IMG/VR virus record: IMGVR_UViG_3300033166_000001 | Span: 1-64,000 of that record | DNA: 64,000 nucleotides | Reading direction: 5' to 3' (one strand) | Origin: a virus | Lineage: Duplodnaviria > Caudoviricetes | Shown here: positions 1-64,000 of the stretch, piece by piece | Position numbering within the stretch: position 1 is the first letter of the stretch | Layout: the number at the start of each line of letters is the position of its first letter | Program-made: the position numbers and the translations under genes | Notes under the pieces: model-generated | What the model saw: only the letters and a program-made list of their open reading frames with translations | What the model was told of the DNA's origin: nothing | Databases searched by the model: none

Positions 1-205
1 CTGAAAGTGGTTTAGCATTTTTAAACCCCGCTACACCCGCTCCAGCATATTCAGGATGATTAGGATGAGTGTTTTCATTATAAGTTACTTTGTAGGGGTA
101 TTCTGTATCACATTCAGTTATTTTAGCTAATACATGGCATTCTCTAGCATTAGCTTCATTATCATCCCAACATAACATTGGTTTATTTATAATTTCTATT
201 TTCAT
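1..205 (-). CDS. hypothetical protein, partial (runs off window start): MKIEIINKPMLCWDDNE...
   Basis: ATG at 205 preceded by ATTAACCTAAA and an A-rich leader; frame open to position 1; not in the supplied track. Confidence 0.6.
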   Translation of the reverse strand, partial: MKIEIINKPMLCWDDNEANARECHVLAKITECDTEYPYKVTYNENTHPNHPEYAGAGVAGFKNAKPLS

Positions 206-437
206 TGTAATATAGTTTAGGTTAATAATTGAGTTAAACTTTGCCTATAGTTGTAATAAGTAAAACTACCTAATCCATAGTGAGCACTATCTTCCCTATC
301 TTGCAAATAGAGTAGCCTTAATGGCTATGAGGTAGTTTTTGCATGTTGTTATAACTTGCTAGTTGTTGTTTAGGTTAATGAAAAAATGAAGGTTTATAGA
401 CACCAATTTACCATTACGCATTTTCCAGAATACAGTA

Positions 438-731
438 TTATCCTTCATAAGTTTGTGATTCTAATGAGTTTAATTCTGATTCGTTTTTAGCATCTAAATA
501 TTGTTGATATTTAAGACACTTCAATTCATCATTTAATTCTGAAATTGCATAATTCCATTCGAAATGATATTGATAATTATCTGATACATCTTCAATATCT
601 TCTGAAGATAATCTATTAGAATTTTTAAGAGTTTTTAATTCTTTTAATTCTTTTTCAATTTCTTCTATTCTCTCATCTATATCAGATGGGAAATAAGATT
701 GCATCTCATCGAAGTATTTTGGCTTTTCCAT
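438..731 (-). CDS. acidic coiled-coil hypothetical early protein
   Basis: 97-aa ORF with phage-like composition, same orientation as neighbours. Confidence 0.7.
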   Translation of the reverse strand: MEKPKYFDEMQSYFPSDIDERIEEIEKELKELKTLKNSNRLSSEDIEDVSDNYQYHFEWNYAISELNDELKCLKYQQYLDAKNESELNSLESQTYEG

Positions 732-733
732 TT

Positions 734-847
734 TTATAAGATTAGATTAATATGAGGATAAATAGTATCTTCAAAATTTTTGATAATACCTTTATCAACA
801 ATTTCTCCAGTATGTTTGTGTCTAATGGAATAATAGTATGCTTTCAT
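734..847 (-). CDS. small hypothetical protein (37 aa, MKAYYYSIRHKHTGEIVDKG...)
   Basis: manual translation; stop abuts the ATG of 438..731; ATTAACCTAA motif 25 nt upstream. Confidence 0.45.
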   Translation of the reverse strand: MKAYYYSIRHKHTGEIVDKGIIKNFEDTIYPHINLIL

Positions 848-948
848 CTTAGTAGGATTTATTAGTTAGTATTAGGTTAATCCACTCTGTATTTATCAGG
901 GCTTGTGACCTGCTATCTATTGATAGGCTACATTAGATTAAAAGAGTT

Positions 949-1149
949 TCATTTTGACAACTCTTTAAGAAAACTATCAAGTTCTCTTTTTAAGATTGTT
1001 GCTCTAGTTGTATGTATACGACAATTAGGCATACATTTATTTAAAATGTTTCTAATTTGTCCTATAGTTTTACAACCCATTGCTGTAGCACAATGGCAAA
1101 ATCTTACACTGAATCGTTGATTATTAATCAACATTGAATTTATTCTCAT
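949..1149 (-). CDS. hypothetical protein with CHC/GC motif
   Basis: 66-aa ORF followed by hairpin AAAGAGTT..AACTCTTT near its stop. Confidence 0.55.
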   Translation of the reverse strand: MRINSMLINNQRFSVRFCHCATAMGCKTIGQIRNILNKCMPNCRIHTTRATILKRELDSFLKELSK

Positions 1150-1990
1150 ATATGAAATGTATTAGATTATGCTATATTATTTGATGTGGAAAGTAATTGT
1201 AGTTTTGAAAATAGAGGGAATATGTGGGTATAGATGGTAGCAACCTCATCAATCTTCCCCATAAACTCCAATAAATCCTCAACTTCAGTAACATTACCTA
1301 GATAATCTAAATAAACTAGATAATGTTGTTCTATATATATAAAGGTATAGAGAAAAATGAACTAGTTACAGGCTAATAAAGCCTCTGAGATCCTAGTTCT
1401 CCTAATGACATTCCCTTTATCATTAGGCTCAGTGGGAATATTGTTACTATATATATAAAGGTATACATTATGTTAAATAGAAATAGTAACACTTAAACTA
1501 GTATAGGAAAATCTTTTGCTAGTAAAACCTATAGTGGTAGTATGAGTGTTACTATTATAAGGAGCCAATACCCTATTACCTCTTATAGGATCTGAGCATT
1601 ATTAAGATTAATAATACTAACAGGGTATCAGCTAAATATTGTGCCTATATATAAAGGTAAGAATAATTTATTATTCAGTAGTGAGCACCCTTCTACCTAT
1701 ATAGTAAGTTTATATTCTCTTTGTACTTCAGAGATTTAATACTTACCTCAAACATAGTTAATCCTCCAACTGTGGTGTGGCTATGCTTAATAAATTATTC
1801 TTGCCTATATATATATAAAGGTATAAATAATACCAAATAGTAATTATGCTTTTACTGTAGGTTAAGACCTGTTGGCAACATACTAAATGGTACTATATAT
1901 AAAGGTATAACACCACCAAAACCTCAACCCTTCTCTGCTAGTCTATATTGTTAATATCAGAGGTGATGATGGTGTTATATATACATCTTA
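1150..1990 (-). ncRNA. candidate array of structured non-coding RNAs between the repeats
   Basis: each inter-repeat unit has 7-15 bp stems; several internal mismatches are C.A on plus, i.e. G.U on minus; no credible long ORF. Confidence 0.55.
1331..1909 (-). repeat. five dispersed copies of CTATATAT(AT)AAAGGTA(TA) (minus strand TATACCTTTATATATATAG)
   Basis: copies at 1331-1349, 1447-1465, 1645-1659, 1804-1825, 1893-1909; degenerate copy at ~1987-2001; irregular spacing. Confidence 0.9.
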
Positions 1991-1996
1991 TATATA

Positions 1997-2019
1997 TAAA
2001 ACAAAAGAGCCCGAAGGCT
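1997..2019 (-). terminator. intrinsic terminator of 2026..2340
   Basis: minus strand AGCC-UUCG-GGCU followed by CUUUUGUUUU, just after the stop codon. Confidence 0.8.
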
Positions 2020-2025
2020 GTAGTA

Positions 2026-2340
2026 CTACTTCATAATGAAGAGCCCACAACCTTCAGGAAGATGAATATTCAACCCAGCCACAATAACCTTTTCCTTTCC
2101 CTCCTTATTGGTATACTGCTGAAGGGTAAGAGTGGCTTTGGCATTAGGTTTAAAGACCTGTGCATTCAGCACCCTACTATCATCGACACTGTAGGACTCA
2201 CCATTCATAGTGAACTGGCGAAAGTTACCATACTTTCCCGATATGGGTGCTGAAAGGGTACTGATGACTACATCTACACTTTCTGTAGTAGAAGAAGAAG
2301 AAGAAGAAGCACTTGGCTTCAATGATGTAAGTAATGACAT
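2026..2340 (-). CDS. small beta-rich (OB-fold-like?) protein with N-terminal poly-Ser, 104 aa
   Basis: likely start ATG 2340 (MSLLTSLKPSASSSSSSTTES) rather than the track start at 2511; followed by terminator; fold is a guess. Confidence 0.65.
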   Translation of the reverse strand: MSLLTSLKPSASSSSSSTTESVDVVISTLSAPISGKYGNFRQFTMNGESYSVDDSRVLNAQVFKPNAKATLTLQQYTNKEGKEKVIVAGLNIHLPEGCGLFIMK

Positions 2341-2833
2341 AATGAAAGGTGTTAGATTGGAACATAAAAAGAACTCTTGTGCTACAGGCACACTAACCTC
2401 TGCAACCAGTCTGATTCTGGTACGTCTATGAAGGTAATGTGTATCCAAGAGAGAAACTGTTGAAACCTTGGGTTGCGTAAGCATATCAGCCAAGGAAAAA
2501 CCTAGTAGCATAGGTTTTTATTGGAAAAACATTAGCAATATTGACCTTACGGACTATTAAGTGGTTACGGCTATTGCACGAATTACTCAATACTGCTAAT
2601 GATAATAGGGGCACCTATGTACCCCACGCAAAAATTAGTAGGGGTTTAATGTGGACTTGGAGAATGTAAACACCTGTAAATAAAAATTTTATGAAAAAAA
2701 ATTTAAAAAAAAAATATTTTATATTTATTACTCAGTATCATTTACTGTCAATGAACATTTACAGAATCTTAATCTCAACTTAATATAACCTAACTTTAGG
2801 ATTACTATCTTTATAGTTAAAATTTAAGCTATT

Positions 2834-3010
2834 ATGAAGCTATTACTACTATTAGGGATAATAATGATACTAATGCCCTACGATGCCCCAGATTTTATAA
2901 ATACGTCCAAGGAACCCTCTTTAAAGAACATAATGAATCAGGAAATTATAGATGGATTCTTTGAAGAAGATACTACAGGTATTTCTAATCAATATTATTT
3001 TATACCTTAG
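2834..3010 (+). CDS. small membrane-anchored/secreted protein (58 aa, MKLLLLLGIIMILMPYDAPDF...)
   Basis: manual translation; signal-peptide-like N terminus; A-rich leader. Confidence 0.5.
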   Translation: MKLLLLLGIIMILMPYDAPDFINTSKEPSLKNIMNQEIIDGFFEEDTTGISNQYYFIP

Positions 3011-3020
3011 AGTATAATAC

Positions 3021-3089
3021 TATGGGTATAATATGGATAAAATAAGGATATAGCCTTATAGTATATGGGTATAAGGATACAACCTTATA
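3021..3089. promoter_or_regulatory. two operator-like inverted repeats ATAAGG-N6-CCTTAT plus TATGGGTATA direct repeats
   Basis: IRs at 3042-3059 and 3071-3088; TATGGGTATA at 3021-3030 and 3064-3073. Confidence 0.55.
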
Positions 3090-3136
3090 TGCCTAAAATA
3101 TTTTAACACTATGTTCTTAAAATACCTACTATATTA

Positions 3137-3168
3137 TTTGGATTTGTCAAACTAAAGGTTTATATTTG
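3137..3168 (+). promoter_or_regulatory. Bacteroidota primary-sigma promoter
   Basis: TTTG(3137-40)-20 nt-TATATTTG(3161-68) matches the -33/-7 consensus. Confidence 0.75.
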
Positions 3169-3297
3169 CATTTGGGAATTACCCCCAAACTTCAATGTCC
3201 GTCTCTATAAAGAGTGAATAAGTAAAAGGAGCATTGTTGGATCAGGTAAGTTAATCTGTAAAAAGAAATGCTAAAACGGAGGTGACGTTTCTTTTTC

Positions 3298-3321
3298 AGG
3301 GAGGAATTCCCTTTTTTCTTT
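3298..3321 (+). terminator. intrinsic terminator
   Basis: AGGGA-GGAAT-TCCCT followed by T-run. Confidence 0.6.
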
Positions 3322-3478
3322 GAGGTTGACATCAATTGCCCAAAAAAACTGGAGGAGAAGGGGCATTAAAGGTGTGCTTTCATTGCACCAGATTACTCCT
3401 TATTCCCTTTATAATCAATATAAAAAATATATTCTTAATAAAGGATATTAAGTTTTTTGCAAGATATATTCATTTTTG

Positions 3479-3510
3479 TTTGTATATGTTATGTAGATTG
3501 CATATCTTTG
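3479..3510 (+). promoter_or_regulatory. Bacteroidota primary-sigma promoter
   Basis: TTTG-20 nt-TATCTTTG, 26 nt upstream of ATG 3537. Confidence 0.75.
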
Positions 3511-3536
3511 TATTAGTATTAATCTAAAACTTTAGT

Positions 3537-3731
3537 ATGGAAACACAGAGAGTAGATATTGATTTTGATATAGAGCCGTTAAAATGGGCAGGTATAGAAG
3601 CTGCTAAGCTGGGTATTAGCCGAAGAAGGTTTATAAAATTAGTTATAAAGAGGTTATCGGATATGATACAGCAAAGCCCTAACATAGCAGTAAAAGAAGT
3701 AATCAGACATATAAGCTCAACAACAACCTAA
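3537..3731 (+). CDS. ribbon-helix-helix (CopG/Arc-like) DNA-binding protein
   Basis: alternating strand QRVDIDFD, helix, GISRRRFIKLVI helix pattern. Confidence 0.55.
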   Translation: METQRVDIDFDIEPLKWAGIEAAKLGISRRRFIKLVIKRLSDMIQQSPNIAVKEVIRHISSTTT

Positions 3732-3754
3732 ATGTAGTTCAAATACTTAAAATT

Positions 3755-3946
3755 ATGAGCCAGAAAGAAGAGAGGGTTAAATTAGAAGGAATGTGTCAAA
3801 GATGTAAAGAAGTGTTTAACCAAACTTTTATGGATACATTTATATTTGGAGAGTCTCTATTAGTAATACATGATGAGTATAATATAAGAAGAGTAGATCC
3901 AATGAGCGATGAATTTATGAAACTAAAACAACAAGAAGATGTATAG
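3755..3946 (+). CDS. hypothetical protein
   Basis: 63-aa ORF in tightly packed operon. Confidence 0.6.
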   Translation: MSQKEERVKLEGMCQRCKEVFNQTFMDTFIFGESLLVIHDEYNIRRVDPMSDEFMKLKQQEDV

Positions 3947-3947
3947 T

Positions 3948-4082
3948 ATGTTACTATTTACAGTATTAGGTCTAATACTCTGGAATATTTCACAGAGTAT
4001 GAGGATAAGTAATTTAGAAAAGAGATATGATAGAGCTAATAGAGAGTTGTTTAATATTAATAAATATTTAATGAATAAATAA
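3948..4082 (+). CDS. small membrane protein (44 aa, MLLFTVLGLILWNISQ...)
   Basis: manual translation; fills the gap between neighbours with 1-nt spacers; N-terminal hydrophobic segment. Confidence 0.55.
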   Translation: MLLFTVLGLILWNISQSMRISNLEKRYDRANRELFNINKYLMNK

Positions 4083-4083
4083 G

Positions 4084-4353
4084 ATGAGACTACAACTAGA
4101 CACTAAAGAGAAAGTTATTAGATTAGAAGAATCTGTTAACTTAGCAGAGTTTTTTGAGAACATTAAGAAACTCCTACATGATGGTTCTTGGAGAGAGTAT
4201 AGATTAGAGACTAACTGTACTATAAACTGGACTACACCTATAATAGTTAAAGAATATCCTTACTGGCCTACCTATCCTTGGATTACTTATGGGCCTGATA
4301 CTCCTAACACAATTAATAGTACTACTGAATGTATATATAATATAGAAATATAG
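4084..4353 (+). CDS. hypothetical phage protein
   Basis: 89-aa ORF with Pro/Trp/Tyr-rich C terminus. Confidence 0.7.
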   Translation: MRLQLDTKEKVIRLEESVNLAEFFENIKKLLHDGSWREYRLETNCTINWTTPIIVKEYPYWPTYPWITYGPDTPNTINSTTECIYNIEI

Positions 4354-4509
4354 ATGGCTGTTACTAAGAAAAAGACTAAAACATATACCTCTTATATATT
4401 CTTGAGATTAGGTACCTGGTCTTGTAGTCATATATGGGATAGAAGGTACTCAACCTCTGAGTATGAGAAAATGGGGTTTAAAATAAAAATATATGATTTT
4501 GAAGACTAA
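4354..4509 (+). CDS. small hypothetical protein (51 aa, MAVTKKKTKTY...)
   Basis: manual translation; starts directly after the previous stop. Confidence 0.5.
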   Translation: MAVTKKKTKTYTSYIFLRLGTWSCSHIWDRRYSTSEYEKMGFKIKIYDFED

Positions 4510-4512
4510 AAA

Positions 4513-4544
4513 TTTGGAAGTTATAAAATAGTAACTTATCTTTG
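4513..4544 (+). promoter_or_regulatory. Bacteroidota primary-sigma promoter
   Basis: TTTG-20 nt-TATCTTTG upstream of ATG 4561. Confidence 0.75.
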
Positions 4545-4560
4545 CGTAATATTTGCTAAA

Positions 4561-6318
4561 ATGGAGAAAAGAAGATTAAGTTTAAATAGAACAGGGGGAG
4601 CTAAAAATTATAATAGTCCTTTTAAAGGAGGACCCTATAGTGCTCATCCTGTCCATTATAACATGATAGAGAACATACATCTAGATTTAGATGCTATGGA
4701 TAGTGAAATAGATAAGGCTTTAAATAGTACATCTACTAAAGTAAGACAGGTAGCACATAACTTTACAGTTTTACAGTCTATCTATTTTAATACAGATACT
4801 GGAAAATGGGTATTAGCTCAAGCAGATGATAAAGATACAATAGGTACTCATGTTGTAGTAGAGGTTATAGATAAAGATTGTTTTGTAGCGGGGTTATCAG
4901 GAACATTTGAAGTTAGAAATACTTTAGATTTAGGGTATTGGTTTACTTCAGATACTGTAGCAGGAGAGTTAGTAGATGCTGCTCCGGATATTAACAACCC
5001 TATGATACAGGTTATAGATAGTAATACCGTTAGGGTATTAGATATAGGTATTGTAGATAATTTAGATAGTATACCTGCTAGTAATGTTATAGTAACTAAC
5101 CCAGTAACTCCCGACTACACCGCCCCAGAAGTGGGCGATACGATGCAGGATATTACGAATAAGGTGGTGTGGCTAAGTACGATTAATAGCGATTACATTT
5201 GTCGGCATAACACGCTGAATCCCTCTACTCTTATGGATGGTGAGGGGAACATCAACGTTCTGAAATATATACTAGATTCATTTCAAGCAGCTGTGATTGA
5301 TGATCTGACGGGGGATGTGGTTTACTACTTATCAAAAGAAACGCCTACGCTCAAAGCTGATGGTATAACACCATCTGTATTAACTGGTGAGGATGGTAGC
5401 GTGATGATAATAAAACCAGAATTCTGGGTAAAAAGCTGGATGGAGGGAAGTGTTGAGTACACGGCGTTATCCTTAATTGAAAAGGAGGGTTACAGGAAAT
5501 CACCTAAATTTGCTTATGGAAAATATAAGGCTTATCTAGATGCAAACGGTAGGCTGGTGAGCCGATCAGGTGTTACATGCACAACGAATCGAAACCTTAC
5601 CGAATTTAGGGCAGATGCACGAAACGGCAGAAACCACCTGTGGAACGTGACCCCATACCATATGTACAACGATCTATTGATACTCTATAAAGCCGTTGTA
5701 CGTGATTTAAATTCGCAAACCGCTCTGGGCTATGTTAGTCGAGCGAATCAAACCGACTGGAATAATTACAATGGTTCCAACCCAGTTTGGACAACGGGCA
5801 TTATGAACGATAAGCCCACCCTATATATCGGCAGTAGAGAGGTGGTTGTGCCCAGCTTTGTAGGCGGAAGCGCCGATTTAGTAACCGAGGTGGTTTCGTT
5901 CCTGGGCATTGAGGATTTTTACGGACACATCTTCGAAATGCTAGATGGAGCTCTAATATATTACGATGCTGAGCTAAATGGAAGTATCTATTTTACTGAC
6001 AACCCAGTGTATTTTGTCGGTGATGGTGATGCTGGGGGAAACCCACCGGAAGGATTTACCTACCTAGGCTTTGCGCCAGCTGGTGGTTATATTGTTGATG
6101 TATACACAGGGCATTGTTTGCCCAGCCAAACGGGGGCTAGCTCAAGCACTCACTACTGCGATTACCATTACAAAAGCAGCTTAGCCGGCTGGCGTGTTGT
6201 GCGGGTGGGTGGCGCTTTGTACTTTGAGATGAGTGCCGGTTGCTTCTGTTCGCATTTCTCGCATTCCATGATCACTCGCACTATGAGTATCGGGGCCCGG
6301 CTCGGTATATATTTATAA
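4561..6318 (+). CDS. mosaic fibre/adhesin-like structural protein with C-terminal C-type-lectin-like (DGR-target type) domain
   Basis: AT-rich native N terminus; GC-rich from ~5105; ends YCDYHY..GWRVVRVGG..AG..SIGARL, the pattern of FGE/CLec DGR targets. Confidence 0.7.
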   Translation: MEKRRLSLNRTGGAKNYNSPFKGGPYSAHPVHYNMIENIHLDLDAMDSEIDKALNSTSTKVRQVAHNFTVLQSIYFNTDTGKWVLAQADDKDTIGTHVVVEVIDKDCFVAGLSGTFEVRNTLDLGYWFTSDTVAGELVDAAPDINNPMIQVIDSNTVRVLDIGIVDNLDSIPASNVIVTNPVTPDYTAPEVGDTMQDITNKVVWLSTINSDYICRHNTLNPSTLMDGEGNINVLKYILDSFQAAVIDDLTGDVVYYLSKETPTLKADGITPSVLTGEDGSVMIIKPEFWVKSWMEGSVEYTALSLIEKEGYRKSPKFAYGKYKAYLDANGRLVSRSGVTCTTNRNLTEFRADARNGRNHLWNVTPYHMYNDLLILYKAVVRDLNSQTALGYVSRANQTDWNNYNGSNPVWTTGIMNDKPTLYIGSREVVVPSFVGGSADLVTEVVSFLGIEDFYGHIFEMLDGALIYYDAELNGSIYFTDNPVYFVGDGDAGGNPPEGFTYLGFAPAGGYIVDVYTGHCLPSQTGASSSTHYCDYHYKSSLAGWRVVRVGGALYFEMSAGCFCSHFSHSMITRTMSIGARLGIYL

Positions 6319-6323
6319 AAATT

Positions 6324-6758
6324 ATGGGTATGAAAGGACAAAGACAAAAACAAGATGGCGAAAATACACCACTATATGAAATCATAACACTTGACGATAA
6401 TCGTAATCAGGTACGGTTTGATTTTGAAGTTACAGGGGGTGATATGTTCACGTATCAATATGTAAATATGAGCAGATATGCTGATATAAGTAGAATTGAT
6501 ATTCCAACAAAATGGAAGTTGATAATAGCAGACTGGCACGAGCCAGCCTATGCGCTACGGATTAGAGCACCTAAGACCTTGGCTCTTGACTATCCACAGA
6601 TGTACGTATGGTTTCAGATTAACGACCTACCTATTCATAAGGTAGGTGAAGAAGCCCTACTGTACTGCAATGAGATACTACCAGAGCATCAACCTTTGGT
6701 AGATAACTTGGATAGTGTAACTGTCGAAAACAGACCTAATCCAGCCGACTATGCCTAG
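6324..6758 (+). CDS. fibre-associated accessory/chaperone-like protein (144 aa)
   Basis: likely start ATG 6324 (track start 6240 overlaps the upstream gene); same GC-rich codon usage as the upstream C terminus. Confidence 0.65.
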   Translation: MGMKGQRQKQDGENTPLYEIITLDDNRNQVRFDFEVTGGDMFTYQYVNMSRYADISRIDIPTKWKLIIADWHEPAYALRIRAPKTLALDYPQMYVWFQINDLPIHKVGEEALLYCNEILPEHQPLVDNLDSVTVENRPNPADYA

Positions 6759-6805
6759 CCTAATTGTCAAAAGCCTGTATCTATTAATGTTATAATATTA
6801 AAATA

Positions 6806-7057
6806 ATGGCTAAATCAATTTATAAAAAGAATACTGGAGAAACTAAAGTAGATGCTTTAGAAAGAACCTTAAAAGAAATAGATATTCCTCAGAATGTAAA
6901 GGATTCTGAGTATAGAATAAAGAGGGGTTTAGTTCTTTTACGTAAAGACCTTTTAGAATTAAAGAAGATAGTAGAATACTATGTAGAAAGAGATATAAAA
7001 TTTAGAGAGTACCTTTCTTTACCTTGGTATAAAAAAATCTTTAGTAAATTTGTGTAG
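6806..7057 (+). CDS. coiled-coil hypothetical protein
   Basis: 83 aa, ends in PWYKKIF amphipathic tail. Confidence 0.7.
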   Translation: MAKSIYKKNTGETKVDALERTLKEIDIPQNVKDSEYRIKRGLVLLRKDLLELKKIVEYYVERDIKFREYLSLPWYKKIFSKFV

Positions 7058-7080
7058 TATAAAAATTTTGTATATATTTG
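7049..7080 (+). promoter_or_regulatory. Bacteroidota primary-sigma promoter
   Basis: TTTG-20 nt-TATATTTG upstream of ATG 7101. Confidence 0.75.
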
Positions 7081-7100
7081 CAGGAATTAAGTAGTTAAGA

Positions 7101-7463
7101 ATGACTATACTAAAGGAACAGCAGAAGTTATTATATTTAGAAAGGCTACTAAACCTACAAACTAGATTTCTAAGAGCTTATAACTCAGCTAAAGTAACGT
7201 TAGTAGTTAAAGAAGAAGAGAATTATACGGTAAAAGTTAAGGAAAATGATGGGTACGGAGGAACTACTGAAAAGAATATTATAAAGACTAAAAAGATACC
7301 CCCAACCAAGTTTGTAAGAATATCTTATTATGATACTAAGATTAATATGTACGAGAGTTATAGTATAGAATTTCCTTTAACACATTTATCCAAAAGGATA
7401 GCACATTACAAGAGAAAGTTTAACACAGCCTATAAAAATAGGCACAATATTAATAATAAATAA
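7101..7463 (+). CDS. basic hypothetical protein
   Basis: 120-aa ORF downstream of promoter. Confidence 0.7.
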   Translation: MTILKEQQKLLYLERLLNLQTRFLRAYNSAKVTLVVKEEENYTVKVKENDGYGGTTEKNIIKTKKIPPTKFVRISYYDTKINMYESYSIEFPLTHLSKRIAHYKRKFNTAYKNRHNINNK

Positions 7464-7469
7464 CTAGTT

Positions 7470-7823
7470 ATGGCAAAGGCAAAGCAAGGAACACAGGAAG
7501 CAGAAGTAAGGCAAGAAGGGGTAAAAGAATTAACTCAGGCACAGATTAGAGAAATTGAAGCTAAACAAAGAGCAGAAAAAAGGAAAGAAAAAGCTTGGTT
7601 AAAGGATGAGGTGGAATATTTAGAGCTATTGGCTAAGTATTATAACCTTAGTCTTGTAATCCCTAAACTAGCTGGAGATTTTATGAAGATGCAAGAAGAG
7701 AAGGCTAAAAGGATTGAACAGATTGAAAAGGAGGGTGAAAAGGATGAAGAAGCACCTCTAATTATTAAACCTGAAAACAAAATTGTAGATTTAGAAGGTA
7801 ATGAGTTAAAGCAGTCTAAGTAA
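7470..7823 (+). CDS. charged coiled-coil hypothetical protein
   Basis: 117-aa E/K-rich ORF followed by terminator. Confidence 0.7.
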   Translation: MAKAKQGTQEAEVRQEGVKELTQAQIREIEAKQRAEKRKEKAWLKDEVEYLELLAKYYNLSLVIPKLAGDFMKMQEEKAKRIEQIEKEGEKDEEAPLIIKPENKIVDLEGNELKQSK

Positions 7824-7840
7824 ATTTGTTGTTTGTATTT

Positions 7841-7880
7841 AACCCCAACTTAAAAATAATTAGGTTGGGGTTTGGTTTTT
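7841..7880 (+). terminator. intrinsic terminator overlapping the next promoter
   Basis: AACCCCAAC(7841-49)/GTTGGGGTT(7864-72) stem followed by TGGTTTTT. Confidence 0.7.
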
Positions 7881-7902
7881 AAATAAATAGTGTATATATT
7901 TG
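7871..7902 (+). promoter_or_regulatory. Bacteroidota primary-sigma promoter
   Basis: TTTG-20 nt-TATATTTG upstream of ATG 7925. Confidence 0.75.
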
Positions 7903-7924
7903 CATAGAACTAAAAGGCAAGAGT

Positions 7925-8293
7925 ATGATTGTAACAATTCCAAAGGAGGGCCAACCTAAATATTTATTTCTTATAGAGGCTTTTGCTATAACAAGCTCTC
8001 CATTTAAAGATTTAAGATTTAGAGAAAAAGAGGTATTATCCTGGTTATATTTTTATAATAATGAAAATAAGAATATACCAGTAGAACATAGGGACAAGAT
8101 CACCTTCCATAGAGATACTAGACAGAATATAGCTAGAGATTTAGGAGTATCTATGGATAGCTTATACAATATTCTAATGGCTCTTAAGAAATATGGGTTA
8201 TTAGAAGGTAGTGGGGATAATATGGTATTTGTAAGTAAGTATTTAAAACCTTTTGAGGGAGAGCTTCAAGAGTTAACTTTTAAATTTAAGTAA
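7925..8293 (+). CDS. winged helix-turn-helix DNA-binding protein
   Basis: RQNIARDLGVSMDSLYNILMALKKYGLL HTH pattern. Confidence 0.65.
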   Translation: MIVTIPKEGQPKYLFLIEAFAITSSPFKDLRFREKEVLSWLYFYNNENKNIPVEHRDKITFHRDTRQNIARDLGVSMDSLYNILMALKKYGLLEGSGDNMVFVSKYLKPFEGELQELTFKFK

Positions 8294-8559
8294 TGGAAAC
8301 AAGAGTAAGTGAGGATTATTTTTTTCTAATACTACTTCACTATAATATGGTAAATGTGTTTAGCAATAATAAGAACTGGAACTATATTCCTAACGCTATT
8401 ACCTTAAAGAAGAATACTGGAAAATATTCACTTACCTATAAAATAGTAGAAACTAAAAATACAAACAATGATAGAGAACACATCCAAGGTCCAAGAGATT
8501 GTACAGTTTTTAACCAAGAACCCCGGATATATCAAGCGTGGGAAAGAGAACTTAGCTAG
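8293..8559 (+). CDS. hypothetical protein
   Basis: 88-aa ORF; last 92 nt overlap the next gene. Confidence 0.4.
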   Translation: METRVSEDYFFLILLHYNMVNVFSNNKNWNYIPNAITLKKNTGKYSLTYKIVETKNTNNDREHIQGPRDCTVFNQEPRIYQAWERELS

Positions 8560-9682
8560 TCTGTTGGAATGTTTAGTGGAAGAAGTTACAGAGGCAAAAA
8601 AGATATTAAGGGATACAGAAGATAATAAGGAGGAAGAATTAGATTTAGATAATACGTCTGATAATACTATTTCTGAGTTTGATAAGTATTTATCAGCACA
8701 GAAGATTAATCCAGATGATGTTAAATCTGTGAAATACTGGCAAACTGCTAGTGGAGAGTTTAGATTTAGTGTCGTTACTAAGAGTGAGCCTTTACAATTA
8801 CCTAATATAGATGATGTAGTATCAGCTTTTACTAAAACTTTGGAGCCAATACTAGTCCCTACTACAGAAACTAATTCTAATAAAACTTTAGTAGTATATA
8901 CTTCAGATAAACATGTGGGAGCTTACGTGCCAGATAATGCTATGTATAGTAATCCATACAGCAAAGAAGAGATAATGGCTAGAATGAGCTCTATATTATC
9001 AGAGATAGAGAAAGTAGTAACGGAGGAAGGAAGTATAAAAGAGATTATCATTACAGATTTAGGGGATGCTTTGGATGGGTATAATGCTCAGACTACTAGA
9101 GGAGGACACACATTACCACAGAATATGTCTAATATAGAAGCATTTGAAGTATTTGTAGAAGCTCATAGGTTTCTATATGATAAAATACTTACAGCTGGAT
9201 GGGCAGAAAAGATTACTATTATACACCTTTCAGATGATAACCATAGTGGAGAATTTAGTTACTTTGCTAATAGAACTTTAGAAGAATATATTACAGGTAC
9301 CTATAAAGGAAATATTACTTTCAAAGTATCTAGAGATTTTATAGTACCGGTAAAGAGAGAGGACTTCACCCTATTACTTTGCCATGGTAAAGATAGTGAG
9401 GATATGAAGAATGGAATGCCTCTACATTTAAAGCCTGAGACAGAGAAGTATATCATAGACTATATGTTAAATAAAGGTATATCTAATAGTAATCTACATT
9501 TTATTAAAGGAGATTTACATCAATCTGCTACTCAACAGGGTAAACATTTTAGATATAGAAATATACCCAGTGTATTTGGAAGCTCTAAATGGATTATGAC
9601 TAACTTTGGTTATAATAAACCAGGATGCAGCTTTGACTTATTTGAAGGTAAGAATTTAAAACAATGGGATGTTTGGTTTTAA
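8468..9682 (+). CDS. calcineurin-like metallophosphoesterase with N-terminal helical domain
   Basis: motifs SDKH, DLGD, DNH, CHG, GDLH. Confidence 0.85.
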   Translation: MIENTSKVQEIVQFLTKNPGYIKRGKENLASLLECLVEEVTEAKKILRDTEDNKEEELDLDNTSDNTISEFDKYLSAQKINPDDVKSVKYWQTASGEFRFSVVTKSEPLQLPNIDDVVSAFTKTLEPILVPTTETNSNKTLVVYTSDKHVGAYVPDNAMYSNPYSKEEIMARMSSILSEIEKVVTEEGSIKEIIITDLGDALDGYNAQTTRGGHTLPQNMSNIEAFEVFVEAHRFLYDKILTAGWAEKITIIHLSDDNHSGEFSYFANRTLEEYITGTYKGNITFKVSRDFIVPVKREDFTLLLCHGKDSEDMKNGMPLHLKPETEKYIIDYMLNKGISNSNLHFIKGDLHQSATQQGKHFRYRNIPSVFGSSKWIMTNFGYNKPGCSFDLFEGKNLKQWDVWF

Positions 9683-9696
9683 AAAAAAATAAAATT

Positions 9697-10143
9697 ATGG
9701 AGACAAAAGCAAAATATTATGTACCTGAAATAGAAGAGTTAAGAGTTGGGTTTGAATGTGAGATTCAAAGCTCTTATGGATTTCAAAAAGGAATATTTCC
9801 AGAAGTACTTTATCTAGACACTCTTAGTGGATTTAGAGCAGATGAAATTGGTGCTATAGAGGCAGTTAAATCTTCTAATATTAGAGTTAAATATTTAGAT
9901 TCTGAGGATATAGAAGAATTAGGTGGAATTAAAATAAGTGATTATAAGTATAATATTAATGGAGCTATTTTAGAAATAAATTATTCTGATAGCACACAAA
10001 TAACTATTTCAGAAATAAGGCAGGAATGGGAAATGACCGCTGTTCCTTCAAAAACAGCAGAATACTATTTCCCTTTATTTATGGGGAAGATAAAGAATAA
10101 ATCAGAATTAAAGCAAGTACTTAAAATGATAGGAGTACAGTAA
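9697..10143 (+). CDS. conserved Bacteroidota-phage hypothetical protein
   Basis: YYVPEIEELRVGFECE..RVKYLDSEDIEELG pattern; likely start 9697 (track 9664). Confidence 0.7.
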   Translation: METKAKYYVPEIEELRVGFECEIQSSYGFQKGIFPEVLYLDTLSGFRADEIGAIEAVKSSNIRVKYLDSEDIEELGGIKISDYKYNINGAILEINYSDSTQITISEIRQEWEMTAVPSKTAEYYFPLFMGKIKNKSELKQVLKMIGVQ

Positions 10144-10144
10144 T

Positions 10145-10342
10145 ATGAAAAATCCAAGGTATTGTATCAGATGTGAGATGGAAGGTAAATATATTAGAGG
10201 AGATTTTAGAGTCTTTGAAAATACTGTATCTGGAAAAGCTTATATGTGTGAAAAACATTATAATGAATGGGTAGCCTTACAAGAACTAATAGAAGAAAAA
10301 GAACTTTATGGAGATAACAGCACAGAAGATACAGAGTATTGA
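10145..10342 (+). CDS. small Zn-finger-like protein
   Basis: CIRC...CEKH. Confidence 0.55.
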   Translation: MKNPRYCIRCEMEGKYIRGDFRVFENTVSGKAYMCEKHYNEWVALQELIEEKELYGDNSTEDTEY

Positions 10343-10577
10343 GTTAAGGTTTTTACAGGATGAAGATGAAGGAGTAGATGATATTACTCCTTTCATTACC
10401 TCACTTGAAAAGCTTAAAAATCATATTAATAGTGTAGGATTTAGCAATCCTTATAATAAAGAAGAAAAGGCTTTATGGAATACTATATTTAATACATTAC
10501 TTGGAGAAACTGAAACTAAAGTAGAGGGGTTGAATAGTACAGGAGTAAGTATGGTACATATTCAAGAAGATATATGA
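10308..10577 (+). CDS. hypothetical protein
   Basis: 89-aa ORF overlapping both neighbours by short spans. Confidence 0.65.
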   Translation: MEITAQKIQSIELRFLQDEDEGVDDITPFITSLEKLKNHINSVGFSNPYNKEEKALWNTIFNTLLGETETKVEGLNSTGVSMVHIQEDI

Positions 10578-10825
10578 GAAATTTAAAAACTAATGAGTTA
10601 ATAAGGAGTATTGCTAAAGACCACGGTGTTAGTACTGAGCAAGCTAAAACAGTACTGATGAGTGTATTTGAGTACTTAAAATATAATATTACAGAGGTAT
10701 CTGATAGAGAAGAAGTGTATTTTCCAGCTATAAGATTACCTAACTTTGCAATGTTCTTTGTACGAGAAAGCACTAAAGAGAAGTTTAAACTAATGAAAGA
10801 AAAGGAAGAGAATGAATCTATTTGA
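10574..10825 (+). CDS. HU/IHF-like DNA-binding protein
   Basis: ELIRSIAKDHGVSTEQAKTVLMSVFEYL..IRLPNFAMF resembles the HU N-terminal helices and arm. Confidence 0.7.
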   Translation: MRNLKTNELIRSIAKDHGVSTEQAKTVLMSVFEYLKYNITEVSDREEVYFPAIRLPNFAMFFVRESTKEKFKLMKEKEENESI

Positions 10826-11375
10826 ACTAAAGAATTGGGAATTACAAATACAACCAGAAGCTTATGCTTTAGCACCATTTAAAGTGCTTATTGGTAGAGA
10901 CAAATCTAAAAATAAAAATATAGGTGTAAAAGAACTGGCATATATATTTTATATGTCTGATTATAAATCTGATTTTATAAATATTATTGATGAAGAAGAA
11001 AGGAATGAGCAAGTAAAGAAATTTGTAGAACTACCAAAAGAGTGGAAACCAGATAAGAAAGTATTAGACGCAATAGAGTTTTATAAACAAATGTCCACAA
11101 CTACTAGTCTTTTATTATTAGAAGATGCCAGAATTGGTATTAGTGCTCTTTCTAAGTATATGCGAAGCATAAATTTTAATGAGGTAGAAATAAATGAAAA
11201 AACTGGGGAGATTAAACCCAAGCATGATATAAAGAAGTTTGCTGACACAATCAAACAGATACCCGCTATTGTAGAGGCTTTAAATACTTTAGAAGAAGCA
11301 GTTAAAAAGGAGCAACAGGCTGAAAAAGGATTAAGAGGAGGAAGACAAAAAGGATTATATGTTGATAGCGACTAA
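10812..11375 (+). CDS. conserved crAss-like protein upstream of terminase (small-subunit candidate)
   Basis: position, overlap with terL start, ELAYIFYMSDYKS motif, C-terminal RGG. Confidence 0.6.
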   Translation: MNLFELKNWELQIQPEAYALAPFKVLIGRDKSKNKNIGVKELAYIFYMSDYKSDFINIIDEEERNEQVKKFVELPKEWKPDKKVLDAIEFYKQMSTTTSLLLLEDARIGISALSKYMRSINFNEVEINEKTGEIKPKHDIKKFADTIKQIPAIVEALNTLEEAVKKEQQAEKGLRGGRQKGLYVDSD

Positions 11376-13659
11376 TAATTTACAAACACCTGTTACTGAG
11401 GAATTACTTAGTAGACTAGATTCTCGTTCAAGAGTAGACTTTATGGATTCTCTTGAGCGTATTACTTTTATACAGAGATTAATATCTGACAGTAGAGGCT
11501 ATGCTAGAGATAGAAAAAAAGATAGTAAAGGAAGAATTATAGTAGATCTGGAGAATCTCCATATTCTAGAGGATATGGATTATTTTAGGGAAAGAGCTAT
11601 ATACTATCAAAAGCATGGAGTATACACACATCTTTATCCTAATAGTGCTCCTAATAGTGAGTATAGGAAATTCTGGGATGAAGAAAGAAGAAGGTGTAGA
11701 GAAGGGTATGTAAGAGAGAATGACGGAGAATGGATACCAGGATATTACTATTATTATCTAAACTATTCTCCTATTGATATAGTAGTAGAAGATGATGTTA
11801 TAGATGCGCATTTAGATGATTTAGAAGCTAATGTAAGGGCAAGTAGAATAGAAGACTTTCCACATATTTGGGATGGAGATTACTTGTTTTTTCACTATAT
11901 AGAAAGAGCAGAAGCTAGAGGTAAACACGGTACTGTTCTAAAATGTAGGGGCCGGGGGTATTCCTTTAAAGCAGCAGCTATGCTGGCTAGGAACTATTTT
12001 CTTATTAAGAAGTCTAAGTCTTTTGCATTTGCATCTGAACAAGAATACCTTTTAAAAGATGGGCTTTTAACTAAAACTTGGGCCAACCTAAACTATATAG
12101 ATAATCATACTCCTTGGTCACAACCTAGAGATTATGCGGATAGAGAGATACATAAGAGAGCTTCCTACAGAGATTTAGAATCTAAGACTGAGAAAGGATT
12201 TATGTCAGAGATTATAGGAGTTACCTGTAAGAATGACCCTCAGAAAGGTAGAGGAAAAAGGGGTAAACTTCTAGTATTTGAAGAGAGTGGTACTTTTCCA
12301 GGACTTAAACAAACTTTTAATATTGCTCGTAAGTCTATGGAGCAGGGAAGATCTACCTTTGGTTTAGAATTAACAATGGGCACGGGAGGTACGGTGGGAG
12401 CGGACTTTGAAGCTGCCGAAGAATTTTTTTATCATCCAAATGGATATAATATTCTTTCTTTAAAGAATATATTTGATAAGGATGCTCCTAATTCTGAATG
12501 TGGGCTATTTATACCTGAATATCTTAATAGACAGGGCTGTTATGATAAAGATGGAAACTCAGATGTTATTAAGGCTCTTATAGAAATATTTATTGCTAGG
12601 CAGCTAGTACGCAATAATAGTAGTGACCCTAATAGTTTAGTGCAGGAGAAAGCAGAATCGCCTATAACTCCCCAGGAGAGCGTACTTAGAGTAGAAGGAA
12701 ATAAGTTTCCTGTAATGGATTTAAAAGAACTTTTAGCAGGCATATCTGCAAATATAGATGGATTTGTAAAAGGGCACTATACAGGCAACTTTACAATAGG
12801 TAGTCAAGGTAAAGTAGATTTTAGATTTAATGCTGATGCTAGACCTATTAGAGAGTTCCCTCTAAAAGATATATATAAGGAGGGAGCAGTAGAAATATTT
12901 GAGATGCCTAAGCCTGTAAGTGACTCATTTAGATATATTATAGGTGTAGATACATATGATGACGATGATGTTAAATATTCTACATCTTTAGGTAGTATTA
13001 TAGTATTTGACAGATGGACTAGAAGAATAGTAGCAGAGTATACAGGAAGACCTCAGACAGCTTCAGAATTCTATGAGATTGTGTATAGAATGTCTAGATT
13101 TTATAACGCTATGGTGATGTATGAGAATAATAAGAAAGGTCTTTTTGCTTACTTCCAATTAGTAAAAAAAGATATAAGCATTCTAGCAGATACTCCAGAA
13201 TATTTATCAGATAAATCCTCCCTTAAACCCAGCTATGGTAATACAGCTAAGGGTATTAATGCCACTGAAAGGATTAATACTATGGGTAGAAACTTACAAG
13301 TGACTTGGATGTTACAGAATGCCTATACAGATACTCCTGTTGAAGAGGGGGAAGTCTCTAAACTAAATCTTCATACTATTAGAAGTATAGGGTATATTAA
13401 AGAATGTATAGCCTGGAATACCGATATAAATGCTGATAGGGTTTCAGCTATGAATATGGTTATGCTTTTTGATGCTGAACTTAGTCAATATGAAGATGGT
13501 GTAACTAGAGAGAAAGCTCAAACTAGAGCAGATGACCCCTTTTTTAAAAGAGTATACAAGACTAGTAGACCTGATGCAGAAACAGGATTATTGGAAAGAA
13601 TAACTCCTATGACTTCTTTTGGTTATAAAGGAATGAAAAAAGGTTTGATAAGTAATTAA
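11359..13659 (+). CDS. terL: terminase large subunit
   Basis: Walker A-like LKCRGRGYSF, Walker B LVFEESG, GTGG motif, RNase H-like IIGVDTYD; crAss-like synteny. Confidence 0.92.
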   Translation: MLIATNNLQTPVTEELLSRLDSRSRVDFMDSLERITFIQRLISDSRGYARDRKKDSKGRIIVDLENLHILEDMDYFRERAIYYQKHGVYTHLYPNSAPNSEYRKFWDEERRRCREGYVRENDGEWIPGYYYYYLNYSPIDIVVEDDVIDAHLDDLEANVRASRIEDFPHIWDGDYLFFHYIERAEARGKHGTVLKCRGRGYSFKAAAMLARNYFLIKKSKSFAFASEQEYLLKDGLLTKTWANLNYIDNHTPWSQPRDYADREIHKRASYRDLESKTEKGFMSEIIGVTCKNDPQKGRGKRGKLLVFEESGTFPGLKQTFNIARKSMEQGRSTFGLELTMGTGGTVGADFEAAEEFFYHPNGYNILSLKNIFDKDAPNSECGLFIPEYLNRQGCYDKDGNSDVIKALIEIFIARQLVRNNSSDPNSLVQEKAESPITPQESVLRVEGNKFPVMDLKELLAGISANIDGFVKGHYTGNFTIGSQGKVDFRFNADARPIREFPLKDIYKEGAVEIFEMPKPVSDSFRYIIGVDTYDDDDVKYSTSLGSIIVFDRWTRRIVAEYTGRPQTASEFYEIVYRMSRFYNAMVMYENNKKGLFAYFQLVKKDISILADTPEYLSDKSSLKPSYGNTAKGINATERINTMGRNLQVTWMLQNAYTDTPVEEGEVSKLNLHTIRSIGYIKECIAWNTDINADRVSAMNMVMLFDAELSQYEDGVTREKAQTRADDPFFKRVYKTSRPDAETGLLERITPMTSFGYKGMKKGLISN

Positions 13660-13675
13660 TATAAATATAACTTTG
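13644..13675 (+). promoter_or_regulatory. Bacteroidota primary-sigma promoter
   Basis: TTTG-20 nt-TAACTTTG upstream of the portal gene. Confidence 0.75.
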
Positions 13676-13692
13676 TAGAATACTATAATAAT

Positions 13693-16200
13693 ATGAGCTC
13701 AACTTTAACATTATCAGATAATATAGGATACTGGCCCAGACAGAAAAGGTCAGAGAGTGAAAAGAATGAAAAATTCTTTAAGGACTGTGTTGATGTAGGA
13801 ATGACTTTAGCAGATAATGCTGACTTAGTAAAACTACCTAATGGTGTAAGATCTACTAAAAGGAAAAAAGAAGTCTGGTATGGGCTCTATGATAATAGGG
13901 TAGATAAAAGAGAGGTAGAAAAAACTCTTAATCCTTTAGGACTTTTTAACACTGATGAATTTCCAGCATCCTATAGAAACTATCCACTTCTTAATCCTGG
14001 TATAAATCTTTTGTGTGGAGAAGAGAGAAAGAGGATTTTTAACCCTATGGTAACAGTTATTAATGCTGATGCTATTACAGAGAAGGTTGAGAACATGGAT
14101 AAGATGTGGAGACAGATGTATATTGAAGAAATTACAGCTACATCTTTTAGTGAAGAAGAAGCTCAACAAAGAATAGAAAAATTTAATACCCATATGAAGT
14201 ACAACTATAAAGATGTACGAGAAAGAATGGGTACCCAGATGCTTAGATACCTTTACCATACTCAGGATTTAAAGGAACAATTTAGTAGAGGATTTAAGGA
14301 TGCACTAATTGTAGGAGAAGAAATATACGTTATAGAAATATATGGTGGGGAACCTATACTGAGAAAGGCTAACCCTAAGAATATAAGTACTATACGTAGT
14401 GGTAGTAGCTGGAAGATTGAGGAAAGCGATATTATTGTAGAGGATTGCTATCTTTCTATAGGAGAAACTATTGATAGATATTATGACTATCTTACAGATA
14501 AGCAGGTAAGGGCTATTGAAGATGGATATTCTACTTTAGTTTCTACTGGAGGGCAGGTAAAAATGCTTAGACCGGAGATAAATGCTCCTAAACCTGTAGA
14601 GTATGTGGACCTTTCTACTATGGGTGTAGGAGATATTGATGCTTGGACAGGTATTGTAAATGGTGCTTATGATGCTGAAGGGAATGTTAGAGTAACCAGA
14701 GTAGTATGGGCAGGTATGCGTAAGGTAGGAATTCTCACTTTCTTTGATGAGAATGGAGAACTACAGAAAGATACAGTACCTGAACAGTATAAACCTGCCA
14801 CAGAATTAGGAGAAAAGGTAGATTGGAGATGGATTAAAGAGTGGTATGAGGCTACTAAAATAGGTCCTGATATATATGTTAAAATGCAACCCTGTGAGAT
14901 ACAGATGAGGCATAGGGATAATTTATCAATGTCTCATCCAGGTATAGTAGGCTCAGTATATAATACTAATGATGATACAGGAAAAGGACTAATAGGTATT
15001 GGAGAAAATTGGCAGTATCTATGGAATACTTTTATGTATAGGACAGAACTTGCCTTCATTAAGGACAGAGGTAAAGTAGGTATGTTTCCAATACATTTAA
15101 TTCCTGATAACTGGGGTGCAGAAGCAGCTTTATTCTGGGCAGAGAACTTAGGTTGGCTTCCAATAGATGCTTTTAACCAGGGACAAGAAGGATTTGCCAA
15201 AGGTAAGTTAGCTGGAGCTATGAGTGGAATGCCTACTCAAATGGACCTTTCTAATAATAATCAGATACAGAACAATATTCAATGGCTCCAGTTTATTAAA
15301 GGAGAGGTAGATAATTTAACAGGTATTACACCTCAACGTAGAGGAGCTATAGATAATAGGGAGACTGTAGGAGGTGTAGAAAGGTCTGTAATGCAGAGTT
15401 CTAATATTACTGAAGAATGGTTCTCTGTACACGATAATACTAAGGTAAGAGCTTTAAGGGCTTTATTAGAAGCAGCTAAGATTGCCTATAAGGGTAAAAG
15501 TTTTGTTAAGGAGTTTGTACTAGATGATGGTACTAAACAGATGCTAGAGTTTGACTATAATACCTATAGGGAAGCTTGCTATGGTGTGGATGTATCTAAT
15601 GCTTCAGATGATGTTCAGGTATTACAGGCTCTTAAAGGATTAAGTGAAAGGTATCTGCAAACAGGTGGTAATTTTGGACTAGTTGCGGAATTAATGAACG
15701 CTAAAGACAGAGCTACTATTACTAGAAAGATACAGGAGGACGAGCAACAAAAGCAACAACAAGCTCAGGAACAATTTAAAGCTGAACAGGAAGCTATACA
15801 AGCACAAATACAAAAAGAGATAGAAATTAAAGATGCTGAACTAGTTCTAGAGTATGATAAGCTTGATAGGGAAGACATAAATAAACAGTTGGATAGAGAG
15901 GCCGATATTCAAAGGGAAACTATAAAAGCTTTAGGATTTGCTCAGGATACAGATGTTAATGACAATAATGTACCAGATGTACTGGAACAAAGCAAGTTGG
16001 CTTTACAACAAGTAAAGCAGTCTCAAGAAATTCTTTTAAAGGAAAAAGAGTTGGAAGCTAAAAGAAAAAAAGATGATAGAGATATTGAAATTAAAGAAAA
16101 AGAACTGGCTATTAAAAAAGAAGAGTTAGCTGTAAAAGAAAGAGACAGTCGGCGTAAGTTAAAGATAGCAAAGACTAATAAAAACAGGTACGATAAATAA
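13693..16200 (+). CDS. portal protein
   Basis: 835 aa after terL; PRQK..EK N terminus, LTGITPQRRG..ETVGGVER, Q-rich coiled-coil C terminus typical of crAss-like portals. Confidence 0.88.
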   Translation: MSSTLTLSDNIGYWPRQKRSESEKNEKFFKDCVDVGMTLADNADLVKLPNGVRSTKRKKEVWYGLYDNRVDKREVEKTLNPLGLFNTDEFPASYRNYPLLNPGINLLCGEERKRIFNPMVTVINADAITEKVENMDKMWRQMYIEEITATSFSEEEAQQRIEKFNTHMKYNYKDVRERMGTQMLRYLYHTQDLKEQFSRGFKDALIVGEEIYVIEIYGGEPILRKANPKNISTIRSGSSWKIEESDIIVEDCYLSIGETIDRYYDYLTDKQVRAIEDGYSTLVSTGGQVKMLRPEINAPKPVEYVDLSTMGVGDIDAWTGIVNGAYDAEGNVRVTRVVWAGMRKVGILTFFDENGELQKDTVPEQYKPATELGEKVDWRWIKEWYEATKIGPDIYVKMQPCEIQMRHRDNLSMSHPGIVGSVYNTNDDTGKGLIGIGENWQYLWNTFMYRTELAFIKDRGKVGMFPIHLIPDNWGAEAALFWAENLGWLPIDAFNQGQEGFAKGKLAGAMSGMPTQMDLSNNNQIQNNIQWLQFIKGEVDNLTGITPQRRGAIDNRETVGGVERSVMQSSNITEEWFSVHDNTKVRALRALLEAAKIAYKGKSFVKEFVLDDGTKQMLEFDYNTYREACYGVDVSNASDDVQVLQALKGLSERYLQTGGNFGLVAELMNAKDRATITRKIQEDEQQKQQQAQEQFKAEQEAIQAQIQKEIEIKDAELVLEYDKLDREDINKQLDREADIQRETIKALGFAQDTDVNDNNVPDVLEQSKLALQQVKQSQEILLKEKELEAKRKKDDRDIEIKEKELAIKKEELAVKERDSRRKLKIAKTNKNRYDK

Positions 16201-16204
16201 GTCT

Positions 16205-16411
16205 ATGTATTTGACAATACAAGAACAACGTATTAATTTTAATAATATACTAAAATACTATGTACTAGGTAAGAGCCTGTACATAGTATCTAGTATGAAT
16301 GATACTATAGCATATCCTTATTCAAGTAACGAGAAAGCAACTAGAGTAATGAAGTGGATAGATAGTAAAGTTGGGGTTAACCTCACAACAAGTTTGGTTA
16401 TAGAGAAATAA
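16205..16411 (+). CDS. small hypothetical protein
   Basis: 68-aa ORF filling the portal to scaffold-like gene gap. Confidence 0.55.
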   Translation: MYLTIQEQRINFNNILKYYVLGKSLYIVSSMNDTIAYPYSSNEKATRVMKWIDSKVGVNLTTSLVIEK

Positions 16412-16487
16412 ATAAATGAATCTAATAATTTTGATTATACAATCTAATATGTTTAATTTGTAAATAGTTTTAAAAACAAAGGCAAAA

Positions 16488-17681
16488 ATGAGTAAAGAAG
16501 CACTAGACATTGATTTTGACTCTCTCTTTGGACAGGGAGTTGAGTACGAGGTTGGAAGCTCTCCTGGAGGGAGTAGTACGCCAGAAAATGTAGAAGGTAA
16601 TTTACCTCCTACAGAAGAGACTAAGGATAAGGTAGAATTTATAGTTGGAGAGCCCCCTGAGTTAGAAGGGGAGGAAAAGGAGAAGGAGGAAGGAAAAGAA
16701 GTATCTGTACAAGAAGGTGAGAAAGAAACCCCCCCATCCGATGATATTGATGACAAGAAAGATGCTTCTGGTTCCTTTGCTCTTGCCTTTGCAAAGTTCC
16801 AACAGGATGAGGGGGTTATTTCTGAATTTGATGAAGAGGAACTTGCTAAAATTGCAGAAGAAGAAGGAGAGACTGGAGTAATGAAATACTTGCTGGAACT
16901 CTCTAAAGACAAGATTTATGAAGAGGCTAAAGAAGTTTATGGTGGAGACAGGGAAGAACTTCTTGAATATTTTAAATTAAAGGATGCAGGTGTAGATGGT
17001 GAAGTAGCTAAAGAGTTAGTATTTCAAAAGAGTAATCTGGATAAGTTGAGTAAAGAAGGATTAGAAGGAGAAGATAAAGAAGCTTTACGCAGAGATATTC
17101 TAACTCAACATTTAAAACTTACAACTAGATTTACAGATAAGAAGATTAAGGAAACTGTAGAGGATTGGATAAGTTTAGGAAAAGACGAAGTTGAAGCTGC
17201 AGAGGCTCTAGAAGATTTAAAGGTTATTAATAAGCAACAATTAGAGGCTGCAGAAGCACAAGCAGAAGAACAAGAAAAAGCTAAAATAGAGGCTGTTAAT
17301 AAATATAAAACTGAACTTAAGGATTATATTTATGGACTAACAGAGATTATAGAGGGACAAAAGATTAATAAGCCTACACAGCAAAAGATGGAGAAGCTTC
17401 TTCTGGAACCTGTTAAAGATATTCATGGTAATATAACTAATGGTTTATGGGCAGAAAGGGCCAAAGATCCTAAAAAGTTTGATGCACATTTATCATACCT
17501 TTTAACCTCTGGACTATTTTATGGTAAAACAGATGTTATAAAAAAGACCACTAAAACTAAAGTTTTAAATGAGTTTGAAGAAGCTCTTAGGACTAAAGGA
17601 AGTGGGATAAAAGGTAAACCTACTGGAGGTAATAAAGCAGATGAATTTGATATGAATGCTTTTTTCAGGGGTAAAGTATAA
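16488..17681 (+). CDS. acidic scaffold-like protein conserved upstream of MCP in crAss-like phages
   Basis: E/D-rich, helical, directly upstream of MCP. Confidence 0.7.
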   Translation: MSKEALDIDFDSLFGQGVEYEVGSSPGGSSTPENVEGNLPPTEETKDKVEFIVGEPPELEGEEKEKEEGKEVSVQEGEKETPPSDDIDDKKDASGSFALAFAKFQQDEGVISEFDEEELAKIAEEEGETGVMKYLLELSKDKIYEEAKEVYGGDREELLEYFKLKDAGVDGEVAKELVFQKSNLDKLSKEGLEGEDKEALRRDILTQHLKLTTRFTDKKIKETVEDWISLGKDEVEAAEALEDLKVINKQQLEAAEAQAEEQEKAKIEAVNKYKTELKDYIYGLTEIIEGQKINKPTQQKMEKLLLEPVKDIHGNITNGLWAERAKDPKKFDAHLSYLLTSGLFYGKTDVIKKTTKTKVLNEFEEALRTKGSGIKGKPTGGNKADEFDMNAFFRGKV

Positions 17682-17709
17682 GACCCAATTTTAAAAACAA
17701 AAATAAATT

Positions 17710-19206
17710 ATGAGTAAAATTTTTAGAAACCAAATCTCTGATTCTAAACAGTATGGAAAACTGGTTAGAGAGGCTCACCTTGGATGGTTAGGTATGACAG
17801 ACATCCAGAAGGTAGGAGACATTGAGAGGCTAATAGACCTTGATATTGGAGCTAATAACTTTGTAAACTTTGTGGAGAGTCTTCCTGCATATGAACTAAA
17901 TGAGGAGGGTCCTTACCGCTATGCTATGCAAGGTGTAGAGGAAAGGAATTATCCACTGGTAAAAGCTACTATTGATGCTGCCGGTACTACTGTTATTACA
18001 GATAACCATCGTGCAGGCTATAAAGGAGCTTCTTTCTATCTATGGTTTGAGGATGATGTATTTAGTGCTACTGATGTATTATCTAGTAATCATCCAGAAC
18101 AGATTATGCTTCGTATTATGGGGGATGGTGTACAGGTAGGATTACATATTAGGTATCAAGTACAGTTAATGGCTGAATCTGATAGCACACTGTTTGTTCC
18201 AGCTGATGAGGTTGAAGCAGGTAGTCGCTGGGTAGCTAATTATGGTCTTGTAGAGCCAGAATTATCAGTTAGAGGTAGTGAGCTTACTTTTGCTAGCCAC
18301 TTTGAGCTTACTAACCAAACCTCAGTAATACGTAAGAATTATGAGGTTCCTGGTAATATGATTCTTAAAGGAGTTAACCAACCTCTAGTATGGAGTTTTG
18401 TTACAGACAATGGACAAAGGTTTGACAGGTGGCTTGGTAAACTAGACTATGAATTCTTCACCCAGTTCCGTAGGGATAAGGCTAGGTTGATGATGTATGG
18501 TAAGAGCCTTGGTCTAAATGGTAAGACTTCACAGATTAAAGGTGAGTCTGGCAATACTGTTAAAGCTGGTATGGGATTGTATGAGTTTATGAATAGTGGT
18601 AACATTAAGTATTATAATCAATTTGATATTGATGTATTTACTAAGTTTATCCTAGACATTACTTACAATATGGTAGGCCAATCACAGCGTAAGATTGTGG
18701 TATCTACAGGTGAATATGGTCTGTATGAATTCCACAAAGCTCTTATGAACAAGGCTGCTAGTTATCCTTGGGCACAATCTAATCATAACTTTAAGATTAG
18801 TGATAACAAGATTAGCTTGATGGAAGGTCAAATGGTTAACTTTGGATGGATTAACGGTATTGAGATTAATGTGATGTTGGATAAAATGAAAGATAATCCA
18901 AGTCACAATATGCTAATGCACCCAGGAGGAGGTCCAATAACTTCACGTATCTTTGATATTTATGACTTTGGTACCACTAATGGTAAGCCAAATATCCAAA
19001 GGCTTAAAGTTAAGGGGTATGAAGAGCTTTACCGTTATATTCCCGGTATGCGTGATCCATTCTCACCTTGGAATAATTTAACTGCTCCAGGTATGGCAGC
19101 TTCATCTAAAGATGGATATTCTGTATTTAAGCAGTGGGTAGGTGGTCTACATATGGGTAATCCTAAGAAAACAGGTAGGTTTATCCCAACTTTATACCAA
19201 TTGTAA
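17710..19206 (+). CDS. major capsid protein (crAss-like HK97 fold)
   Basis: 498 aa; synteny terL-portal-acidic protein-MCP; strong terminator after; highly biased codons (cgt, ggt). Confidence 0.85.
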   Translation: MSKIFRNQISDSKQYGKLVREAHLGWLGMTDIQKVGDIERLIDLDIGANNFVNFVESLPAYELNEEGPYRYAMQGVEERNYPLVKATIDAAGTTVITDNHRAGYKGASFYLWFEDDVFSATDVLSSNHPEQIMLRIMGDGVQVGLHIRYQVQLMAESDSTLFVPADEVEAGSRWVANYGLVEPELSVRGSELTFASHFELTNQTSVIRKNYEVPGNMILKGVNQPLVWSFVTDNGQRFDRWLGKLDYEFFTQFRRDKARLMMYGKSLGLNGKTSQIKGESGNTVKAGMGLYEFMNSGNIKYYNQFDIDVFTKFILDITYNMVGQSQRKIVVSTGEYGLYEFHKALMNKAASYPWAQSNHNFKISDNKISLMEGQMVNFGWINGIEINVMLDKMKDNPSHNMLMHPGGGPITSRIFDIYDFGTTNGKPNIQRLKVKGYEELYRYIPGMRDPFSPWNNLTAPGMAASSKDGYSVFKQWVGGLHMGNPKKTGRFIPTLYQL

Positions 19207-19218
19207 TTTTAATTTATA

Positions 19219-19255
19219 AAAATATGGGACAGGATTTGTTCTTGTCCCATATTTT
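19219..19255 (+). terminator. terminator after MCP
   Basis: 13-bp perfect stem AAAATATGGGACA/TGTCCCATATTTT. Confidence 0.8.
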
Positions 19256-19305
19256 AAATAACTTTGGAAAATTAATTTAATTAAACTGGAACAAAAAGGC
19301 AAATT

Positions 19306-20199
19306 ATGACAGTAGAGGAAGCAGTAAAAAAAGGATTTTTAGAGAATAAGAAAGTATACCTTAGACTATTACCTAGAGCCTCTGAATTAACAAGGGACCC
19401 TAACCATGCAGCTTATGGAGGTTTTGATGGTTCTTTAAGAGGATTTGTAATAGGAGTAGATAGCAGTAACAGGCCTATAGATCCCTTTAAAGGGAATGAC
19501 GAAGAAAGAGAGTACTTTGAGAGTATCTTTAAGACAGACCTAAATGTACATACTCCAGATAATAAATTCTGGAAAACTTATTCAGTAGAGGTTTTAAAAT
19601 CTCCTGAACTTATAAAGGTAGGAAAACTTTATAATCTTATGGATCCAAGGGATATGCTAACCTATAAGGTTCTATTAACAAACCATAAGTTAGTATCTAA
19701 AACTTGGGAAAGTAGGTCCCCCTTCCACAGCTTTGCATTCATAGATGCAGATTATGAGGAAGTAGAAGCAGAAAAAGAAGCAGATGAAAATGCTAGAATC
19801 TGGATGTTCTTAGGAGAACTAAAGGAAAGACCTACAAAAATGAGAGAATTCTTACAGGTGTATTGGACTACTAAAAGAACAACTAAACAAGTACCTAAGA
19901 ATGCCAGTAAAGAGTTTTTAGTATCTGAAATACAAAAGATTATTAAAACTGATAAAGCTGGATACTTGGCCCTTATTGAGGACAGGGACTATGAAACAAA
20001 GTCTTTAATTCAAAGAGGTATAGATACTGGAGTTATTGAACAAGAGGGTATTGGAACATTCCATTTAGTAGGACTTGGAGGAGAGGGATTTTCTTATGAG
20101 GGGCTTATAGCTACTTTAGATAAGATGAAGTCTGAGAGAAAAGACCCTATGTATTTTAAAATGATTGCACAGATAGAAAAAGCTGAGAAAGGACAATAA
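19306..20199 (+). CDS. conserved crAss-like protein downstream of MCP
   Basis: 297 aa, synteny. Confidence 0.7.
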   Translation: MTVEEAVKKGFLENKKVYLRLLPRASELTRDPNHAAYGGFDGSLRGFVIGVDSSNRPIDPFKGNDEEREYFESIFKTDLNVHTPDNKFWKTYSVEVLKSPELIKVGKLYNLMDPRDMLTYKVLLTNHKLVSKTWESRSPFHSFAFIDADYEEVEAEKEADENARIWMFLGELKERPTKMREFLQVYWTTKRTTKQVPKNASKEFLVSEIQKIIKTDKAGYLALIEDRDYETKSLIQRGIDTGVIEQEGIGTFHLVGLGGEGFSYEGLIATLDKMKSERKDPMYFKMIAQIEKAEKGQ

Positions 20200-20201
20200 T
20201 T

Positions 20202-20834
20202 ATGACAGCTGGTGAAGCCAAAGAAATGTTTCTTGCTAGAGTATACGCTGAGGTATCTGTAGATGTAGCTGGATGGACAGATGCAGAAATTCTAGAGTTT
20301 ATAAAGATGGCTACTATGAGTACAGTGCAAGAGCTTTCTTTGGCTGAAACCTTTGATTTAATTTCTAACTTGGTAAAAACATCTACAGAAATAACTCTTA
20401 CAGATAATACAGCCACTATACCAAATGAATATAGTGCACCATTAAATTCTGGGGGCATAACTGATTACCTTTACTATGTACGTTCTAGATGTAGAGTAGC
20501 AGCTACTACTACATATGTAACAGGGGAATTTATACAGGCTCATGAGGCAGAATTATATTATGTAACTCCTACCCACACTCCATACTTTAGGCACCCTAAA
20601 GTATACATAGAGGATAAAAAGATTAAAGTACTTGCAGATAGTTATACTATACTAGATAGATTATATTTAACTTATGTTAAAATACCTGAATTTGCAGAGT
20701 TGTCTGATGAAGATTTTGCAATACTTCAAGAAGATATAACTAATGTGAATGCTTCTCTACACGAAAGTATAATAGAAAAAGCAGTAAGACTTGCTATAAC
20801 TAGTTTATTAACCACAGAAAGGAGTAGCCAATAA
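20202..20834 (+). CDS. tail ring/adaptor protein (paralogue 1)
   Basis: MT..E..E.F N terminus, LTYVKIP, LHESIIEKAVRLA C-terminal motif. Confidence 0.65.
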   Translation: MTAGEAKEMFLARVYAEVSVDVAGWTDAEILEFIKMATMSTVQELSLAETFDLISNLVKTSTEITLTDNTATIPNEYSAPLNSGGITDYLYYVRSRCRVAATTTYVTGEFIQAHEAELYYVTPTHTPYFRHPKVYIEDKKIKVLADSYTILDRLYLTYVKIPEFAELSDEDFAILQEDITNVNASLHESIIEKAVRLAITSLLTTERSSQ

Positions 20835-21493
20835 TGACGGGAAAAGAAATGCAAATATTATTTCAGGATATTATAGAGGCTGCCACCAAGCATTTTCCTA
20901 AGAAATGGCTTCCTGAATCTGATATACAGTTTGAATATATTAATGAGGCTCAAAATAAATTCTTTATAGAGAGATACCTTACAGGCAGTTTTGTAGAAAG
21001 GACTAATTTTTTAAGAACACATAGACAGGAGCTTCTAAATTTAATAGAAGTAGGTACCGTAGGAGTAACTGAGATTAGTGCCTATTCTAAATCTTTAATA
21101 GTTACTTGGGACAATACCAAAGAATTTGTTTCAGGCTCTATAGATATAACAGCTAGTGCAATGGGAGAAACAGATTCAACACTTGAACTAATTCCTATAG
21201 AGGGAGACATTAACAGGTTTTTAACAAACCATACTAATAAACCAGTAATACTACAACCTGTAATTTCTTTAGTTGGTGATGGTAAAGCTATGGTAATCTA
21301 TGATGATTACACTACTTTAGCAGCATCTGATCCTATAACTTTAGATTTATTAAATGCTCCAACCGCAGTATCTCTTTCTCAGAGCTGTGAATTATTAGAG
21401 AGATTTCATGAAATTATTGTAAGAATGGCTGCCTCACAATTATTGCAGGATAAGTTTGGTATAGCAATTTCAACTAAAGAGGATAGTAAGTAA
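20834..21493 (+). CDS. tail ring/adaptor protein (paralogue 2)
   Basis: MTGKEMQ..F, YINEAQ, CELLERFHEIIVRMA. Confidence 0.65.
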   Translation: MTGKEMQILFQDIIEAATKHFPKKWLPESDIQFEYINEAQNKFFIERYLTGSFVERTNFLRTHRQELLNLIEVGTVGVTEISAYSKSLIVTWDNTKEFVSGSIDITASAMGETDSTLELIPIEGDINRFLTNHTNKPVILQPVISLVGDGKAMVIYDDYTTLAASDPITLDLLNAPTAVSLSQSCELLERFHEIIVRMAASQLLQDKFGIAISTKEDSK

Positions 21494-22158
21494 TGACTGG
21501 ATTACAATTTCAAATAAAGTTTTTACAAAAGTTACAGAACCATATAAGTAAAGACCTAGATATTAGGACTATAGATATCCAATACTATATGGATAGAGGA
21601 AGAGAACTCTATGTAGATGAAATTATTCAGAAATATAGGGGTCAAGAGGAGTATAGAAAGAGATTAGGAAACCTGCTACAGACAAGTAATATAACAAGAC
21701 CTGTAGCCCCAAATGCTCCAGAGGCAGGAATAAGAACTAATGGGGAAATTTGGGATATCAGTGCTTTAAATGCAAGACATATTATAGATGAATTTGTATC
21801 TATTTCAGGAGTAAGTGAAAGAATACCTGTAAAACCTGTAACCAATGACTATTATAATAAACAGTCTAAAAATCCATTTAAAAGTCCATATAACAAAGGT
21901 ATATGGAGAATGGATGTGGGGGAAGGGAAACACGAGTTAATAACTTATACGGACTCTGGGACTATAACAAACTACTTTTTAACCTATGTTAAACATCCTG
22001 CTCTTTCTGGACAGTCTGGTTTCTTAGATGTAACTGAAAAGTCTACTAATTATTTAGAAGTACCTGTAGGATTCCAACATGAAATTATAGATAAAGCAGT
22101 ATTATTTGCATTAGAAGTCTTTAATATATCAGGAAGTTTAAGAGCTCGTATAGAGTAG
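21493..22158 (+). CDS. tail ring/adaptor protein (paralogue 3)
   Basis: MTGLQFQIKF, LTYVKHP, EVPVGFQHEIIDKAV. Confidence 0.65.
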   Translation: MTGLQFQIKFLQKLQNHISKDLDIRTIDIQYYMDRGRELYVDEIIQKYRGQEEYRKRLGNLLQTSNITRPVAPNAPEAGIRTNGEIWDISALNARHIIDEFVSISGVSERIPVKPVTNDYYNKQSKNPFKSPYNKGIWRMDVGEGKHELITYTDSGTITNYFLTYVKHPALSGQSGFLDVTEKSTNYLEVPVGFQHEIIDKAVLFALEVFNISGSLRARIE

Positions 22159-22188
22159 TACATATTGTTTAACTAAATATTAAAAAGA

Positions 22189-22344
22189 ATGGCTTTAAGT
22201 AAATTAACAAGTAGAACTCCTCAACCCAAAACTATGAGGCAAGCGTTAAAGGCTAGGGCAAAAGATTTAGACCCCCTAATAGACCTACTTAATGCTGCTG
22301 GAGACTGGTACGCAACAGAAATTACAGCTGGAGCTGTAGCTTAA
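22189..22344 (+). CDS. small protein (51 aa, MALSKLTSRTPQPKTMRQ...)
   Basis: manual translation; A-rich leader TAAAAAGA-ATG; native codon usage. Confidence 0.6.
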   Translation: MALSKLTSRTPQPKTMRQALKARAKDLDPLIDLLNAAGDWYATEITAGAVA

Positions 22345-22381
22345 TAATGAATTTTTTTGTTTAACTAAAATAAATATAACA

Positions 22382-23902
22382 ATGATTAATGACAAAAATG
22401 TAACCTACTTATACGTAGGGAATGTAACAAATGGTTATGCAGACGCTGCAACAGCTAACCTAGACACTATGCCAGCAGGTTCTATCGCACTTCTTAAAGT
22501 AGCTTCTAACGAAGTAGAGGAGGGAGCTTTAGTAGCTGGACAGGTATATGAAGTTGTAAATAAGCTATCTGACGGTACTATCCTAAGATCTCCTGCTTTT
22601 ACTAGTGCGGACCTTGTATATGCTAACGCTGAAGCATATGCCCAACCTTCACAGCAAGTAAGTTTTCTTGGGTATGATGGAACTACTATTAATGGACTAG
22701 GTACTATTACTTTAGGTGATAGTTACTCTGTACAACTTAGTTTGTCCTATACTGCTGGAGCTATTTCACAACAAAATCTAATGAAAAGTATTAGTGCTTA
22801 TGCTACTGATACCTCTCAGGCTACTGTAGCAAAGAATTTGTTTGAAACTCATTACAGGCAATTTGGCCCACTACACGAACCCTTTAGAGCTATCCTATGT
22901 GATAGGATTGCCAGAGTAGATTCTGTAGCTGCACATGATACTGCTACTATTGCATATCTTGTAAATGGTTCTAAGACAGTTACACTGTACACTAAAACTG
23001 TAGAGGCTAGTGCTGCTTTAACAGCTAGTACTACTACTATTACTGCCGGCACAGTTGTGAATATTCCTTCATATAATGGAAGAACATTTACATTTGATGC
23101 TATTGATGCCGACCATGTTGTATATATTGGAACTAGCTCTTATGTAGTTGCTGATGCCGGTACTGCCGCTCAAAATGCAACTGCTATTGCCGCTGCTATT
23201 AGTGCCGGTACTGTAGCTACTGCTGTTGCCTCCGATGCCACTGTAACTGTTACTTACTTAGAAGATACAAGAGCATTACCTCCAATGGTGATTTCTGATG
23301 CCGATGGTACTCCTGCAGAAGTAGCTGTAACTATAGCTTCTGGAGATGATGTTCCTGTTCAATACGTTGTAGCTGCTGCTACTACTGCCGCTGCTACTTA
23401 TACATTAGATGAGCCTTGGCAAGGTCCTACTGGATATGTATATACTGGTACTACCGCTGCTACTAATATTGGAGAGTCTACTCTAAATGCTGCTAATGCT
23501 TGGGGGCTTAAATTTACAGGTGTAATGGAGCCATTTAATCCTGTTACTGATAAATGGACAATGGTACATTTTGATGTATTAGGTGGAGCATTTGGTTCTT
23601 TTGGAACTGAATACAAAGCTGTTAAAGCTAATGAGGGACACGGTAACTGGAGAGCAGTAGCCACTTTAGAGCAGTACGCTCAAGGTAATGAAACTTTCTA
23701 TAGGACTTCTAATTATCCATACACAGCTAATAGAACTGAAGCAGTTGCTGGTAGCGGTGGTTTAGGATATGATGTTATAACTGCTACATTTAAGAAATCT
23801 GTAGATTTTGCCGCTAGCGGTGTTACTGTATCTAGTCCATTTACTCTAAAACTTGCTTTTAGAAGTGGGCTAAGTTATGATGGCATTAACACTCCTTTGT
23901 AG
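22382..23902 (+). CDS. virion structural protein (auxiliary capsid-like) with Ala/Thr-rich insert
   Basis: 506 aa, highly expressed codon bias, followed by terminator; position matches the crAss-like structural block. Confidence 0.6.
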   Translation: MINDKNVTYLYVGNVTNGYADAATANLDTMPAGSIALLKVASNEVEEGALVAGQVYEVVNKLSDGTILRSPAFTSADLVYANAEAYAQPSQQVSFLGYDGTTINGLGTITLGDSYSVQLSLSYTAGAISQQNLMKSISAYATDTSQATVAKNLFETHYRQFGPLHEPFRAILCDRIARVDSVAAHDTATIAYLVNGSKTVTLYTKTVEASAALTASTTTITAGTVVNIPSYNGRTFTFDAIDADHVVYIGTSSYVVADAGTAAQNATAIAAAISAGTVATAVASDATVTVTYLEDTRALPPMVISDADGTPAEVAVTIASGDDVPVQYVVAAATTAAATYTLDEPWQGPTGYVYTGTTAATNIGESTLNAANAWGLKFTGVMEPFNPVTDKWTMVHFDVLGGAFGSFGTEYKAVKANEGHGNWRAVATLEQYAQGNETFYRTSNYPYTANRTEAVAGSGGLGYDVITATFKKSVDFAASGVTVSSPFTLKLAFRSGLSYDGINTPL

Positions 23903-23920
23903 ATTGTGAGTTTATGTTAT

Positions 23921-23950
23921 AGAAGGGAAGATTTATTTCTTCCCTTTTTT
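23921..23950 (+). terminator. intrinsic terminator
   Basis: AAGGGAAGA..TCTTCCCTT stem followed by T-run. Confidence 0.8.
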
Positions 23951-24011
23951 TGCTTTATGTTATTATTTTTATATTTTTACAACTTATGGATAGACTAAAT
24001 TACATATACAT

Positions 24012-24389
24012 ATGACACCTGACGAATACACTAAATTACAGGAACAACTACAGGTAGAAAGGGATAAGAATATTGACCTTAAATTCCAAAACCTGAACAC
24101 AAAAATGGATGAAGTAATAACCCTACTAAAGGACAACGTAAAAAAACACGATCAGAATAGAGACAGTATTAAAGAACTAGAGTCTAAATTTCAAACTTGC
24201 CCTATTGGAGTAGTTAAAGCTGAACTAAAAAGGTATGGGAAAGAAACTAACTTTCTTAGAGCCCTTTTTAAAAATGCTATTGTAGGAGTATTTGTAATTA
24301 CTCTATGGATTGTGTTTATTTTTGGTCTTCTTATAACTTTTGGGCCAGATAGTTTAGTGGAATTTTTAATGAAATTTAAAGGATTATAA
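24012..24389 (+). CDS. holin-like membrane protein (coiled coil plus C-terminal TM)
   Basis: hydrophobic AIVGVFVITLWIVFIFGLLITF. Confidence 0.55.
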   Translation: MTPDEYTKLQEQLQVERDKNIDLKFQNLNTKMDEVITLLKDNVKKHDQNRDSIKELESKFQTCPIGVVKAELKRYGKETNFLRALFKNAIVGVFVITLWIVFIFGLLITFGPDSLVEFLMKFKGL

Positions 24390-24390
24390 T

Positions 24391-24879
24391 ATGGAAAAAG
24401 TAAAATTTAATGTTGCAGAGGCCGCTGATGCCGCTTCTTTTAACATATATAAAGAGCAAACAGCTGATATAGCAGGAACAGTATCCCTTACTATAAGTTT
24501 TCCAGATGCAGATGTAGCAGATGTAACGATAACTTTAAGTGCTTCAGAATTAGCAGAGCTTAATAGTGATGATGGATTGGTTATAACTACAGCTAGAATA
24601 TCTCCTTCAAATACAACTTTTACAGATGGTATATATGTTTTTACTCTTACAGAAGCATCTGCAGGGTTTGAAGCCAGTACTATAACAGAAGCTTTCGGAG
24701 CTATTATAACAGATAGGACTATTAAAGAACTGTTATCTTACAGGGTATACCTTACCCCTGGGCAGAAAGAGTGGATGTTGGAGAAAACACAATTACTTAC
24801 TAATCTTAGGTTAGCGGCTTCAGTAGGGGCTACTAGTCAATACCAAACTAATTTAGAAGTATTAGAAAGGATGCGCTAA
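24391..24879 (+). CDS. tail-associated structural protein
   Basis: 162 aa, beta-rich, FTDGIYVFT motif, in fibre cluster. Confidence 0.55.
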   Translation: MEKVKFNVAEAADAASFNIYKEQTADIAGTVSLTISFPDADVADVTITLSASELAELNSDDGLVITTARISPSNTTFTDGIYVFTLTEASAGFEASTITEAFGAIITDRTIKELLSYRVYLTPGQKEWMLEKTQLLTNLRLAASVGATSQYQTNLEVLERMR

Positions 24880-25148
24880 TGACTAAAGAAGAACTAAAAT
24901 TAGCTTTAGATTCTATAGTATTAGAGACACTCTATAACTATGATAAGTACTTTCAATCTATGCAGATAGCGGGAGGTAAATCTTCTATGCGTATGAGAGA
25001 AATGCTTAGGGCTCTACACATCTATATTATAGTATTAGAGTATTATTACCATGTAGATGTAGATAAAACAGCTATAACTGAGAATGATATAAATAATACC
25101 ATTGAGGAGGCCAACGGCTTACTCAGAACATTTAATCCATATGAGTAG
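24879..25148 (+). CDS. small helical tail-associated protein
   Basis: 89 aa, translationally coupled. Confidence 0.6.
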   Translation: MTKEELKLALDSIVLETLYNYDKYFQSMQIAGGKSSMRMREMLRALHIYIIVLEYYYHVDVDKTAITENDINNTIEEANGLLRTFNPYE

Positions 25149-26613
25149 CAGAACTAAACCTTCATATGACATAAAAAGTCAACCTATACTTACCCCTAGT
25201 CAGAACTATGAGTTGGAGCCAGATAATACTGCTCCTAAATCTTCATATGATCTTACTAGACCTACAGAAGGGTTTCCTACAGATTATGTTTCTAGAACAT
25301 ATGGAGGGTCTTTTTATGGATTAGTTAAGTATAATAGTGGGTATAGCATTACAGATAACTTTCATTTAGTATATAAAAGTTGGGTAGAAGATTATGTAGC
25401 TACATCCATAGCTGAGTTAGAAGCTGGAGGTTTAAGCCAGACTACCATACTTGGGTGGATAAGTTCAAGTGTTGGTACTCCTCTTACATACAATAGCAGT
25501 ACGGGGGTATTTACCCTGGATAAAGATCTATCTCAGTATAATAATGCTACTTCAGCTTTTATAACTCTTGCAGACATACCTGCTGAAACAGACCCTGTAT
25601 TTTCTGCTTGGGATAAATCTACAGGAATAAGTATAACTTTAAGTCAAGTATCTGATTGGGTAGAACCTACTATTACAGAGACAGACCCTGTGTTCACAGC
25701 TTCACCATCTGCAGGAATAACTTCTACTAATATTAATAATTGGACTACAGCCTATGGTTGGGGTAATCATGCTGGATTATATGACCCTTTAAATACAGCT
25801 AGTGGGCTAATAAGCGCACATGAAAGTACTTTTAATCACAGTTTAATAGCTACAGCATTACAGAGTATAACTGGAGAAAGTGTGCACAGTCTTTCAGATT
25901 TTCCTGCTTTGGGTACCAGTTTACAGTTTCTAAGAGTAAATACAGATGGATTAGAGTTAGAATTTCATACTATAGGTCACGGAGATTTATCTGCTGGTAG
26001 TATGAATTCAGATAGTAACTACCTACACCTCACAGCTGCAGAGAAAGCTAAAATTTTACAGCCTGCTACCACACTTACTGATGGATATATGACTAGTGAA
26101 CAGGTTGCAGACTTAGAAAATGCTTTAACTGCTTTTACTCCCGGAACTAATGCTTTAGGGGCAGAGCTTATTTATAATGAAACCACAAACACTTTAGTAC
26201 TAGCTGATGATATTCCTACATTAGATGATGCAGCTACAGATGATTCTCACGTATTAAGTGCCTCTAAAATACTAAGTTTATTTGAGGGTAGTACAGAAGA
26301 AGGTTCTTACGCTAAATCTTATACAATAGGTATTCCGGCAGGAGCAGATTTGGCTACTAAACTAGGATTTACAGCTACTGTCCCTACTGGATGGAGCCTT
26401 AGTGCCAATGGAGCTAACTTAGAAATAACACATAATATAGGTAAAACTCCTATAGGAATAGCTGTATATAGAATTACTAGTACTGGAACTAAACAAAAAC
26501 TAGAAGGGAATACTGCCTACAGTAATGCTACTTCTAATAGCACAGATATAATATTAACTTTATCTGCATATGCAGGTACAACAGATGCTACAGAAATAAG
26601 ATTAAGTTTCTAA
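25141..26613 (+). CDS. tail fibre/spike-like structural protein
   Basis: likely start 25141; duplicated ETDPVF motif, WGNH motif, S/T/G-rich. Confidence 0.65.
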   Translation: MSSRTKPSYDIKSQPILTPSQNYELEPDNTAPKSSYDLTRPTEGFPTDYVSRTYGGSFYGLVKYNSGYSITDNFHLVYKSWVEDYVATSIAELEAGGLSQTTILGWISSSVGTPLTYNSSTGVFTLDKDLSQYNNATSAFITLADIPAETDPVFSAWDKSTGISITLSQVSDWVEPTITETDPVFTASPSAGITSTNINNWTTAYGWGNHAGLYDPLNTASGLISAHESTFNHSLIATALQSITGESVHSLSDFPALGTSLQFLRVNTDGLELEFHTIGHGDLSAGSMNSDSNYLHLTAAEKAKILQPATTLTDGYMTSEQVADLENALTAFTPGTNALGAELIYNETTNTLVLADDIPTLDDAATDDSHVLSASKILSLFEGSTEEGSYAKSYTIGIPAGADLATKLGFTATVPTGWSLSANGANLEITHNIGKTPIGIAVYRITSTGTKQKLEGNTAYSNATSNSTDIILTLSAYAGTTDATEIRLSF

Positions 26614-26614
26614 T

Positions 26615-29572
26615 ATGAGTGAATATTTTCCAGAAGTTGCTTGGAGAACTATAGTAGATAATGTAACAGTTACTGCAACTCCTTATTATTATACAGTAGA
26701 TGTTTTTCCTCTAGATTCTAATGAACCTGGAGCAGATCCCTTAGATATAGCTGTAGGGTATTGGCTCATAGATAATGGAGGGTATACATATTTAATAACA
26801 GATATTTCTGGTAGTACTATTACTGTATATGATATTAATGAAAGGTCTTGGGGGGATAGTTACATAGGCCCTCTAGAAGATCTTCCTGGATATGTATATA
26901 AGACTAAAAACGGGGCATTTTTACTTAGTCAGTCACAGTTAAGATTTTTAGATAAATCTGCCCCAGATATACTTTATCCTATAGAAAAAGGAATTATTTG
27001 GAAATATAGAGGTATAGAAATAAATGCTCTTTATGGGGATGGAGAAGCAGTAGAGACTATTGCTGAAGATAGTATTGATAATATTACAAAACTATCTCTT
27101 TCTCCTGAATTTATTTTAAGAACAGAAGAAGATGGTTGGCAAGGAGGTAAAAAATATTCTCTTAGTTTAGATGGATTATTACACAATACCCTTCAAGATA
27201 TACAGGGTACAGGATTAGGAGATGATTATATTCACTTGGATCAGGACCAAGTAGATGCTCTGTGGACTAAGGATGGTTTGAATATTACTAGAGATAGTGC
27301 AGCATCTTTAACAGGCATACTAAGTGTAGATGAGATTAAATCATATACAAGTGATATACCTTTAATTAAAAAGGAAGGAAACAACGTAAGAATTTCTACC
27401 TGCATACTTTCAGATTGTGTAAATGATAGAGTGGGTATATTTACAGAAACACCTTTAGATCATTTACATCTTACAGGGTATGCTAGAATAAGTACCTTAG
27501 CAGAAACAGCTAATTCAAGTTTAGTTACCTCTAATTCTGATGGAAGACTTATAAAACTACCATACGATAATAACGAAAGTAAGTATTTAAGAAGTGATGG
27601 TACTTGGGCGGTAGTATTAACTTCTACTGGAGATTTTCTAGATAGCGTTATTAGAATGGTTGTGGATAGTACTTTTGATCCAGGAACACCTTCTAATGGA
27701 GATAGATATATAATACTTAATGCTGCGAGTATTAATGCTAATTTTGGAACCATAAATGAATTCTCTGATGGCAGTGCTTTAACGTTAGGTAATAATGATA
27801 TAGTACAGTATTATTCTGTGCACAGTGAATTTAGAATAGTATATGATACATCTGCTGCAATGCAACCCGCAACTGTAACTGTAGGAACAGATAAAAATGG
27901 GAACATTAATCATCAATGGACATACAATGTTACAGATGATATATGGGTAGATAGGGGTGCAGCAGTAAGCCATAATTCTTTAGATGGGCTGAATGATGGA
28001 GACTATCAGCATTTAACTGCTGCTCAATACACTAATTTTATTAGTCTTACAGATGGTTCTGATGTATCCAATACTCTACATAATCATAATACCCAGTATG
28101 CTATCAAACAATCTTCCACAACGGATACTACGTCTGGTAGGGGATTAATTGTGGGAGCGTTTGGGCTGGGTGAAACCAATGTATTATTAGATAATTTTAA
28201 TAATAGGGTTTTTTCTGGTTTATATCGTTTCTCAAATACAACTCCTAATAGGCTATTTAATTACGGTACAATTCTTAATATGAGATATAGTTCGGGAAAT
28301 ATATCTCAACTCATATTTCCTGTTACCGCTGCGGGTGATTTGATGTTTAGAAGATACCAAACAACTTGGAGTGATGCTTATACAATTTTCCACACCGGCA
28401 ACCTCGTCAACCCCGTCACGGGCACGGGCACAGCGGGTTATCTCCCAAAGTTTACAGGTACATCAGCGTTAGGTAATAGCGTGATTTATGAAACTGGTGG
28501 CAACGTCCTAATAGGCAAAACCTCAGTAACCTCAGGCTATATGCTGGATGTGAATGGAGCTACTCAAACTACAGGATTAAAAATAGGTACTTTATCAGGA
28601 CTATTAAAAGCTAGTAGTGGAGTAGTTGGTACAGCAGTTTCTGGTACAGATGTTAAAACTATTAATGGAAGTTCTATATTAGGGAGTGGAGATATAACAG
28701 TAGGGGCTACTCCTGGAGGAAATACTACAGAGGTTCAGTTTAATGATGGAGGAGTATTTGCAGGAGATGCCGGATTCACTTTTAACAAAACATTTAAGGC
28801 TTTAACTATTACAGGAGTATATGCTGGTTCAAACCTAGAAACCAATATAGCAAGTTCATCTACTAGAATAGGAATTGATAGTGGAGCAGCAGAAGATAAA
28901 ACAACAGTCAGATATAATGCGTTTATAGGATGGAGTAGTGGTAAAGCAACTACAACAGGTTCGGAAAATACTTTTGTTGGGAGTCTGACAGGATTGAAAA
29001 ATACAACAGGAAGCGAAAATACCTTTATAGGATTTAAAGCAGGAGAAAGTAATATAATTGGAACAGCCAATGTTTTTGTAGGATCCAGTGCGGGGACCTT
29101 TAATACAGAAGGATTGGGAAACGTTGCGGTAGGATGGATAGCAGGCAGGGACTTAACAACTGGAAGATACAATACAGTAATAGGACCAGGAGCAGGTTAC
29201 TCATTAACAACAGGAGAAAGAAATACACTAATAGGACATGGTGCAGGAAATCATTGTGTAACGGCTTCAGGTAATGTTTCTGTAGGAGCGAGTGCAGGAA
29301 ATTGGGAAACTGGTTCTAATAAATTGTATATAGACAACCAAAGTAGGAGCAATGAAGCTGCAGGAAGAACAAATGCTTTAATACACGGAGAGTTTAACTC
29401 AACTGTATCGTCTCAATGGTTAAGAATAAATGGGCAATTACAAATTATTGATGGAATAAGTGCCCCATCTACTGTAACAGGGTATGCTCAAATATATGTA
29501 GATAACGCAGACGGTGATTTAAAAATAAAATTTGGGGATGGAACTGTAAAAACTATTGTAACTGACAGTTAA
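26615..29572 (+). CDS. mosaic tail fibre (receptor-binding) protein
   Basis: 985 aa; knob-like module; C-terminal NTxxG beta-roll repeats; codon-usage shifts. Confidence 0.75.
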   Translation: MSEYFPEVAWRTIVDNVTVTATPYYYTVDVFPLDSNEPGADPLDIAVGYWLIDNGGYTYLITDISGSTITVYDINERSWGDSYIGPLEDLPGYVYKTKNGAFLLSQSQLRFLDKSAPDILYPIEKGIIWKYRGIEINALYGDGEAVETIAEDSIDNITKLSLSPEFILRTEEDGWQGGKKYSLSLDGLLHNTLQDIQGTGLGDDYIHLDQDQVDALWTKDGLNITRDSAASLTGILSVDEIKSYTSDIPLIKKEGNNVRISTCILSDCVNDRVGIFTETPLDHLHLTGYARISTLAETANSSLVTSNSDGRLIKLPYDNNESKYLRSDGTWAVVLTSTGDFLDSVIRMVVDSTFDPGTPSNGDRYIILNAASINANFGTINEFSDGSALTLGNNDIVQYYSVHSEFRIVYDTSAAMQPATVTVGTDKNGNINHQWTYNVTDDIWVDRGAAVSHNSLDGLNDGDYQHLTAAQYTNFISLTDGSDVSNTLHNHNTQYAIKQSSTTDTTSGRGLIVGAFGLGETNVLLDNFNNRVFSGLYRFSNTTPNRLFNYGTILNMRYSSGNISQLIFPVTAAGDLMFRRYQTTWSDAYTIFHTGNLVNPVTGTGTAGYLPKFTGTSALGNSVIYETGGNVLIGKTSVTSGYMLDVNGATQTTGLKIGTLSGLLKASSGVVGTAVSGTDVKTINGSSILGSGDITVGATPGGNTTEVQFNDGGVFAGDAGFTFNKTFKALTITGVYAGSNLETNIASSSTRIGIDSGAAEDKTTVRYNAFIGWSSGKATTTGSENTFVGSLTGLKNTTGSENTFIGFKAGESNIIGTANVFVGSSAGTFNTEGLGNVAVGWIAGRDLTTGRYNTVIGPGAGYSLTTGERNTLIGHGAGNHCVTASGNVSVGASAGNWETGSNKLYIDNQSRSNEAAGRTNALIHGEFNSTVSSQWLRINGQLQIIDGISAPSTVTGYAQIYVDNADGDLKIKFGDGTVKTIVTDS

Positions 29573-29577
29573 ATAAA

Positions 29578-29609
29578 TTTGGATATTAGCTAGATATGTT
29601 TTAAATTTG
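29578..29609 (+). promoter_or_regulatory. Bacteroidota primary-sigma promoter for the lysis/tail block
   Basis: TTTG-20 nt-TAAATTTG. Confidence 0.75.
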
Positions 29610-29631
29610 TAAATTAACTAATAACTATATT

Positions 29632-29853
29632 ATGAAAGAAAAGTTAGAAAAAAGGTTTAAAGAGATTAATGATGAGTATACCAAACAAGCTAAAGAAGTA
29701 CTCAACATTGAGAAAACACTAGAAGCAGCTAAAGCAAGAGTTAATTCACTTGGAGGGCAACTAGCAGAACTTCAGTATCTTTATGAAGAGATGTTTAAAG
29801 AAGTATCTCCAGAAACTGAGGAGAAAAATGTTACTAAACCTAGCAAAAAGTAG
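29632..29853 (+). CDS. coiled-coil protein (fibre chaperone-like)
   Basis: 73-aa heptad-rich ORF. Confidence 0.65.
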   Translation: MKEKLEKRFKEINDEYTKQAKEVLNIEKTLEAAKARVNSLGGQLAELQYLYEEMFKEVSPETEEKNVTKPSKK

Positions 29854-30463
29854 AAGTCTAGTTATTTTAGATGCTGGCCATGGAATAGATACTCCTGGAA
29901 AGAGAAGTCCTGTCTGGAAAGATGGGACTCAACTCTTTGAATGGGAATTTAATAGGTATATTGTAGATAAAATATCTCAGTACTTAACAGCTTCTAGAAT
30001 TGCTAATATTAAGTTAATAACTACGGATAAAGATATTCCTTTACCCGAAAGGGGTAACTTAACTAATACTTTATACCATAAGTATAAAAAAGATTATTTT
30101 GTATATTTATATAGTATACACGGTAATGCCTACAAAGAAGAGAAAGTAAATGGTATAGAAGCTTTTACTACTGTAGGACTTACAGTATGTGATACTATAG
30201 CTGATATTACTCTACAAGAACTAGCTAAGTTAGGTTGGAATATGAGATATAATAGTAAAACTAAACTAAATAAAGATCTAGATTACTGGATGCTGAGAAG
30301 AACAGATTGTCCAAGTGTTATTACAGAGTCTGGGTTTTATACTAATTACGAAGAGTGTAAAAAAATGCTGGATCCTTATTGGAGGAACCAAATAGCTTTA
30401 GCGCATATAAGAGCAGCAGTAAAGGTTGAATTTGATAAAAATATAACATATGAACTGGTTTAA
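29828..30463 (+). CDS. N-acetylmuramoyl-L-alanine amidase (Amidase_3) endolysin
   Basis: ILDAGHG, E47-type FEWEFN, SIHGNA, ITESGF; likely start ATG 29828. Confidence 0.9.
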   Translation: MLLNLAKSRSLVILDAGHGIDTPGKRSPVWKDGTQLFEWEFNRYIVDKISQYLTASRIANIKLITTDKDIPLPERGNLTNTLYHKYKKDYFVYLYSIHGNAYKEEKVNGIEAFTTVGLTVCDTIADITLQELAKLGWNMRYNSKTKLNKDLDYWMLRRTDCPSVITESGFYTNYEECKKMLDPYWRNQIALAHIRAAVKVEFDKNITYELV

Positions 30464-30647
30464 AGAAATATTTGTAGACTCATCTAATATGATGAGTTCT
30501 AAAAGAGTAGGGGGATTCTTCCTAATTCTTTCTGGAGTAATAATGGCTTTCTTTCAAGTTGTAGATAATGGGGTATGTATTTCTACAATAGGTATAGGAG
30601 CAGGATTACTTAGTGGTGATAGTATAACAGAAATTTGGAAAAAGTAA
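30450..30647 (+). CDS. holin (two TM segments)
   Basis: SSKRVGG followed by two hydrophobic helices; directly after the amidase. Confidence 0.7.
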   Translation: MNWFKEIFVDSSNMMSSKRVGGFFLILSGVIMAFFQVVDNGVCISTIGIGAGLLSGDSITEIWKK

Positions 30648-31208
30648 ATGAAGACTATCTTACAAGTAGTAGCAGTACTGGGGTTAATGGTATTAATATT
30701 TCTAGGAACTAGAAAGTTTTTTCCTAGAGTAGAAGTAGATGTGCAAACTACTGTAGAGTATAGAGATACTACCATTTATAAAGACAGCCTTATTCCCAGT
30801 CCTTATCCTGTAAAAGTATATTTACCAGGAGATACTGTATATCTTCCAGCAGATAGTGCGGAGATTACAAGGTTATACCTTGCATTACATGCGGAGTATA
30901 ATACTGTAAGAAAATATGAAGAGACTTCTGGAGATAGTGTGGTAAATGTTAAAGTAGAAGGCAGAGTAACTCAGAATAGGCTAGACAGTTTAAATATTAT
31001 ATGGGACTATAAGAAGTTTGAGAAGACTATTACTATTACAGAAACCATTGTACCTAATAATTGGTATGTATATGGAGAAACAAACTTTAACAGTCTAAGT
31101 CTTGGAATTATTCATAGTAGAAATAAATTTGTGTATAAAGGAACCTACAACCTTAATGATAAGACTATATCTTTAGGAGTAGGGTATAAAATAGATAAGT
31201 TATGGTAA
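30648..31208 (+). CDS. spanin-like protein
   Basis: N-terminal TM, DT-repeat stalk, C-terminal amphipathic beta-strands; follows the holin. Confidence 0.55.
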   Translation: MKTILQVVAVLGLMVLIFLGTRKFFPRVEVDVQTTVEYRDTTIYKDSLIPSPYPVKVYLPGDTVYLPADSAEITRLYLALHAEYNTVRKYEETSGDSVVNVKVEGRVTQNRLDSLNIIWDYKKFEKTITITETIVPNNWYVYGETNFNSLSLGIIHSRNKFVYKGTYNLNDKTISLGVGYKIDKLW

Positions 31209-31939
31209 GAAGTTTAAATATGCTAGTGTGGGAGCTTCTAGAATTATATAGAGCTTCACATAAAGTAACAGATTCATATGAGGAAAGGCTTTTTTATGCT
31301 TGGGTACAGGCTACCAGAGCAAAGCTAATTAAACAGCGTTTAGATGCCCATATGAGGATACCAGATGAGCACTGGGTACAAGACTTAGGATACATAGAGT
31401 TAGAGCCTGTAGATAGCTCTGCGTACCCTACAATAGCCTCTGGTAAGTATATATTGAGAACTGTAAAAGATATACCTTGGACTATACATTCTAAAGGAGA
31501 GCCTGGAGGATTTACTAGAATAGCTCCCGCAGATAATCTAGAAGAAAATTTTAGATTGGTTTCTTATGAAACAGCTCTTACTAGTGGTAATGGAAAGTTT
31601 AATAAATCTCAAATATATGCTGCTCTAGATGGACAAAAACTTTGTCTATTCAGTAAGGATAGACTACATAAGCAGTTAAAATATATTAGGGTAAAGGGTA
31701 TATTTGAAAACCCTATAGAGGCATACGAGTTCAAAAATGGTATTGAATATGACTGGGATTTAGAATTCCCTATAAGTGACAGTTTAGTAAATGATATGAA
31801 AAATATTATTGTGCAAGAAAACTTTAGACTTATTATGGTTCCTATGGATGATAAAGAATCTAATAGTATTGATAATGTAGCTAATCCAGCACCAGAAGCA
31901 GGCGTACAAAGTGTGCAAAATCCAATGAATAGGAGGTAG
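31202..31939 (+). CDS. tail ring/hub protein of crAss-like phages
   Basis: WVQATRAKLIKQ, VKGIFENP, FPISDSLV motifs. Confidence 0.65.
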   Translation: MVRSLNMLVWELLELYRASHKVTDSYEERLFYAWVQATRAKLIKQRLDAHMRIPDEHWVQDLGYIELEPVDSSAYPTIASGKYILRTVKDIPWTIHSKGEPGGFTRIAPADNLEENFRLVSYETALTSGNGKFNKSQIYAALDGQKLCLFSKDRLHKQLKYIRVKGIFENPIEAYEFKNGIEYDWDLEFPISDSLVNDMKNIIVQENFRLIMVPMDDKESNSIDNVANPAPEAGVQSVQNPMNRR

Positions 31940-31943
31940 TGGT

Positions 31944-32468
31944 ATGTATTTTAAAAGAGGCAAGAGAGCATTATTAGCAGATACTTCTAGTAGAGATATG
32001 TATAATTTCTACAAAGAAAAGTGTAAATTGGATCCTTTAGGGTATGGTAAATTTATTTCTATCTGGAAAAGATTTATAGAACTTAGACTTCAAATGGTAG
32101 TATTTGAAAATGTAGAATTTCATATGCCCTATAGATTAGGGTCTATAAGAATAAAGATAGGAGGAGATTCTGTAAGATTAAAGAAGGATGGAACACTGAA
32201 ACTTATTCCAGATTGGGGAGCCTCTAAAAAGCTATGGAAAGAACAATATCCTGGACTTACTCCTGAAGAAATAAAAGCTATACCTAATAAGGAAAAGGTA
32301 TACTTCCTTAATGAACATACAGACGGTAAAGTTCTTCACTGGCATTGGGATAAACAAACTTCTAATTTTAAAAATAAGGGAGTTTATAGAATACATATGA
32401 ATAGGAAGTGGAAGAAAATGCTAACTAGTAAAATAAAAACAACTAAAAAAATTGAGTATTATGAATGA
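31944..32468 (+). CDS. IHF-like protein of the crAss-like tail block
   Basis: FHMPYRLGSIRIK, DWGASKKLW, FLNEHTDG. Confidence 0.65.
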   Translation: MYFKRGKRALLADTSSRDMYNFYKEKCKLDPLGYGKFISIWKRFIELRLQMVVFENVEFHMPYRLGSIRIKIGGDSVRLKKDGTLKLIPDWGASKKLWKEQYPGLTPEEIKAIPNKEKVYFLNEHTDGKVLHWHWDKQTSNFKNKGVYRIHMNRKWKKMLTSKIKTTKKIEYYE

Positions 32469-32709
32469 TTATAAACGCTGGTCAAAAGAGGTAAGTACTC
32501 CAGAAAGTACTAAATCTGTAATGGTAGAAGAAATAGATAATGGATTTATTGTAACTTTCTGTGAGTATAAAAACTCAGACTCTGAAAAGTATGAGGAGCC
32601 TAAAAGAAAGAAGTTTTACTCTAAAGAAAATCCTTTAGCTGATATGGAGCCTGAAGTTACAGAAGATAGCATAAAAGACTTTTTTAATCCCCCAATCTTT
32701 CAAGACTAA
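32461..32709 (+). CDS. small acidic conserved protein
   Basis: likely start ATG 32461; VEEIDNGFIVT. Confidence 0.65.
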   Translation: MNDYKRWSKEVSTPESTKSVMVEEIDNGFIVTFCEYKNSDSEKYEEPKRKKFYSKENPLADMEPEVTEDSIKDFFNPPIFQD

Positions 32710-33521
32710 TGTTCTATAAAAATTATACGCACATAGATGAAATCATAGAGAAGGTTAAGGACAGATTTAAGTTTGAAGATGTTCCTAAAGATTCTGCTAT
32801 GGAAAATGCCTGGTTAGCCCTCAATAATTTGGGGGTTTCAGACATTTTAGAAGATGCTAATTGTGAGGTAGTAATAGAAAACTACAGAGGTATAATGCCT
32901 AGTAACTTGATTAGTTTGAAGGCCATGAGAGAGAAAGAAAGCCAAATACCTCTAATACCTTCTAAAGATATATTCATAGAAGGTAATCTAACTAATCCAA
33001 GTACATCTAAAACATATGTTGCTGGGTATACTGTAACAGGATTTAGTCCAGAAGTACCAAATTCAGAAGCTGACTTAGAAGTTAATTATGCTTATATAGA
33101 AAACTATCCTAAAAGTTCTGGGTTAAATCCAGGAGATTCTATAGGATTTCAGATAAAAGATGGGATACTCTGGTGTGAGGTACCTAATTGTACTATAGAA
33201 ATGGCCTACAAGGCTTTTCCCATATGGGATGATAATACTCCTAAAATACCAGATGATTCTAAAGTAATAGATTTTTTAGTAGATTTTGTTGCATATAGAG
33301 TGGCTATAGGTCTATATATGACTGATAGACTTAGTAGAGATAAATTTGAATTTGTAAGGACAGAATCATATTGGTCTCAGGGAGCAGCTAGAAATAAACT
33401 TTTAATGCCAGATAAATCTATGATGGAATTTATGAGAAGAATGCAGACAAGGCTAATACCTAAACCAGAACAATTTAATACAGGGTTTAAATATCTAGGA
33501 GAAAGAGAAAGACTAAAATAA
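32709..33521 (+). CDS. tail tubular/ring protein
   Basis: 270 aa just upstream of the tail stabilisation gene; IENYRGIMP, PKIPDD. Confidence 0.7.
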   Translation: MFYKNYTHIDEIIEKVKDRFKFEDVPKDSAMENAWLALNNLGVSDILEDANCEVVIENYRGIMPSNLISLKAMREKESQIPLIPSKDIFIEGNLTNPSTSKTYVAGYTVTGFSPEVPNSEADLEVNYAYIENYPKSSGLNPGDSIGFQIKDGILWCEVPNCTIEMAYKAFPIWDDNTPKIPDDSKVIDFLVDFVAYRVAIGLYMTDRLSRDKFEFVRTESYWSQGAARNKLLMPDKSMMEFMRRMQTRLIPKPEQFNTGFKYLGERERLK

Positions 33522-33531
33522 TTAAAAGGCT

Positions 33532-36500
33532 ATGGCTAAACATATAAATACCTTCCAAGGAGGATTAGATTTAGATACTAATGTAAATTCATATGATAAT
33601 ACTCATTATCCATATGCATTAAATATGAGGTTAATATCAGATACTGCAGGAGAATCTGGTACTCTTACTAATATGGAAGATTCTAAAGTAGTAGTCAATG
33701 TGGAGAATTTTTTTACCGTAGTAGGGTTAGGAAGTTTAAGAGAAAATACTATTATATTTACTAGAAATAGTAATAATGGAATGGGTAGAATATTTTCTAT
33801 CTCCAACACTTCTTTGCTAGGAGGTAACACAGTTACTTTAAATTATTCATCTTCAGTTATAAGCAAACTTTTTAACTTTGGAACAGATATCCAGGTTATC
33901 GGTAGGTATGAAACTCCCTCAGTACAAAAAATATATTGGGCAGATAGTAATACAGATAACTCTATTAGATTTGCTAATTTGGCAGATTCTGATATTAATT
34001 CTAAGAACGTAAGAGAATTCAACATTGTACAGGAAGTAGAATTAGCTTCTCCATCGCTAAATGCTATTATTAACGGTACTTTAAAAACAGGTGTGTATCA
34101 GTACAGCTATTGCTTATTTAATAATAACGGGGCAGAAACAGGGTACTCTTCTGCTACTGTACCTATTCCTATTTCTTCTTCCTCTTTAACTGATGCAAAC
34201 TCTGGTAACTTTATGGGGTCAGATTTAGGGGAAACTACTAGTAAAGGCATTAGTATTATAATCAATAATGTAGATACTAATTTTAGTAAAATCAGAGTAG
34301 CCAGATTATTTTATAGCACTCAAGAAGGTATTCCAGAAGTAGAAATTATATATGAAGGAGATGCAACCTCTTCTGTAACTGTTAATGACAGTGGAGGAGT
34401 TACTCTTGGAAGTCTTATACTAGAGGATGTTAGATATATACCAAATATATTTTCCGCTAAAACTTTAGAGGTAAAAAATGATTTCTTATTTGCAGGTAAT
34501 ATTGTAGAAGATACTTTTGATATAGATTTTGATGCTAGAGCTTATAGGTTTAGAAATGATGGAGGAGATATAAAAGCCTCTATATGGAATAAGATTACTC
34601 CAGACTATGATTGGTGGAATGGTGAATATATAAATGTAAACAGTACTACGTGGGATGTACCAGAAAATTATAATTGTATTAATCCATATAATATTTTAGA
34701 TTCTTTTGACATAGCAGCCCTTAATTTTAAATATAAATCAAATGGAACAACTTTAGGAGGAGAGGGTAAATATATTGAATATGAATTTGGAGTAGTCAGC
34801 ACCAGACCTATAGATGATGCACCTAGTTCAGCTACTCCGCTGAAAACATTTACCACAGGATATGATGATTTATCTAATCCTATAACTATACAAGACCAAT
34901 TAGGATACCAAAGAGGAGAAATATATAGATTTGGTATAGTATTCTACGATAAATATGGAAGACAATCCTATGTAAAATGGATTGGGGATATAAGAATGAT
35001 AGATGATTCTGATGGAAAGTACTATGGTATAGTAAATGGTAGTGGAGAGATTAATGACTTACCTATTAGATTTAAATTAAAAGCTCTAGCAGTTAGCTAT
35101 CTAAAAACTCAAGGTATAGTAGGTTGGCAAATAGTAAGGGCTGAAAGAACTTACGCAGATGCCACAGTAAAAGATTGCGGGTATTTAAGTGGATTAGAAA
35201 ATACAACTACAGGTGATAAGGTAAAGTTTAGAAACAGAATACAGGTTGCAGCTGCATCAGCTACTAAGGCCCAAAATATATTTGAATATATTTCTCCAGA
35301 AACAGTATATAATAAAAACAATAATGTTAGTTACGATAGAGTAGACCTAAAGAGAGCCGTGCCAGGGGGCGGGGGGTCGCTGATTACAAAAGTATCTTCA
35401 CATGCAAATGGTACAGCTTCCCCAGTTATTCATAGGGTAACTCCTAATTTTGATGATTCTACTATATATAAGATACGTACTTCTAAATGTATGGAATTTA
35501 AAGCCGCTAAAAAGCAGGAGAATACTAATTTAGGAGTATTAGGTACTACTAGACAGCTTACTAACTCTTTAAATCCATTTCCTATTTCCTCTGTGGATAA
35601 TAGATGTGTGCATGGTACTTGCCTACTTTTAAGATTGGATAGTGTACCTGAAAATAATAATTCAGGTTATTATGTCAGAAGAAGGTCTTATGGATTACCT
35701 TATGGAGGGTACAGCTATGATGCTATTAAAAGTACTGTGTATTATCCTTGTTCTCCTGTATTTGCTGTAGATAGTAATATAAGAACTATATGGGGAGGAG
35801 ATTGCTATATTGGTATATTTGAATATATGAGAGGTTTATGTAGTACAGACTCTTCTATAGTGGGAACTTCTGCTCCATCTACTAAATTATGTAATCAAGT
35901 ATTATATGTACCGGTAGAAACAAAAATAAACCTAATGTATACTGTTAACCCTAGATGGTCTAGATTAGATTCAGGAGTACAAGCCTCTCTGGGAAACAGA
36001 GAAGCCTTTACAGGGTCTTATACTTATAACGCTATGTGGGAAACTTCGGGAGTACATGAAGCTGGTACCCCTGCCGGGGGCACCACTGAATACTATGAAC
36101 AAGATTATGACTTATATGTATCTAATCCTGTATATAATATAATGGATAAATCCAAAGTATTCTTCATTAAACCTTCAGATTTAGATGAAAACAATAGTGT
36201 GGATACTAGAATATATAGAACAGGTAAAAAATTTAATGGTGAGGTATCTGATACTTGGACAAAGTTTCCTATTAATAATCAATTAGATGTAGATACTAAA
36301 TATGGAGGTATTACTAAACTTGTAAACTTTAAAGATAAACTATTCTATTTCCAACCTAAAGGCATAGGAGTTATAGCTGTACAAGAAAGAGAAGTTGTAA
36401 GTGGGCAGAGCGGTGCTTCTACAGTATTAGGTGTAGGAGGAGTTATGGATAGGTATGACTATATTACTACAGACAGTGGATGTAATAGTATTAATGGAAT

Positions 36501-37155
36501 AGCCAGTTCTACAGCAGGACTTTATTACGCAGATGAGTATAATAAAAAAATATGCAGATTAGGGCAGAATGTAGAATTTTTATCAGATATAAAAGGTATA
36601 AGAAGCTGGGCAGATGGGAAAGATTTTACAACTTCTTCTGTATTATATAATCAAAACTTCAATGAACTTTGGTTTTATATAGAAGATGAAACTGTTATAT
36701 TTAATGAGTATGTAAATGGGTTCGTGACCTTTACATATGAAGCTTTCAATAAATACTCTAAAATAGGGAATAAAACATTTATAATTACTCCGACTAATAC
36801 AGGTAAAAGGTTAGATGAGGAAAATACTAGAAAGAATTGTACTCTGCGTATGTATAGTAATCCTAATAATTTAATAGTAAATAGATTTGATAGTCTTACA
36901 TTTGGGCTTACATCTACAGGCGTATTTGATACCATTAAGTTTTCTAATAGGTATCAATATTCTGATACTTTAAATTTTAGTGCTAATACTAGGTTAAGAT
37001 CTAGAAACTATATAATAAATAATTTAAGGGATTATACAGGTAAAAGACTCTATGACAATCATCTTAAAACAGAATTAACATTTAATACCTCTAGTAACGA
37101 GACTATTAAAGTGTTTGACATAATCACTAATTATACACCTATAAATACTAGATAA
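33532..37155 (+). CDS. tail stabilisation/muzzle protein (P22 gp10-like)
   Basis: 1207 aa; INTFQGGLDLD..YPYALNMRL start; GYQRGEIYRFGIVFYD; YGGITKL. Confidence 0.8.
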   Translation: MAKHINTFQGGLDLDTNVNSYDNTHYPYALNMRLISDTAGESGTLTNMEDSKVVVNVENFFTVVGLGSLRENTIIFTRNSNNGMGRIFSISNTSLLGGNTVTLNYSSSVISKLFNFGTDIQVIGRYETPSVQKIYWADSNTDNSIRFANLADSDINSKNVREFNIVQEVELASPSLNAIINGTLKTGVYQYSYCLFNNNGAETGYSSATVPIPISSSSLTDANSGNFMGSDLGETTSKGISIIINNVDTNFSKIRVARLFYSTQEGIPEVEIIYEGDATSSVTVNDSGGVTLGSLILEDVRYIPNIFSAKTLEVKNDFLFAGNIVEDTFDIDFDARAYRFRNDGGDIKASIWNKITPDYDWWNGEYINVNSTTWDVPENYNCINPYNILDSFDIAALNFKYKSNGTTLGGEGKYIEYEFGVVSTRPIDDAPSSATPLKTFTTGYDDLSNPITIQDQLGYQRGEIYRFGIVFYDKYGRQSYVKWIGDIRMIDDSDGKYYGIVNGSGEINDLPIRFKLKALAVSYLKTQGIVGWQIVRAERTYADATVKDCGYLSGLENTTTGDKVKFRNRIQVAAASATKAQNIFEYISPETVYNKNNNVSYDRVDLKRAVPGGGGSLITKVSSHANGTASPVIHRVTPNFDDSTIYKIRTSKCMEFKAAKKQENTNLGVLGTTRQLTNSLNPFPISSVDNRCVHGTCLLLRLDSVPENNNSGYYVRRRSYGLPYGGYSYDAIKSTVYYPCSPVFAVDSNIRTIWGGDCYIGIFEYMRGLCSTDSSIVGTSAPSTKLCNQVLYVPVETKINLMYTVNPRWSRLDSGVQASLGNREAFTGSYTYNAMWETSGVHEAGTPAGGTTEYYEQDYDLYVSNPVYNIMDKSKVFFIKPSDLDENNSVDTRIYRTGKKFNGEVSDTWTKFPINNQLDVDTKYGGITKLVNFKDKLFYFQPKGIGVIAVQEREVVSGQSGASTVLGVGGVMDRYDYITTDSGCNSINGIASSTAGLYYADEYNKKICRLGQNVEFLSDIKGIRSWADGKDFTTSSVLYNQNFNELWFYIEDETVIFNEYVNGFVTFTYEAFNKYSKIGNKTFIITPTNTGKRLDEENTRKNCTLRMYSNPNNLIVNRFDSLTFGLTSTGVFDTIKFSNRYQYSDTLNFSANTRLRSRNYIINNLRDYTGKRLYDNHLKTELTFNTSSNETIKVFDIITNYTPINTR

Positions 37156-37170
37156 ATAATTAGTAAAAAA

Positions 37171-37202
37171 TTTGGAAGTTACAATATAATAGTTTAAATT
37201 TG
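37171..37202 (+). promoter_or_regulatory. Bacteroidota primary-sigma promoter for the cargo operon
   Basis: TTTG-20 nt-TAAATTTG upstream of ATG 37219. Confidence 0.75.
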
Positions 37203-37218
37203 CTAAAGATAACTAGTT

Positions 37219-39432
37219 ATGGCACAAAGAAATAGGAGAACATCTAAGAAGAAACAACAACTTACCTATGAAGACATAAAAGACCTCTCTCCAGAGCAAC
37301 TGGAACAGATGGGTTTAGGTAGTTGGTTAAAGGATAATGCAGGTAATTTAGTTCAAACTGTAGGTGGTGTTGCACTGGGAGCTGCCGGTGTCCTTACTGC
37401 TAATCCTATGTTAATAGCAGGAGGAGCAGGAATGGTAGGTTCAGGTGTAGGAGGCTTTTCAGAAACAGCTGGGCAGAAAGAACAAATGGAACTACAAGAG
37501 CAACAAATTAAAGAACAAAATGCTTTAAGTACGGCTAATACAAATCTACAAAATAAACTAAATCAAAATCCTTTAGTAAATTATGTTCCTACAAGACGTA
37601 GAGGAGGGAAACTTCCTAAATACCAAGCAGGAAGTACTTTACCTATAGACTCTAAGGCTTATACCCCTCCAACAGAATCTGTTTCTAATAGTATGAGAAG
37701 ATTGAGAGGGGAGACTACAGAAGATATGGAAGCATATTTTGCAGATGATCCTAACGTAGCTTTACAGCATACCAGTTTTCCAGATCAAATATATCATTTA
37801 CGTAAAATTAATGACCCTTATAGTGAATATTATGGAGGGTATGAGGTAGGGTTTGACCTTAGAGCTAATGATGGTAGAGTTAATGCTCCTATTGAAAGAA
37901 TAAAAGCAGCTGATTGGGCTTCTTTTGTGGAAACACATAGAAAAAAATTTATAGGGCCGTACAGTAAATATTTAGATGTCCTTGAGCCTAAACAAATGGC
38001 TATGGGGGGTACTATTAATTATAGTGGACAAACACATGAAGGTCCTAATGGAGGAGTTCCTGTAGATGCTCAAGGTAATCCTAATGCTCAGAATCCTGTA
38101 GCTCTAGTAGAAAAAGGGGAAGTTAAATATGATACTGGAGAAGGAGATTATATATTCTCTGACCAACTAGAATTAAGGAAAGGTAAAACTTTCGCTAAGA
38201 AAGCTAAAGATATTCAGGCTAAATATAAAATGAGAATGTCTGAAGGAGTAATAACTGACCCTATAGCTAAGAAAGGTTACGATAAAGAAATGCAAGACCT
38301 TGTTAAAAAACAAGAAGAACTAAGAAGTATAGTAGCTCCACAAGAACAACCTATGATGAGGACTGGAGGGGGTTTACCTAAATATGATGGTGTAAGTTGG
38401 ACTCCCGGAAACACTTCTTTTTTAAATCCCGAATATAACTTTAATCCTAGAGCTTCTTTTAATACTTGGCAACCAGAAGAACTAGACTATAAAACTCTAA
38501 GGCAAAACTATTATAGAAGTAATTCTATGGTACCATCCCCTAATTCTGCAGAACTCAATCCTTATGATACAGATATAGATTTTGGTACTTTTGAAGAAGC
38601 TCCTTTAGCAAGACTTGGTAGAGATAATATGTTAATTCCAGATAGACTTACTCCTAGAGTAGCTTCTCTACCTTCTCCAGATATAATGCCTACTAGAGCA
38701 CAATCTAGAGCAGATTTTGACCAAATACTTTCTAAATCTCCAGCTAAAAATTTATATCAAGGACAGACCTGGACAGAAACTGGATTACAAATGATACCGG
38801 GTATTGCCAGTGGTATATCTAATATTGCTCTAGCTAGAAGTAGAAGAAGAGCTGCAGAGAATATGACTAAATTACAGGCTCCTCAAATAGTAGCACAACA
38901 AGTTAATTTAGAACCTGCCAGAGCTGGAATCAGAGAACAGGGTAATGTTGCTAGAGCCAATACCAGTAGAGGGCTTAGAGGGTCAAGTGCTACACCTGGA
39001 CAATATATGAGTAATATGATTGCAGCTGAGACAGGAATACAGAGAGGTGTAGGAGAAGGAATTAATCAACTTAATATACAAGAGCAAACTCAGAATGCAG
39101 CCTCTAGACAATCTGCAGATGCTTTTAATGCACAGATGCAGGCTAGAGCAGATGAAATAAATTATATGAAAGAACAACAAGCATTAGATGCTTATTACAA
39201 TCAGTTAGCAGGAGGTATAGGACAAATAGGACAGGGAATTACTGGAGCATTAAGTACTAAAGCTTCAAGTGCTCAGATGGCTAATATGATGCAAATGATG
39301 CAGCCTAACTATATGCTTACCACAACTCCTGGAACCGAAGTGGACCCCAATGCAAATAGACTTAGAAGAGGTTGGCAAAGATTTAGGGGGCAACTTGATT
39401 ATAATATAAATAAAACACCTAGAAACACTTAA
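37219..39432 (+). CDS. virion cargo/ejection protein 1
   Basis: Gly-rich hydrophobic segments, HEGPNGGV..VEKGEV..IFSD motif, repeated GG-LPKY; Q/N-rich. Confidence 0.75.
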   Translation: MAQRNRRTSKKKQQLTYEDIKDLSPEQLEQMGLGSWLKDNAGNLVQTVGGVALGAAGVLTANPMLIAGGAGMVGSGVGGFSETAGQKEQMELQEQQIKEQNALSTANTNLQNKLNQNPLVNYVPTRRRGGKLPKYQAGSTLPIDSKAYTPPTESVSNSMRRLRGETTEDMEAYFADDPNVALQHTSFPDQIYHLRKINDPYSEYYGGYEVGFDLRANDGRVNAPIERIKAADWASFVETHRKKFIGPYSKYLDVLEPKQMAMGGTINYSGQTHEGPNGGVPVDAQGNPNAQNPVALVEKGEVKYDTGEGDYIFSDQLELRKGKTFAKKAKDIQAKYKMRMSEGVITDPIAKKGYDKEMQDLVKKQEELRSIVAPQEQPMMRTGGGLPKYDGVSWTPGNTSFLNPEYNFNPRASFNTWQPEELDYKTLRQNYYRSNSMVPSPNSAELNPYDTDIDFGTFEEAPLARLGRDNMLIPDRLTPRVASLPSPDIMPTRAQSRADFDQILSKSPAKNLYQGQTWTETGLQMIPGIASGISNIALARSRRRAAENMTKLQAPQIVAQQVNLEPARAGIREQGNVARANTSRGLRGSSATPGQYMSNMIAAETGIQRGVGEGINQLNIQEQTQNAASRQSADAFNAQMQARADEINYMKEQQALDAYYNQLAGGIGQIGQGITGALSTKASSAQMANMMQMMQPNYMLTTTPGTEVDPNANRLRRGWQRFRGQLDYNINKTPRNT

Positions 39433-39434
39433 TA

Positions 39435-41441
39435 ATGGATAGAAGAAGATACCCTCGACAACAATATGTTCCACCAGGAATGGTAGACTTTGGTCAAATG
39501 GACTTTGGACACGATGTAGTAGCCCAGCAAATGCCTGGGATATTACAGAACTATCAACAAAGATGGGATATGCAGGATGCTGCTATTGCCAAGCTATTAG
39601 AAGAGCAAGCTGGTACTCAAATGCTAGAAGGAGATGCTCAAGCTGTAGGAAATCTTTTAAAAAGTAGTTTTGATGAAATAGATACTCTAGTTAAAGATAA
39701 ATACCAGGGAGATAGAGGAGCTGCTGCTATGGATATAGTAAAGAGATTATCAGCTGCTAGAGCTCCTTTAGCACAGGCTAGGGCAGAAAAAGAAAGATAC
39801 GATAAAGCTTTTGAACAGTACCAACAGTTAGCTACACAGGGTAAAGCTCCTAGAGGGAATTATGATCCTGTTACAGGAACTTTCCAAACATTAGGATTTA
39901 CAGATTTTTATAAGGATACTCAGAGAAGTGCTTTTGATGAAAAAGGTAGATATGTTCCTAGAGAATACCAACCATTAAGAGGAGCAGGACAACACTCTGA
40001 ATATATAGCTAAGAATTATAGTAAAGAATTACAGGATAGAATTATATCAAAAGTACCCCAATTAGCTAATATAGAAGGTATAGGGAATATGATTAAAAGT
40101 GGGCAACTTAGAGGTATTACAGATGAAGAGGTAAACAAACTATTCTTTAGTAATGGAGAACTTACAGATGAGGGTAGAGCCTATGTACAAGACTTTAAAG
40201 CTAATAGTACTTTTGCAGAACAAGAATTTGGGGAAGCTTTTAAAGATGATAAAGCTATAGGAGAATTTATAGCTAATACTGTTAAAGCCCAAACTGTAGG
40301 ATCTATAGTAGACAATTATTCACAGTATAGTTCTGGAGAAAGTACTGATGCAGACTTAAATTCTTACAGAACTTTTTCTGGGGTAGAGGTTACAGTACCA
40401 AAAGAAAACATGGCACAGGCAAAGGAGTTCATAAAAACTACTTCTTCTGGAGTAGGGGGAGGAATTGCTAGAGGACTTATCAAATCTGCTGTGCTTACAG
40501 CTGATCCTTTATATAGAAAAAAAGCTTCTTACAACGCTTTAGCAAAAGTGGCTACATCTTTGTTTATAAATCCAAATTCTATTATAGGAGCTTCACTCAA
40601 AGCTTTTCCAGAGGCTTATGCCGATCTAATGCTTAAAACAGTGGAAATAAATGAACTATATTCCGCTACAGGAGGCACTGAAGGTAGAGTAGAAAAAGGA
40701 ATAGAAAAACTTCAAGCTGAAGGAAACTCTGCACAACGTAATTTTGCTTCTTTAGCAGATATAGAAATGGATACAACTAACCCTGTAATACAGGCAAGTA
40801 GTCGAAGATATGCTCTTGCAGAAGATGCTCCAAAATATGTGAAAAGAGAACGGGCAAAAGATTATATTAAAGAATTTAGTACTATGTCAGTATCTCCTAA
40901 GATAAATGTGCGTTATAGCAATAAAAAGGATTTAGATCAACTGAAAGCAGAAGATGAATTCTGGTTTGGTAGAAATGCAAATGATGAACCTGTATTTAAA
41001 GCTTCTATGGCGAATAATGCTGTGTTTATTAAAGGAGAGTCTGGAGAACCCGTAGGTGGTGCAGCTTTTATTAATGAGGTTGAAGATAGGCCGGTCCAGG
41101 CATATGGTACATATAGTAATGATAATCCTTTCGGAGTAGGAGCCAAACAAGTTATAGTAGAAGGTAAAAACGGTCCGGATATATATGCGATGATTCCAAC
41201 AGAGGATCCTAATCCTATAGATTTAGTAGAATGGCAAATACACAATGTTAAATATTTACCAGAACAAGAGATAGAAATAGTTACTCCTTTTGGTAATAAT
41301 TTACAGATACGAAATATTTCTTCAGGGGATAAATTTTTAACTAATCCTGAGTACGAAGTAATAGTAGATGGAACCAGAGTTAACCAAACTTTTAGGTCTA
41401 CTGGAGATATTTTTATTAAGTATATGCAGGCCCTTCAATAA
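39435..41441 (+). CDS. virion cargo/ejection protein 2
   Basis: 668 aa, helical, between cargo 1 and vRNAP. Confidence 0.65.
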   Translation: MDRRRYPRQQYVPPGMVDFGQMDFGHDVVAQQMPGILQNYQQRWDMQDAAIAKLLEEQAGTQMLEGDAQAVGNLLKSSFDEIDTLVKDKYQGDRGAAAMDIVKRLSAARAPLAQARAEKERYDKAFEQYQQLATQGKAPRGNYDPVTGTFQTLGFTDFYKDTQRSAFDEKGRYVPREYQPLRGAGQHSEYIAKNYSKELQDRIISKVPQLANIEGIGNMIKSGQLRGITDEEVNKLFFSNGELTDEGRAYVQDFKANSTFAEQEFGEAFKDDKAIGEFIANTVKAQTVGSIVDNYSQYSSGESTDADLNSYRTFSGVEVTVPKENMAQAKEFIKTTSSGVGGGIARGLIKSAVLTADPLYRKKASYNALAKVATSLFINPNSIIGASLKAFPEAYADLMLKTVEINELYSATGGTEGRVEKGIEKLQAEGNSAQRNFASLADIEMDTTNPVIQASSRRYALAEDAPKYVKRERAKDYIKEFSTMSVSPKINVRYSNKKDLDQLKAEDEFWFGRNANDEPVFKASMANNAVFIKGESGEPVGGAAFINEVEDRPVQAYGTYSNDNPFGVGAKQVIVEGKNGPDIYAMIPTEDPNPIDLVEWQIHNVKYLPEQEIEIVTPFGNNLQIRNISSGDKFLTNPEYEVIVDGTRVNQTFRSTGDIFIKYMQALQ

Positions 41442-41455
41442 TTAAAACCCAAATT

Positions 41456-44400
41456 ATGTCTTTGAGAGAAAGTATAGCAAAAAAAATGGAACTACGGGAT
41501 AGTATAACTTCAAATATACAACATCCTACTAATATATCTATGGAGACTTTTAACACCCAAATAGATGCTCCAATATATGATTATAGACAAGAGGCTGTTA
41601 TCGGAGAACACCAACTTACTTCTAAATATGATAAAGGATTGTTGCCTGGAGTATCACAAGATTCCCACAGAGCTTCTAATCAAAAATGGTATGAACAAAC
41701 TGCTAATTTTATAGGACAGGCCGCTCTAGGAGAAATATTAGGGGGTACTATGATGTCTATAGGAGCTTTAGTTGAGGCTCCAGAGATGATATATAATTAT
41801 CTTACAGGGGAAAAGAATGACTGGGATAATGCCATATTCTCATTAGGTAAGAATATATCAGATTACTCTAGAGAGGCTATGCCTATATATCAAACAGGAG
41901 AAAGATTTGGAGATTGGGGCTGGTATATGCAAGGATTTACATCTGCTGTAAGTGCTGTTAGTATGATGGTGCCAGGAATGGCTGTAAGTAAAGGTATAGG
42001 TTGGGTAGCTAAGGCTATGAAACTAGCAGCTACTCCTTCTGCTATAGCTTCTACATTACTAGGAGCTGGAGCAATGAGGCATTCAGAAAACTTTAGAGAA
42101 GCCGCTGAATTATACCAAAATTTTCAACTAACTCCAGAAGAACAGGAAACACTTGTTAATAAGTATAAACCTGCTATGGAAGAGGAGATGATGGCAGCAG
42201 GTGTTATATTTGATCCTGAGAATCCTCAAGCAGCTACACAGGAAAATATTGCTAAACAGGAAGCTATAAGAACTAAATATGCAAAATTACTAGAAGAAGA
42301 TATAGAGGCAGCAAAGCAGATGGGTACAGCAATGGCCTACAATGCTAACTGGATTAACTATGGTTTTGATGTACTACAACTAGGGGCTGTACTAAGACCT
42401 CTTAAGGCTCTTACTAGAGGAGGCACTATTGGTAGTAAAGTAGCGGCTGCACATGATGCTACAGTTACAGGAACTAAATTACTACCTAAATCTTGGGCAG
42501 GTAGAGTAGGCCGGAGAATTTGGGATCCTGCAAAAGTAGGGTTACGTGAATGGACTGAAGGTGTAGAAGAATTAATAAATACTATATCTGCTATAGAGGG
42601 AGAAAGAGCGGCAAGAATAGAACTTGGGGTAGAGAATGACGATGGGTCTACTATTACAGATAGGGTATTAGGATACTTAGGAGAAGAAGAAGTACAAGAT
42701 GCCTTTATATGGGGTATGCTTGGAGGAGTAATATTCAAAGGTGCTTCTAGAGCTATAGGTATGGATGCTGGAGCCTCTATAAATAATAGAAAACTAGCGG
42801 AAATAGCTAATAGAAGTGAACATCTTAAAGCATATAATGCTAATATATCAGCTATAAGAAATGGTGAAAAGCTTGCTGATATGGAGGGTAATGTTATTGC
42901 TGATTACTCTAAACTAACCCCTAAAGAAAAAATAAGAGAAGAAGAATTAGTTATAGAAAGAATGGGTTTTGATAAAGGGCTTAGAAGTTCTCAAGCTGGT
43001 ACTATGGATATAGATGTCCAGTGGGCTAGAGATCCTAAAACTGCTAAGACTTTTATAGATATGGGTATGGCTGATGAAACTAATGTATCTGAAAAGATAA
43101 ATAAGTTTGTGCAGCAGATGGAGAATGCTGAAAGGATTTACCAAAAGCATTATATGAACCTATTTGAGTCCCCAATAACTCAAACAGCTAAATCTATACT
43201 TACTCAACAGAATGTAGCCTTAGACCAACAATTACAACAAAATCAATCAGAGTTACAAAGATTGCAAACAGACTATAATAAGATATTAGCTTCTGATCCT
43301 TTCCTAGTTCAGAATGCTGATAATCCAGATGTAATGAATAGTATAAAACTATTGGCATTACAGATGGCTGAGGTAAGTTTAAAGGAGACTAAAACTATTA
43401 ACAAGGGAAGTGAATTTATTACCAAAGCTATAGATGAATCTTTAGCCAGTATAGCAGAGGTAAAGAAGCAGTACACTACAACTAAACCTGTAAGTCTAGG
43501 TAATATCAATATGGAGCTTGTAAAGAACTTGGCTAAAACACAAGTACTAACAGCTTATAATGAAGGTATTAACAATGAACTTATCAGAAGGGCTGATAAA
43601 AAGAATATTGCCAAAGAAGCAGCTAAGATAGATAAAGAGGTAGAGCTACAAAGAGAGGCTGTAAATAAAAGGGCCCAAGAACTAGAAGAGAAAGAAACTC
43701 TAGAGCAAGAAAAGACTTTAAAAGACTTAGGCTATACTAAAGCTCAGATAGATAGAATGCCTACTAAAAAGAGGCAAGAGATTATAGAGCAAGCTAAAGT
43801 AGAAGAACAAACCACTCTTTCTACAAAATCAACTTCCCCGTCAACTTCCCCAGCTGTTACAAGGGAAGTAGATTGGAATAACCTAATAGTAAATGCTGTT
43901 AATGAAAGAGAACTAGATGCTATTATAGATCAGATGACAGAAGCAGGTATAGAGCCTGATTTTGCTACTATTAATAAAAGAAGGGAAGAACTGACTCCTA
44001 AAGATAATAAGAAAGAAAAGATTGCTGATATTGAAAGAAGAAGGCAGGAAGAATTAAGCAGAGAAACTCCCATAAAAAATGAAATGGTAAAAGTAGATAC
44101 TGGAGATGGAGTTTTAACATTTAAAGTTATAACTTACAAAGATGGTTCAACAAGAATAAAAGGTTTTACTGAATCTGGGGAAACATCTTTAGCTGGATTT
44201 AAAAGAATTAATAATTATCCAACGATTGAAGATTTTCAAGATTATCTAAAATACGATTTTGAGGAAAATGCTAATGGTATAATAGAAACAAAAACTGTAA
44301 AAGATAATTATACAGATAAACAATCTCTTGAAACAAAAGCTGCTAAAGAAAAAACAATCAACGCTAAATACGATGCAGAACTAGCTGCTTTAGAACAAGA

Positions 44401-47400
44401 ACAAGTTACAGAAGATTCTGGATTAGAACCAGATAATACAGATTTAATGACCCTTCTAAATCTTCCTACAGATATAGAAACATTTGAAGATGGTAATACC
44501 CCTCCTCTGTCAGATAAGGATATAGAAGATATTGAGAATAGTATTAATGAGGAGATGGAAAGTATTACTCCTCAGATGAAGAGGGTAAATGCTATAGGTA
44601 TTATAAACCTTGTAAGAAGGCATAAACAAACTTCTACAGGAGAGAAGTTTAGTACTACAGATGAGGTATTAAATCCTGAAGCTCTTTTACTATCCAGCTG
44701 GAAGTATTTTAATCCTGGAGATGAAGTTATTGTTTCTGTAGATACTGAATATAATGGTGAAGTAAATACCTATACAGATGGTAGACAGAGATTAACTAAG
44801 GATGGAGAAGCTATAACAGAGAGAAAAACTTATGGACAACTTAAAGCTGATCCAGATAATCTTCCTATAAAAGTAGAATTAAAAAGAGGAGATGTAACTA
44901 CAAAGGTAGGGTATTTTCCAACAACATATTGGGTAGGAGAAAAAAATGCAGATGGTTCTTATGTTAACATAGCAGATGAAATGGCTATGGAAGGCAATGG
45001 AGATGTTCAAGTAGAACAAATGCAGCAATTAAGGAGAGAAATAGCTGCTGTAGAACACGGTACTAAATTATCTTTTAAAGTTACTAATTCTACTCCTGGT
45101 AGCCTATTCCTTACCTCTAAAAGAGTTAATGGTATTAGAGAGAAGAATCCTATTAGTACTAATATGCCTACATTCCTAGAGTTACCTATATGGGCTAATA
45201 CTCCAGGTGTAGCTCCTTTTACAGTATTTAACAAAGGGTTTATGATTAACAAGGATGTAAGATTCCCTGCTAACATGACCGTAGTAAAACCTGAGAATGT
45301 AGATGAGGTATTCCCTCCAGGTACAATTGTAATGATGGTTCCTTCTGCTAATGCTGGGGTATTTATTCCTAGACCAGTTAAACTAAATAGAATACCAACT
45401 CCTGTGGCCCAAGGTATAGCAGAAGTTATTAAAGGATATATGACTAAGAATGCTGAGGTAGCAGGTAAAGTATTTAAGACTGACCAAAGCATTGAAGGAT
45501 TAAAAGCTTTAAAAGATTATTTAGAGCAGTTTATGTATTTTAGTCCTGTAGAGGATGTAAGAAAAAATACTTCTGTATTTGCTAAGGTAGGCTTTGATAT
45601 GGAAACTGGTACCCTAATAGTAGCTAGTTCTATTAAACACGCAGAAGTACAACTAAATAGATTTAGAGAGAAAGATTTTAGTGACCCTAAAGTACAAGAA
45701 GAATTTGATAAGCAGGTTACTCCTTTAGTAGAAGCTCTGACAAAGTTACATATCACTGTTAGAACTACCATGATAAATAGTCAGGATAAATTCTTTATAC
45801 CTAGATTAACTAAGGATGGAGCACTTGACTTTACAGAGTCCACTTTCAATGAATATCTTTCAGATAACCTTCTTACAGATGTACTAGAGAAAACTACAGA
45901 TGAAGGAGAGGCTGTATATGCAGTACAGCCTGTAGTAGAGATTAAATGGGATAAGGAAGATAAACTAGATCCTAAACCTAAAGAGCCTGTACAACAAACT
46001 CCAGATACTCCTGTAATACCTACTATAGATTTAAGTGGGCTAGATGTATCTGATATTGTTGGAGAAGGAGATTTTGCTATAGGACTTGGTCCTAATCCTA
46101 CTATGTCTCAATTAAAGACTAAGTTAAAGGGTAATGGTGTATTAAGTAATGCAGGTGTAAAAAGATTTGCAGCTAAACTAGCAAAATATAATAAAGAAAA
46201 TGGTACTTCGCATCAGTATAAGGCTATACCTATAGGAGAGAGTGCTAGCTATAAAATAGAGTTAACTCTTTCAAATATGCCTGTTAATCAATGGGCTAAA
46301 GAACAAAGGGATGCCATTAAGAAGGATGATTTTGGACTAACTGTTGGAGATTATGCTATAGGAGTTCCACAAGCAAATAAAATATCAGAACTAGCTTATA
46401 GTTACTTAGTTAGTGATGGAGAATATACCTTTACAGCTGAGAAACAACAGGCTATTACTTCTACTATTACTAACTCAGTATTTGCTAAGTTACTAGAAGC
46501 TGAAGAGGTAGGAGAACAGATTACTGTTAGAGAAGCTTTTGATTCTGCTAAGAAACAATTTACTAATCTTTTAAAGGGTCTTAATAAGGTAAATACTGTA
46601 GCTACTCTTGAAAACTTTAAAGATATTAAACCTCAACTACAATCACAAGGTTGGGGATTTATACAGTCCTATGAACATTTACAGTTTCTTATAGAAGAAA
46701 TTAGTAGGGTTACTAAAGACGATGTATTTAGACAGTTTACTTTACAAGTGCAGGATAATCTTAGAAAGCTAGATATTACTGCTAGAGAGGAAGAAACTAG
46801 TTTAGATGCAGAGGGTAATGAAACTACTCTAGAAAGAACTTGGGAAGATGGGGCATATCTTAAAATGTTTGCTAAGGATAGTGCTGTACGTAAGGTTAAA
46901 CTAGCTTTAGGTAAGATTAGAGATACTAAATTGAACTATCTAGGATTACCTGCCTATGTTCCTTTTGATACTGTATTTGATGATATAATGAGTATTTTAA
47001 GTAGTAAGCCTATAAGCAATACTATTGAACAAAACAGTAGAGTTCTTAGGGATATAGCCCTTAACAATCCATATAAAGCATATTTATCACAAGTAGCAGA
47101 TTTACTAGATAATCCAGATGTAACCCAGTCCCTTAAGAATAACTTCCAGTCTGTTATTATGAGAAATAATAATGACTTTGTATTCTTAATCTGGAATAAA
47201 GGGGATAAAGGTTGGACTTTTAAACCTATGGATGCTAATAGGAATAATGTAGTCAGTAGAATAGTAGATAGTTGGAATGAAAACTTTGTTAGGAGCCCTT
47301 TAGTTAAAGAGGTTAATGGGGAGAAAGTTCTAGATAAGCAGGCTGTAAAAGATAAAGGATATACTATAGAGGATGTTAAAAACTTAGATACTTTAGAAAA

Positions 47401-50400
47401 GAAGAAAGCTTTTACTGAAAGATTGTTCCTAGACCTTGGTTTAGGTATAGATCCATCAGCTTTAGAAAAACTATTTAATTCTCTAAATTTAGTTAAAGAT
47501 TTTGGTAAAGGATTCCCAGGAGGATTTGGTGCCCAGTTTGGTTTTACCGCTAAAAATGAACCTAATGGACTAATATCATCATTAGTGCATGCTCTTAATA
47601 TAGAACAGGCTGTAGAAGAGGGAGATAGCCTATTTGAAGTTAACAATCCTTTTGTAGGTAAGAATAGTGAAAGAGCTGCTAAGTATCTTGCGGGTATAGC
47701 TGCTAACTATAGTGAACTTATATTCTCAGACTCTCATAGAAATATTAATGGGGATACCGTTAATAATTATGCTTTTTATACCCCTGAGACTTTAAGAATA
47801 AAGGCTATACATAATCCAGAGGTTAGAGCTAGATTAAGAACTCAGGCTATTACCCACAATTCTTTCTTTCTAAGAGAACTAGATAGAGGAAAGGAAATTA
47901 AGTACCATTTAGAAGATGGTATGAGACAGGAAGGCAGATCTGATAGTGGTGTAGGTAGAGGAAAAATGTCTTCTAGAGAACAAAGGTTACTAGCTATAGG
48001 GCTATTCCAACAGATAAACCCTCAATATGTAGGGCTTACCCACTCAGATAAATCTCTTACACCTATAGTATCTGCACCTAAACTAGGACTAAGTATAAGT
48101 TCAGAGTACATAACTGTAGTAGATGGTATACCACAAATATCTGTAGAAGCTTTACCTAATAGAGTTAGAACAGAAATACAAGAGCTTATTATAGCTGAGA
48201 GAAATAGGATTAGAGAAATAGGAGATAAGATTAGAGAGCTTGGTGAAGAGGTTGCTAAAAGAGAATTAGGAGAACAATACTTTGAAGGTTCCCAATATTT
48301 CTACTTCTTTCCAGAATTAAATAATATAGTTAGAGAAAATGGAGTAGTAAGTCTAGCGCAACTAAATAATTTAGATGCTTTAGTAGACAGTGCTATGAGT
48401 ACTATGGTCGATACTATCAATGATACTATCAAGGAGTGGTATGAGGATGGTACTATTTACCAAGATAAAAAAGTCTGGAAAACTAGATTTAATCAAGCTT
48501 ATATTAACAGTACCCCTAAATATACAAATCTCCCATTTGAAGCTATGGTTGCACATGCAGCTGTAGATATGGATATAAACTATGCCATCTTCAATGCTAA
48601 TATGATGAGTGTAGTACAGGGAGATCCTGCACAGACCTTTAAGAAAAGTAAGAAGAAAGGTGCTACAGCTATAGACCATGTAGAGACTACTTTAGAAGAA
48701 TATCAAAAGAGAGAGGCTAAAGATATGGCTCCTGGTGCTTTAGGGTACTGGGGATGGAGTACTAATGTTGGAGGTAATATGTATAAGGCTCCCAGTAATT
48801 ATGGAGTAGCCTATATTAATGATGTTACCTATGGGACTTTAATGGATGGGTATTTAAGTACTTTAGAAGCCTATACAGGTAAACTGGATAGAACAGATGC
48901 TCAAGAACTAACCACAGTAGAAGAACATATAGATGTTATGTTCTCTTATGGTAAGATACCCGATAATATCTATCAAAGTGTTAAAGCTAAAATACTAGCC
49001 AATAAAGGAGGAAAGTATAAACTTACTCCAGAAGAGAAAAGGTTTGTACTTCAGCCTATGAAACCTGTACAGATAGTTAGAACTTGGAATCCTACATTTG
49101 GTGTAGAGGAAACTCATTATATTAAATCTTCTAGTTTTCCTCTTCTACCAGAACTAGTAGCAGGTACAGATTTAGATGTTATTAGAAAGGCTATGGAGAC
49201 CAGTACCTCTAATGGTAATAGAGGAGTACAAAGATTAGCCTATAAAACAGCTGTTAAAGTTGGCCATAAGAGATTAAACACATTATTTGATAGTAAGGGT
49301 GTAGTTAATAAAACTGTAGAATTTACAGATGATGATATAGTAGTCCTTGATAGAGAAGGGTTCTTTATTCAGCAAGAGGTTCCTTACAAGGAAGGAGACC
49401 ATAGGATTGTTACAGGTAGTCAGATGAATAAGCTTCTGTTCCAAGGATTAGGGGATAACTTTACTTTTAACTTTCAGGATAAGGAATATACTACAAAACA
49501 ACTAAAAGCTATTAAAGAAAGTGTAAGAGTAGAACTCTTTAAAATGTCTGAGCGTGAAATACATAATAAGCTTGGCATGGAGTTAGTAGATGGTATTCCT
49601 ACTTTTATAAATCTTGCAGCTCTTAGAGAGTCTTTAATAGATGAAGCTAAAAAAAGAGGTTGGGGGCTAAATGATATAGATGCTCTTAGAATAGTTGATG
49701 GTGCTGTAGTAATACCATTTGCTTTTAATAATAGTGCTCCTAGAATAGAATCTATGATACTATCCATATTCAATGGAATAATAAAGCAGAAAATGAATGG
49801 TAAATCTCTAGTACAAGGTACAGATGTAGGATTAAGACAGACTAGAGAATTTAATGAGGATATAGATACTATTGGAGGAGAAAATGGTATAGTGCTTATA
49901 AGGGATGGTAATGGGAAATTACTATTTGATAAGCAGAAAGGATTACAATATTCAGATATTTCTAAAGACGGAGTAAAACTTGCTCAGGTATTTATGCCTT
50001 GGAAATATGAAGGAGAACTAAAGAACTTTATTAATGATAAAGGAGAATTAGATACCTCTAAAATAGACCCAGAACTTCTTAAGCAGATAGGATTTAGGAT
50101 ACCCACACAGGGGCATTCATCTATGTTAATGATACAGGTAGTAGGATTTTTACCTAAAGAGATGGGAGACTTAGTACTAGTTCCTGGAGAGATTACTAAA
50201 CAGATGGGTTCTGACTTTGATGTGGATAAGCTATTCAACTATATCTATAATGCAATACTATCAGATGAAGGAAAACTTATTAGAGTACCTAATGAAAAAG
50301 TAGTTAAAGTAGATGAAGAGGGTAATGTTGAGGTAGACAGAAAAGAATTAAGGCTTTGGATTAAACAGACCTATAATACTAGGTATAAGAATGGCTGGGC

Positions 50401-53400
50401 TATAGCCGATAAAGTATCAGAATATTTAAAAGATACTGATACTCCTTTAACTTCTAAAGAAATTGTAGAAGGATGGGCCAATAGTGGGACTAAATTTACC
50501 ACTGTAGGGGTTGATAGTCTAGAAGCTAGGGCTATGCAAGAGTTGGGATTAACTCCTGATAAGGTAGATTTACCTTCTAGTAGAGCTATAGCCAGACAGG
50601 CTTTAGAAAATGCTTACATAGGAATACATGAGAGTGTGCTCTCACATCCAGAAGTTATTAAGAAATCTACACAACCTTTAGACAGGGATGATTTAAAGGA
50701 TACTGGAACAGCTTATACTACTCCTAGTAAAAAGCCTATATTTATATCTAGGAAAAGACAACTAGATGATTATCTTATGCAGAGAGCTGGTAAAGAGGGT
50801 GTAGGTGTATATTCTAGAGCGGTAACAGGTGCAGCTGTTATAGAAGGATTTAATGTAAGACTGGCTAAAGCATTTGATGGATTTGATGGTTATGCTCTAC
50901 AAAAACTATCTGGTAATGGTACCTCTTTTTTTAATGATAATAAGAAACTTGTAAGAACTAAGGTAGATAATCTAGTTACTCAACAATCAGGAGCTGTAGA
51001 TAATGCTAAGACTCCTGTATTGGATATGAATAACTTGAACATGCAAACCTTTAATGTGGCTATTATCCTTAGCATGTTAGAGGATAGCAGAGGTAAAGCT
51101 TTAGATCTTAGATATAACTCCTACTTTCTAAGACAGGAGATTATTAAAGACTATGTAAAGGAAATGCAAAATATTTCTGATAGTCTCAACGATGAGTTTG
51201 GTGAAGGTACTAGACAGGAGCAGGTTATAGATGCTTTAAAAGAAAAGTATTTATCTAGAATAGACGGTAAAGTATATAAAAGAAAGAAAAAATCTTTTAC
51301 GCTGAAAGAGCTTACAGATATGCTTATGGCTGAAGATACTAGTACTGTAGAGTATGTAGAGGGACAGCTAGAAGTACTAGAGAGATTTTCAGAACTAGAT
51401 AAAATAGGTAAGGAGTATAGTGATTTTCTTACAGCTATATCTACAGATAGTAAAGGATTTGGTAAAAGTTTCTGGGAAGTAGCCAAGAGAAGAGAACAAT
51501 TAGACAGAGTATATGACTTTAAACTTATAGAGGGATTACAAGAAGTTATAGAGACTGGTGAACATGGGACTATTGCTGGATATGTTAGACAGGTAGCAGA
51601 TAACATGGGACAGCTATTTCCTTATGATAATCCTAATATAACCTCTATTATTAAGATTATTGAGCAGCAGTCAGGTAAAGATGATTATATAGATGTAGAG
51701 TTTAGAGAGAAAATATGGAGTAGTCTAAAATCTTTTATCTTTACTGATAAAAAGTTAGACCTTTCAACAGATAGGGATGAACTATTTTATGGAGAGAACT
51801 CTGTAGCTAAACAGGTTATAAAAGCTAAAGAGAGTTGGGGGATGAATAATTTATTCCTTAATAAATTATCCCCAGTACTAGCCAAGAAACAAGGTATGCC
51901 TGATCTAGTTAACTTTGCAGCTGCTATAGTGGAAAGAACAGATGAGATTAATGTAGTGAGAGCCTTTACAGATCTACTAGTTAGTTCTAATGAAGAGGCT
52001 AGAAATTTAGGTGAAAACCTTATTAAGTATGCTTATGCTAAAGGAGGTATCCAAGAAGCTCTACAGTTTATCAAGTATATTCCTACAGCCTATTTAGCTA
52101 CTACTAATTTTGCAGATAGAATAGGAACTAGTTTAAATCAGGTAGAACAAATGAGATTTATTGAACAGTTCTACCAGCATTATCCTCAATACTCTCCTAA
52201 GTATAACCAGGATATTAAGTTAGATGAAGAAAGGAATTTAATTGTAAACATTAAGGAATCAGATACTCTTCAGGATAAACTATATCTAGCACATAGAGAT
52301 ACTAAGGCTAAAGAATGGCTACTATTTAAGAGAGTTAAATTAGAAGGTAATAAAGCTTTCTATCAAAGAATTCCTTTACTTGGAGGTAGAGGTAAGAACT
52401 ATACAGCTTATAATGAGTATAACTATAATGCAGAAGGTGTACAGATTTCTACCATACCTACTAATAATCCCAAAGACATTGCCAATGTTGTAGAACCTAC
52501 TACTAATCCAGCTGTAGATACTACAGAAGATAGGATTGTAGTAAAGAATACTTCTGTAATGGATAATAGAGTTGCAAGGTACCAATCCACTAAAACTGGT
52601 CCAGAAGGAGTTATAGATTTAGTAGATAAATTAGGTACTCCAAGATATAGGCTGCTAGGAGAAATTTTTTCAGAGGCAGCCTCTCTATTTCCAGCATTCT
52701 CTTTTAGTATTAATAGTAAACTTACTAATACTCAAGGAGTACCTGTAAGAGGCATGTATGACAAAGGTAAACTAGTTATTAATCCTACAGAAATTAAAAA
52801 CTATTATGAATTAGAAGGTAGAAAAGTAACTAAAGAAGATGTAGAAGGGGTAATGATGCATGAACTTACTCATGCTGTTACATCTGAACTTTATAATGCT
52901 TACACACAAGGAAAATCTCACCCTTTACTAACAGACGCTGTTAAAAAAAGATTTGATAATCTAGCTACACTGTTTAAAGTATCTACCAGTAAACTTACCA
53001 AAGAAGAAAGAGCCATTGTAAATGCTATAGCAACTGGTAAAGTAAGTGCTATAAGTACTAATTCTGCTGAACAACAAAGACTTATACAAGAGTATTATGG
53101 GTTTACCAATGGTAAAGAGTTTATGTCTGAGGCTACTTCTAATCCTGTATTCCAAAGAAAGTTAAATGAGATACAGTTTAAAGAAGATAAAACTTTACTA
53201 GATAGATTCTTGCAGTTACTATCTGATCTATTTAAAGAGATAGGTGCGGCTATAGGAATGGATGTTAATCAACAAAGTGTATTAGCGCATACTTTGATAG
53301 AAGTTGTAGCTTTAGTTGAAGATGTTAAAGGAACTAATAAAGATAATTTTAAAGCTATAAGAGATTATGAAGTATCTACTAGTAAGAAACAGTATACTTT

Positions 53401-53833
53401 AGAAGGTACTAATAAGGTAGTTGAAGGATATCCTATAGTAGTACACGATTTTATAGAACTACAACTATTTGTATTCAAACAAAATAATGGTACTTGGAGA
53501 GTGTCAGAAGAGACTTCTGGAAGAGTAATGCCTTCATTTGAAGAAAAAACTAGAAAGGATACAGTAGATTCTGCAATATTTAAACTAAATGAGTATATAG
53601 CTAAAGAAGGAAGAACTTTTATATTAGAGACTATTCAAAGTAAACCTCTCACTAGACCTAAATCTTTTAAAGATCAAATTAATGATTTTACTGGAGAAGA
53701 TTTGGCAGTGTCAGTTAAAAGTACTAACTTGCAGTCCTCTGTATCTGAATTTATGCAGGGCTTAAATAAAGTAGAAAGGGAAGCCTTAAGAAGCCTAATG
53801 ACCTCCAAGGATATAATTTTTAAATGTAAATAA
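41456..53833 (+). CDS. giant virion RNA polymerase polyprotein (crAss-like two-barrel RNAP) with N-terminal membrane helices and C-terminal zincin-like domain
   Basis: RIPTQGHSSM and GSDFDVDK (DFDVD at 50213-50227); HELTH at 52859-52873 with downstream EFMSE. Confidence 0.9.
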   Translation: MSLRESIAKKMELRDSITSNIQHPTNISMETFNTQIDAPIYDYRQEAVIGEHQLTSKYDKGLLPGVSQDSHRASNQKWYEQTANFIGQAALGEILGGTMMSIGALVEAPEMIYNYLTGEKNDWDNAIFSLGKNISDYSREAMPIYQTGERFGDWGWYMQGFTSAVSAVSMMVPGMAVSKGIGWVAKAMKLAATPSAIASTLLGAGAMRHSENFREAAELYQNFQLTPEEQETLVNKYKPAMEEEMMAAGVIFDPENPQAATQENIAKQEAIRTKYAKLLEEDIEAAKQMGTAMAYNANWINYGFDVLQLGAVLRPLKALTRGGTIGSKVAAAHDATVTGTKLLPKSWAGRVGRRIWDPAKVGLREWTEGVEELINTISAIEGERAARIELGVENDDGSTITDRVLGYLGEEEVQDAFIWGMLGGVIFKGASRAIGMDAGASINNRKLAEIANRSEHLKAYNANISAIRNGEKLADMEGNVIADYSKLTPKEKIREEELVIERMGFDKGLRSSQAGTMDIDVQWARDPKTAKTFIDMGMADETNVSEKINKFVQQMENAERIYQKHYMNLFESPITQTAKSILTQQNVALDQQLQQNQSELQRLQTDYNKILASDPFLVQNADNPDVMNSIKLLALQMAEVSLKETKTINKGSEFITKAIDESLASIAEVKKQYTTTKPVSLGNINMELVKNLAKTQVLTAYNEGINNELIRRADKKNIAKEAAKIDKEVELQREAVNKRAQELEEKETLEQEKTLKDLGYTKAQIDRMPTKKRQEIIEQAKVEEQTTLSTKSTSPSTSPAVTREVDWNNLIVNAVNERELDAIIDQMTEAGIEPDFATINKRREELTPKDNKKEKIADIERRRQEELSRETPIKNEMVKVDTGDGVLTFKVITYKDGSTRIKGFTESGETSLAGFKRINNYPTIEDFQDYLKYDFEENANGIIETKTVKDNYTDKQSLETKAAKEKTINAKYDAELAALEQEQVTEDSGLEPDNTDLMTLLNLPTDIETFEDGNTPPLSDKDIEDIENSINEEMESITPQMKRVNAIGIINLVRRHKQTSTGEKFSTTDEVLNPEALLLSSWKYFNPGDEVIVSVDTEYNGEVNTYTDGRQRLTKDGEAITERKTYGQLKADPDNLPIKVELKRGDVTTKVGYFPTTYWVGEKNADGSYVNIADEMAMEGNGDVQVEQMQQLRREIAAVEHGTKLSFKVTNSTPGSLFLTSKRVNGIREKNPISTNMPTFLELPIWANTPGVAPFTVFNKGFMINKDVRFPANMTVVKPENVDEVFPPGTIVMMVPSANAGVFIPRPVKLNRIPTPVAQGIAEVIKGYMTKNAEVAGKVFKTDQSIEGLKALKDYLEQFMYFSPVEDVRKNTSVFAKVGFDMETGTLIVASSIKHAEVQLNRFREKDFSDPKVQEEFDKQVTPLVEALTKLHITVRTTMINSQDKFFIPRLTKDGALDFTESTFNEYLSDNLLTDVLEKTTDEGEAVYAVQPVVEIKWDKEDKLDPKPKEPVQQTPDTPVIPTIDLSGLDVSDIVGEGDFAIGLGPNPTMSQLKTKLKGNGVLSNAGVKRFAAKLAKYNKENGTSHQYKAIPIGESASYKIELTLSNMPVNQWAKEQRDAIKKDDFGLTVGDYAIGVPQANKISELAYSYLVSDGEYTFTAEKQQAITSTITNSVFAKLLEAEEVGEQITVREAFDSAKKQFTNLLKGLNKVNTVATLENFKDIKPQLQSQGWGFIQSYEHLQFLIEEISRVTKDDVFRQFTLQVQDNLRKLDITAREEETSLDAEGNETTLERTWEDGAYLKMFAKDSAVRKVKLALGKIRDTKLNYLGLPAYVPFDTVFDDIMSILSSKPISNTIEQNSRVLRDIALNNPYKAYLSQVADLLDNPDVTQSLKNNFQSVIMRNNNDFVFLIWNKGDKGWTFKPMDANRNNVVSRIVDSWNENFVRSPLVKEVNGEKVLDKQAVKDKGYTIEDVKNLDTLEKKKAFTERLFLDLGLGIDPSALEKLFNSLNLVKDFGKGFPGGFGAQFGFTAKNEPNGLISSLVHALNIEQAVEEGDSLFEVNNPFVGKNSERAAKYLAGIAANYSELIFSDSHRNINGDTVNNYAFYTPETLRIKAIHNPEVRARLRTQAITHNSFFLRELDRGKEIKYHLEDGMRQEGRSDSGVGRGKMSSREQRLLAIGLFQQINPQYVGLTHSDKSLTPIVSAPKLGLSISSEYITVVDGIPQISVEALPNRVRTEIQELIIAERNRIREIGDKIRELGEEVAKRELGEQYFEGSQYFYFFPELNNIVRENGVVSLAQLNNLDALVDSAMSTMVDTINDTIKEWYEDGTIYQDKKVWKTRFNQAYINSTPKYTNLPFEAMVAHAAVDMDINYAIFNANMMSVVQGDPAQTFKKSKKKGATAIDHVETTLEEYQKREAKDMAPGALGYWGWSTNVGGNMYKAPSNYGVAYINDVTYGTLMDGYLSTLEAYTGKLDRTDAQELTTVEEHIDVMFSYGKIPDNIYQSVKAKILANKGGKYKLTPEEKRFVLQPMKPVQIVRTWNPTFGVEETHYIKSSSFPLLPELVAGTDLDVIRKAMETSTSNGNRGVQRLAYKTAVKVGHKRLNTLFDSKGVVNKTVEFTDDDIVVLDREGFFIQQEVPYKEGDHRIVTGSQMNKLLFQGLGDNFTFNFQDKEYTTKQLKAIKESVRVELFKMSEREIHNKLGMELVDGIPTFINLAALRESLIDEAKKRGWGLNDIDALRIVDGAVVIPFAFNNSAPRIESMILSIFNGIIKQKMNGKSLVQGTDVGLRQTREFNEDIDTIGGENGIVLIRDGNGKLLFDKQKGLQYSDISKDGVKLAQVFMPWKYEGELKNFINDKGELDTSKIDPELLKQIGFRIPTQGHSSMLMIQVVGFLPKEMGDLVLVPGEITKQMGSDFDVDKLFNYIYNAILSDEGKLIRVPNEKVVKVDEEGNVEVDRKELRLWIKQTYNTRYKNGWAIADKVSEYLKDTDTPLTSKEIVEGWANSGTKFTTVGVDSLEARAMQELGLTPDKVDLPSSRAIARQALENAYIGIHESVLSHPEVIKKSTQPLDRDDLKDTGTAYTTPSKKPIFISRKRQLDDYLMQRAGKEGVGVYSRAVTGAAVIEGFNVRLAKAFDGFDGYALQKLSGNGTSFFNDNKKLVRTKVDNLVTQQSGAVDNAKTPVLDMNNLNMQTFNVAIILSMLEDSRGKALDLRYNSYFLRQEIIKDYVKEMQNISDSLNDEFGEGTRQEQVIDALKEKYLSRIDGKVYKRKKKSFTLKELTDMLMAEDTSTVEYVEGQLEVLERFSELDKIGKEYSDFLTAISTDSKGFGKSFWEVAKRREQLDRVYDFKLIEGLQEVIETGEHGTIAGYVRQVADNMGQLFPYDNPNITSIIKIIEQQSGKDDYIDVEFREKIWSSLKSFIFTDKKLDLSTDRDELFYGENSVAKQVIKAKESWGMNNLFLNKLSPVLAKKQGMPDLVNFAAAIVERTDEINVVRAFTDLLVSSNEEARNLGENLIKYAYAKGGIQEALQFIKYIPTAYLATTNFADRIGTSLNQVEQMRFIEQFYQHYPQYSPKYNQDIKLDEERNLIVNIKESDTLQDKLYLAHRDTKAKEWLLFKRVKLEGNKAFYQRIPLLGGRGKNYTAYNEYNYNAEGVQISTIPTNNPKDIANVVEPTTNPAVDTTEDRIVVKNTSVMDNRVARYQSTKTGPEGVIDLVDKLGTPRYRLLGEIFSEAASLFPAFSFSINSKLTNTQGVPVRGMYDKGKLVINPTEIKNYYELEGRKVTKEDVEGVMMHELTHAVTSELYNAYTQGKSHPLLTDAVKKRFDNLATLFKVSTSKLTKEERAIVNAIATGKVSAISTNSAEQQRLIQEYYGFTNGKEFMSEATSNPVFQRKLNEIQFKEDKTLLDRFLQLLSDLFKEIGAAIGMDVNQQSVLAHTLIEVVALVEDVKGTNKDNFKAIRDYEVSTSKKQYTLEGTNKVVEGYPIVVHDFIELQLFVFKQNNGTWRVSEETSGRVMPSFEEKTRKDTVDSAIFKLNEYIAKEGRTFILETIQSKPLTRPKSFKDQINDFTGEDLAVSVKSTNLQSSVSEFMQGLNKVEREALRSLMTSKDIIFKCK

Positions 53834-53834
53834 T

Positions 53835-56800
53835 ATGGCAATTTGCTGGGTAGAAAGTACAACTAATCCAACTCTCCAAAAGTATTTAGAGGGCTTTGGA
53901 CAAAGAGAAGGTTTAGAGAGATTTATTAAAGAACTTGCAGGTACAGATGTAATTGCTGATTATGCTGTAAGTGTAGTTAATCCAGATACTGAAGATATTG
54001 GATATGGTAAAGTTGTACAGCATCTTACTAAGACTTTAAGAACTAAGTATGATAGATTGGATAAGGCTAATATAGCCTTAAAAAATGCTAATAAAGCAGA
54101 TGATCTAGATAAGATAAAAAAATATAAGAAAATTAAGACTAAGCTTATAGAAGATATAGGTATTCTTAAAGAGCAGATAGAACAAACTAAGAATGCAGAT
54201 GATGTTAAAGTATTAGAGGAAATAGCTAATAAACAATTAGATTGGCTTAATGCTTTATTTGAACAAGAAACTTTATCAGAATCTGAGATTACTGAGGCTA
54301 ATAATGTTATAGATACCTGGAGTAATATTAAGGATATTTTATTTGATAAAGATGAGATTATTGGGGAAGGTGCCTTAGAAATATTATCAAGAATAGAAAA
54401 TAGGATTAACTCAGAGGATTTTAGCCGTAAATGGTGGAATGCTATGGGGGATTATTTAGCTGTTCTAGGTAAGTATAAAGATAGTCAAACACTCTTTACA
54501 GACTTTTACAAACTTGAAGATATTAGTTCTTTAAGAGGTTGGATATTAGGAGCTTCAGATACAGGTATAAAACTTATAGGAGAAACTGATAGGGCTATAA
54601 GAAACTCTTTAAATAGAGCAGATGTTGAAAAAGCTGCTTGGTCTAAAAAGATAAAGGATAGTTTTAAAATTCTTAGAGATAAAGGAAAGTATGATGATTT
54701 TGTAGACCTTACCTTTCAAAGGAATGCTAGAGGAGAGATATCAGAAAATGCAGGTATGGTTGGAGAGTATGCTCAAGTATATTGGGATAATATAAGTAAA
54801 ATGTCTGAGAATGCTCGTGTAGCTTTCTATAAAGCTAAAAATGATCCTACCAATAAGAAAGCCCAAATACTTGCTAAAAAAACTTTATCTGCTAAAAATA
54901 AATGGCTTAGAGAGAATACTATTCATGTGGATGTAAGATTCTTTAAAGATCCTAATTTTATTACAGAGAGTGGAAAATCTTTTGCTACACACAAGGCTGA
55001 TCTAGAAAATGTATTAGGTAAAGAGAAAGCTGAAAGAGCCATTGAAAAAGCTAGAGACAGATATAATCAATTTTTAGAAGCTAGAGAAGATGCTAATACC
55101 TACTTTGAAGATGAAATAGCTTCAGGAACAATTAAGGTACCAGAAGGTGTAACTAAAGAAGCGCATCTAGCAGATTTAATGGAAGAATGGGATTTAAAGA
55201 ATAATCCTGAAGTATGGTTTAGACAGGCAGAACCTGGTAATACTACTTTTACACAGTATGCTAATAGGTGGACTTATACTATACCTAGAAGAATAGGATT
55301 AGATGGTAAGGAAACTGGTTACTATGATAAGAATTATGAGAAGATTATGAGTGACCCAGATATGGCTGAGTCTTTTAATCTTACCAAAGAATTTATGGAT
55401 ACTATGCTAGAAGGTATTCCTCCTTATTTAAGACGAAATATACAATCTAATTTTCTACCACGGATAAAGAAAGATCTTGTAAGAGAGTTTACTCTTAAAG
55501 GCTCTTTAGGAGCTATTACAGCCCTTTATGATAGATTTAAGGATAGTCTAACTAGTAGAGAGGGTACTGCCTATAATGAGATAGATCCTACCACGGGACA
55601 GCCTTATAAGCAACCTCCATTGATAGGTTTATCTCCAGTAGAATTAGCTGAAAGAAGTATGGACTTGGAAAAAATACTTATGGTGTTTGGGGAAAGTGCT
55701 CTTAACTATAAGTATAAAGCAGATGTTCTTGATAAGGTAATGGTAGTAAATAAGTTTCTAGAGATGATTAGTAAGGATAAGAATAGGAAAGAGTTTACTA
55801 ATGATGAGTTACCCCTTTTAAGGAATATGCTAGACTATACTGTAGAGGCTCTTATATTTGAAAATGCCAGAAAGGAAGAGGGGGTAATAAAGCAATGGAG
55901 ATTCTTTAAAGGTAATGCTGTACTAGTTAAGGATAAAGCTTTAGAACTAGAAATAGATGCAGAATTACAAAAACTTAGAAAAAAGAAAGCTGGAGAAGAT
56001 GCTTTTAGAATTATTAAAGAAAAGTATGGGGATGCTGTAGAGATAGTTAGTCAAAAGGCTAAATATAGAGTTTTAGAAAAACAAAAAGCTGATTTAGAAG
56101 AAAAACTATTTAATAAGGAAATTACAGAAGAACAGTTTGACGAAGCTGTTAAACCTATAGAAGAAGAAGCTAATAAGTTGGGTAAGAGTGTAGTAGCTTC
56201 TAGAGTGGGGGATGCAGGTATGAAAGTAGTACAGGCTCAAGCATTCTGGTTTAATCCATTTTCAGCTTTTAACAACTATATGTTTGGTATTACTTCTACG
56301 GCTATGTGGGCATCTGGAGGTAGGGACTTTACAACTAAAGAGTTTAGAAGAAGTTTTGGTGTAATTACCAAATCTATGTTTAAACTTAAAGATAAACAGC
56401 TAGATAAAGCAGCTAATATGATAATAAAGTATAATGCTTTATCAGAATCTAAAGACTTTAAAACGGATAAAGGCAATGAATCTCTCAACAAGATTAGTAA
56501 TTGGCCCTATATACTCTTAACTAAAGGAGATTACTTTATTAAGGGGCAAACATTAGTAGCCCTTATGATGTATAAGAAGATTACTACTAAATCTGGAGAA
56601 CAAATATCTTTATGGGAAGCCTATAATGATGATGGTACCTTTAGACGAGAATTATTTGATGATGAAACTAATAATTTATGGGACGGAGATGCTAGACAGG
56701 AAACTCATCTAGGAGAATATTTGGCCTTTAAGAATAAAGCAGATGCTGTTATAAAGAAACTACATGGTAACTTTGATCCTAAGTCTCCTTCACTACATAA

Positions 56801-57428
56801 GAAATATGTGCTAGGTAGAATGCTGGGACAGTTTAGAGCAAGCTGGGTGGGCGTAGGTATAGAGCAAAGATTTGGCCAAAGACAAATGGATCCATATTTA
56901 GAAAGGGAAGTGGAAGGTAGATATAGAACAGTTTTTACACTAGGATTTTCTAAATCTATAAAAATCCTTACTAGACTGGCTTTAGGTAGTTACTATAAAG
57001 GGGATCCTTTACAAGGAATAAGGTCTCAGGATAGAGCTATAGTAGAAGAAAATATGAGGAAGAACCTTATGGAGATTTACATATATTCTGTAATATTTGC
57101 CATAATGTTAACTATGAAACATATATCTAAAGGAGGAGATGAAGATGATTATAAGTATAGATTAGTTTATAATATGCTTTGGAGAGTAATGGGAGAAACT
57201 ACTTTCTATCTATCTCCTAAAACATTTGTGGAAATAGTTAGAGACCCTCTACCTATACTACAGTTAGCTAAAAGGGCTAGAGGGTTACAAACAGGAGCAA
57301 TGGATTTACTATTTGAAGAAGATCTTACAGATAGTGAAAGACAGAGAAGCATACTAAAAATCACAAATACTTTTCCAGGTGTTAATGCTATAAATAAAGG
57401 ATTCTATGCTACTCAGAGATTAAGATAA
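53835..57428 (+). CDS. large virion cargo protein co-ejected with RNAP
   Basis: 1197 aa; LHGNFD..GRMLGQFR..RFG motif and hydrophobic C-terminal helix typical of the last crAss-like cargo gene. Confidence 0.75.
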   Translation: MAICWVESTTNPTLQKYLEGFGQREGLERFIKELAGTDVIADYAVSVVNPDTEDIGYGKVVQHLTKTLRTKYDRLDKANIALKNANKADDLDKIKKYKKIKTKLIEDIGILKEQIEQTKNADDVKVLEEIANKQLDWLNALFEQETLSESEITEANNVIDTWSNIKDILFDKDEIIGEGALEILSRIENRINSEDFSRKWWNAMGDYLAVLGKYKDSQTLFTDFYKLEDISSLRGWILGASDTGIKLIGETDRAIRNSLNRADVEKAAWSKKIKDSFKILRDKGKYDDFVDLTFQRNARGEISENAGMVGEYAQVYWDNISKMSENARVAFYKAKNDPTNKKAQILAKKTLSAKNKWLRENTIHVDVRFFKDPNFITESGKSFATHKADLENVLGKEKAERAIEKARDRYNQFLEAREDANTYFEDEIASGTIKVPEGVTKEAHLADLMEEWDLKNNPEVWFRQAEPGNTTFTQYANRWTYTIPRRIGLDGKETGYYDKNYEKIMSDPDMAESFNLTKEFMDTMLEGIPPYLRRNIQSNFLPRIKKDLVREFTLKGSLGAITALYDRFKDSLTSREGTAYNEIDPTTGQPYKQPPLIGLSPVELAERSMDLEKILMVFGESALNYKYKADVLDKVMVVNKFLEMISKDKNRKEFTNDELPLLRNMLDYTVEALIFENARKEEGVIKQWRFFKGNAVLVKDKALELEIDAELQKLRKKKAGEDAFRIIKEKYGDAVEIVSQKAKYRVLEKQKADLEEKLFNKEITEEQFDEAVKPIEEEANKLGKSVVASRVGDAGMKVVQAQAFWFNPFSAFNNYMFGITSTAMWASGGRDFTTKEFRRSFGVITKSMFKLKDKQLDKAANMIIKYNALSESKDFKTDKGNESLNKISNWPYILLTKGDYFIKGQTLVALMMYKKITTKSGEQISLWEAYNDDGTFRRELFDDETNNLWDGDARQETHLGEYLAFKNKADAVIKKLHGNFDPKSPSLHKKYVLGRMLGQFRASWVGVGIEQRFGQRQMDPYLEREVEGRYRTVFTLGFSKSIKILTRLALGSYYKGDPLQGIRSQDRAIVEENMRKNLMEIYIYSVIFAIMLTMKHISKGGDEDDYKYRLVYNMLWRVMGETTFYLSPKTFVEIVRDPLPILQLAKRARGLQTGAMDLLFEEDLTDSERQRSILKITNTFPGVNAINKGFYATQRLR

Positions 57429-57462
57429 GTTAGTAGAAATTTTTTAAGAGGCAAGAGCAAAG

Positions 57463-57489
57463 AAAAAAGGGAGATTATTCTCCCTTTTT
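57463..57489. terminator. bidirectional terminator at the convergence of the two genome arms
   Basis: AAAAAAGGGAGA-TTAT-TCTCCCTTTTT with A/T runs on both sides. Confidence 0.85.
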
Positions 57490-57744
57490 ATTTTCTAAAG
57501 GCAATGTTTCAAATTTATATACGTTTTCATCTAAATCTTTAGAGTAACCATAATAACCTTCAACATCTGTAGGATATACATAACCTCCGCTTCTTCCACA
57601 TATAGCAATAGGTTTTTGAGTACTTAATAAAAAGTCACCATCAGATACGATATGTACAAAATCTTCGTTGTATTCATTAGTTACAATACTTTCCTCTGGA
57701 GCACCTTTTAAAAACTCTTTTAATTGTTTTACTGTTAGTGACAT
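57475..57744 (-). CDS. hypothetical protein
   Basis: 89 aa; LTVKQLKEFL start; CGRSGG. Confidence 0.7.
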   Translation of the reverse strand: MSLTVKQLKEFLKGAPEESIVTNEYNEDFVHIVSDGDFLLSTQKPIAICGRSGGYVYPTDVEGYYGYSKDLDENVYKFETLPLENKKGE

Positions 57745-57745
57745 A

Positions 57746-57994
57746 TTATTCTCCCTTTTCTTTTATTTCTTTTCTTAATCTTGCAAGATCTTTCTTTATA
57801 AGATTGTGTGTTTTCACACTTATTTCTAGCTCAATTTCTTTTAATACTCTTAAAACTCTTTCACGTTCAACTAACAATATTTCCATATTCTTAAAATCTT
57901 CTTTTGAACAGTAAAGTTTCCTCCTTCCTAAAGCTAGTTTATCTGAAACTGCTTCTAAAATTTCAGTTTCTGAATTATAATATACTTTAATCAT
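57746..57994 (-). CDS. hypothetical protein
   Basis: 82 aa, coupled to neighbours. Confidence 0.65.
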   Translation of the reverse strand: MIKVYYNSETEILEAVSDKLALGRRKLYCSKEDFKNMEILLVERERVLRVLKEIELEISVKTHNLIKKDLARLRKEIKEKGE

Positions 57995-58797
57995 TACTCT
58001 CTCCTTTTAAATTTTTTCCACTGTTCCAAACATCCTTCACATTGATATGGATATAATGTAGGGGACATAGACGCTCCAAAACTTAACATATCCTTCTTAC
58101 TATACATTGGTTTATTATCTTCAATATATTTCTCTGCTGCTTCTTTTGTTGAAAAATACTTAAATTCTTTAGCCACATATCTACTTACAAATGCGCCACT
58201 TAATATATCATAGTCTCCCATAACACAGTAAAAACTATCTCCTTCAAACATTTCTTTACCATCTTCAGTAATTAAGATAGGTTCTTTATAATGTACTGCC
58301 CAATCTAAACAAGTTCCATAATCTTTTCCGCATTCTAGCCAGGGAATACTTCTTTTTGAAAACTCTGACACCCCACTATCATCTAAAGAAATACCAGTTA
58401 TTTTCCTTACCCCTCCAGCTCTAAGGTCTAATTTATCTCCAACAGAAAATATTTCCCCATCCTTTCTTTTTATCGAGTGAATAGAATTAGGATATTCTTT
58501 AAGTAACCATTCTAAAGTACATTCCTGTATGTTTTTTCTATTTCCCCATCTACCGTGGTTATTACATGTTACAAGACTATTATCTATGTTTAAATTAAGT
58601 ATTTCATAGTCTTTTTCAACTACTTTTTCCCAAAATTCTGGATTATTTTCTACACGAGAAGAAATAATTCTCATATGTGTGTGTTTATCACTACAAGGAG
58701 AATATAAATCATGTGCTTTACTGTTTTGACTTACTTCCATTCCAACTTCCCAATCTTTAGGAAGTGAGGGGTACCATTTTTTGAGTTTATATTTCAC
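57994..58797 (-). CDS. conserved Bacteroidota-phage hypothetical protein
   Basis: YKLKKWYPSLP, NPEFWEKV, DGEIFSVGD, FSTKEAAEKYI motifs. Confidence 0.75.
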   Translation of the reverse strand: MKYKLKKWYPSLPKDWEVGMEVSQNSKAHDLYSPCSDKHTHMRIISSRVENNPEFWEKVVEKDYEILNLNIDNSLVTCNNHGRWGNRKNIQECTLEWLLKEYPNSIHSIKRKDGEIFSVGDKLDLRAGGVRKITGISLDDSGVSEFSKRSIPWLECGKDYGTCLDWAVHYKEPILITEDGKEMFEGDSFYCVMGDYDILSGAFVSRYVAKEFKYFSTKEAAEKYIEDNKPMYSKKDMLSFGASMSPTLYPYQCEGCLEQWKKFKRRE

Positions 58798-59090
58798 TCT
58801 AATTCCTCCTTCATTTTATCTGCTACTTTTAGTATACTTTGTTCATCTACTCCATATACAGGCAGTATAACAGTTTTACCATTATTTGCCGGTAATGTTT
58901 CAATACTCAATTCCTCATGGTCTACTACTTCTACAATACCTTCTTCAGCACAAACTCTACAAGTTTCTTCAATAGCATCAATTTGAGCAGTCTTAATTAC
59001 TTCTAATAAATATGGTTTGGTAACTTGCCAAGCAGTTCCTATATGATATTTTTCTTTAATATCTTCTAAATATTGTTCAGCTTTTTTCAT
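58794..59090 (-). CDS. hypothetical protein
   Basis: 98 aa, ATGA-type overlap. Confidence 0.7.
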   Translation of the reverse strand: MKKAEQYLEDIKEKYHIGTAWQVTKPYLLEVIKTAQIDAIEETCRVCAEEGIVEVVDHEELSIETLPANNGKTVILPVYGVDEQSILKVADKMKEELE

Positions 59091-59323
59091 ACCATTAATT
59101 TTTCAAAATCTTCTTTAATAATTTCTTCCATTATTAGAGAACCTTTATGTGCTCTACATTTAGCATTTCCAGCATAATAACCTTCTTTAAAAGCTTCAAA
59201 TTGAGATTGTACAACTATTTCTTTAATCATACTAGGAGATACATCAGTTAAAAAGTTTTTACACACTTCTTCCCAAGATCCGCAACCATAATGATTATAA
59301 ATTATTTCTTCAGCTTTTCCCAT
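59087..59323 (-). CDS. hypothetical protein
   Basis: 78 aa, overlap-coupled. Confidence 0.65.
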   Translation of the reverse strand: MGKAEEIIYNHYGCGSWEEVCKNFLTDVSPSMIKEIVVQSQFEAFKEGYYAGNAKCRAHKGSLIMEEIIKEDFEKLMV

Positions 59324-59504
59324 CTAATCCATATTTCTTATTAAAATCTTCTTCAGATAAAACATCTAGTAGAAGTAAGACAATATCTTGCCTTACCTCT
59401 TCTAAATGTTCCTTACATACAGCTATACCTTGAATATCTAAATCGTTAGTAAGCCTTATATCTGTTTCTTTATTGCATTTAATACAGTTTCCCATTTCTA
59501 ACAC
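59310..59504 (-). CDS. small Zn-finger-like protein
   Basis: CIKC...CKEH. Confidence 0.6.
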   Translation of the reverse strand: MLEMGNCIKCNKETDIRLTNDLDIQGIAVCKEHLEEVRQDIVLLLLDVLSEEDFNKKYGLDGKS

Positions 59505-59806
59505 TAATGGTTAATACGTGTATCAAAATTATCCTTAAGTAGGTATAACTCATACAATAAAGTTTCATTTGTATGAATATTATCAAATATATCCTGTATA
59601 TTATTATAAATAAATACTATAGATTCATCTTTCCATTCTTCAGGAACAACATCCTTAGGATTAGCTGAACAGAACATTAATATTTTACTTTTATCAGCTT
59701 CAATATCTTTTTCTAGTTCAGAGATTTTATCTTCTAGCACTAACTTATTTTCAAAATGCACCCTTGAAATATATATTTCTGCATTAATTGTAGTTCCCCA
59801 TCCCAT
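59504..59806 (-). CDS. hypothetical protein
   Basis: 100 aa, MGWGT start. Confidence 0.7.
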   Translation of the reverse strand: MGWGTTINAEIYISRVHFENKLVLEDKISELEKDIEADKSKILMFCSANPKDVVPEEWKDESIVFIYNNIQDIFDNIHTNETLLYELYLLKDNFDTRINH

Positions 59807-59808
59807 AA

Positions 59809-60234
59809 TTATTCCTCCTTTACTTCTACCTTAATTCTTCCTTCATCACTGTATTGTAATCCTGGAGCATCATATACATTATACCATTTTTCTCCAGGAT
59901 TTTTCTCTCTATACTCTTTAGCAAATTGTTCCCATATAGGCCTATAAATATCATAAGATACTTTAGCATCTTCATGTAATTTATCAGAACCTATTCCATA
60001 AGAAGCATTTAGAGGAAGACCTGTGAACTGTACTTTTAGGAATTTTAATTGCTCTTCTACTTGATTTCTCATCTCCCAAAAACTATCAACTTTACTTTGG
60101 TTTTCATACTCTTTAAACTCCATAGCATCGGGAATTTCCCACTGTCCAGCTAGAAACCTACTATAAAATTCTAGCCCTCTAGCCATAGTTCTTAACTGTT
60201 CTTCAGTAAATTCTACTACATATTTTTTATTCAT
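59809..60234 (-). CDS. hypothetical protein
   Basis: 141 aa. Confidence 0.75.
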   Translation of the reverse strand: MNKKYVVEFTEEQLRTMARGLEFYSRFLAGQWEIPDAMEFKEYENQSKVDSFWEMRNQVEEQLKFLKVQFTGLPLNASYGIGSDKLHEDAKVSYDIYRPIWEQFAKEYREKNPGEKWYNVYDAPGLQYSDEGRIKVEVKEE

Positions 60235-60428
60235 TGTTCATCAAATTTATTTCCCAATTTATCTAGAAATGTCATAAGATTATCTATTACTTTAATAAGA
60301 AATTTTATATCACCTTTTAAAATATACCAAGGTAAAACTATTATTACAAATAAAGCAAACAATAATACTGTCAATACAATAGTAAAAAATGTTAAACCCA
60401 CTAACCATAATCTATATAGTATATTCAT
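60231..60428 (-). CDS. small membrane protein
   Basis: long hydrophobic stretch LWLVGLTFFTIVLTVLLFALFVIIVLPW. Confidence 0.65.
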   Translation of the reverse strand: MNILYRLWLVGLTFFTIVLTVLLFALFVIIVLPWYILKGDIKFLIKVIDNLMTFLDKLGNKFDEQ

Positions 60429-60430
60429 TT

Positions 60431-60688
60431 TTATACCTTTAAACCGTTTAAACTCTCTTCAATACTCTCCAACTTTTCTATAATCAAGGCTAATTCCGGT
60501 ATATTTTTTAAACTTTCATCTACATATTTCATTATAGCTTGTTTTATATTAGCGTGGTAAGTTTCTTTAGTAGATATTATCTCTTTAAGATTACCTTCTT
60601 TATCCTTACCTTCCTTAACTTCTTCAAACCTTAATATCCAATTATAAGGATCTGATATTAAAGTATAATTTTTATCTAGTTTAATCAT
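60431..60688 (-). CDS. hypothetical protein
   Basis: likely start ATG 60688 (MIKLDKNY); ISDPYNWIL..TYH motif. Confidence 0.65.
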   Translation of the reverse strand: MIKLDKNYTLISDPYNWILRFEEVKEGKDKEGNLKEIISTKETYHANIKQAIMKYVDESLKNIPELALIIEKLESIEESLNGLKV

Positions 60689-61088
60689 CGTTATTACGCC
60701 ATTTAATAAATTCAATTACCGCACTATAAACTAATTCTATTAATGGAATTTCATCTATTCTAGATTCTTTCCAGGTTATTTGTAGCAGATCATTATGAAT
60801 ATTGGATACAATCTCACAATACTGAATATTTTCATCTGCAATAATACCTATTGTGGTATTGTATTCCAGATTAATCTTTTTTAGTACAGGCATGAGCCAA
60901 TCATAGGAAGAATGATATTTAGAGTATTTAATAATATTATGAATAACTTTCTCCTTACTATTTTCTGTAGTATAATAAAATGGAGGGTCACTCCAAGAAT
61001 GAATATATCCAGCAGATGAAATTTTCTTATCTACTTCCATAAATTCAACAATAAGTTTGTTTCCTTCAAATATTTCTTCTTTTGTCAT
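60681..61088 (-). CDS. conserved Bacteroidota-phage hypothetical protein
   Basis: NKLIVEFM, YHSSYDWLMPV, VIEFIKW. Confidence 0.75.
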   Translation of the reverse strand: MTKEEIFEGNKLIVEFMEVDKKISSAGYIHSWSDPPFYYTTENSKEKVIHNIIKYSKYHSSYDWLMPVLKKINLEYNTTIGIIADENIQYCEIVSNIHNDLLQITWKESRIDEIPLIELVYSAVIEFIKWRNNDD

Positions 61089-61089
61089 A

Positions 61090-61788
61090 TTACCAATGTA
61101 TTATATTCATATTACGTAATTCCAGCTCAGTATTGGCCTCTTTAAAGATATTACTTCCTAAAAAGCCAGCATTCTTATTATAGACTTCGGCAGCTGGATG
61201 ACTAGCAGTCAAGATACTATGGGTTTTATTTGTCACAAATTTAGCATATTTTTGTGACTCTTTACCTAATAGTACCCAAATAATTTCATTCTTTTCATTT
61301 AATTTTTTAAGGACAAATGTAGTAAATTCTGCCCATAATTCTAGATGAGAACCTGGTTTTCCTTTTTCTACCGTTAAAGCTATATTTAAAAGTAGAACTC
61401 CTTGTTTTGCCCAACGCTGTAAATCTTGTCTATCTAACCTCCCATAATTAATTTCCTCTTTCCATTCAGGATACTCATTGTCTATCTCTTGCAGAATTAT
61501 CTTCAAAGAAGGAGATATTTCATCAGTAAGGCTGTTAGAAAAAGCTAACCCATCCATAGAACCATTATGGTATGGATCTTGGGCAAGTAGTACGAGCTTA
61601 ACTTTATCATATGGAGTTTCTCTAAATGCTCTAAATATTAGTTCTCTTGGAGGATAAATGGTTCTTTTATGCCTAAGGGCTGTTATGATTGAAGCTAAAT
61701 TAGTAAAAGCCTTAGAGGAAATATACTCCTCTAAGACTTCATACCAAGATTCCCCAAACATTTCTATTAGTTTATCTTTGGGTATCAT
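61090..61788 (-). CDS. ung: uracil-DNA glycosylase, family 1
   Basis: LAQDPYH, GLAFS, PSL, WAKQGVLLLN, SHPA. Confidence 0.93.
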   Translation of the reverse strand: MIPKDKLIEMFGESWYEVLEEYISSKAFTNLASIITALRHKRTIYPPRELIFRAFRETPYDKVKLVLLAQDPYHNGSMDGLAFSNSLTDEISPSLKIILQEIDNEYPEWKEEINYGRLDRQDLQRWAKQGVLLLNIALTVEKGKPGSHLELWAEFTTFVLKKLNEKNEIIWVLLGKESQKYAKFVTNKTHSILTASHPAAEVYNKNAGFLGSNIFKEANTELELRNMNIIHW

Positions 61789-61791
61789 ATA

Positions 61792-62583
61792 TTATGTTAT
61801 TGTTGTTGTCCAAATTTCTTCCTTTTTTTTAGGCTTTACATCTAAATCTACATTCCAAAAATGGTCTTTAGTACATCCATATAAATCTAACATTTCTTGT
61901 AATAGTTCTGGTGCTCTAGTAAGTACTTGCCAAATTCTATTATTTTCTTTCATTCTATGAAAGCCCTTTATTCTTGATTTTAAATCATCTGATATTTTTG
62001 AATATTTACCATTTAAGAATAATTCTACATCATAATGATATTTCTCCTGAATATTAAAAGTTACTAAATCTAATCCTCCGGTATAATTCTGTATTCCTTT
62101 AAAACTGGGAATACTCTGTAATCTTTTTTCTAATTCTCCATATGTATCTGCTGTGGAGAATCTATAGAGTACCTTCAACTGCTTACAATCCTCCGAAAGA
62201 TAAGCATTAATAAAGAAGGTTGTATAGGCAAAGTAGTCTTTATTATTACCTAATACAGGAAGTATATAGATACTACATCTATTTCTAAGATGTGTAAGTA
62301 TAGTATATTTTTCTCTAAAGTTCTTATTATCTGCACCTTTTAAAATGTAGTTAACAGGATAGGCACTTGGTAGAGTGCTGTAGTCATGCTGGAATAAATC
62401 TCCAGTATTTAAGGAGTAGTCACCAATTGAAAGGCTAATTATATTATTTTGGCTATCTTTTGCTTCTTTTATATTATGGGCATTTGTGTATATTTCAACT
62501 GTTCTAGCATCCGTTATAATATAGTACAATTTATTACCTGCACTTAAGTCTACGGTTGAATAATCCACTTTGCCCTGTGTCAT
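61792..62583 (-). CDS. conserved crAss-like replication-arm hypothetical protein
   Basis: 263 aa; FINAYL, FLNGKYSKIS motifs. Confidence 0.65.
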   Translation of the reverse strand: MTQGKVDYSTVDLSAGNKLYYIITDARTVEIYTNAHNIKEAKDSQNNIISLSIGDYSLNTGDLFQHDYSTLPSAYPVNYILKGADNKNFREKYTILTHLRNRCSIYILPVLGNNKDYFAYTTFFINAYLSEDCKQLKVLYRFSTADTYGELEKRLQSIPSFKGIQNYTGGLDLVTFNIQEKYHYDVELFLNGKYSKISDDLKSRIKGFHRMKENNRIWQVLTRAPELLQEMLDLYGCTKDHFWNVDLDVKPKKKEEIWTTTIT

Positions 62584-62864
62584 ATTTTAAGCCTTAACTG
62601 TTTAGCACTAGTTTCTGGTAATTTACATAGTTCATCTAACCAAAAATCTACTGTATCCCAAGTTATACCATTAGTAGCATCATGCTTTTCTATCATAGTA
62701 TCTAAAGCTTTAGGAAATAGGTTTCTATCATATATTTCCATACCTTCCAATTCTTCTTTTTCTCTAGCACTAGCCTCAAAATCTAATATATTCCAAAATA
62801 CTCCTCTGGCTCCTCTCCTATATTTCTCTACTAATTCAATTTCATTTTCATCTGTTATAATCAT
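62580..62864 (-). CDS. hypothetical protein
   Basis: 94 aa; KHDATNGITWDTV. Confidence 0.7.
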   Translation of the reverse strand: MIITDENEIELVEKYRRGARGVFWNILDFEASAREKEELEGMEIYDRNLFPKALDTMIEKHDATNGITWDTVDFWLDELCKLPETSAKQLRLKI

Positions 62865-62865
62865 A

Positions 62866-63087
62866 TTAGCATTGTATATTTTCTAAAACATTGTAAACAA
62901 TATCATATAGATTGTTAAATTGATCCTGATATTCTTCTCTTAGTTTAAAACTATCTAGAGTATCTTCTTCATATAGAATATCATCAATTTTATCATCTTC
63001 CCATCCAGCATCTTTATATTTCTGCTTCATTATTTCAATAGCTATTTCACTAGAAGCTTCTATAATATTAACTTTTATTATTTGCAT
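62866..63087 (-). CDS. acidic hypothetical protein
   Basis: 73 aa. Confidence 0.65.
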   Translation of the reverse strand: MQIIKVNIIEASSEIAIEIMKQKYKDAGWEDDKIDDILYEEDTLDSFKLREEYQDQFNNLYDIVYNVLENIQC

Positions 63088-63428
63088 TCTATACTCTTTA
63101 AAAAGGTTTCAATATCTAGATCTAATATTTTATCCAGGCACTCGCCATCAGTATACTCTTCTGCAGGAAGTTTCTGAATTTCTACTATCTTTTTAAATAG
63201 TTCTAACATTTCTGCAATCTTTTCTTCTGATATCTTCTTAGGTAAAGGATAAATAGATTCATCCGCTAAATCTATACTAAATCTTTCTCCTGTAGCCTCA
63301 TCTTCTACTATATAAATTAGATCAAAAGCTGCTTCTTCACATATACTAGCAATGTTCATAGCTGCTTCTAATGGATTATTTCCTTCTGTAGCTGAAAATC
63401 CTCCTAAAGTTACTTCATAACTATTCAT
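63078..63428 (-). CDS. acidic hypothetical protein
   Basis: 116 aa. Confidence 0.65.
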   Translation of the reverse strand: MNSYEVTLGGFSATEGNNPLEAAMNIASICEEAAFDLIYIVEDEATGERFSIDLADESIYPLPKKISEEKIAEMLELFKKIVEIQKLPAEEYTDGECLDKILDLDIETFLKSIECK

Positions 63429-63669
63429 TTTCTAAACTTTTTAAATAATCTTCAAATGTTTGATATTGAAGTTTATCATTTTCTAATAATTCTTCAATAT
63501 ACATTTCTGCTGCAATATACGATGCCTCTCTACTAGCTTCAAAACATCGTTTACCAAATTCTAAAGCAACTCTTTTAGCAAATTCTTCAGAGTGTGTTAT
63601 AGATAAATAGTAATTATTTATTTTATAATAATTTTCATCTATCTGTTCAATTAGTTTTTCTAAATTCAT
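63421..63669 (-). CDS. hypothetical protein
   Basis: 82 aa. Confidence 0.65.
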   Translation of the reverse strand: MNLEKLIEQIDENYYKINNYYLSITHSEEFAKRVALEFGKRCFEASREASYIAAEMYIEELLENDKLQYQTFEDYLKSLENE

Positions 63670-63671
63670 AA

Positions 63672-64000
63672 TTAAAAATTATCTTTAATTTCTATATCCT
63701 CAATTTGCGAATCACGAACTACTTCTGTAATATTAGGATAATCAGGTACTTTTCCTACCTCTCTAATAAAATCTTCAGGTGTTCGTAAAATATATAAAAG
63801 TCTAAAATTCTTTTGGAATTCAAATACAGAAGTAGGAATATGAGGATATTGCTTAATGTAATGCCCCATAAAATTAAACCATAAATCACAGTCTTCGTTT
63901 TCTATAGCTTTTTCCCAATATTTAATTCCTTTTCCAGGCAGCCCTTTAATCCCGTCAGCACTGTCCCCTGCAATCATAGAATATTTTAAATTATTTTCAA
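63672..64000 (-). CDS. 5'-3' exonuclease/flap endonuclease (PolA N-terminal-like), 5' part outside window
   Basis: H3TH motif IAGDSADGIKGLPGKG; frame is open from the window end (..ENNLKYSMIAGD). Confidence 0.85.
   Translation of the reverse strand, partial: ENNLKYSMIAGDSADGIKGLPGKGIKYWEKAIENEDCDLWFNFMGHYIKQYPHIPTSVFEFQKNFRLLYILRTPEDFIREVGKVPDYPNITEVVRDSQIEDIEIKDNF

What the first reader, a model, noticed from the sequence alone, without database searches (positions are those of the whole stretch)
1150..1990. Repeat-punctuated array of about six unrelated, highly structured non-coding units at the start of the early arm
Seen: ~840 bp without a credible gene, cut by five copies (plus one degenerate) of CTATATAT(AT)AAAGGTA(TA). 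Each intervening unit is self-complementary: 1290-1301/1316-1327 (12 bp); 1359-1365/1393-1399 and 1401-1408/1420-1427; 1482-1493/1545-1556 (12 bp perfect) and 1568-1578/1618-1628; 1659-1673/1788-1802 (15 bp perfect); TACCA-AA-TAGTA/TACTA-AA-TGGTA around 1831-1892; 1906-1915/1970-1979 (10 bp perfect). Internal mismatches at 1297/1320, 1575/1621 and in the last unit are C.A on plus, hence G.U on minus. This suggests selection on minus-strand RNA. Inference: a cassette array of phage small RNAs (each with its own promoter, or processed at the repeat) made first after infection, e.g. decoys or antagonists of host defence or regulatory proteins. It is not CRISPR-like (units 65-180 nt, structured, no cas).
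Basis: partly seen in the sequence, partly recalled or inferred. Interest (0 to 1): 0.88.

Follow-up and report, generated by a model that had tools for sequence, protein, structure and literature searches.

The report
Cassette array of structured phage RNAs
A distant crAss-like phage from sludge carries, at the head of its replication-gene arm, a string of different folded non-coding units, each bounded by the same 17-letter motif; related phages gain, lose and swap these units whole, so it looks like a shuffled set of small phage RNA genes, though no expression data exist.

Summary
CTATATATAAAGGTA occurs five times at 1331-1909 and nowhere else in the 90.6-kb genome. There is a sixth, degenerate copy, and every listed stem exists.

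The stretch lies on the minus strand. It sits between a terminator (1998-2019) and a small gene followed by a twister ribozyme (879-939).

I found the same array in about 20 metagenome contigs of related phages. About ten unit families occur in a conserved order, and whole units are present or absent exactly at the motif. Three different upstream genes occur, each ending in a terminator.

Basal stems are kept while apical parts are swapped. Compensatory changes occur in U5, U4b and U2. Units diverge about as fast as the neighbouring gene.

Not supported:
- The G.U strand argument is weak.
- Covariation in U2 is not significant.
- No unit matches Rfam.
- No RNA run holds the phage.

Best reading (0.45): independent small-RNA cassettes in which the motif is a composite terminator-tail and promoter, like T4 PeSLs but with RNA cargo.

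Rivals: a processed precursor, purely regulatory cassettes, or a DNA element near the GC-skew minimum.

The parts
2026..2340 (-). First gene of the minus-strand arm (104 aa from the ATG at 2340), just upstream of the array. Relatives carry one of three unrelated genes at this place.
1998..2019 (-). Terminator-like hairpin (AGCC-UUCG-GGCU) followed by CUUUUGUUUU, directly before the array.
   Evidence: Read. The equivalent hairpin plus U-run follows each of the three alternative upstream genes in relatives.
1989..2002 (-). Degenerate motif copy (sense UUUUAUAUAUAUAAG), fused to the terminator's U-run and preceding U1.
   Evidence: (D1, 81%)
1910..1988 (-). Unit U1: a long bulged hairpin (1906-1925 with 1960-1979). 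Also present in L136, where U.G becomes U-A.
1893..1909 (-). Motif copy 1 (sense TATACCTTTATATATAG).
1826..1892 (-). Unit U2 (70 nt): a closed three-helix hairpin. There are 11 distinct versions in relatives, at least 93% alike.
1805..1825 (-). Motif copy 2 (the longest TA run).
1662..1804 (-). Unit U3 (146 nt), closed by a 15-bp perfect helix. Known only from this phage. It holds a 20-codon ORF after a GGAGG.
   Evidence: (I1)
1645..1661 (-). Motif copy 3.
1466..1644 (-). Unit U4, made of two modules. U4a (about 1563-1644) keeps its basal helix AGCYRAUAC/GUAUUGGCU while the apical part is swapped among relatives. U4b (about 1466-1560) has a 12-bp closing helix plus an inner helix, both with compensatory changes in relatives.
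1447..1465 (-). Motif copy 4.
1350..1446 (-). Unit U5 (100 nt). Hairpin A (1401-1408 with 1420-1427) has a loop GGGAAU complementary to the upstream AUUCCC (1434-1439 on plus). Hairpin B is 1359-1365 with 1393-1399. Both helices are rewritten but kept in the L141/L159 lineage.
1331..1349 (-). Motif copy 5.
1150..1330 (-). Terminal unit U6, always last in every array. It has a conserved hairpin (1290-1327) with an invariant U.G, then a purine-rich GAGG/GGAG/GGGG run, a pyrimidine-rich run, and a decayed motif-like word (ATACCCACATATTCCC).
949..1149 (-). A 66-aa Cys-rich gene between U6 and the ribozyme. It is absent in L139 and L144, where the ribozyme follows U6 directly.
879..939 (-). Type-P1 twister ribozyme candidate that closes the non-coding block.
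   Evidence: 62.2 bits, E = 7e-13; the family gathering score is 67.2. Conserved in six relatives.

Best explanation
The stretch is a set of small-RNA cassettes transcribed leftward (minus strand) at the head of the phage's replication/early arm.

Each cassette consists of the motif TATACCTTTATATATA(TA)nG followed by a self-closed folded RNA of 70-180 nt. That RNA ends in a hairpin plus a U/A-rich tail, which runs into the next motif. I read the motif as a composite element. Its 5' half (ACCUUUAUAU) is the weak-hybrid tail of the preceding unit's terminating hairpin. As DNA, the motif is the core of a promoter whose start falls at the final AUAG/AG, so each unit is made as its own RNA, with some read-through.

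The last unit (U6) leads into the early genes. A twister ribozyme cuts the non-coding block away from the downstream mRNA.

Because the motif is identical in all copies, recombination between copies deletes, inserts and swaps whole cassettes. This gives the different repertoires seen in related phages.

Shown here: the motif and its uniqueness, the folded units, the cassette-wise variation, compensatory changes in U5, U4b and U2, the terminator in front, and the ribozyme behind.

Inferred: transcription, promoter activity of the motif, discrete RNA products, and any function of the RNAs. Candidate functions are binding or titrating host or phage factors early in infection.

The broader claim, that these units act as minus-strand RNAs however their ends are made, I put at about 0.65.
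For: 1. The motif is exact, present 5 times, unique in the genome and in one orientation.

2. Across 41 distinct instances from relatives the core is invariant, with TAT in front in 38-40 of 41 and a shared ACAWUAU-like start of the following unit. This is the kind of extended conservation seen at promoters with their initially transcribed region.

3. A hairpin plus U-run terminator lies immediately upstream of the first motif in all three upstream-gene contexts. The array therefore needs its own promoter.

4. The units are closed domains whose 3' arm abuts the motif. U5, U7 and F13 have a U-rich run after the last stem.

5. Helices are maintained through change:
- U5 hairpin A is CCUAAUGA/UCAUUAGG here and CCUGGUUAG/CUAAUCGGG in L141/L159, with the loop kept.
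- U5 hairpin B changes U-A to C-G.
- The U4b closing helix changes A-U to G-C in L160, and its inner helix U-A to C-G in L127.
- U2 changes G-C to A-U in L141.
- U6 has a U.G pair that is invariant in 8 of 8 relatives.

6. Cassette behaviour:
- Array maps differ by whole units in a conserved order.
- A landfill contig joins 1251-1295, then 150 other letters, 1331-1575, 40 other letters, and 1808-1910.
- Manure contigs stop exactly at the motifs.

7. The units diverge at about the rate of the adjacent gene: 85-93% identity against 83-90%.

8. The arm is rich in RNA genes on the same strand: twister, freshwater-1 and a tRNA-like element.

9. Precedent: the crAss-like phage phi14:2 makes very abundant early non-coding RNAs from long intergenic regions near the start of its early arm (doi 10.1101/2020.03.07.982082).
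Against: - No RNA data exist. No listed run holding the phage is RNA.
- The motif is not a standard Bacteroidota promoter. It has A where the -7 box TAnnTTTG has G, and no -33 element. The phage's other likely promoters do follow TAnnTTTG(C).
- The motif occurs nowhere else in the genome, which is odd for a promoter class.
- Some conserved helices use the last 4 letters of the upstream motif (U2 and F13). That fits read-through or processed RNA as well as, or better than, a start at AG.
- Covariation is thin. In U2 it is not above shuffles (85 of 500). The U5 changes come from one lineage split.
- The G.U strand signal is weak.
- No unit matches any Rfam family.
Confidence: 0.45

Rival explanations
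1. One long early non-coding transcript starts at or before the first motif. An endoribonuclease then cuts it into the folded units at the single-stranded, AU-rich motif, as happens in tRNA or rRNA precursors. The motif is a processing site, not a promoter.
For: - The units are closed domains separated by an unstructured AU-rich linker.
- Basal helices of U2, F13 and U3 extend into the flanking motif letters. This requires RNA that runs across the motif (I1).
- A ribozyme at the end of the block shows that RNA cutting is part of this locus.
- A second chain of closed units at the end of the genome has U/A-rich linkers but no shared exact motif.
Against: - AU-rich cleavage sites do not normally need 17 invariant letters plus a conserved start of the next unit.
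- A terminator directly upstream means a promoter must still lie in the leader or the first motif.
- No nuclease partner has been identified.
Confidence: 0.2
2. The stretch is a hyperplastic regulatory region. It consists of stacked promoter plus stem-loop cassettes (PeSL-like) that drive and attenuate transcription of the early operon. The folded units are attenuators, insulators or leftovers, with no function of their own as free RNAs.
For: - The architecture and the cassette-wise shuffling match what is described for PeSLs in T4-type phages (PMC2839356, PMC4122927).
- The order and number of units vary freely among close relatives, so single units are dispensable.
- The apical parts of stems are swapped while the bases are kept.
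Against: - The units are far larger and more elaborate than terminator stem-loops. They have multi-helix folds and a loop-to-flank complementarity kept in U5.
- Internal helices are maintained by compensatory changes.
- The units diverge no faster than the neighbouring gene.
Confidence: 0.12
3. The element acts as DNA. It could be a replication origin or priming region, a packaging or ejection signal, or a protein-binding array, with the motif as a binding site or easily melted (TA)n and the inverted repeats as cruciforms.
For: - The cumulative GC skew has its minimum at 2239, within a few hundred bases of the array.
- Folding is equally good on both strands.
- The motif is a near-palindrome where GG follows it (I6, I21).
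- The same 14-mer sits in a 25-bp iteron-like tandem in the unrelated contig L133.
Against: - The skew minimum coincides with the strand switch of the genes, so it is not independent evidence.
- Spacing between motif copies varies from 84 to about 350 bp, and whole units come and go. This is unlike iterons.
- The invariant U.G in U6 and the two G.U pairs in the rewritten U5 helix would be mismatches on the other strand.
- The conserved loop sequences and the ribozyme context point to RNA.
Confidence: 0.1
4. The units encode micro-peptides: small-ORF cassettes, each behind a promoter.
For: - U3 has a 20-codon ORF seven bases after a GGAGG (read).
- U2 holds a 9-codon ORF in which 3 of 6 substitution types are synonymous.
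- The gap in the distant relative L146 does hold uncalled ORFs of about 28 codons for hydrophobic peptides.
Against: - The U5 ORF loses its ATG in L141, and the U6 ORF has a stop at codon 4 in L139.
- Substitutions follow helices, not codons.
- Bacteroidota rarely use Shine-Dalgarno sites (general knowledge; PMC7366714).
Confidence: 0.03

Closest known systems
PeSLs (promoter-early stem-loops) of T4-type phages (PMC2839356; PMC4122927)
   Same: Both are short conserved composite promoter/terminator motifs repeated in one orientation in a variable early region. In both, recombination between copies inserts, deletes and swaps the modules between them.
   Different: - PeSL cargo is small protein genes; here the cargo is folded non-coding units.
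- PeSL promoters match the host sigma-70 consensus and were shown to be active. Here the motif departs from the host (Bacteroidota) consensus and is untested.
- PeSLs number about 50 per genome. This motif has 5 copies, all at one locus.
Abundant early non-coding RNAs of crAss-like phage phi14:2 (doi 10.1101/2020.03.07.982082)
   Same: Both are long gene-free stretches a few kb into the early arm of a crAss-like phage. In phi14:2 they are transcribed in the sense of the arm, from the earliest time point and at very high level, with unknown function.
   Different: No sequence similarity. The phi14:2 region has no punctuating repeat, and part of it is a tmRNA gene.
Phage tRNA / stable-RNA gene clusters (for example the T4 tRNA region with its two extra stable RNAs; from my own knowledge)
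   Same: Both are strings of different compact folded RNAs with paired 5' and 3' ends and short AU-rich spacers, made early and cut out of precursors.
   Different: The units here are not tRNAs (ARAGORN finds 0; no Rfam match). Their spacers are one exact 17-mer.
Clustered early promoters at the entering end of phage genomes (T7 A1-A3; N4 virion-polymerase promoters P1-P3; from my own knowledge, with PMC4496689 for N4)
   Same: Both have several copies of one strong promoter element stacked at the start of the early region. crAss-like phages also inject a virion RNA polymerase.
   Different: - N4 promoters are small DNA hairpins with a 3-nt loop.
- No common motif was found upstream of phi14:2 early transcripts.
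- The intervening sequences in T7 and N4 are not conserved folded domains.
CRISPR arrays and integron cassette arrays
   Same: Both have repeat-punctuated variable modules, with gain and loss of whole modules at the repeat.
   Different: - The repeat here is only 14-21 nt and AT-rich, and the modules are 70-340 nt, structured and homologous between phages.
- No cas genes or integrase lie nearby.
- The repeat is not an attC-like imperfect hairpin of 57-141 nt.

Membership tests
CRISPR array | Direct repeats of about 23-50 nt, regularly spaced, with unique spacers of about 26-72 nt | tested here: not met
   The repeat core is 14-21 nt. Spacing is 84-360 nt and irregular. The 'spacers' are folded and conserved between phages.
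CRISPR array | Associated cas genes or a leader | tested here: not met
   The neighbouring ORFs are small and have no PHROG or Pfam match. No cas-like ORF lies in 1-6000.
Any described RNA family (Rfam 15) | A covariance-model match within 1150-1990 | tested here: not met
   Nothing is found at the gathering score. At E <= 10 the only hit is a chance-level match to rli52 (22.9 bits against a gathering score of 70).
tRNA / tmRNA genes | Cloverleaf detected by ARAGORN or the Rfam tRNA model | tested here: not met
   ARAGORN finds 0 genes in the window and in the whole genome. There is no tRNA hit inside the array.
PeSL-type composite promoter/terminator cassette | Repeated conserved motif in a variable region, in one orientation, with module indels bounded by it | tested here: met
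PeSL-type composite promoter/terminator cassette | The motif matches the host's primary-sigma promoter consensus | tested here: not met
   The Bacteroidota -7 box is TAnnTTTG (PMC7366714). The motif reads TACCTTTA and has no consistent -33 element. The phage's other upstream motifs do read TAnnTTTG(C).
PeSL-type composite promoter/terminator cassette | Demonstrated promoter and terminator activity | not testable with these tools
   This needs reporter assays or 5'/3'-end mapping. No RNA run is available.
PeSL-type composite promoter/terminator cassette | The cargo between motifs is small protein genes | tested here: not met
   There is no conserved ORF. The candidate ORFs in U5 and U6 are broken in relatives.
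Conserved structured RNA (general criterion) | Base pairs maintained by compensatory substitutions, above controls | tested here: inconclusive
   Clear compensatory rewrites occur in U5 and U4b, and one pair changes in U2. They come from few lineages, and U2 is not above shuffles (85 of 500).
Iteron-type replication origin | Several direct repeats at regular, helically phased short spacing beside an AT-rich stretch | tested here: not met
   Spacing is 84, 116, 164 and 196 nt here and differs among relatives.
Type-P1 twister ribozyme (the neighbour at 879-939) | Match to RF03160 with the conserved core nucleotides and helices | tested here: inconclusive
   The match scores 62.2 bits with E = 7e-13 over the full model, and the core letters are kept. 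It is below the gathering score of 67.2. Six relatives score 52-63 bits. Cleavage was not tested.

The most novel reading that the evidence does not exclude
The 17-mer is the first recognisable promoter for the injected giant virion RNA polymerase of a crAss-like phage. Its easily melted TA run would fit an enzyme that in vitro needs single-stranded or denatured DNA. Under this reading the cassettes are a fast-evolving, recombination-shuffled arsenal of immediate-early RNAs that bind or mimic host factors (defence, RNA-decay or translation components). That would make the array an RNA counterpart of the protein 'anti-defence islands' of other phages.
Probability: 0.15. Interest if true: 0.85.

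Novelty: new variant of a known kind. Interest (0 to 1): 0.62.

Why it matters
Early transcription and host take-over in crAss-like phages are poorly understood. No early promoter motif is known for them, and the abundant early non-coding RNAs of phi14:2 have no assigned function.

This locus offers about ten new families of compact folded RNAs. It also offers a sharply defined 17-letter element that can be tested directly as a promoter, terminator tail or cleavage site.

Nature has already done a deletion and swap series on it, because related phages carry different subsets of units. If the units are made as RNAs, this would show that the promoter-cassette shuffling known for small phage protein genes also operates on RNA genes.

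Tried and rejected
- **RNA evidence:** no RNA holder is listed for the stretch. The contigs laid are all DNA.
- **GenBank phages:** no DNA match to 1100-2400.
- **IMG/VR, first-gene relative:** the only relative of the first gene (L006, 82% aa) has ordinary genes instead of the array.
- **IMG/VR, motif scans:** a single-motif scan gave only single chance hits. A U5 20-mer and the two-motif pattern gave nothing. A search with the 585-aa tail protein gave no loci.
- **Rfam:** nothing inside the array.
- **phi14:2:** its non-coding region has no repeat punctuation and contains a tmRNA.
- **Host-promoter idea:**
  - The exact motif turned up in a Porphyromonas chromosome (L137/L138; pnp 98% to L164) and in the tandem of L133.
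  - However, the 14-mer is not enriched over its reversed control in 401 Bacteroidales genomes. By my hand count from the table this is about 112 against about 120.
  - I therefore treat those two hits as probable coincidence of tandem repeats.
- **G.U strand asymmetry:** whole-array folds are inconclusive and per-unit folds give a weak signal.
- **Complementarity of units to the rest of the genome, or to more distant relatives:** none.
- **More distant relatives carrying gene B (L144-L149, L264, L265):** they have a gene-free gap, but zero or one motif copy and no other punctuating repeat.
- **Relatives of a virus record:** these cannot be drawn with the genome search.

Full report
**Where it is**

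The window is the first 64 kb of a 90,653-nt virus record. The phage is a distant crAss-like phage:
- The portal, large terminase and major head protein match crAss-type PHROGs.
- The head protein is only about 28% identical to those of gut crAss-like phages.
- A 4125-aa virion protein lies at 41456-53833.

Runs that hold the DNA come from sludge. Parts of it occur in hydrocarbon, landfill, manure and wastewater metagenomes.

Genes run rightward from 2834 and leftward from 2340. In a relative, the leftward arm continues through small genes to a family-A DNA polymerase (L129). The finding therefore does lie at the head of the replication/early arm, after its first gene.

**The observation**

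*The motif.* TATATATAAAGGTA occurs five times, at 1334, 1450, 1646, 1810 and 1894. All copies are on the plus strand, and there are none elsewhere in the genome. Read in the sense of the arm (minus strand), the element is TATACCTTTATATATA(TA)nG.

*Order on the minus strand*:
- gene 2340-2026;
- a UUCG-loop hairpin with a U-run (2019-1998);
- a degenerate motif copy fused to that U-run;
- U1, motif, U2, motif, U3, motif, U4, motif, U5, motif, U6;
- a 66-aa gene (1149-949);
- a twister-P1 ribozyme candidate (939-879; 62.2 bits, E = 7e-13, full-length, just under the gathering score).

- The whole stretch folds better than dinucleotide shuffles: z = -5.5 on the minus strand and -5.6 on the plus strand.
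- Single units give z = -2.2 to -5.2 on the minus strand.
- U6 as a whole does not beat the shuffles.
- ARAGORN and Rfam find nothing inside the array.

**Relatives**

GenBank phages and IMG/VR gave no copy of the array.

*Laying contigs of four DNA runs gave the first insight*. In landfill and manure samples single units are 90-99% identical, but the flanking genes are not covered.
- One landfill contig joins 1251-1295, then 150 foreign letters, 1331-1575, 40 foreign letters, and 1808-1910.
- The manure contigs end exactly at the motifs (1334-1446, 1450-1560, 1810-1909).

*I then fetched arrays through three routes:*
- the downstream 66-aa protein;
- a two-motif DNA pattern in JGI metagenomes;
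- the 81-aa 'gene B' that precedes the array in most relatives.

*About 20 contigs carry arrays of 1 to 5 motif copies*. Clustering the units gives about ten families. They keep one order:
- a leader or U1;
- U2;
- U4 (U4a and/or U4b);
- U7;
- U5;
- one of F5, F13 or F14;
- U6.

Whole units are present or absent, and junctions fall at the motif. U3 is known only from this phage.

*Upstream and downstream context.* Three unrelated genes can precede the array. Each ends in a hairpin plus U-run immediately before the first motif. The twister ribozyme follows in six relatives. In L139 and L144 it comes directly after U6.

*More distant phages with gene B.* These (65-73% aa identity) still have a gene-free gap of 430-1200 nt at this place. 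They carry one motif copy or none, and no other punctuating repeat.

**Are the folds selected?**

*Evidence for selection:*
- The strongest case is U5. In L141/L159, hairpin A is rewritten from CCUAAUGA/UCAUUAGG to CCUGGUUAG/CUAAUCGGG. The loop UAAAGGGAAU and the complementary upstream AUUCCC are untouched.
- U5 hairpin B changes one U-A pair to C-G.
- The U4b closing helix has an A-U to G-C change in L160. Its inner helix has a U-A to C-G change in L127.
- U2 has one G-C to A-U change in L141.
- The U6 hairpin keeps a U.G pair in 8 of 8 sequences.
- In U4a, U2 (L134) and F5/F14 the basal helix is conserved while the apical domain is replaced or expanded by up to about 190 nt.
- The units diverge at about the same rate as gene B.

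*Limits:*
- The sequences are few and close.
- The formal count for U2 is no better than shuffles (85 of 500).
- The U5 changes stem from one split.

I conclude that selection on pairing is likely for U5 and U4b, plausible for U2 and the U6 hairpin, and untested for U1 and U3.

**Which strand, RNA or DNA?**

- Folding each of 47 distinct units on both strands gives 55 interior G.U pairs on the sense strand against 40 on the antisense strand, and about 5% better energy. The U2 and U5 families go the other way.
- Whole-array folds show no difference.

Individual cases do favour the sense strand:
- the two wobbles in the rewritten U5 helix;
- the invariant U.G in U6;
- U.G to U-A in U1;
- two wobbles in this phage's U4a that are Watson-Crick pairs elsewhere.

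Two one-sided changes favour the antisense strand. The stronger argument is context: genes, terminators, the ribozyme, freshwater-1 RNA and a tRNA-like element of this arm are all on the minus strand.

A DNA role cannot be excluded. The cumulative GC skew has its minimum at 2239, although that is also where gene orientation switches.

**What is the motif?**

*Conservation.* Across 41 distinct instances the core never varies except in the number of TA steps and two single substitutions. TAT precedes it in 38-40 of the 41. The next unit tends to begin with nnACAWUAU, whichever family it belongs to.

*For a promoter.* Because a terminator stands directly in front of the array in every context, a promoter must lie in the short leader or in the motif. 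TACCTTTA resembles the Bacteroidota -7 box TAnnTTTG, and a start 4-6 nt downstream would fall on the terminal AUAG.

*Against a host promoter:*
- The G is replaced by A and there is no -33 element.
- The phage's other upstream elements are regular TAnnTTTG(C).
- The 14-mer is not enriched in 401 Bacteroidales genomes relative to its reversed control (about 112 against about 120 by my count).
- I therefore treat its appearance in a Porphyromonas intergenic tandem repeat and in a 25-bp tandem repeat as coincidence.

The motif is thus a class of its own. That leaves a phage-specific polymerase or factor, or concerted evolution by the same recombination that shuffles the units.

*The 5' half.* The 5' half of the motif, together with the U-rich 3' ends of several units, also looks like the tail of a terminator. 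This is the composite promoter/terminator logic of the PeSLs of T4-type phages, where recombination between copies shuffles the modules in between.

*For the rival.* Basal helices of U2, F13 and U3 extend into the flanking motif letters. This fits read-through RNA and keeps the processed-precursor model alive.

**Verdict**

The interpretation as a cassette array of small folded RNAs is partly supported. Cassette behaviour and selection on some folds are shown. Expression, timing, strand and function are not.

My best explanation (0.45) is independently transcribed RNA cassettes with a composite terminator-tail/promoter motif, closed off by a twister ribozyme.

The rivals are:
- a processed single precursor (0.2);
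- purely regulatory PeSL-like cassettes (0.12);
- a DNA-level element (0.1);
- micro-ORFs (0.03).

The closest known things are PeSLs and the uncharacterised early non-coding RNAs of phi14:2. The array differs from both in combining one exact punctuating motif with diverse structured RNA cargo. I rate it a new variant of a known kind, of moderate to high interest, and directly testable.

Noticed in passing
window 879-939 (-): Type-P1 twister ribozyme candidate (62.2 bits, E = 7e-13, core letters intact) between two small early genes. It is conserved in six related contigs, and in two of them it directly follows the last array unit.
   Followed up: partly
window 949-1149 (-) and flanks 1160-1170 / 930-940: The 66-aa Cys-rich gene between U6 and the ribozyme is missing in L139 and L144. 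It is bracketed by the same word AATCTAAT, as if it had been inserted into the U6-ribozyme junction.
   Followed up: partly
L125 9000-10000 (genome 89.65-90.65 kb), minus strand: A second non-coding kilobase of the same arm. It holds a chain of closed multi-stem units joined by TTTCTTTTAA-like linkers, a tRNA-like element (L125 9345-9409, 32 bits) and a freshwater-1 RNA (L125 9188-9249, 73.8 bits, above the gathering score). The tRNA and freshwater-1 elements recur in relatives L127, L129 and L141.
   Followed up: partly
window 1693-1755 (-), inside U3: A 20-codon ORF (MFEVSIKSLKYKENINLLYR) starts 7 nt after a GGAGG. U3 is known only from this phage, so conservation cannot be checked.
   Followed up: no
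window about 4535, 7070, 7895, 13665; genome about 75815: Regular Bacteroidota-type -7 boxes, TAnnTTTG(C), lie 15-65 nt upstream of many genes (for example TATATATTTGC twice, TATCTTTGC twice). The host polymerase therefore probably reads most of the genome, and the array motif stands apart from these.
   Followed up: partly
L137 1773-2014 and L138 283-524: A Porphyromonas chromosome carries three 114-bp tandem repeats, each containing the exact TACCTTTATATATAG in GC-rich sequence, between pnp and a SusC-like receptor gene. This is probably coincidence, but it is unexplained.
   Followed up: partly
L133 63-177 (minus strand of the locus): Five 25-bp tandem repeats, TTTTTATTTCT+ACCTTTATATATAG, lie after a 263-aa protein with an HTH-like C-terminus and an AT-rich repeat zone. 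It looks like an iteron-type origin of some plasmid or phage.
   Followed up: no
L146 3332-3420 and 3757-3840: In a more distant relative the 'gene-free' gap after gene B holds two uncalled ORFs of about 28 codons for hydrophobic peptides that begin with the same ATGAGTCAA(G/C)AAAG.
   Followed up: no
whole genome: The cumulative GC skew has its minimum at 2239 and its maximum at 57473, the two places where gene orientation switches. It does not return to zero at the end of the record.
   Followed up: no
L127 1641-2486, L128, L142, L146: Several relatives carry a GIY-YIG (homing-type) endonuclease gene on the other strand just across the divergent region from the array. The window's phage does not.
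   Followed up: no
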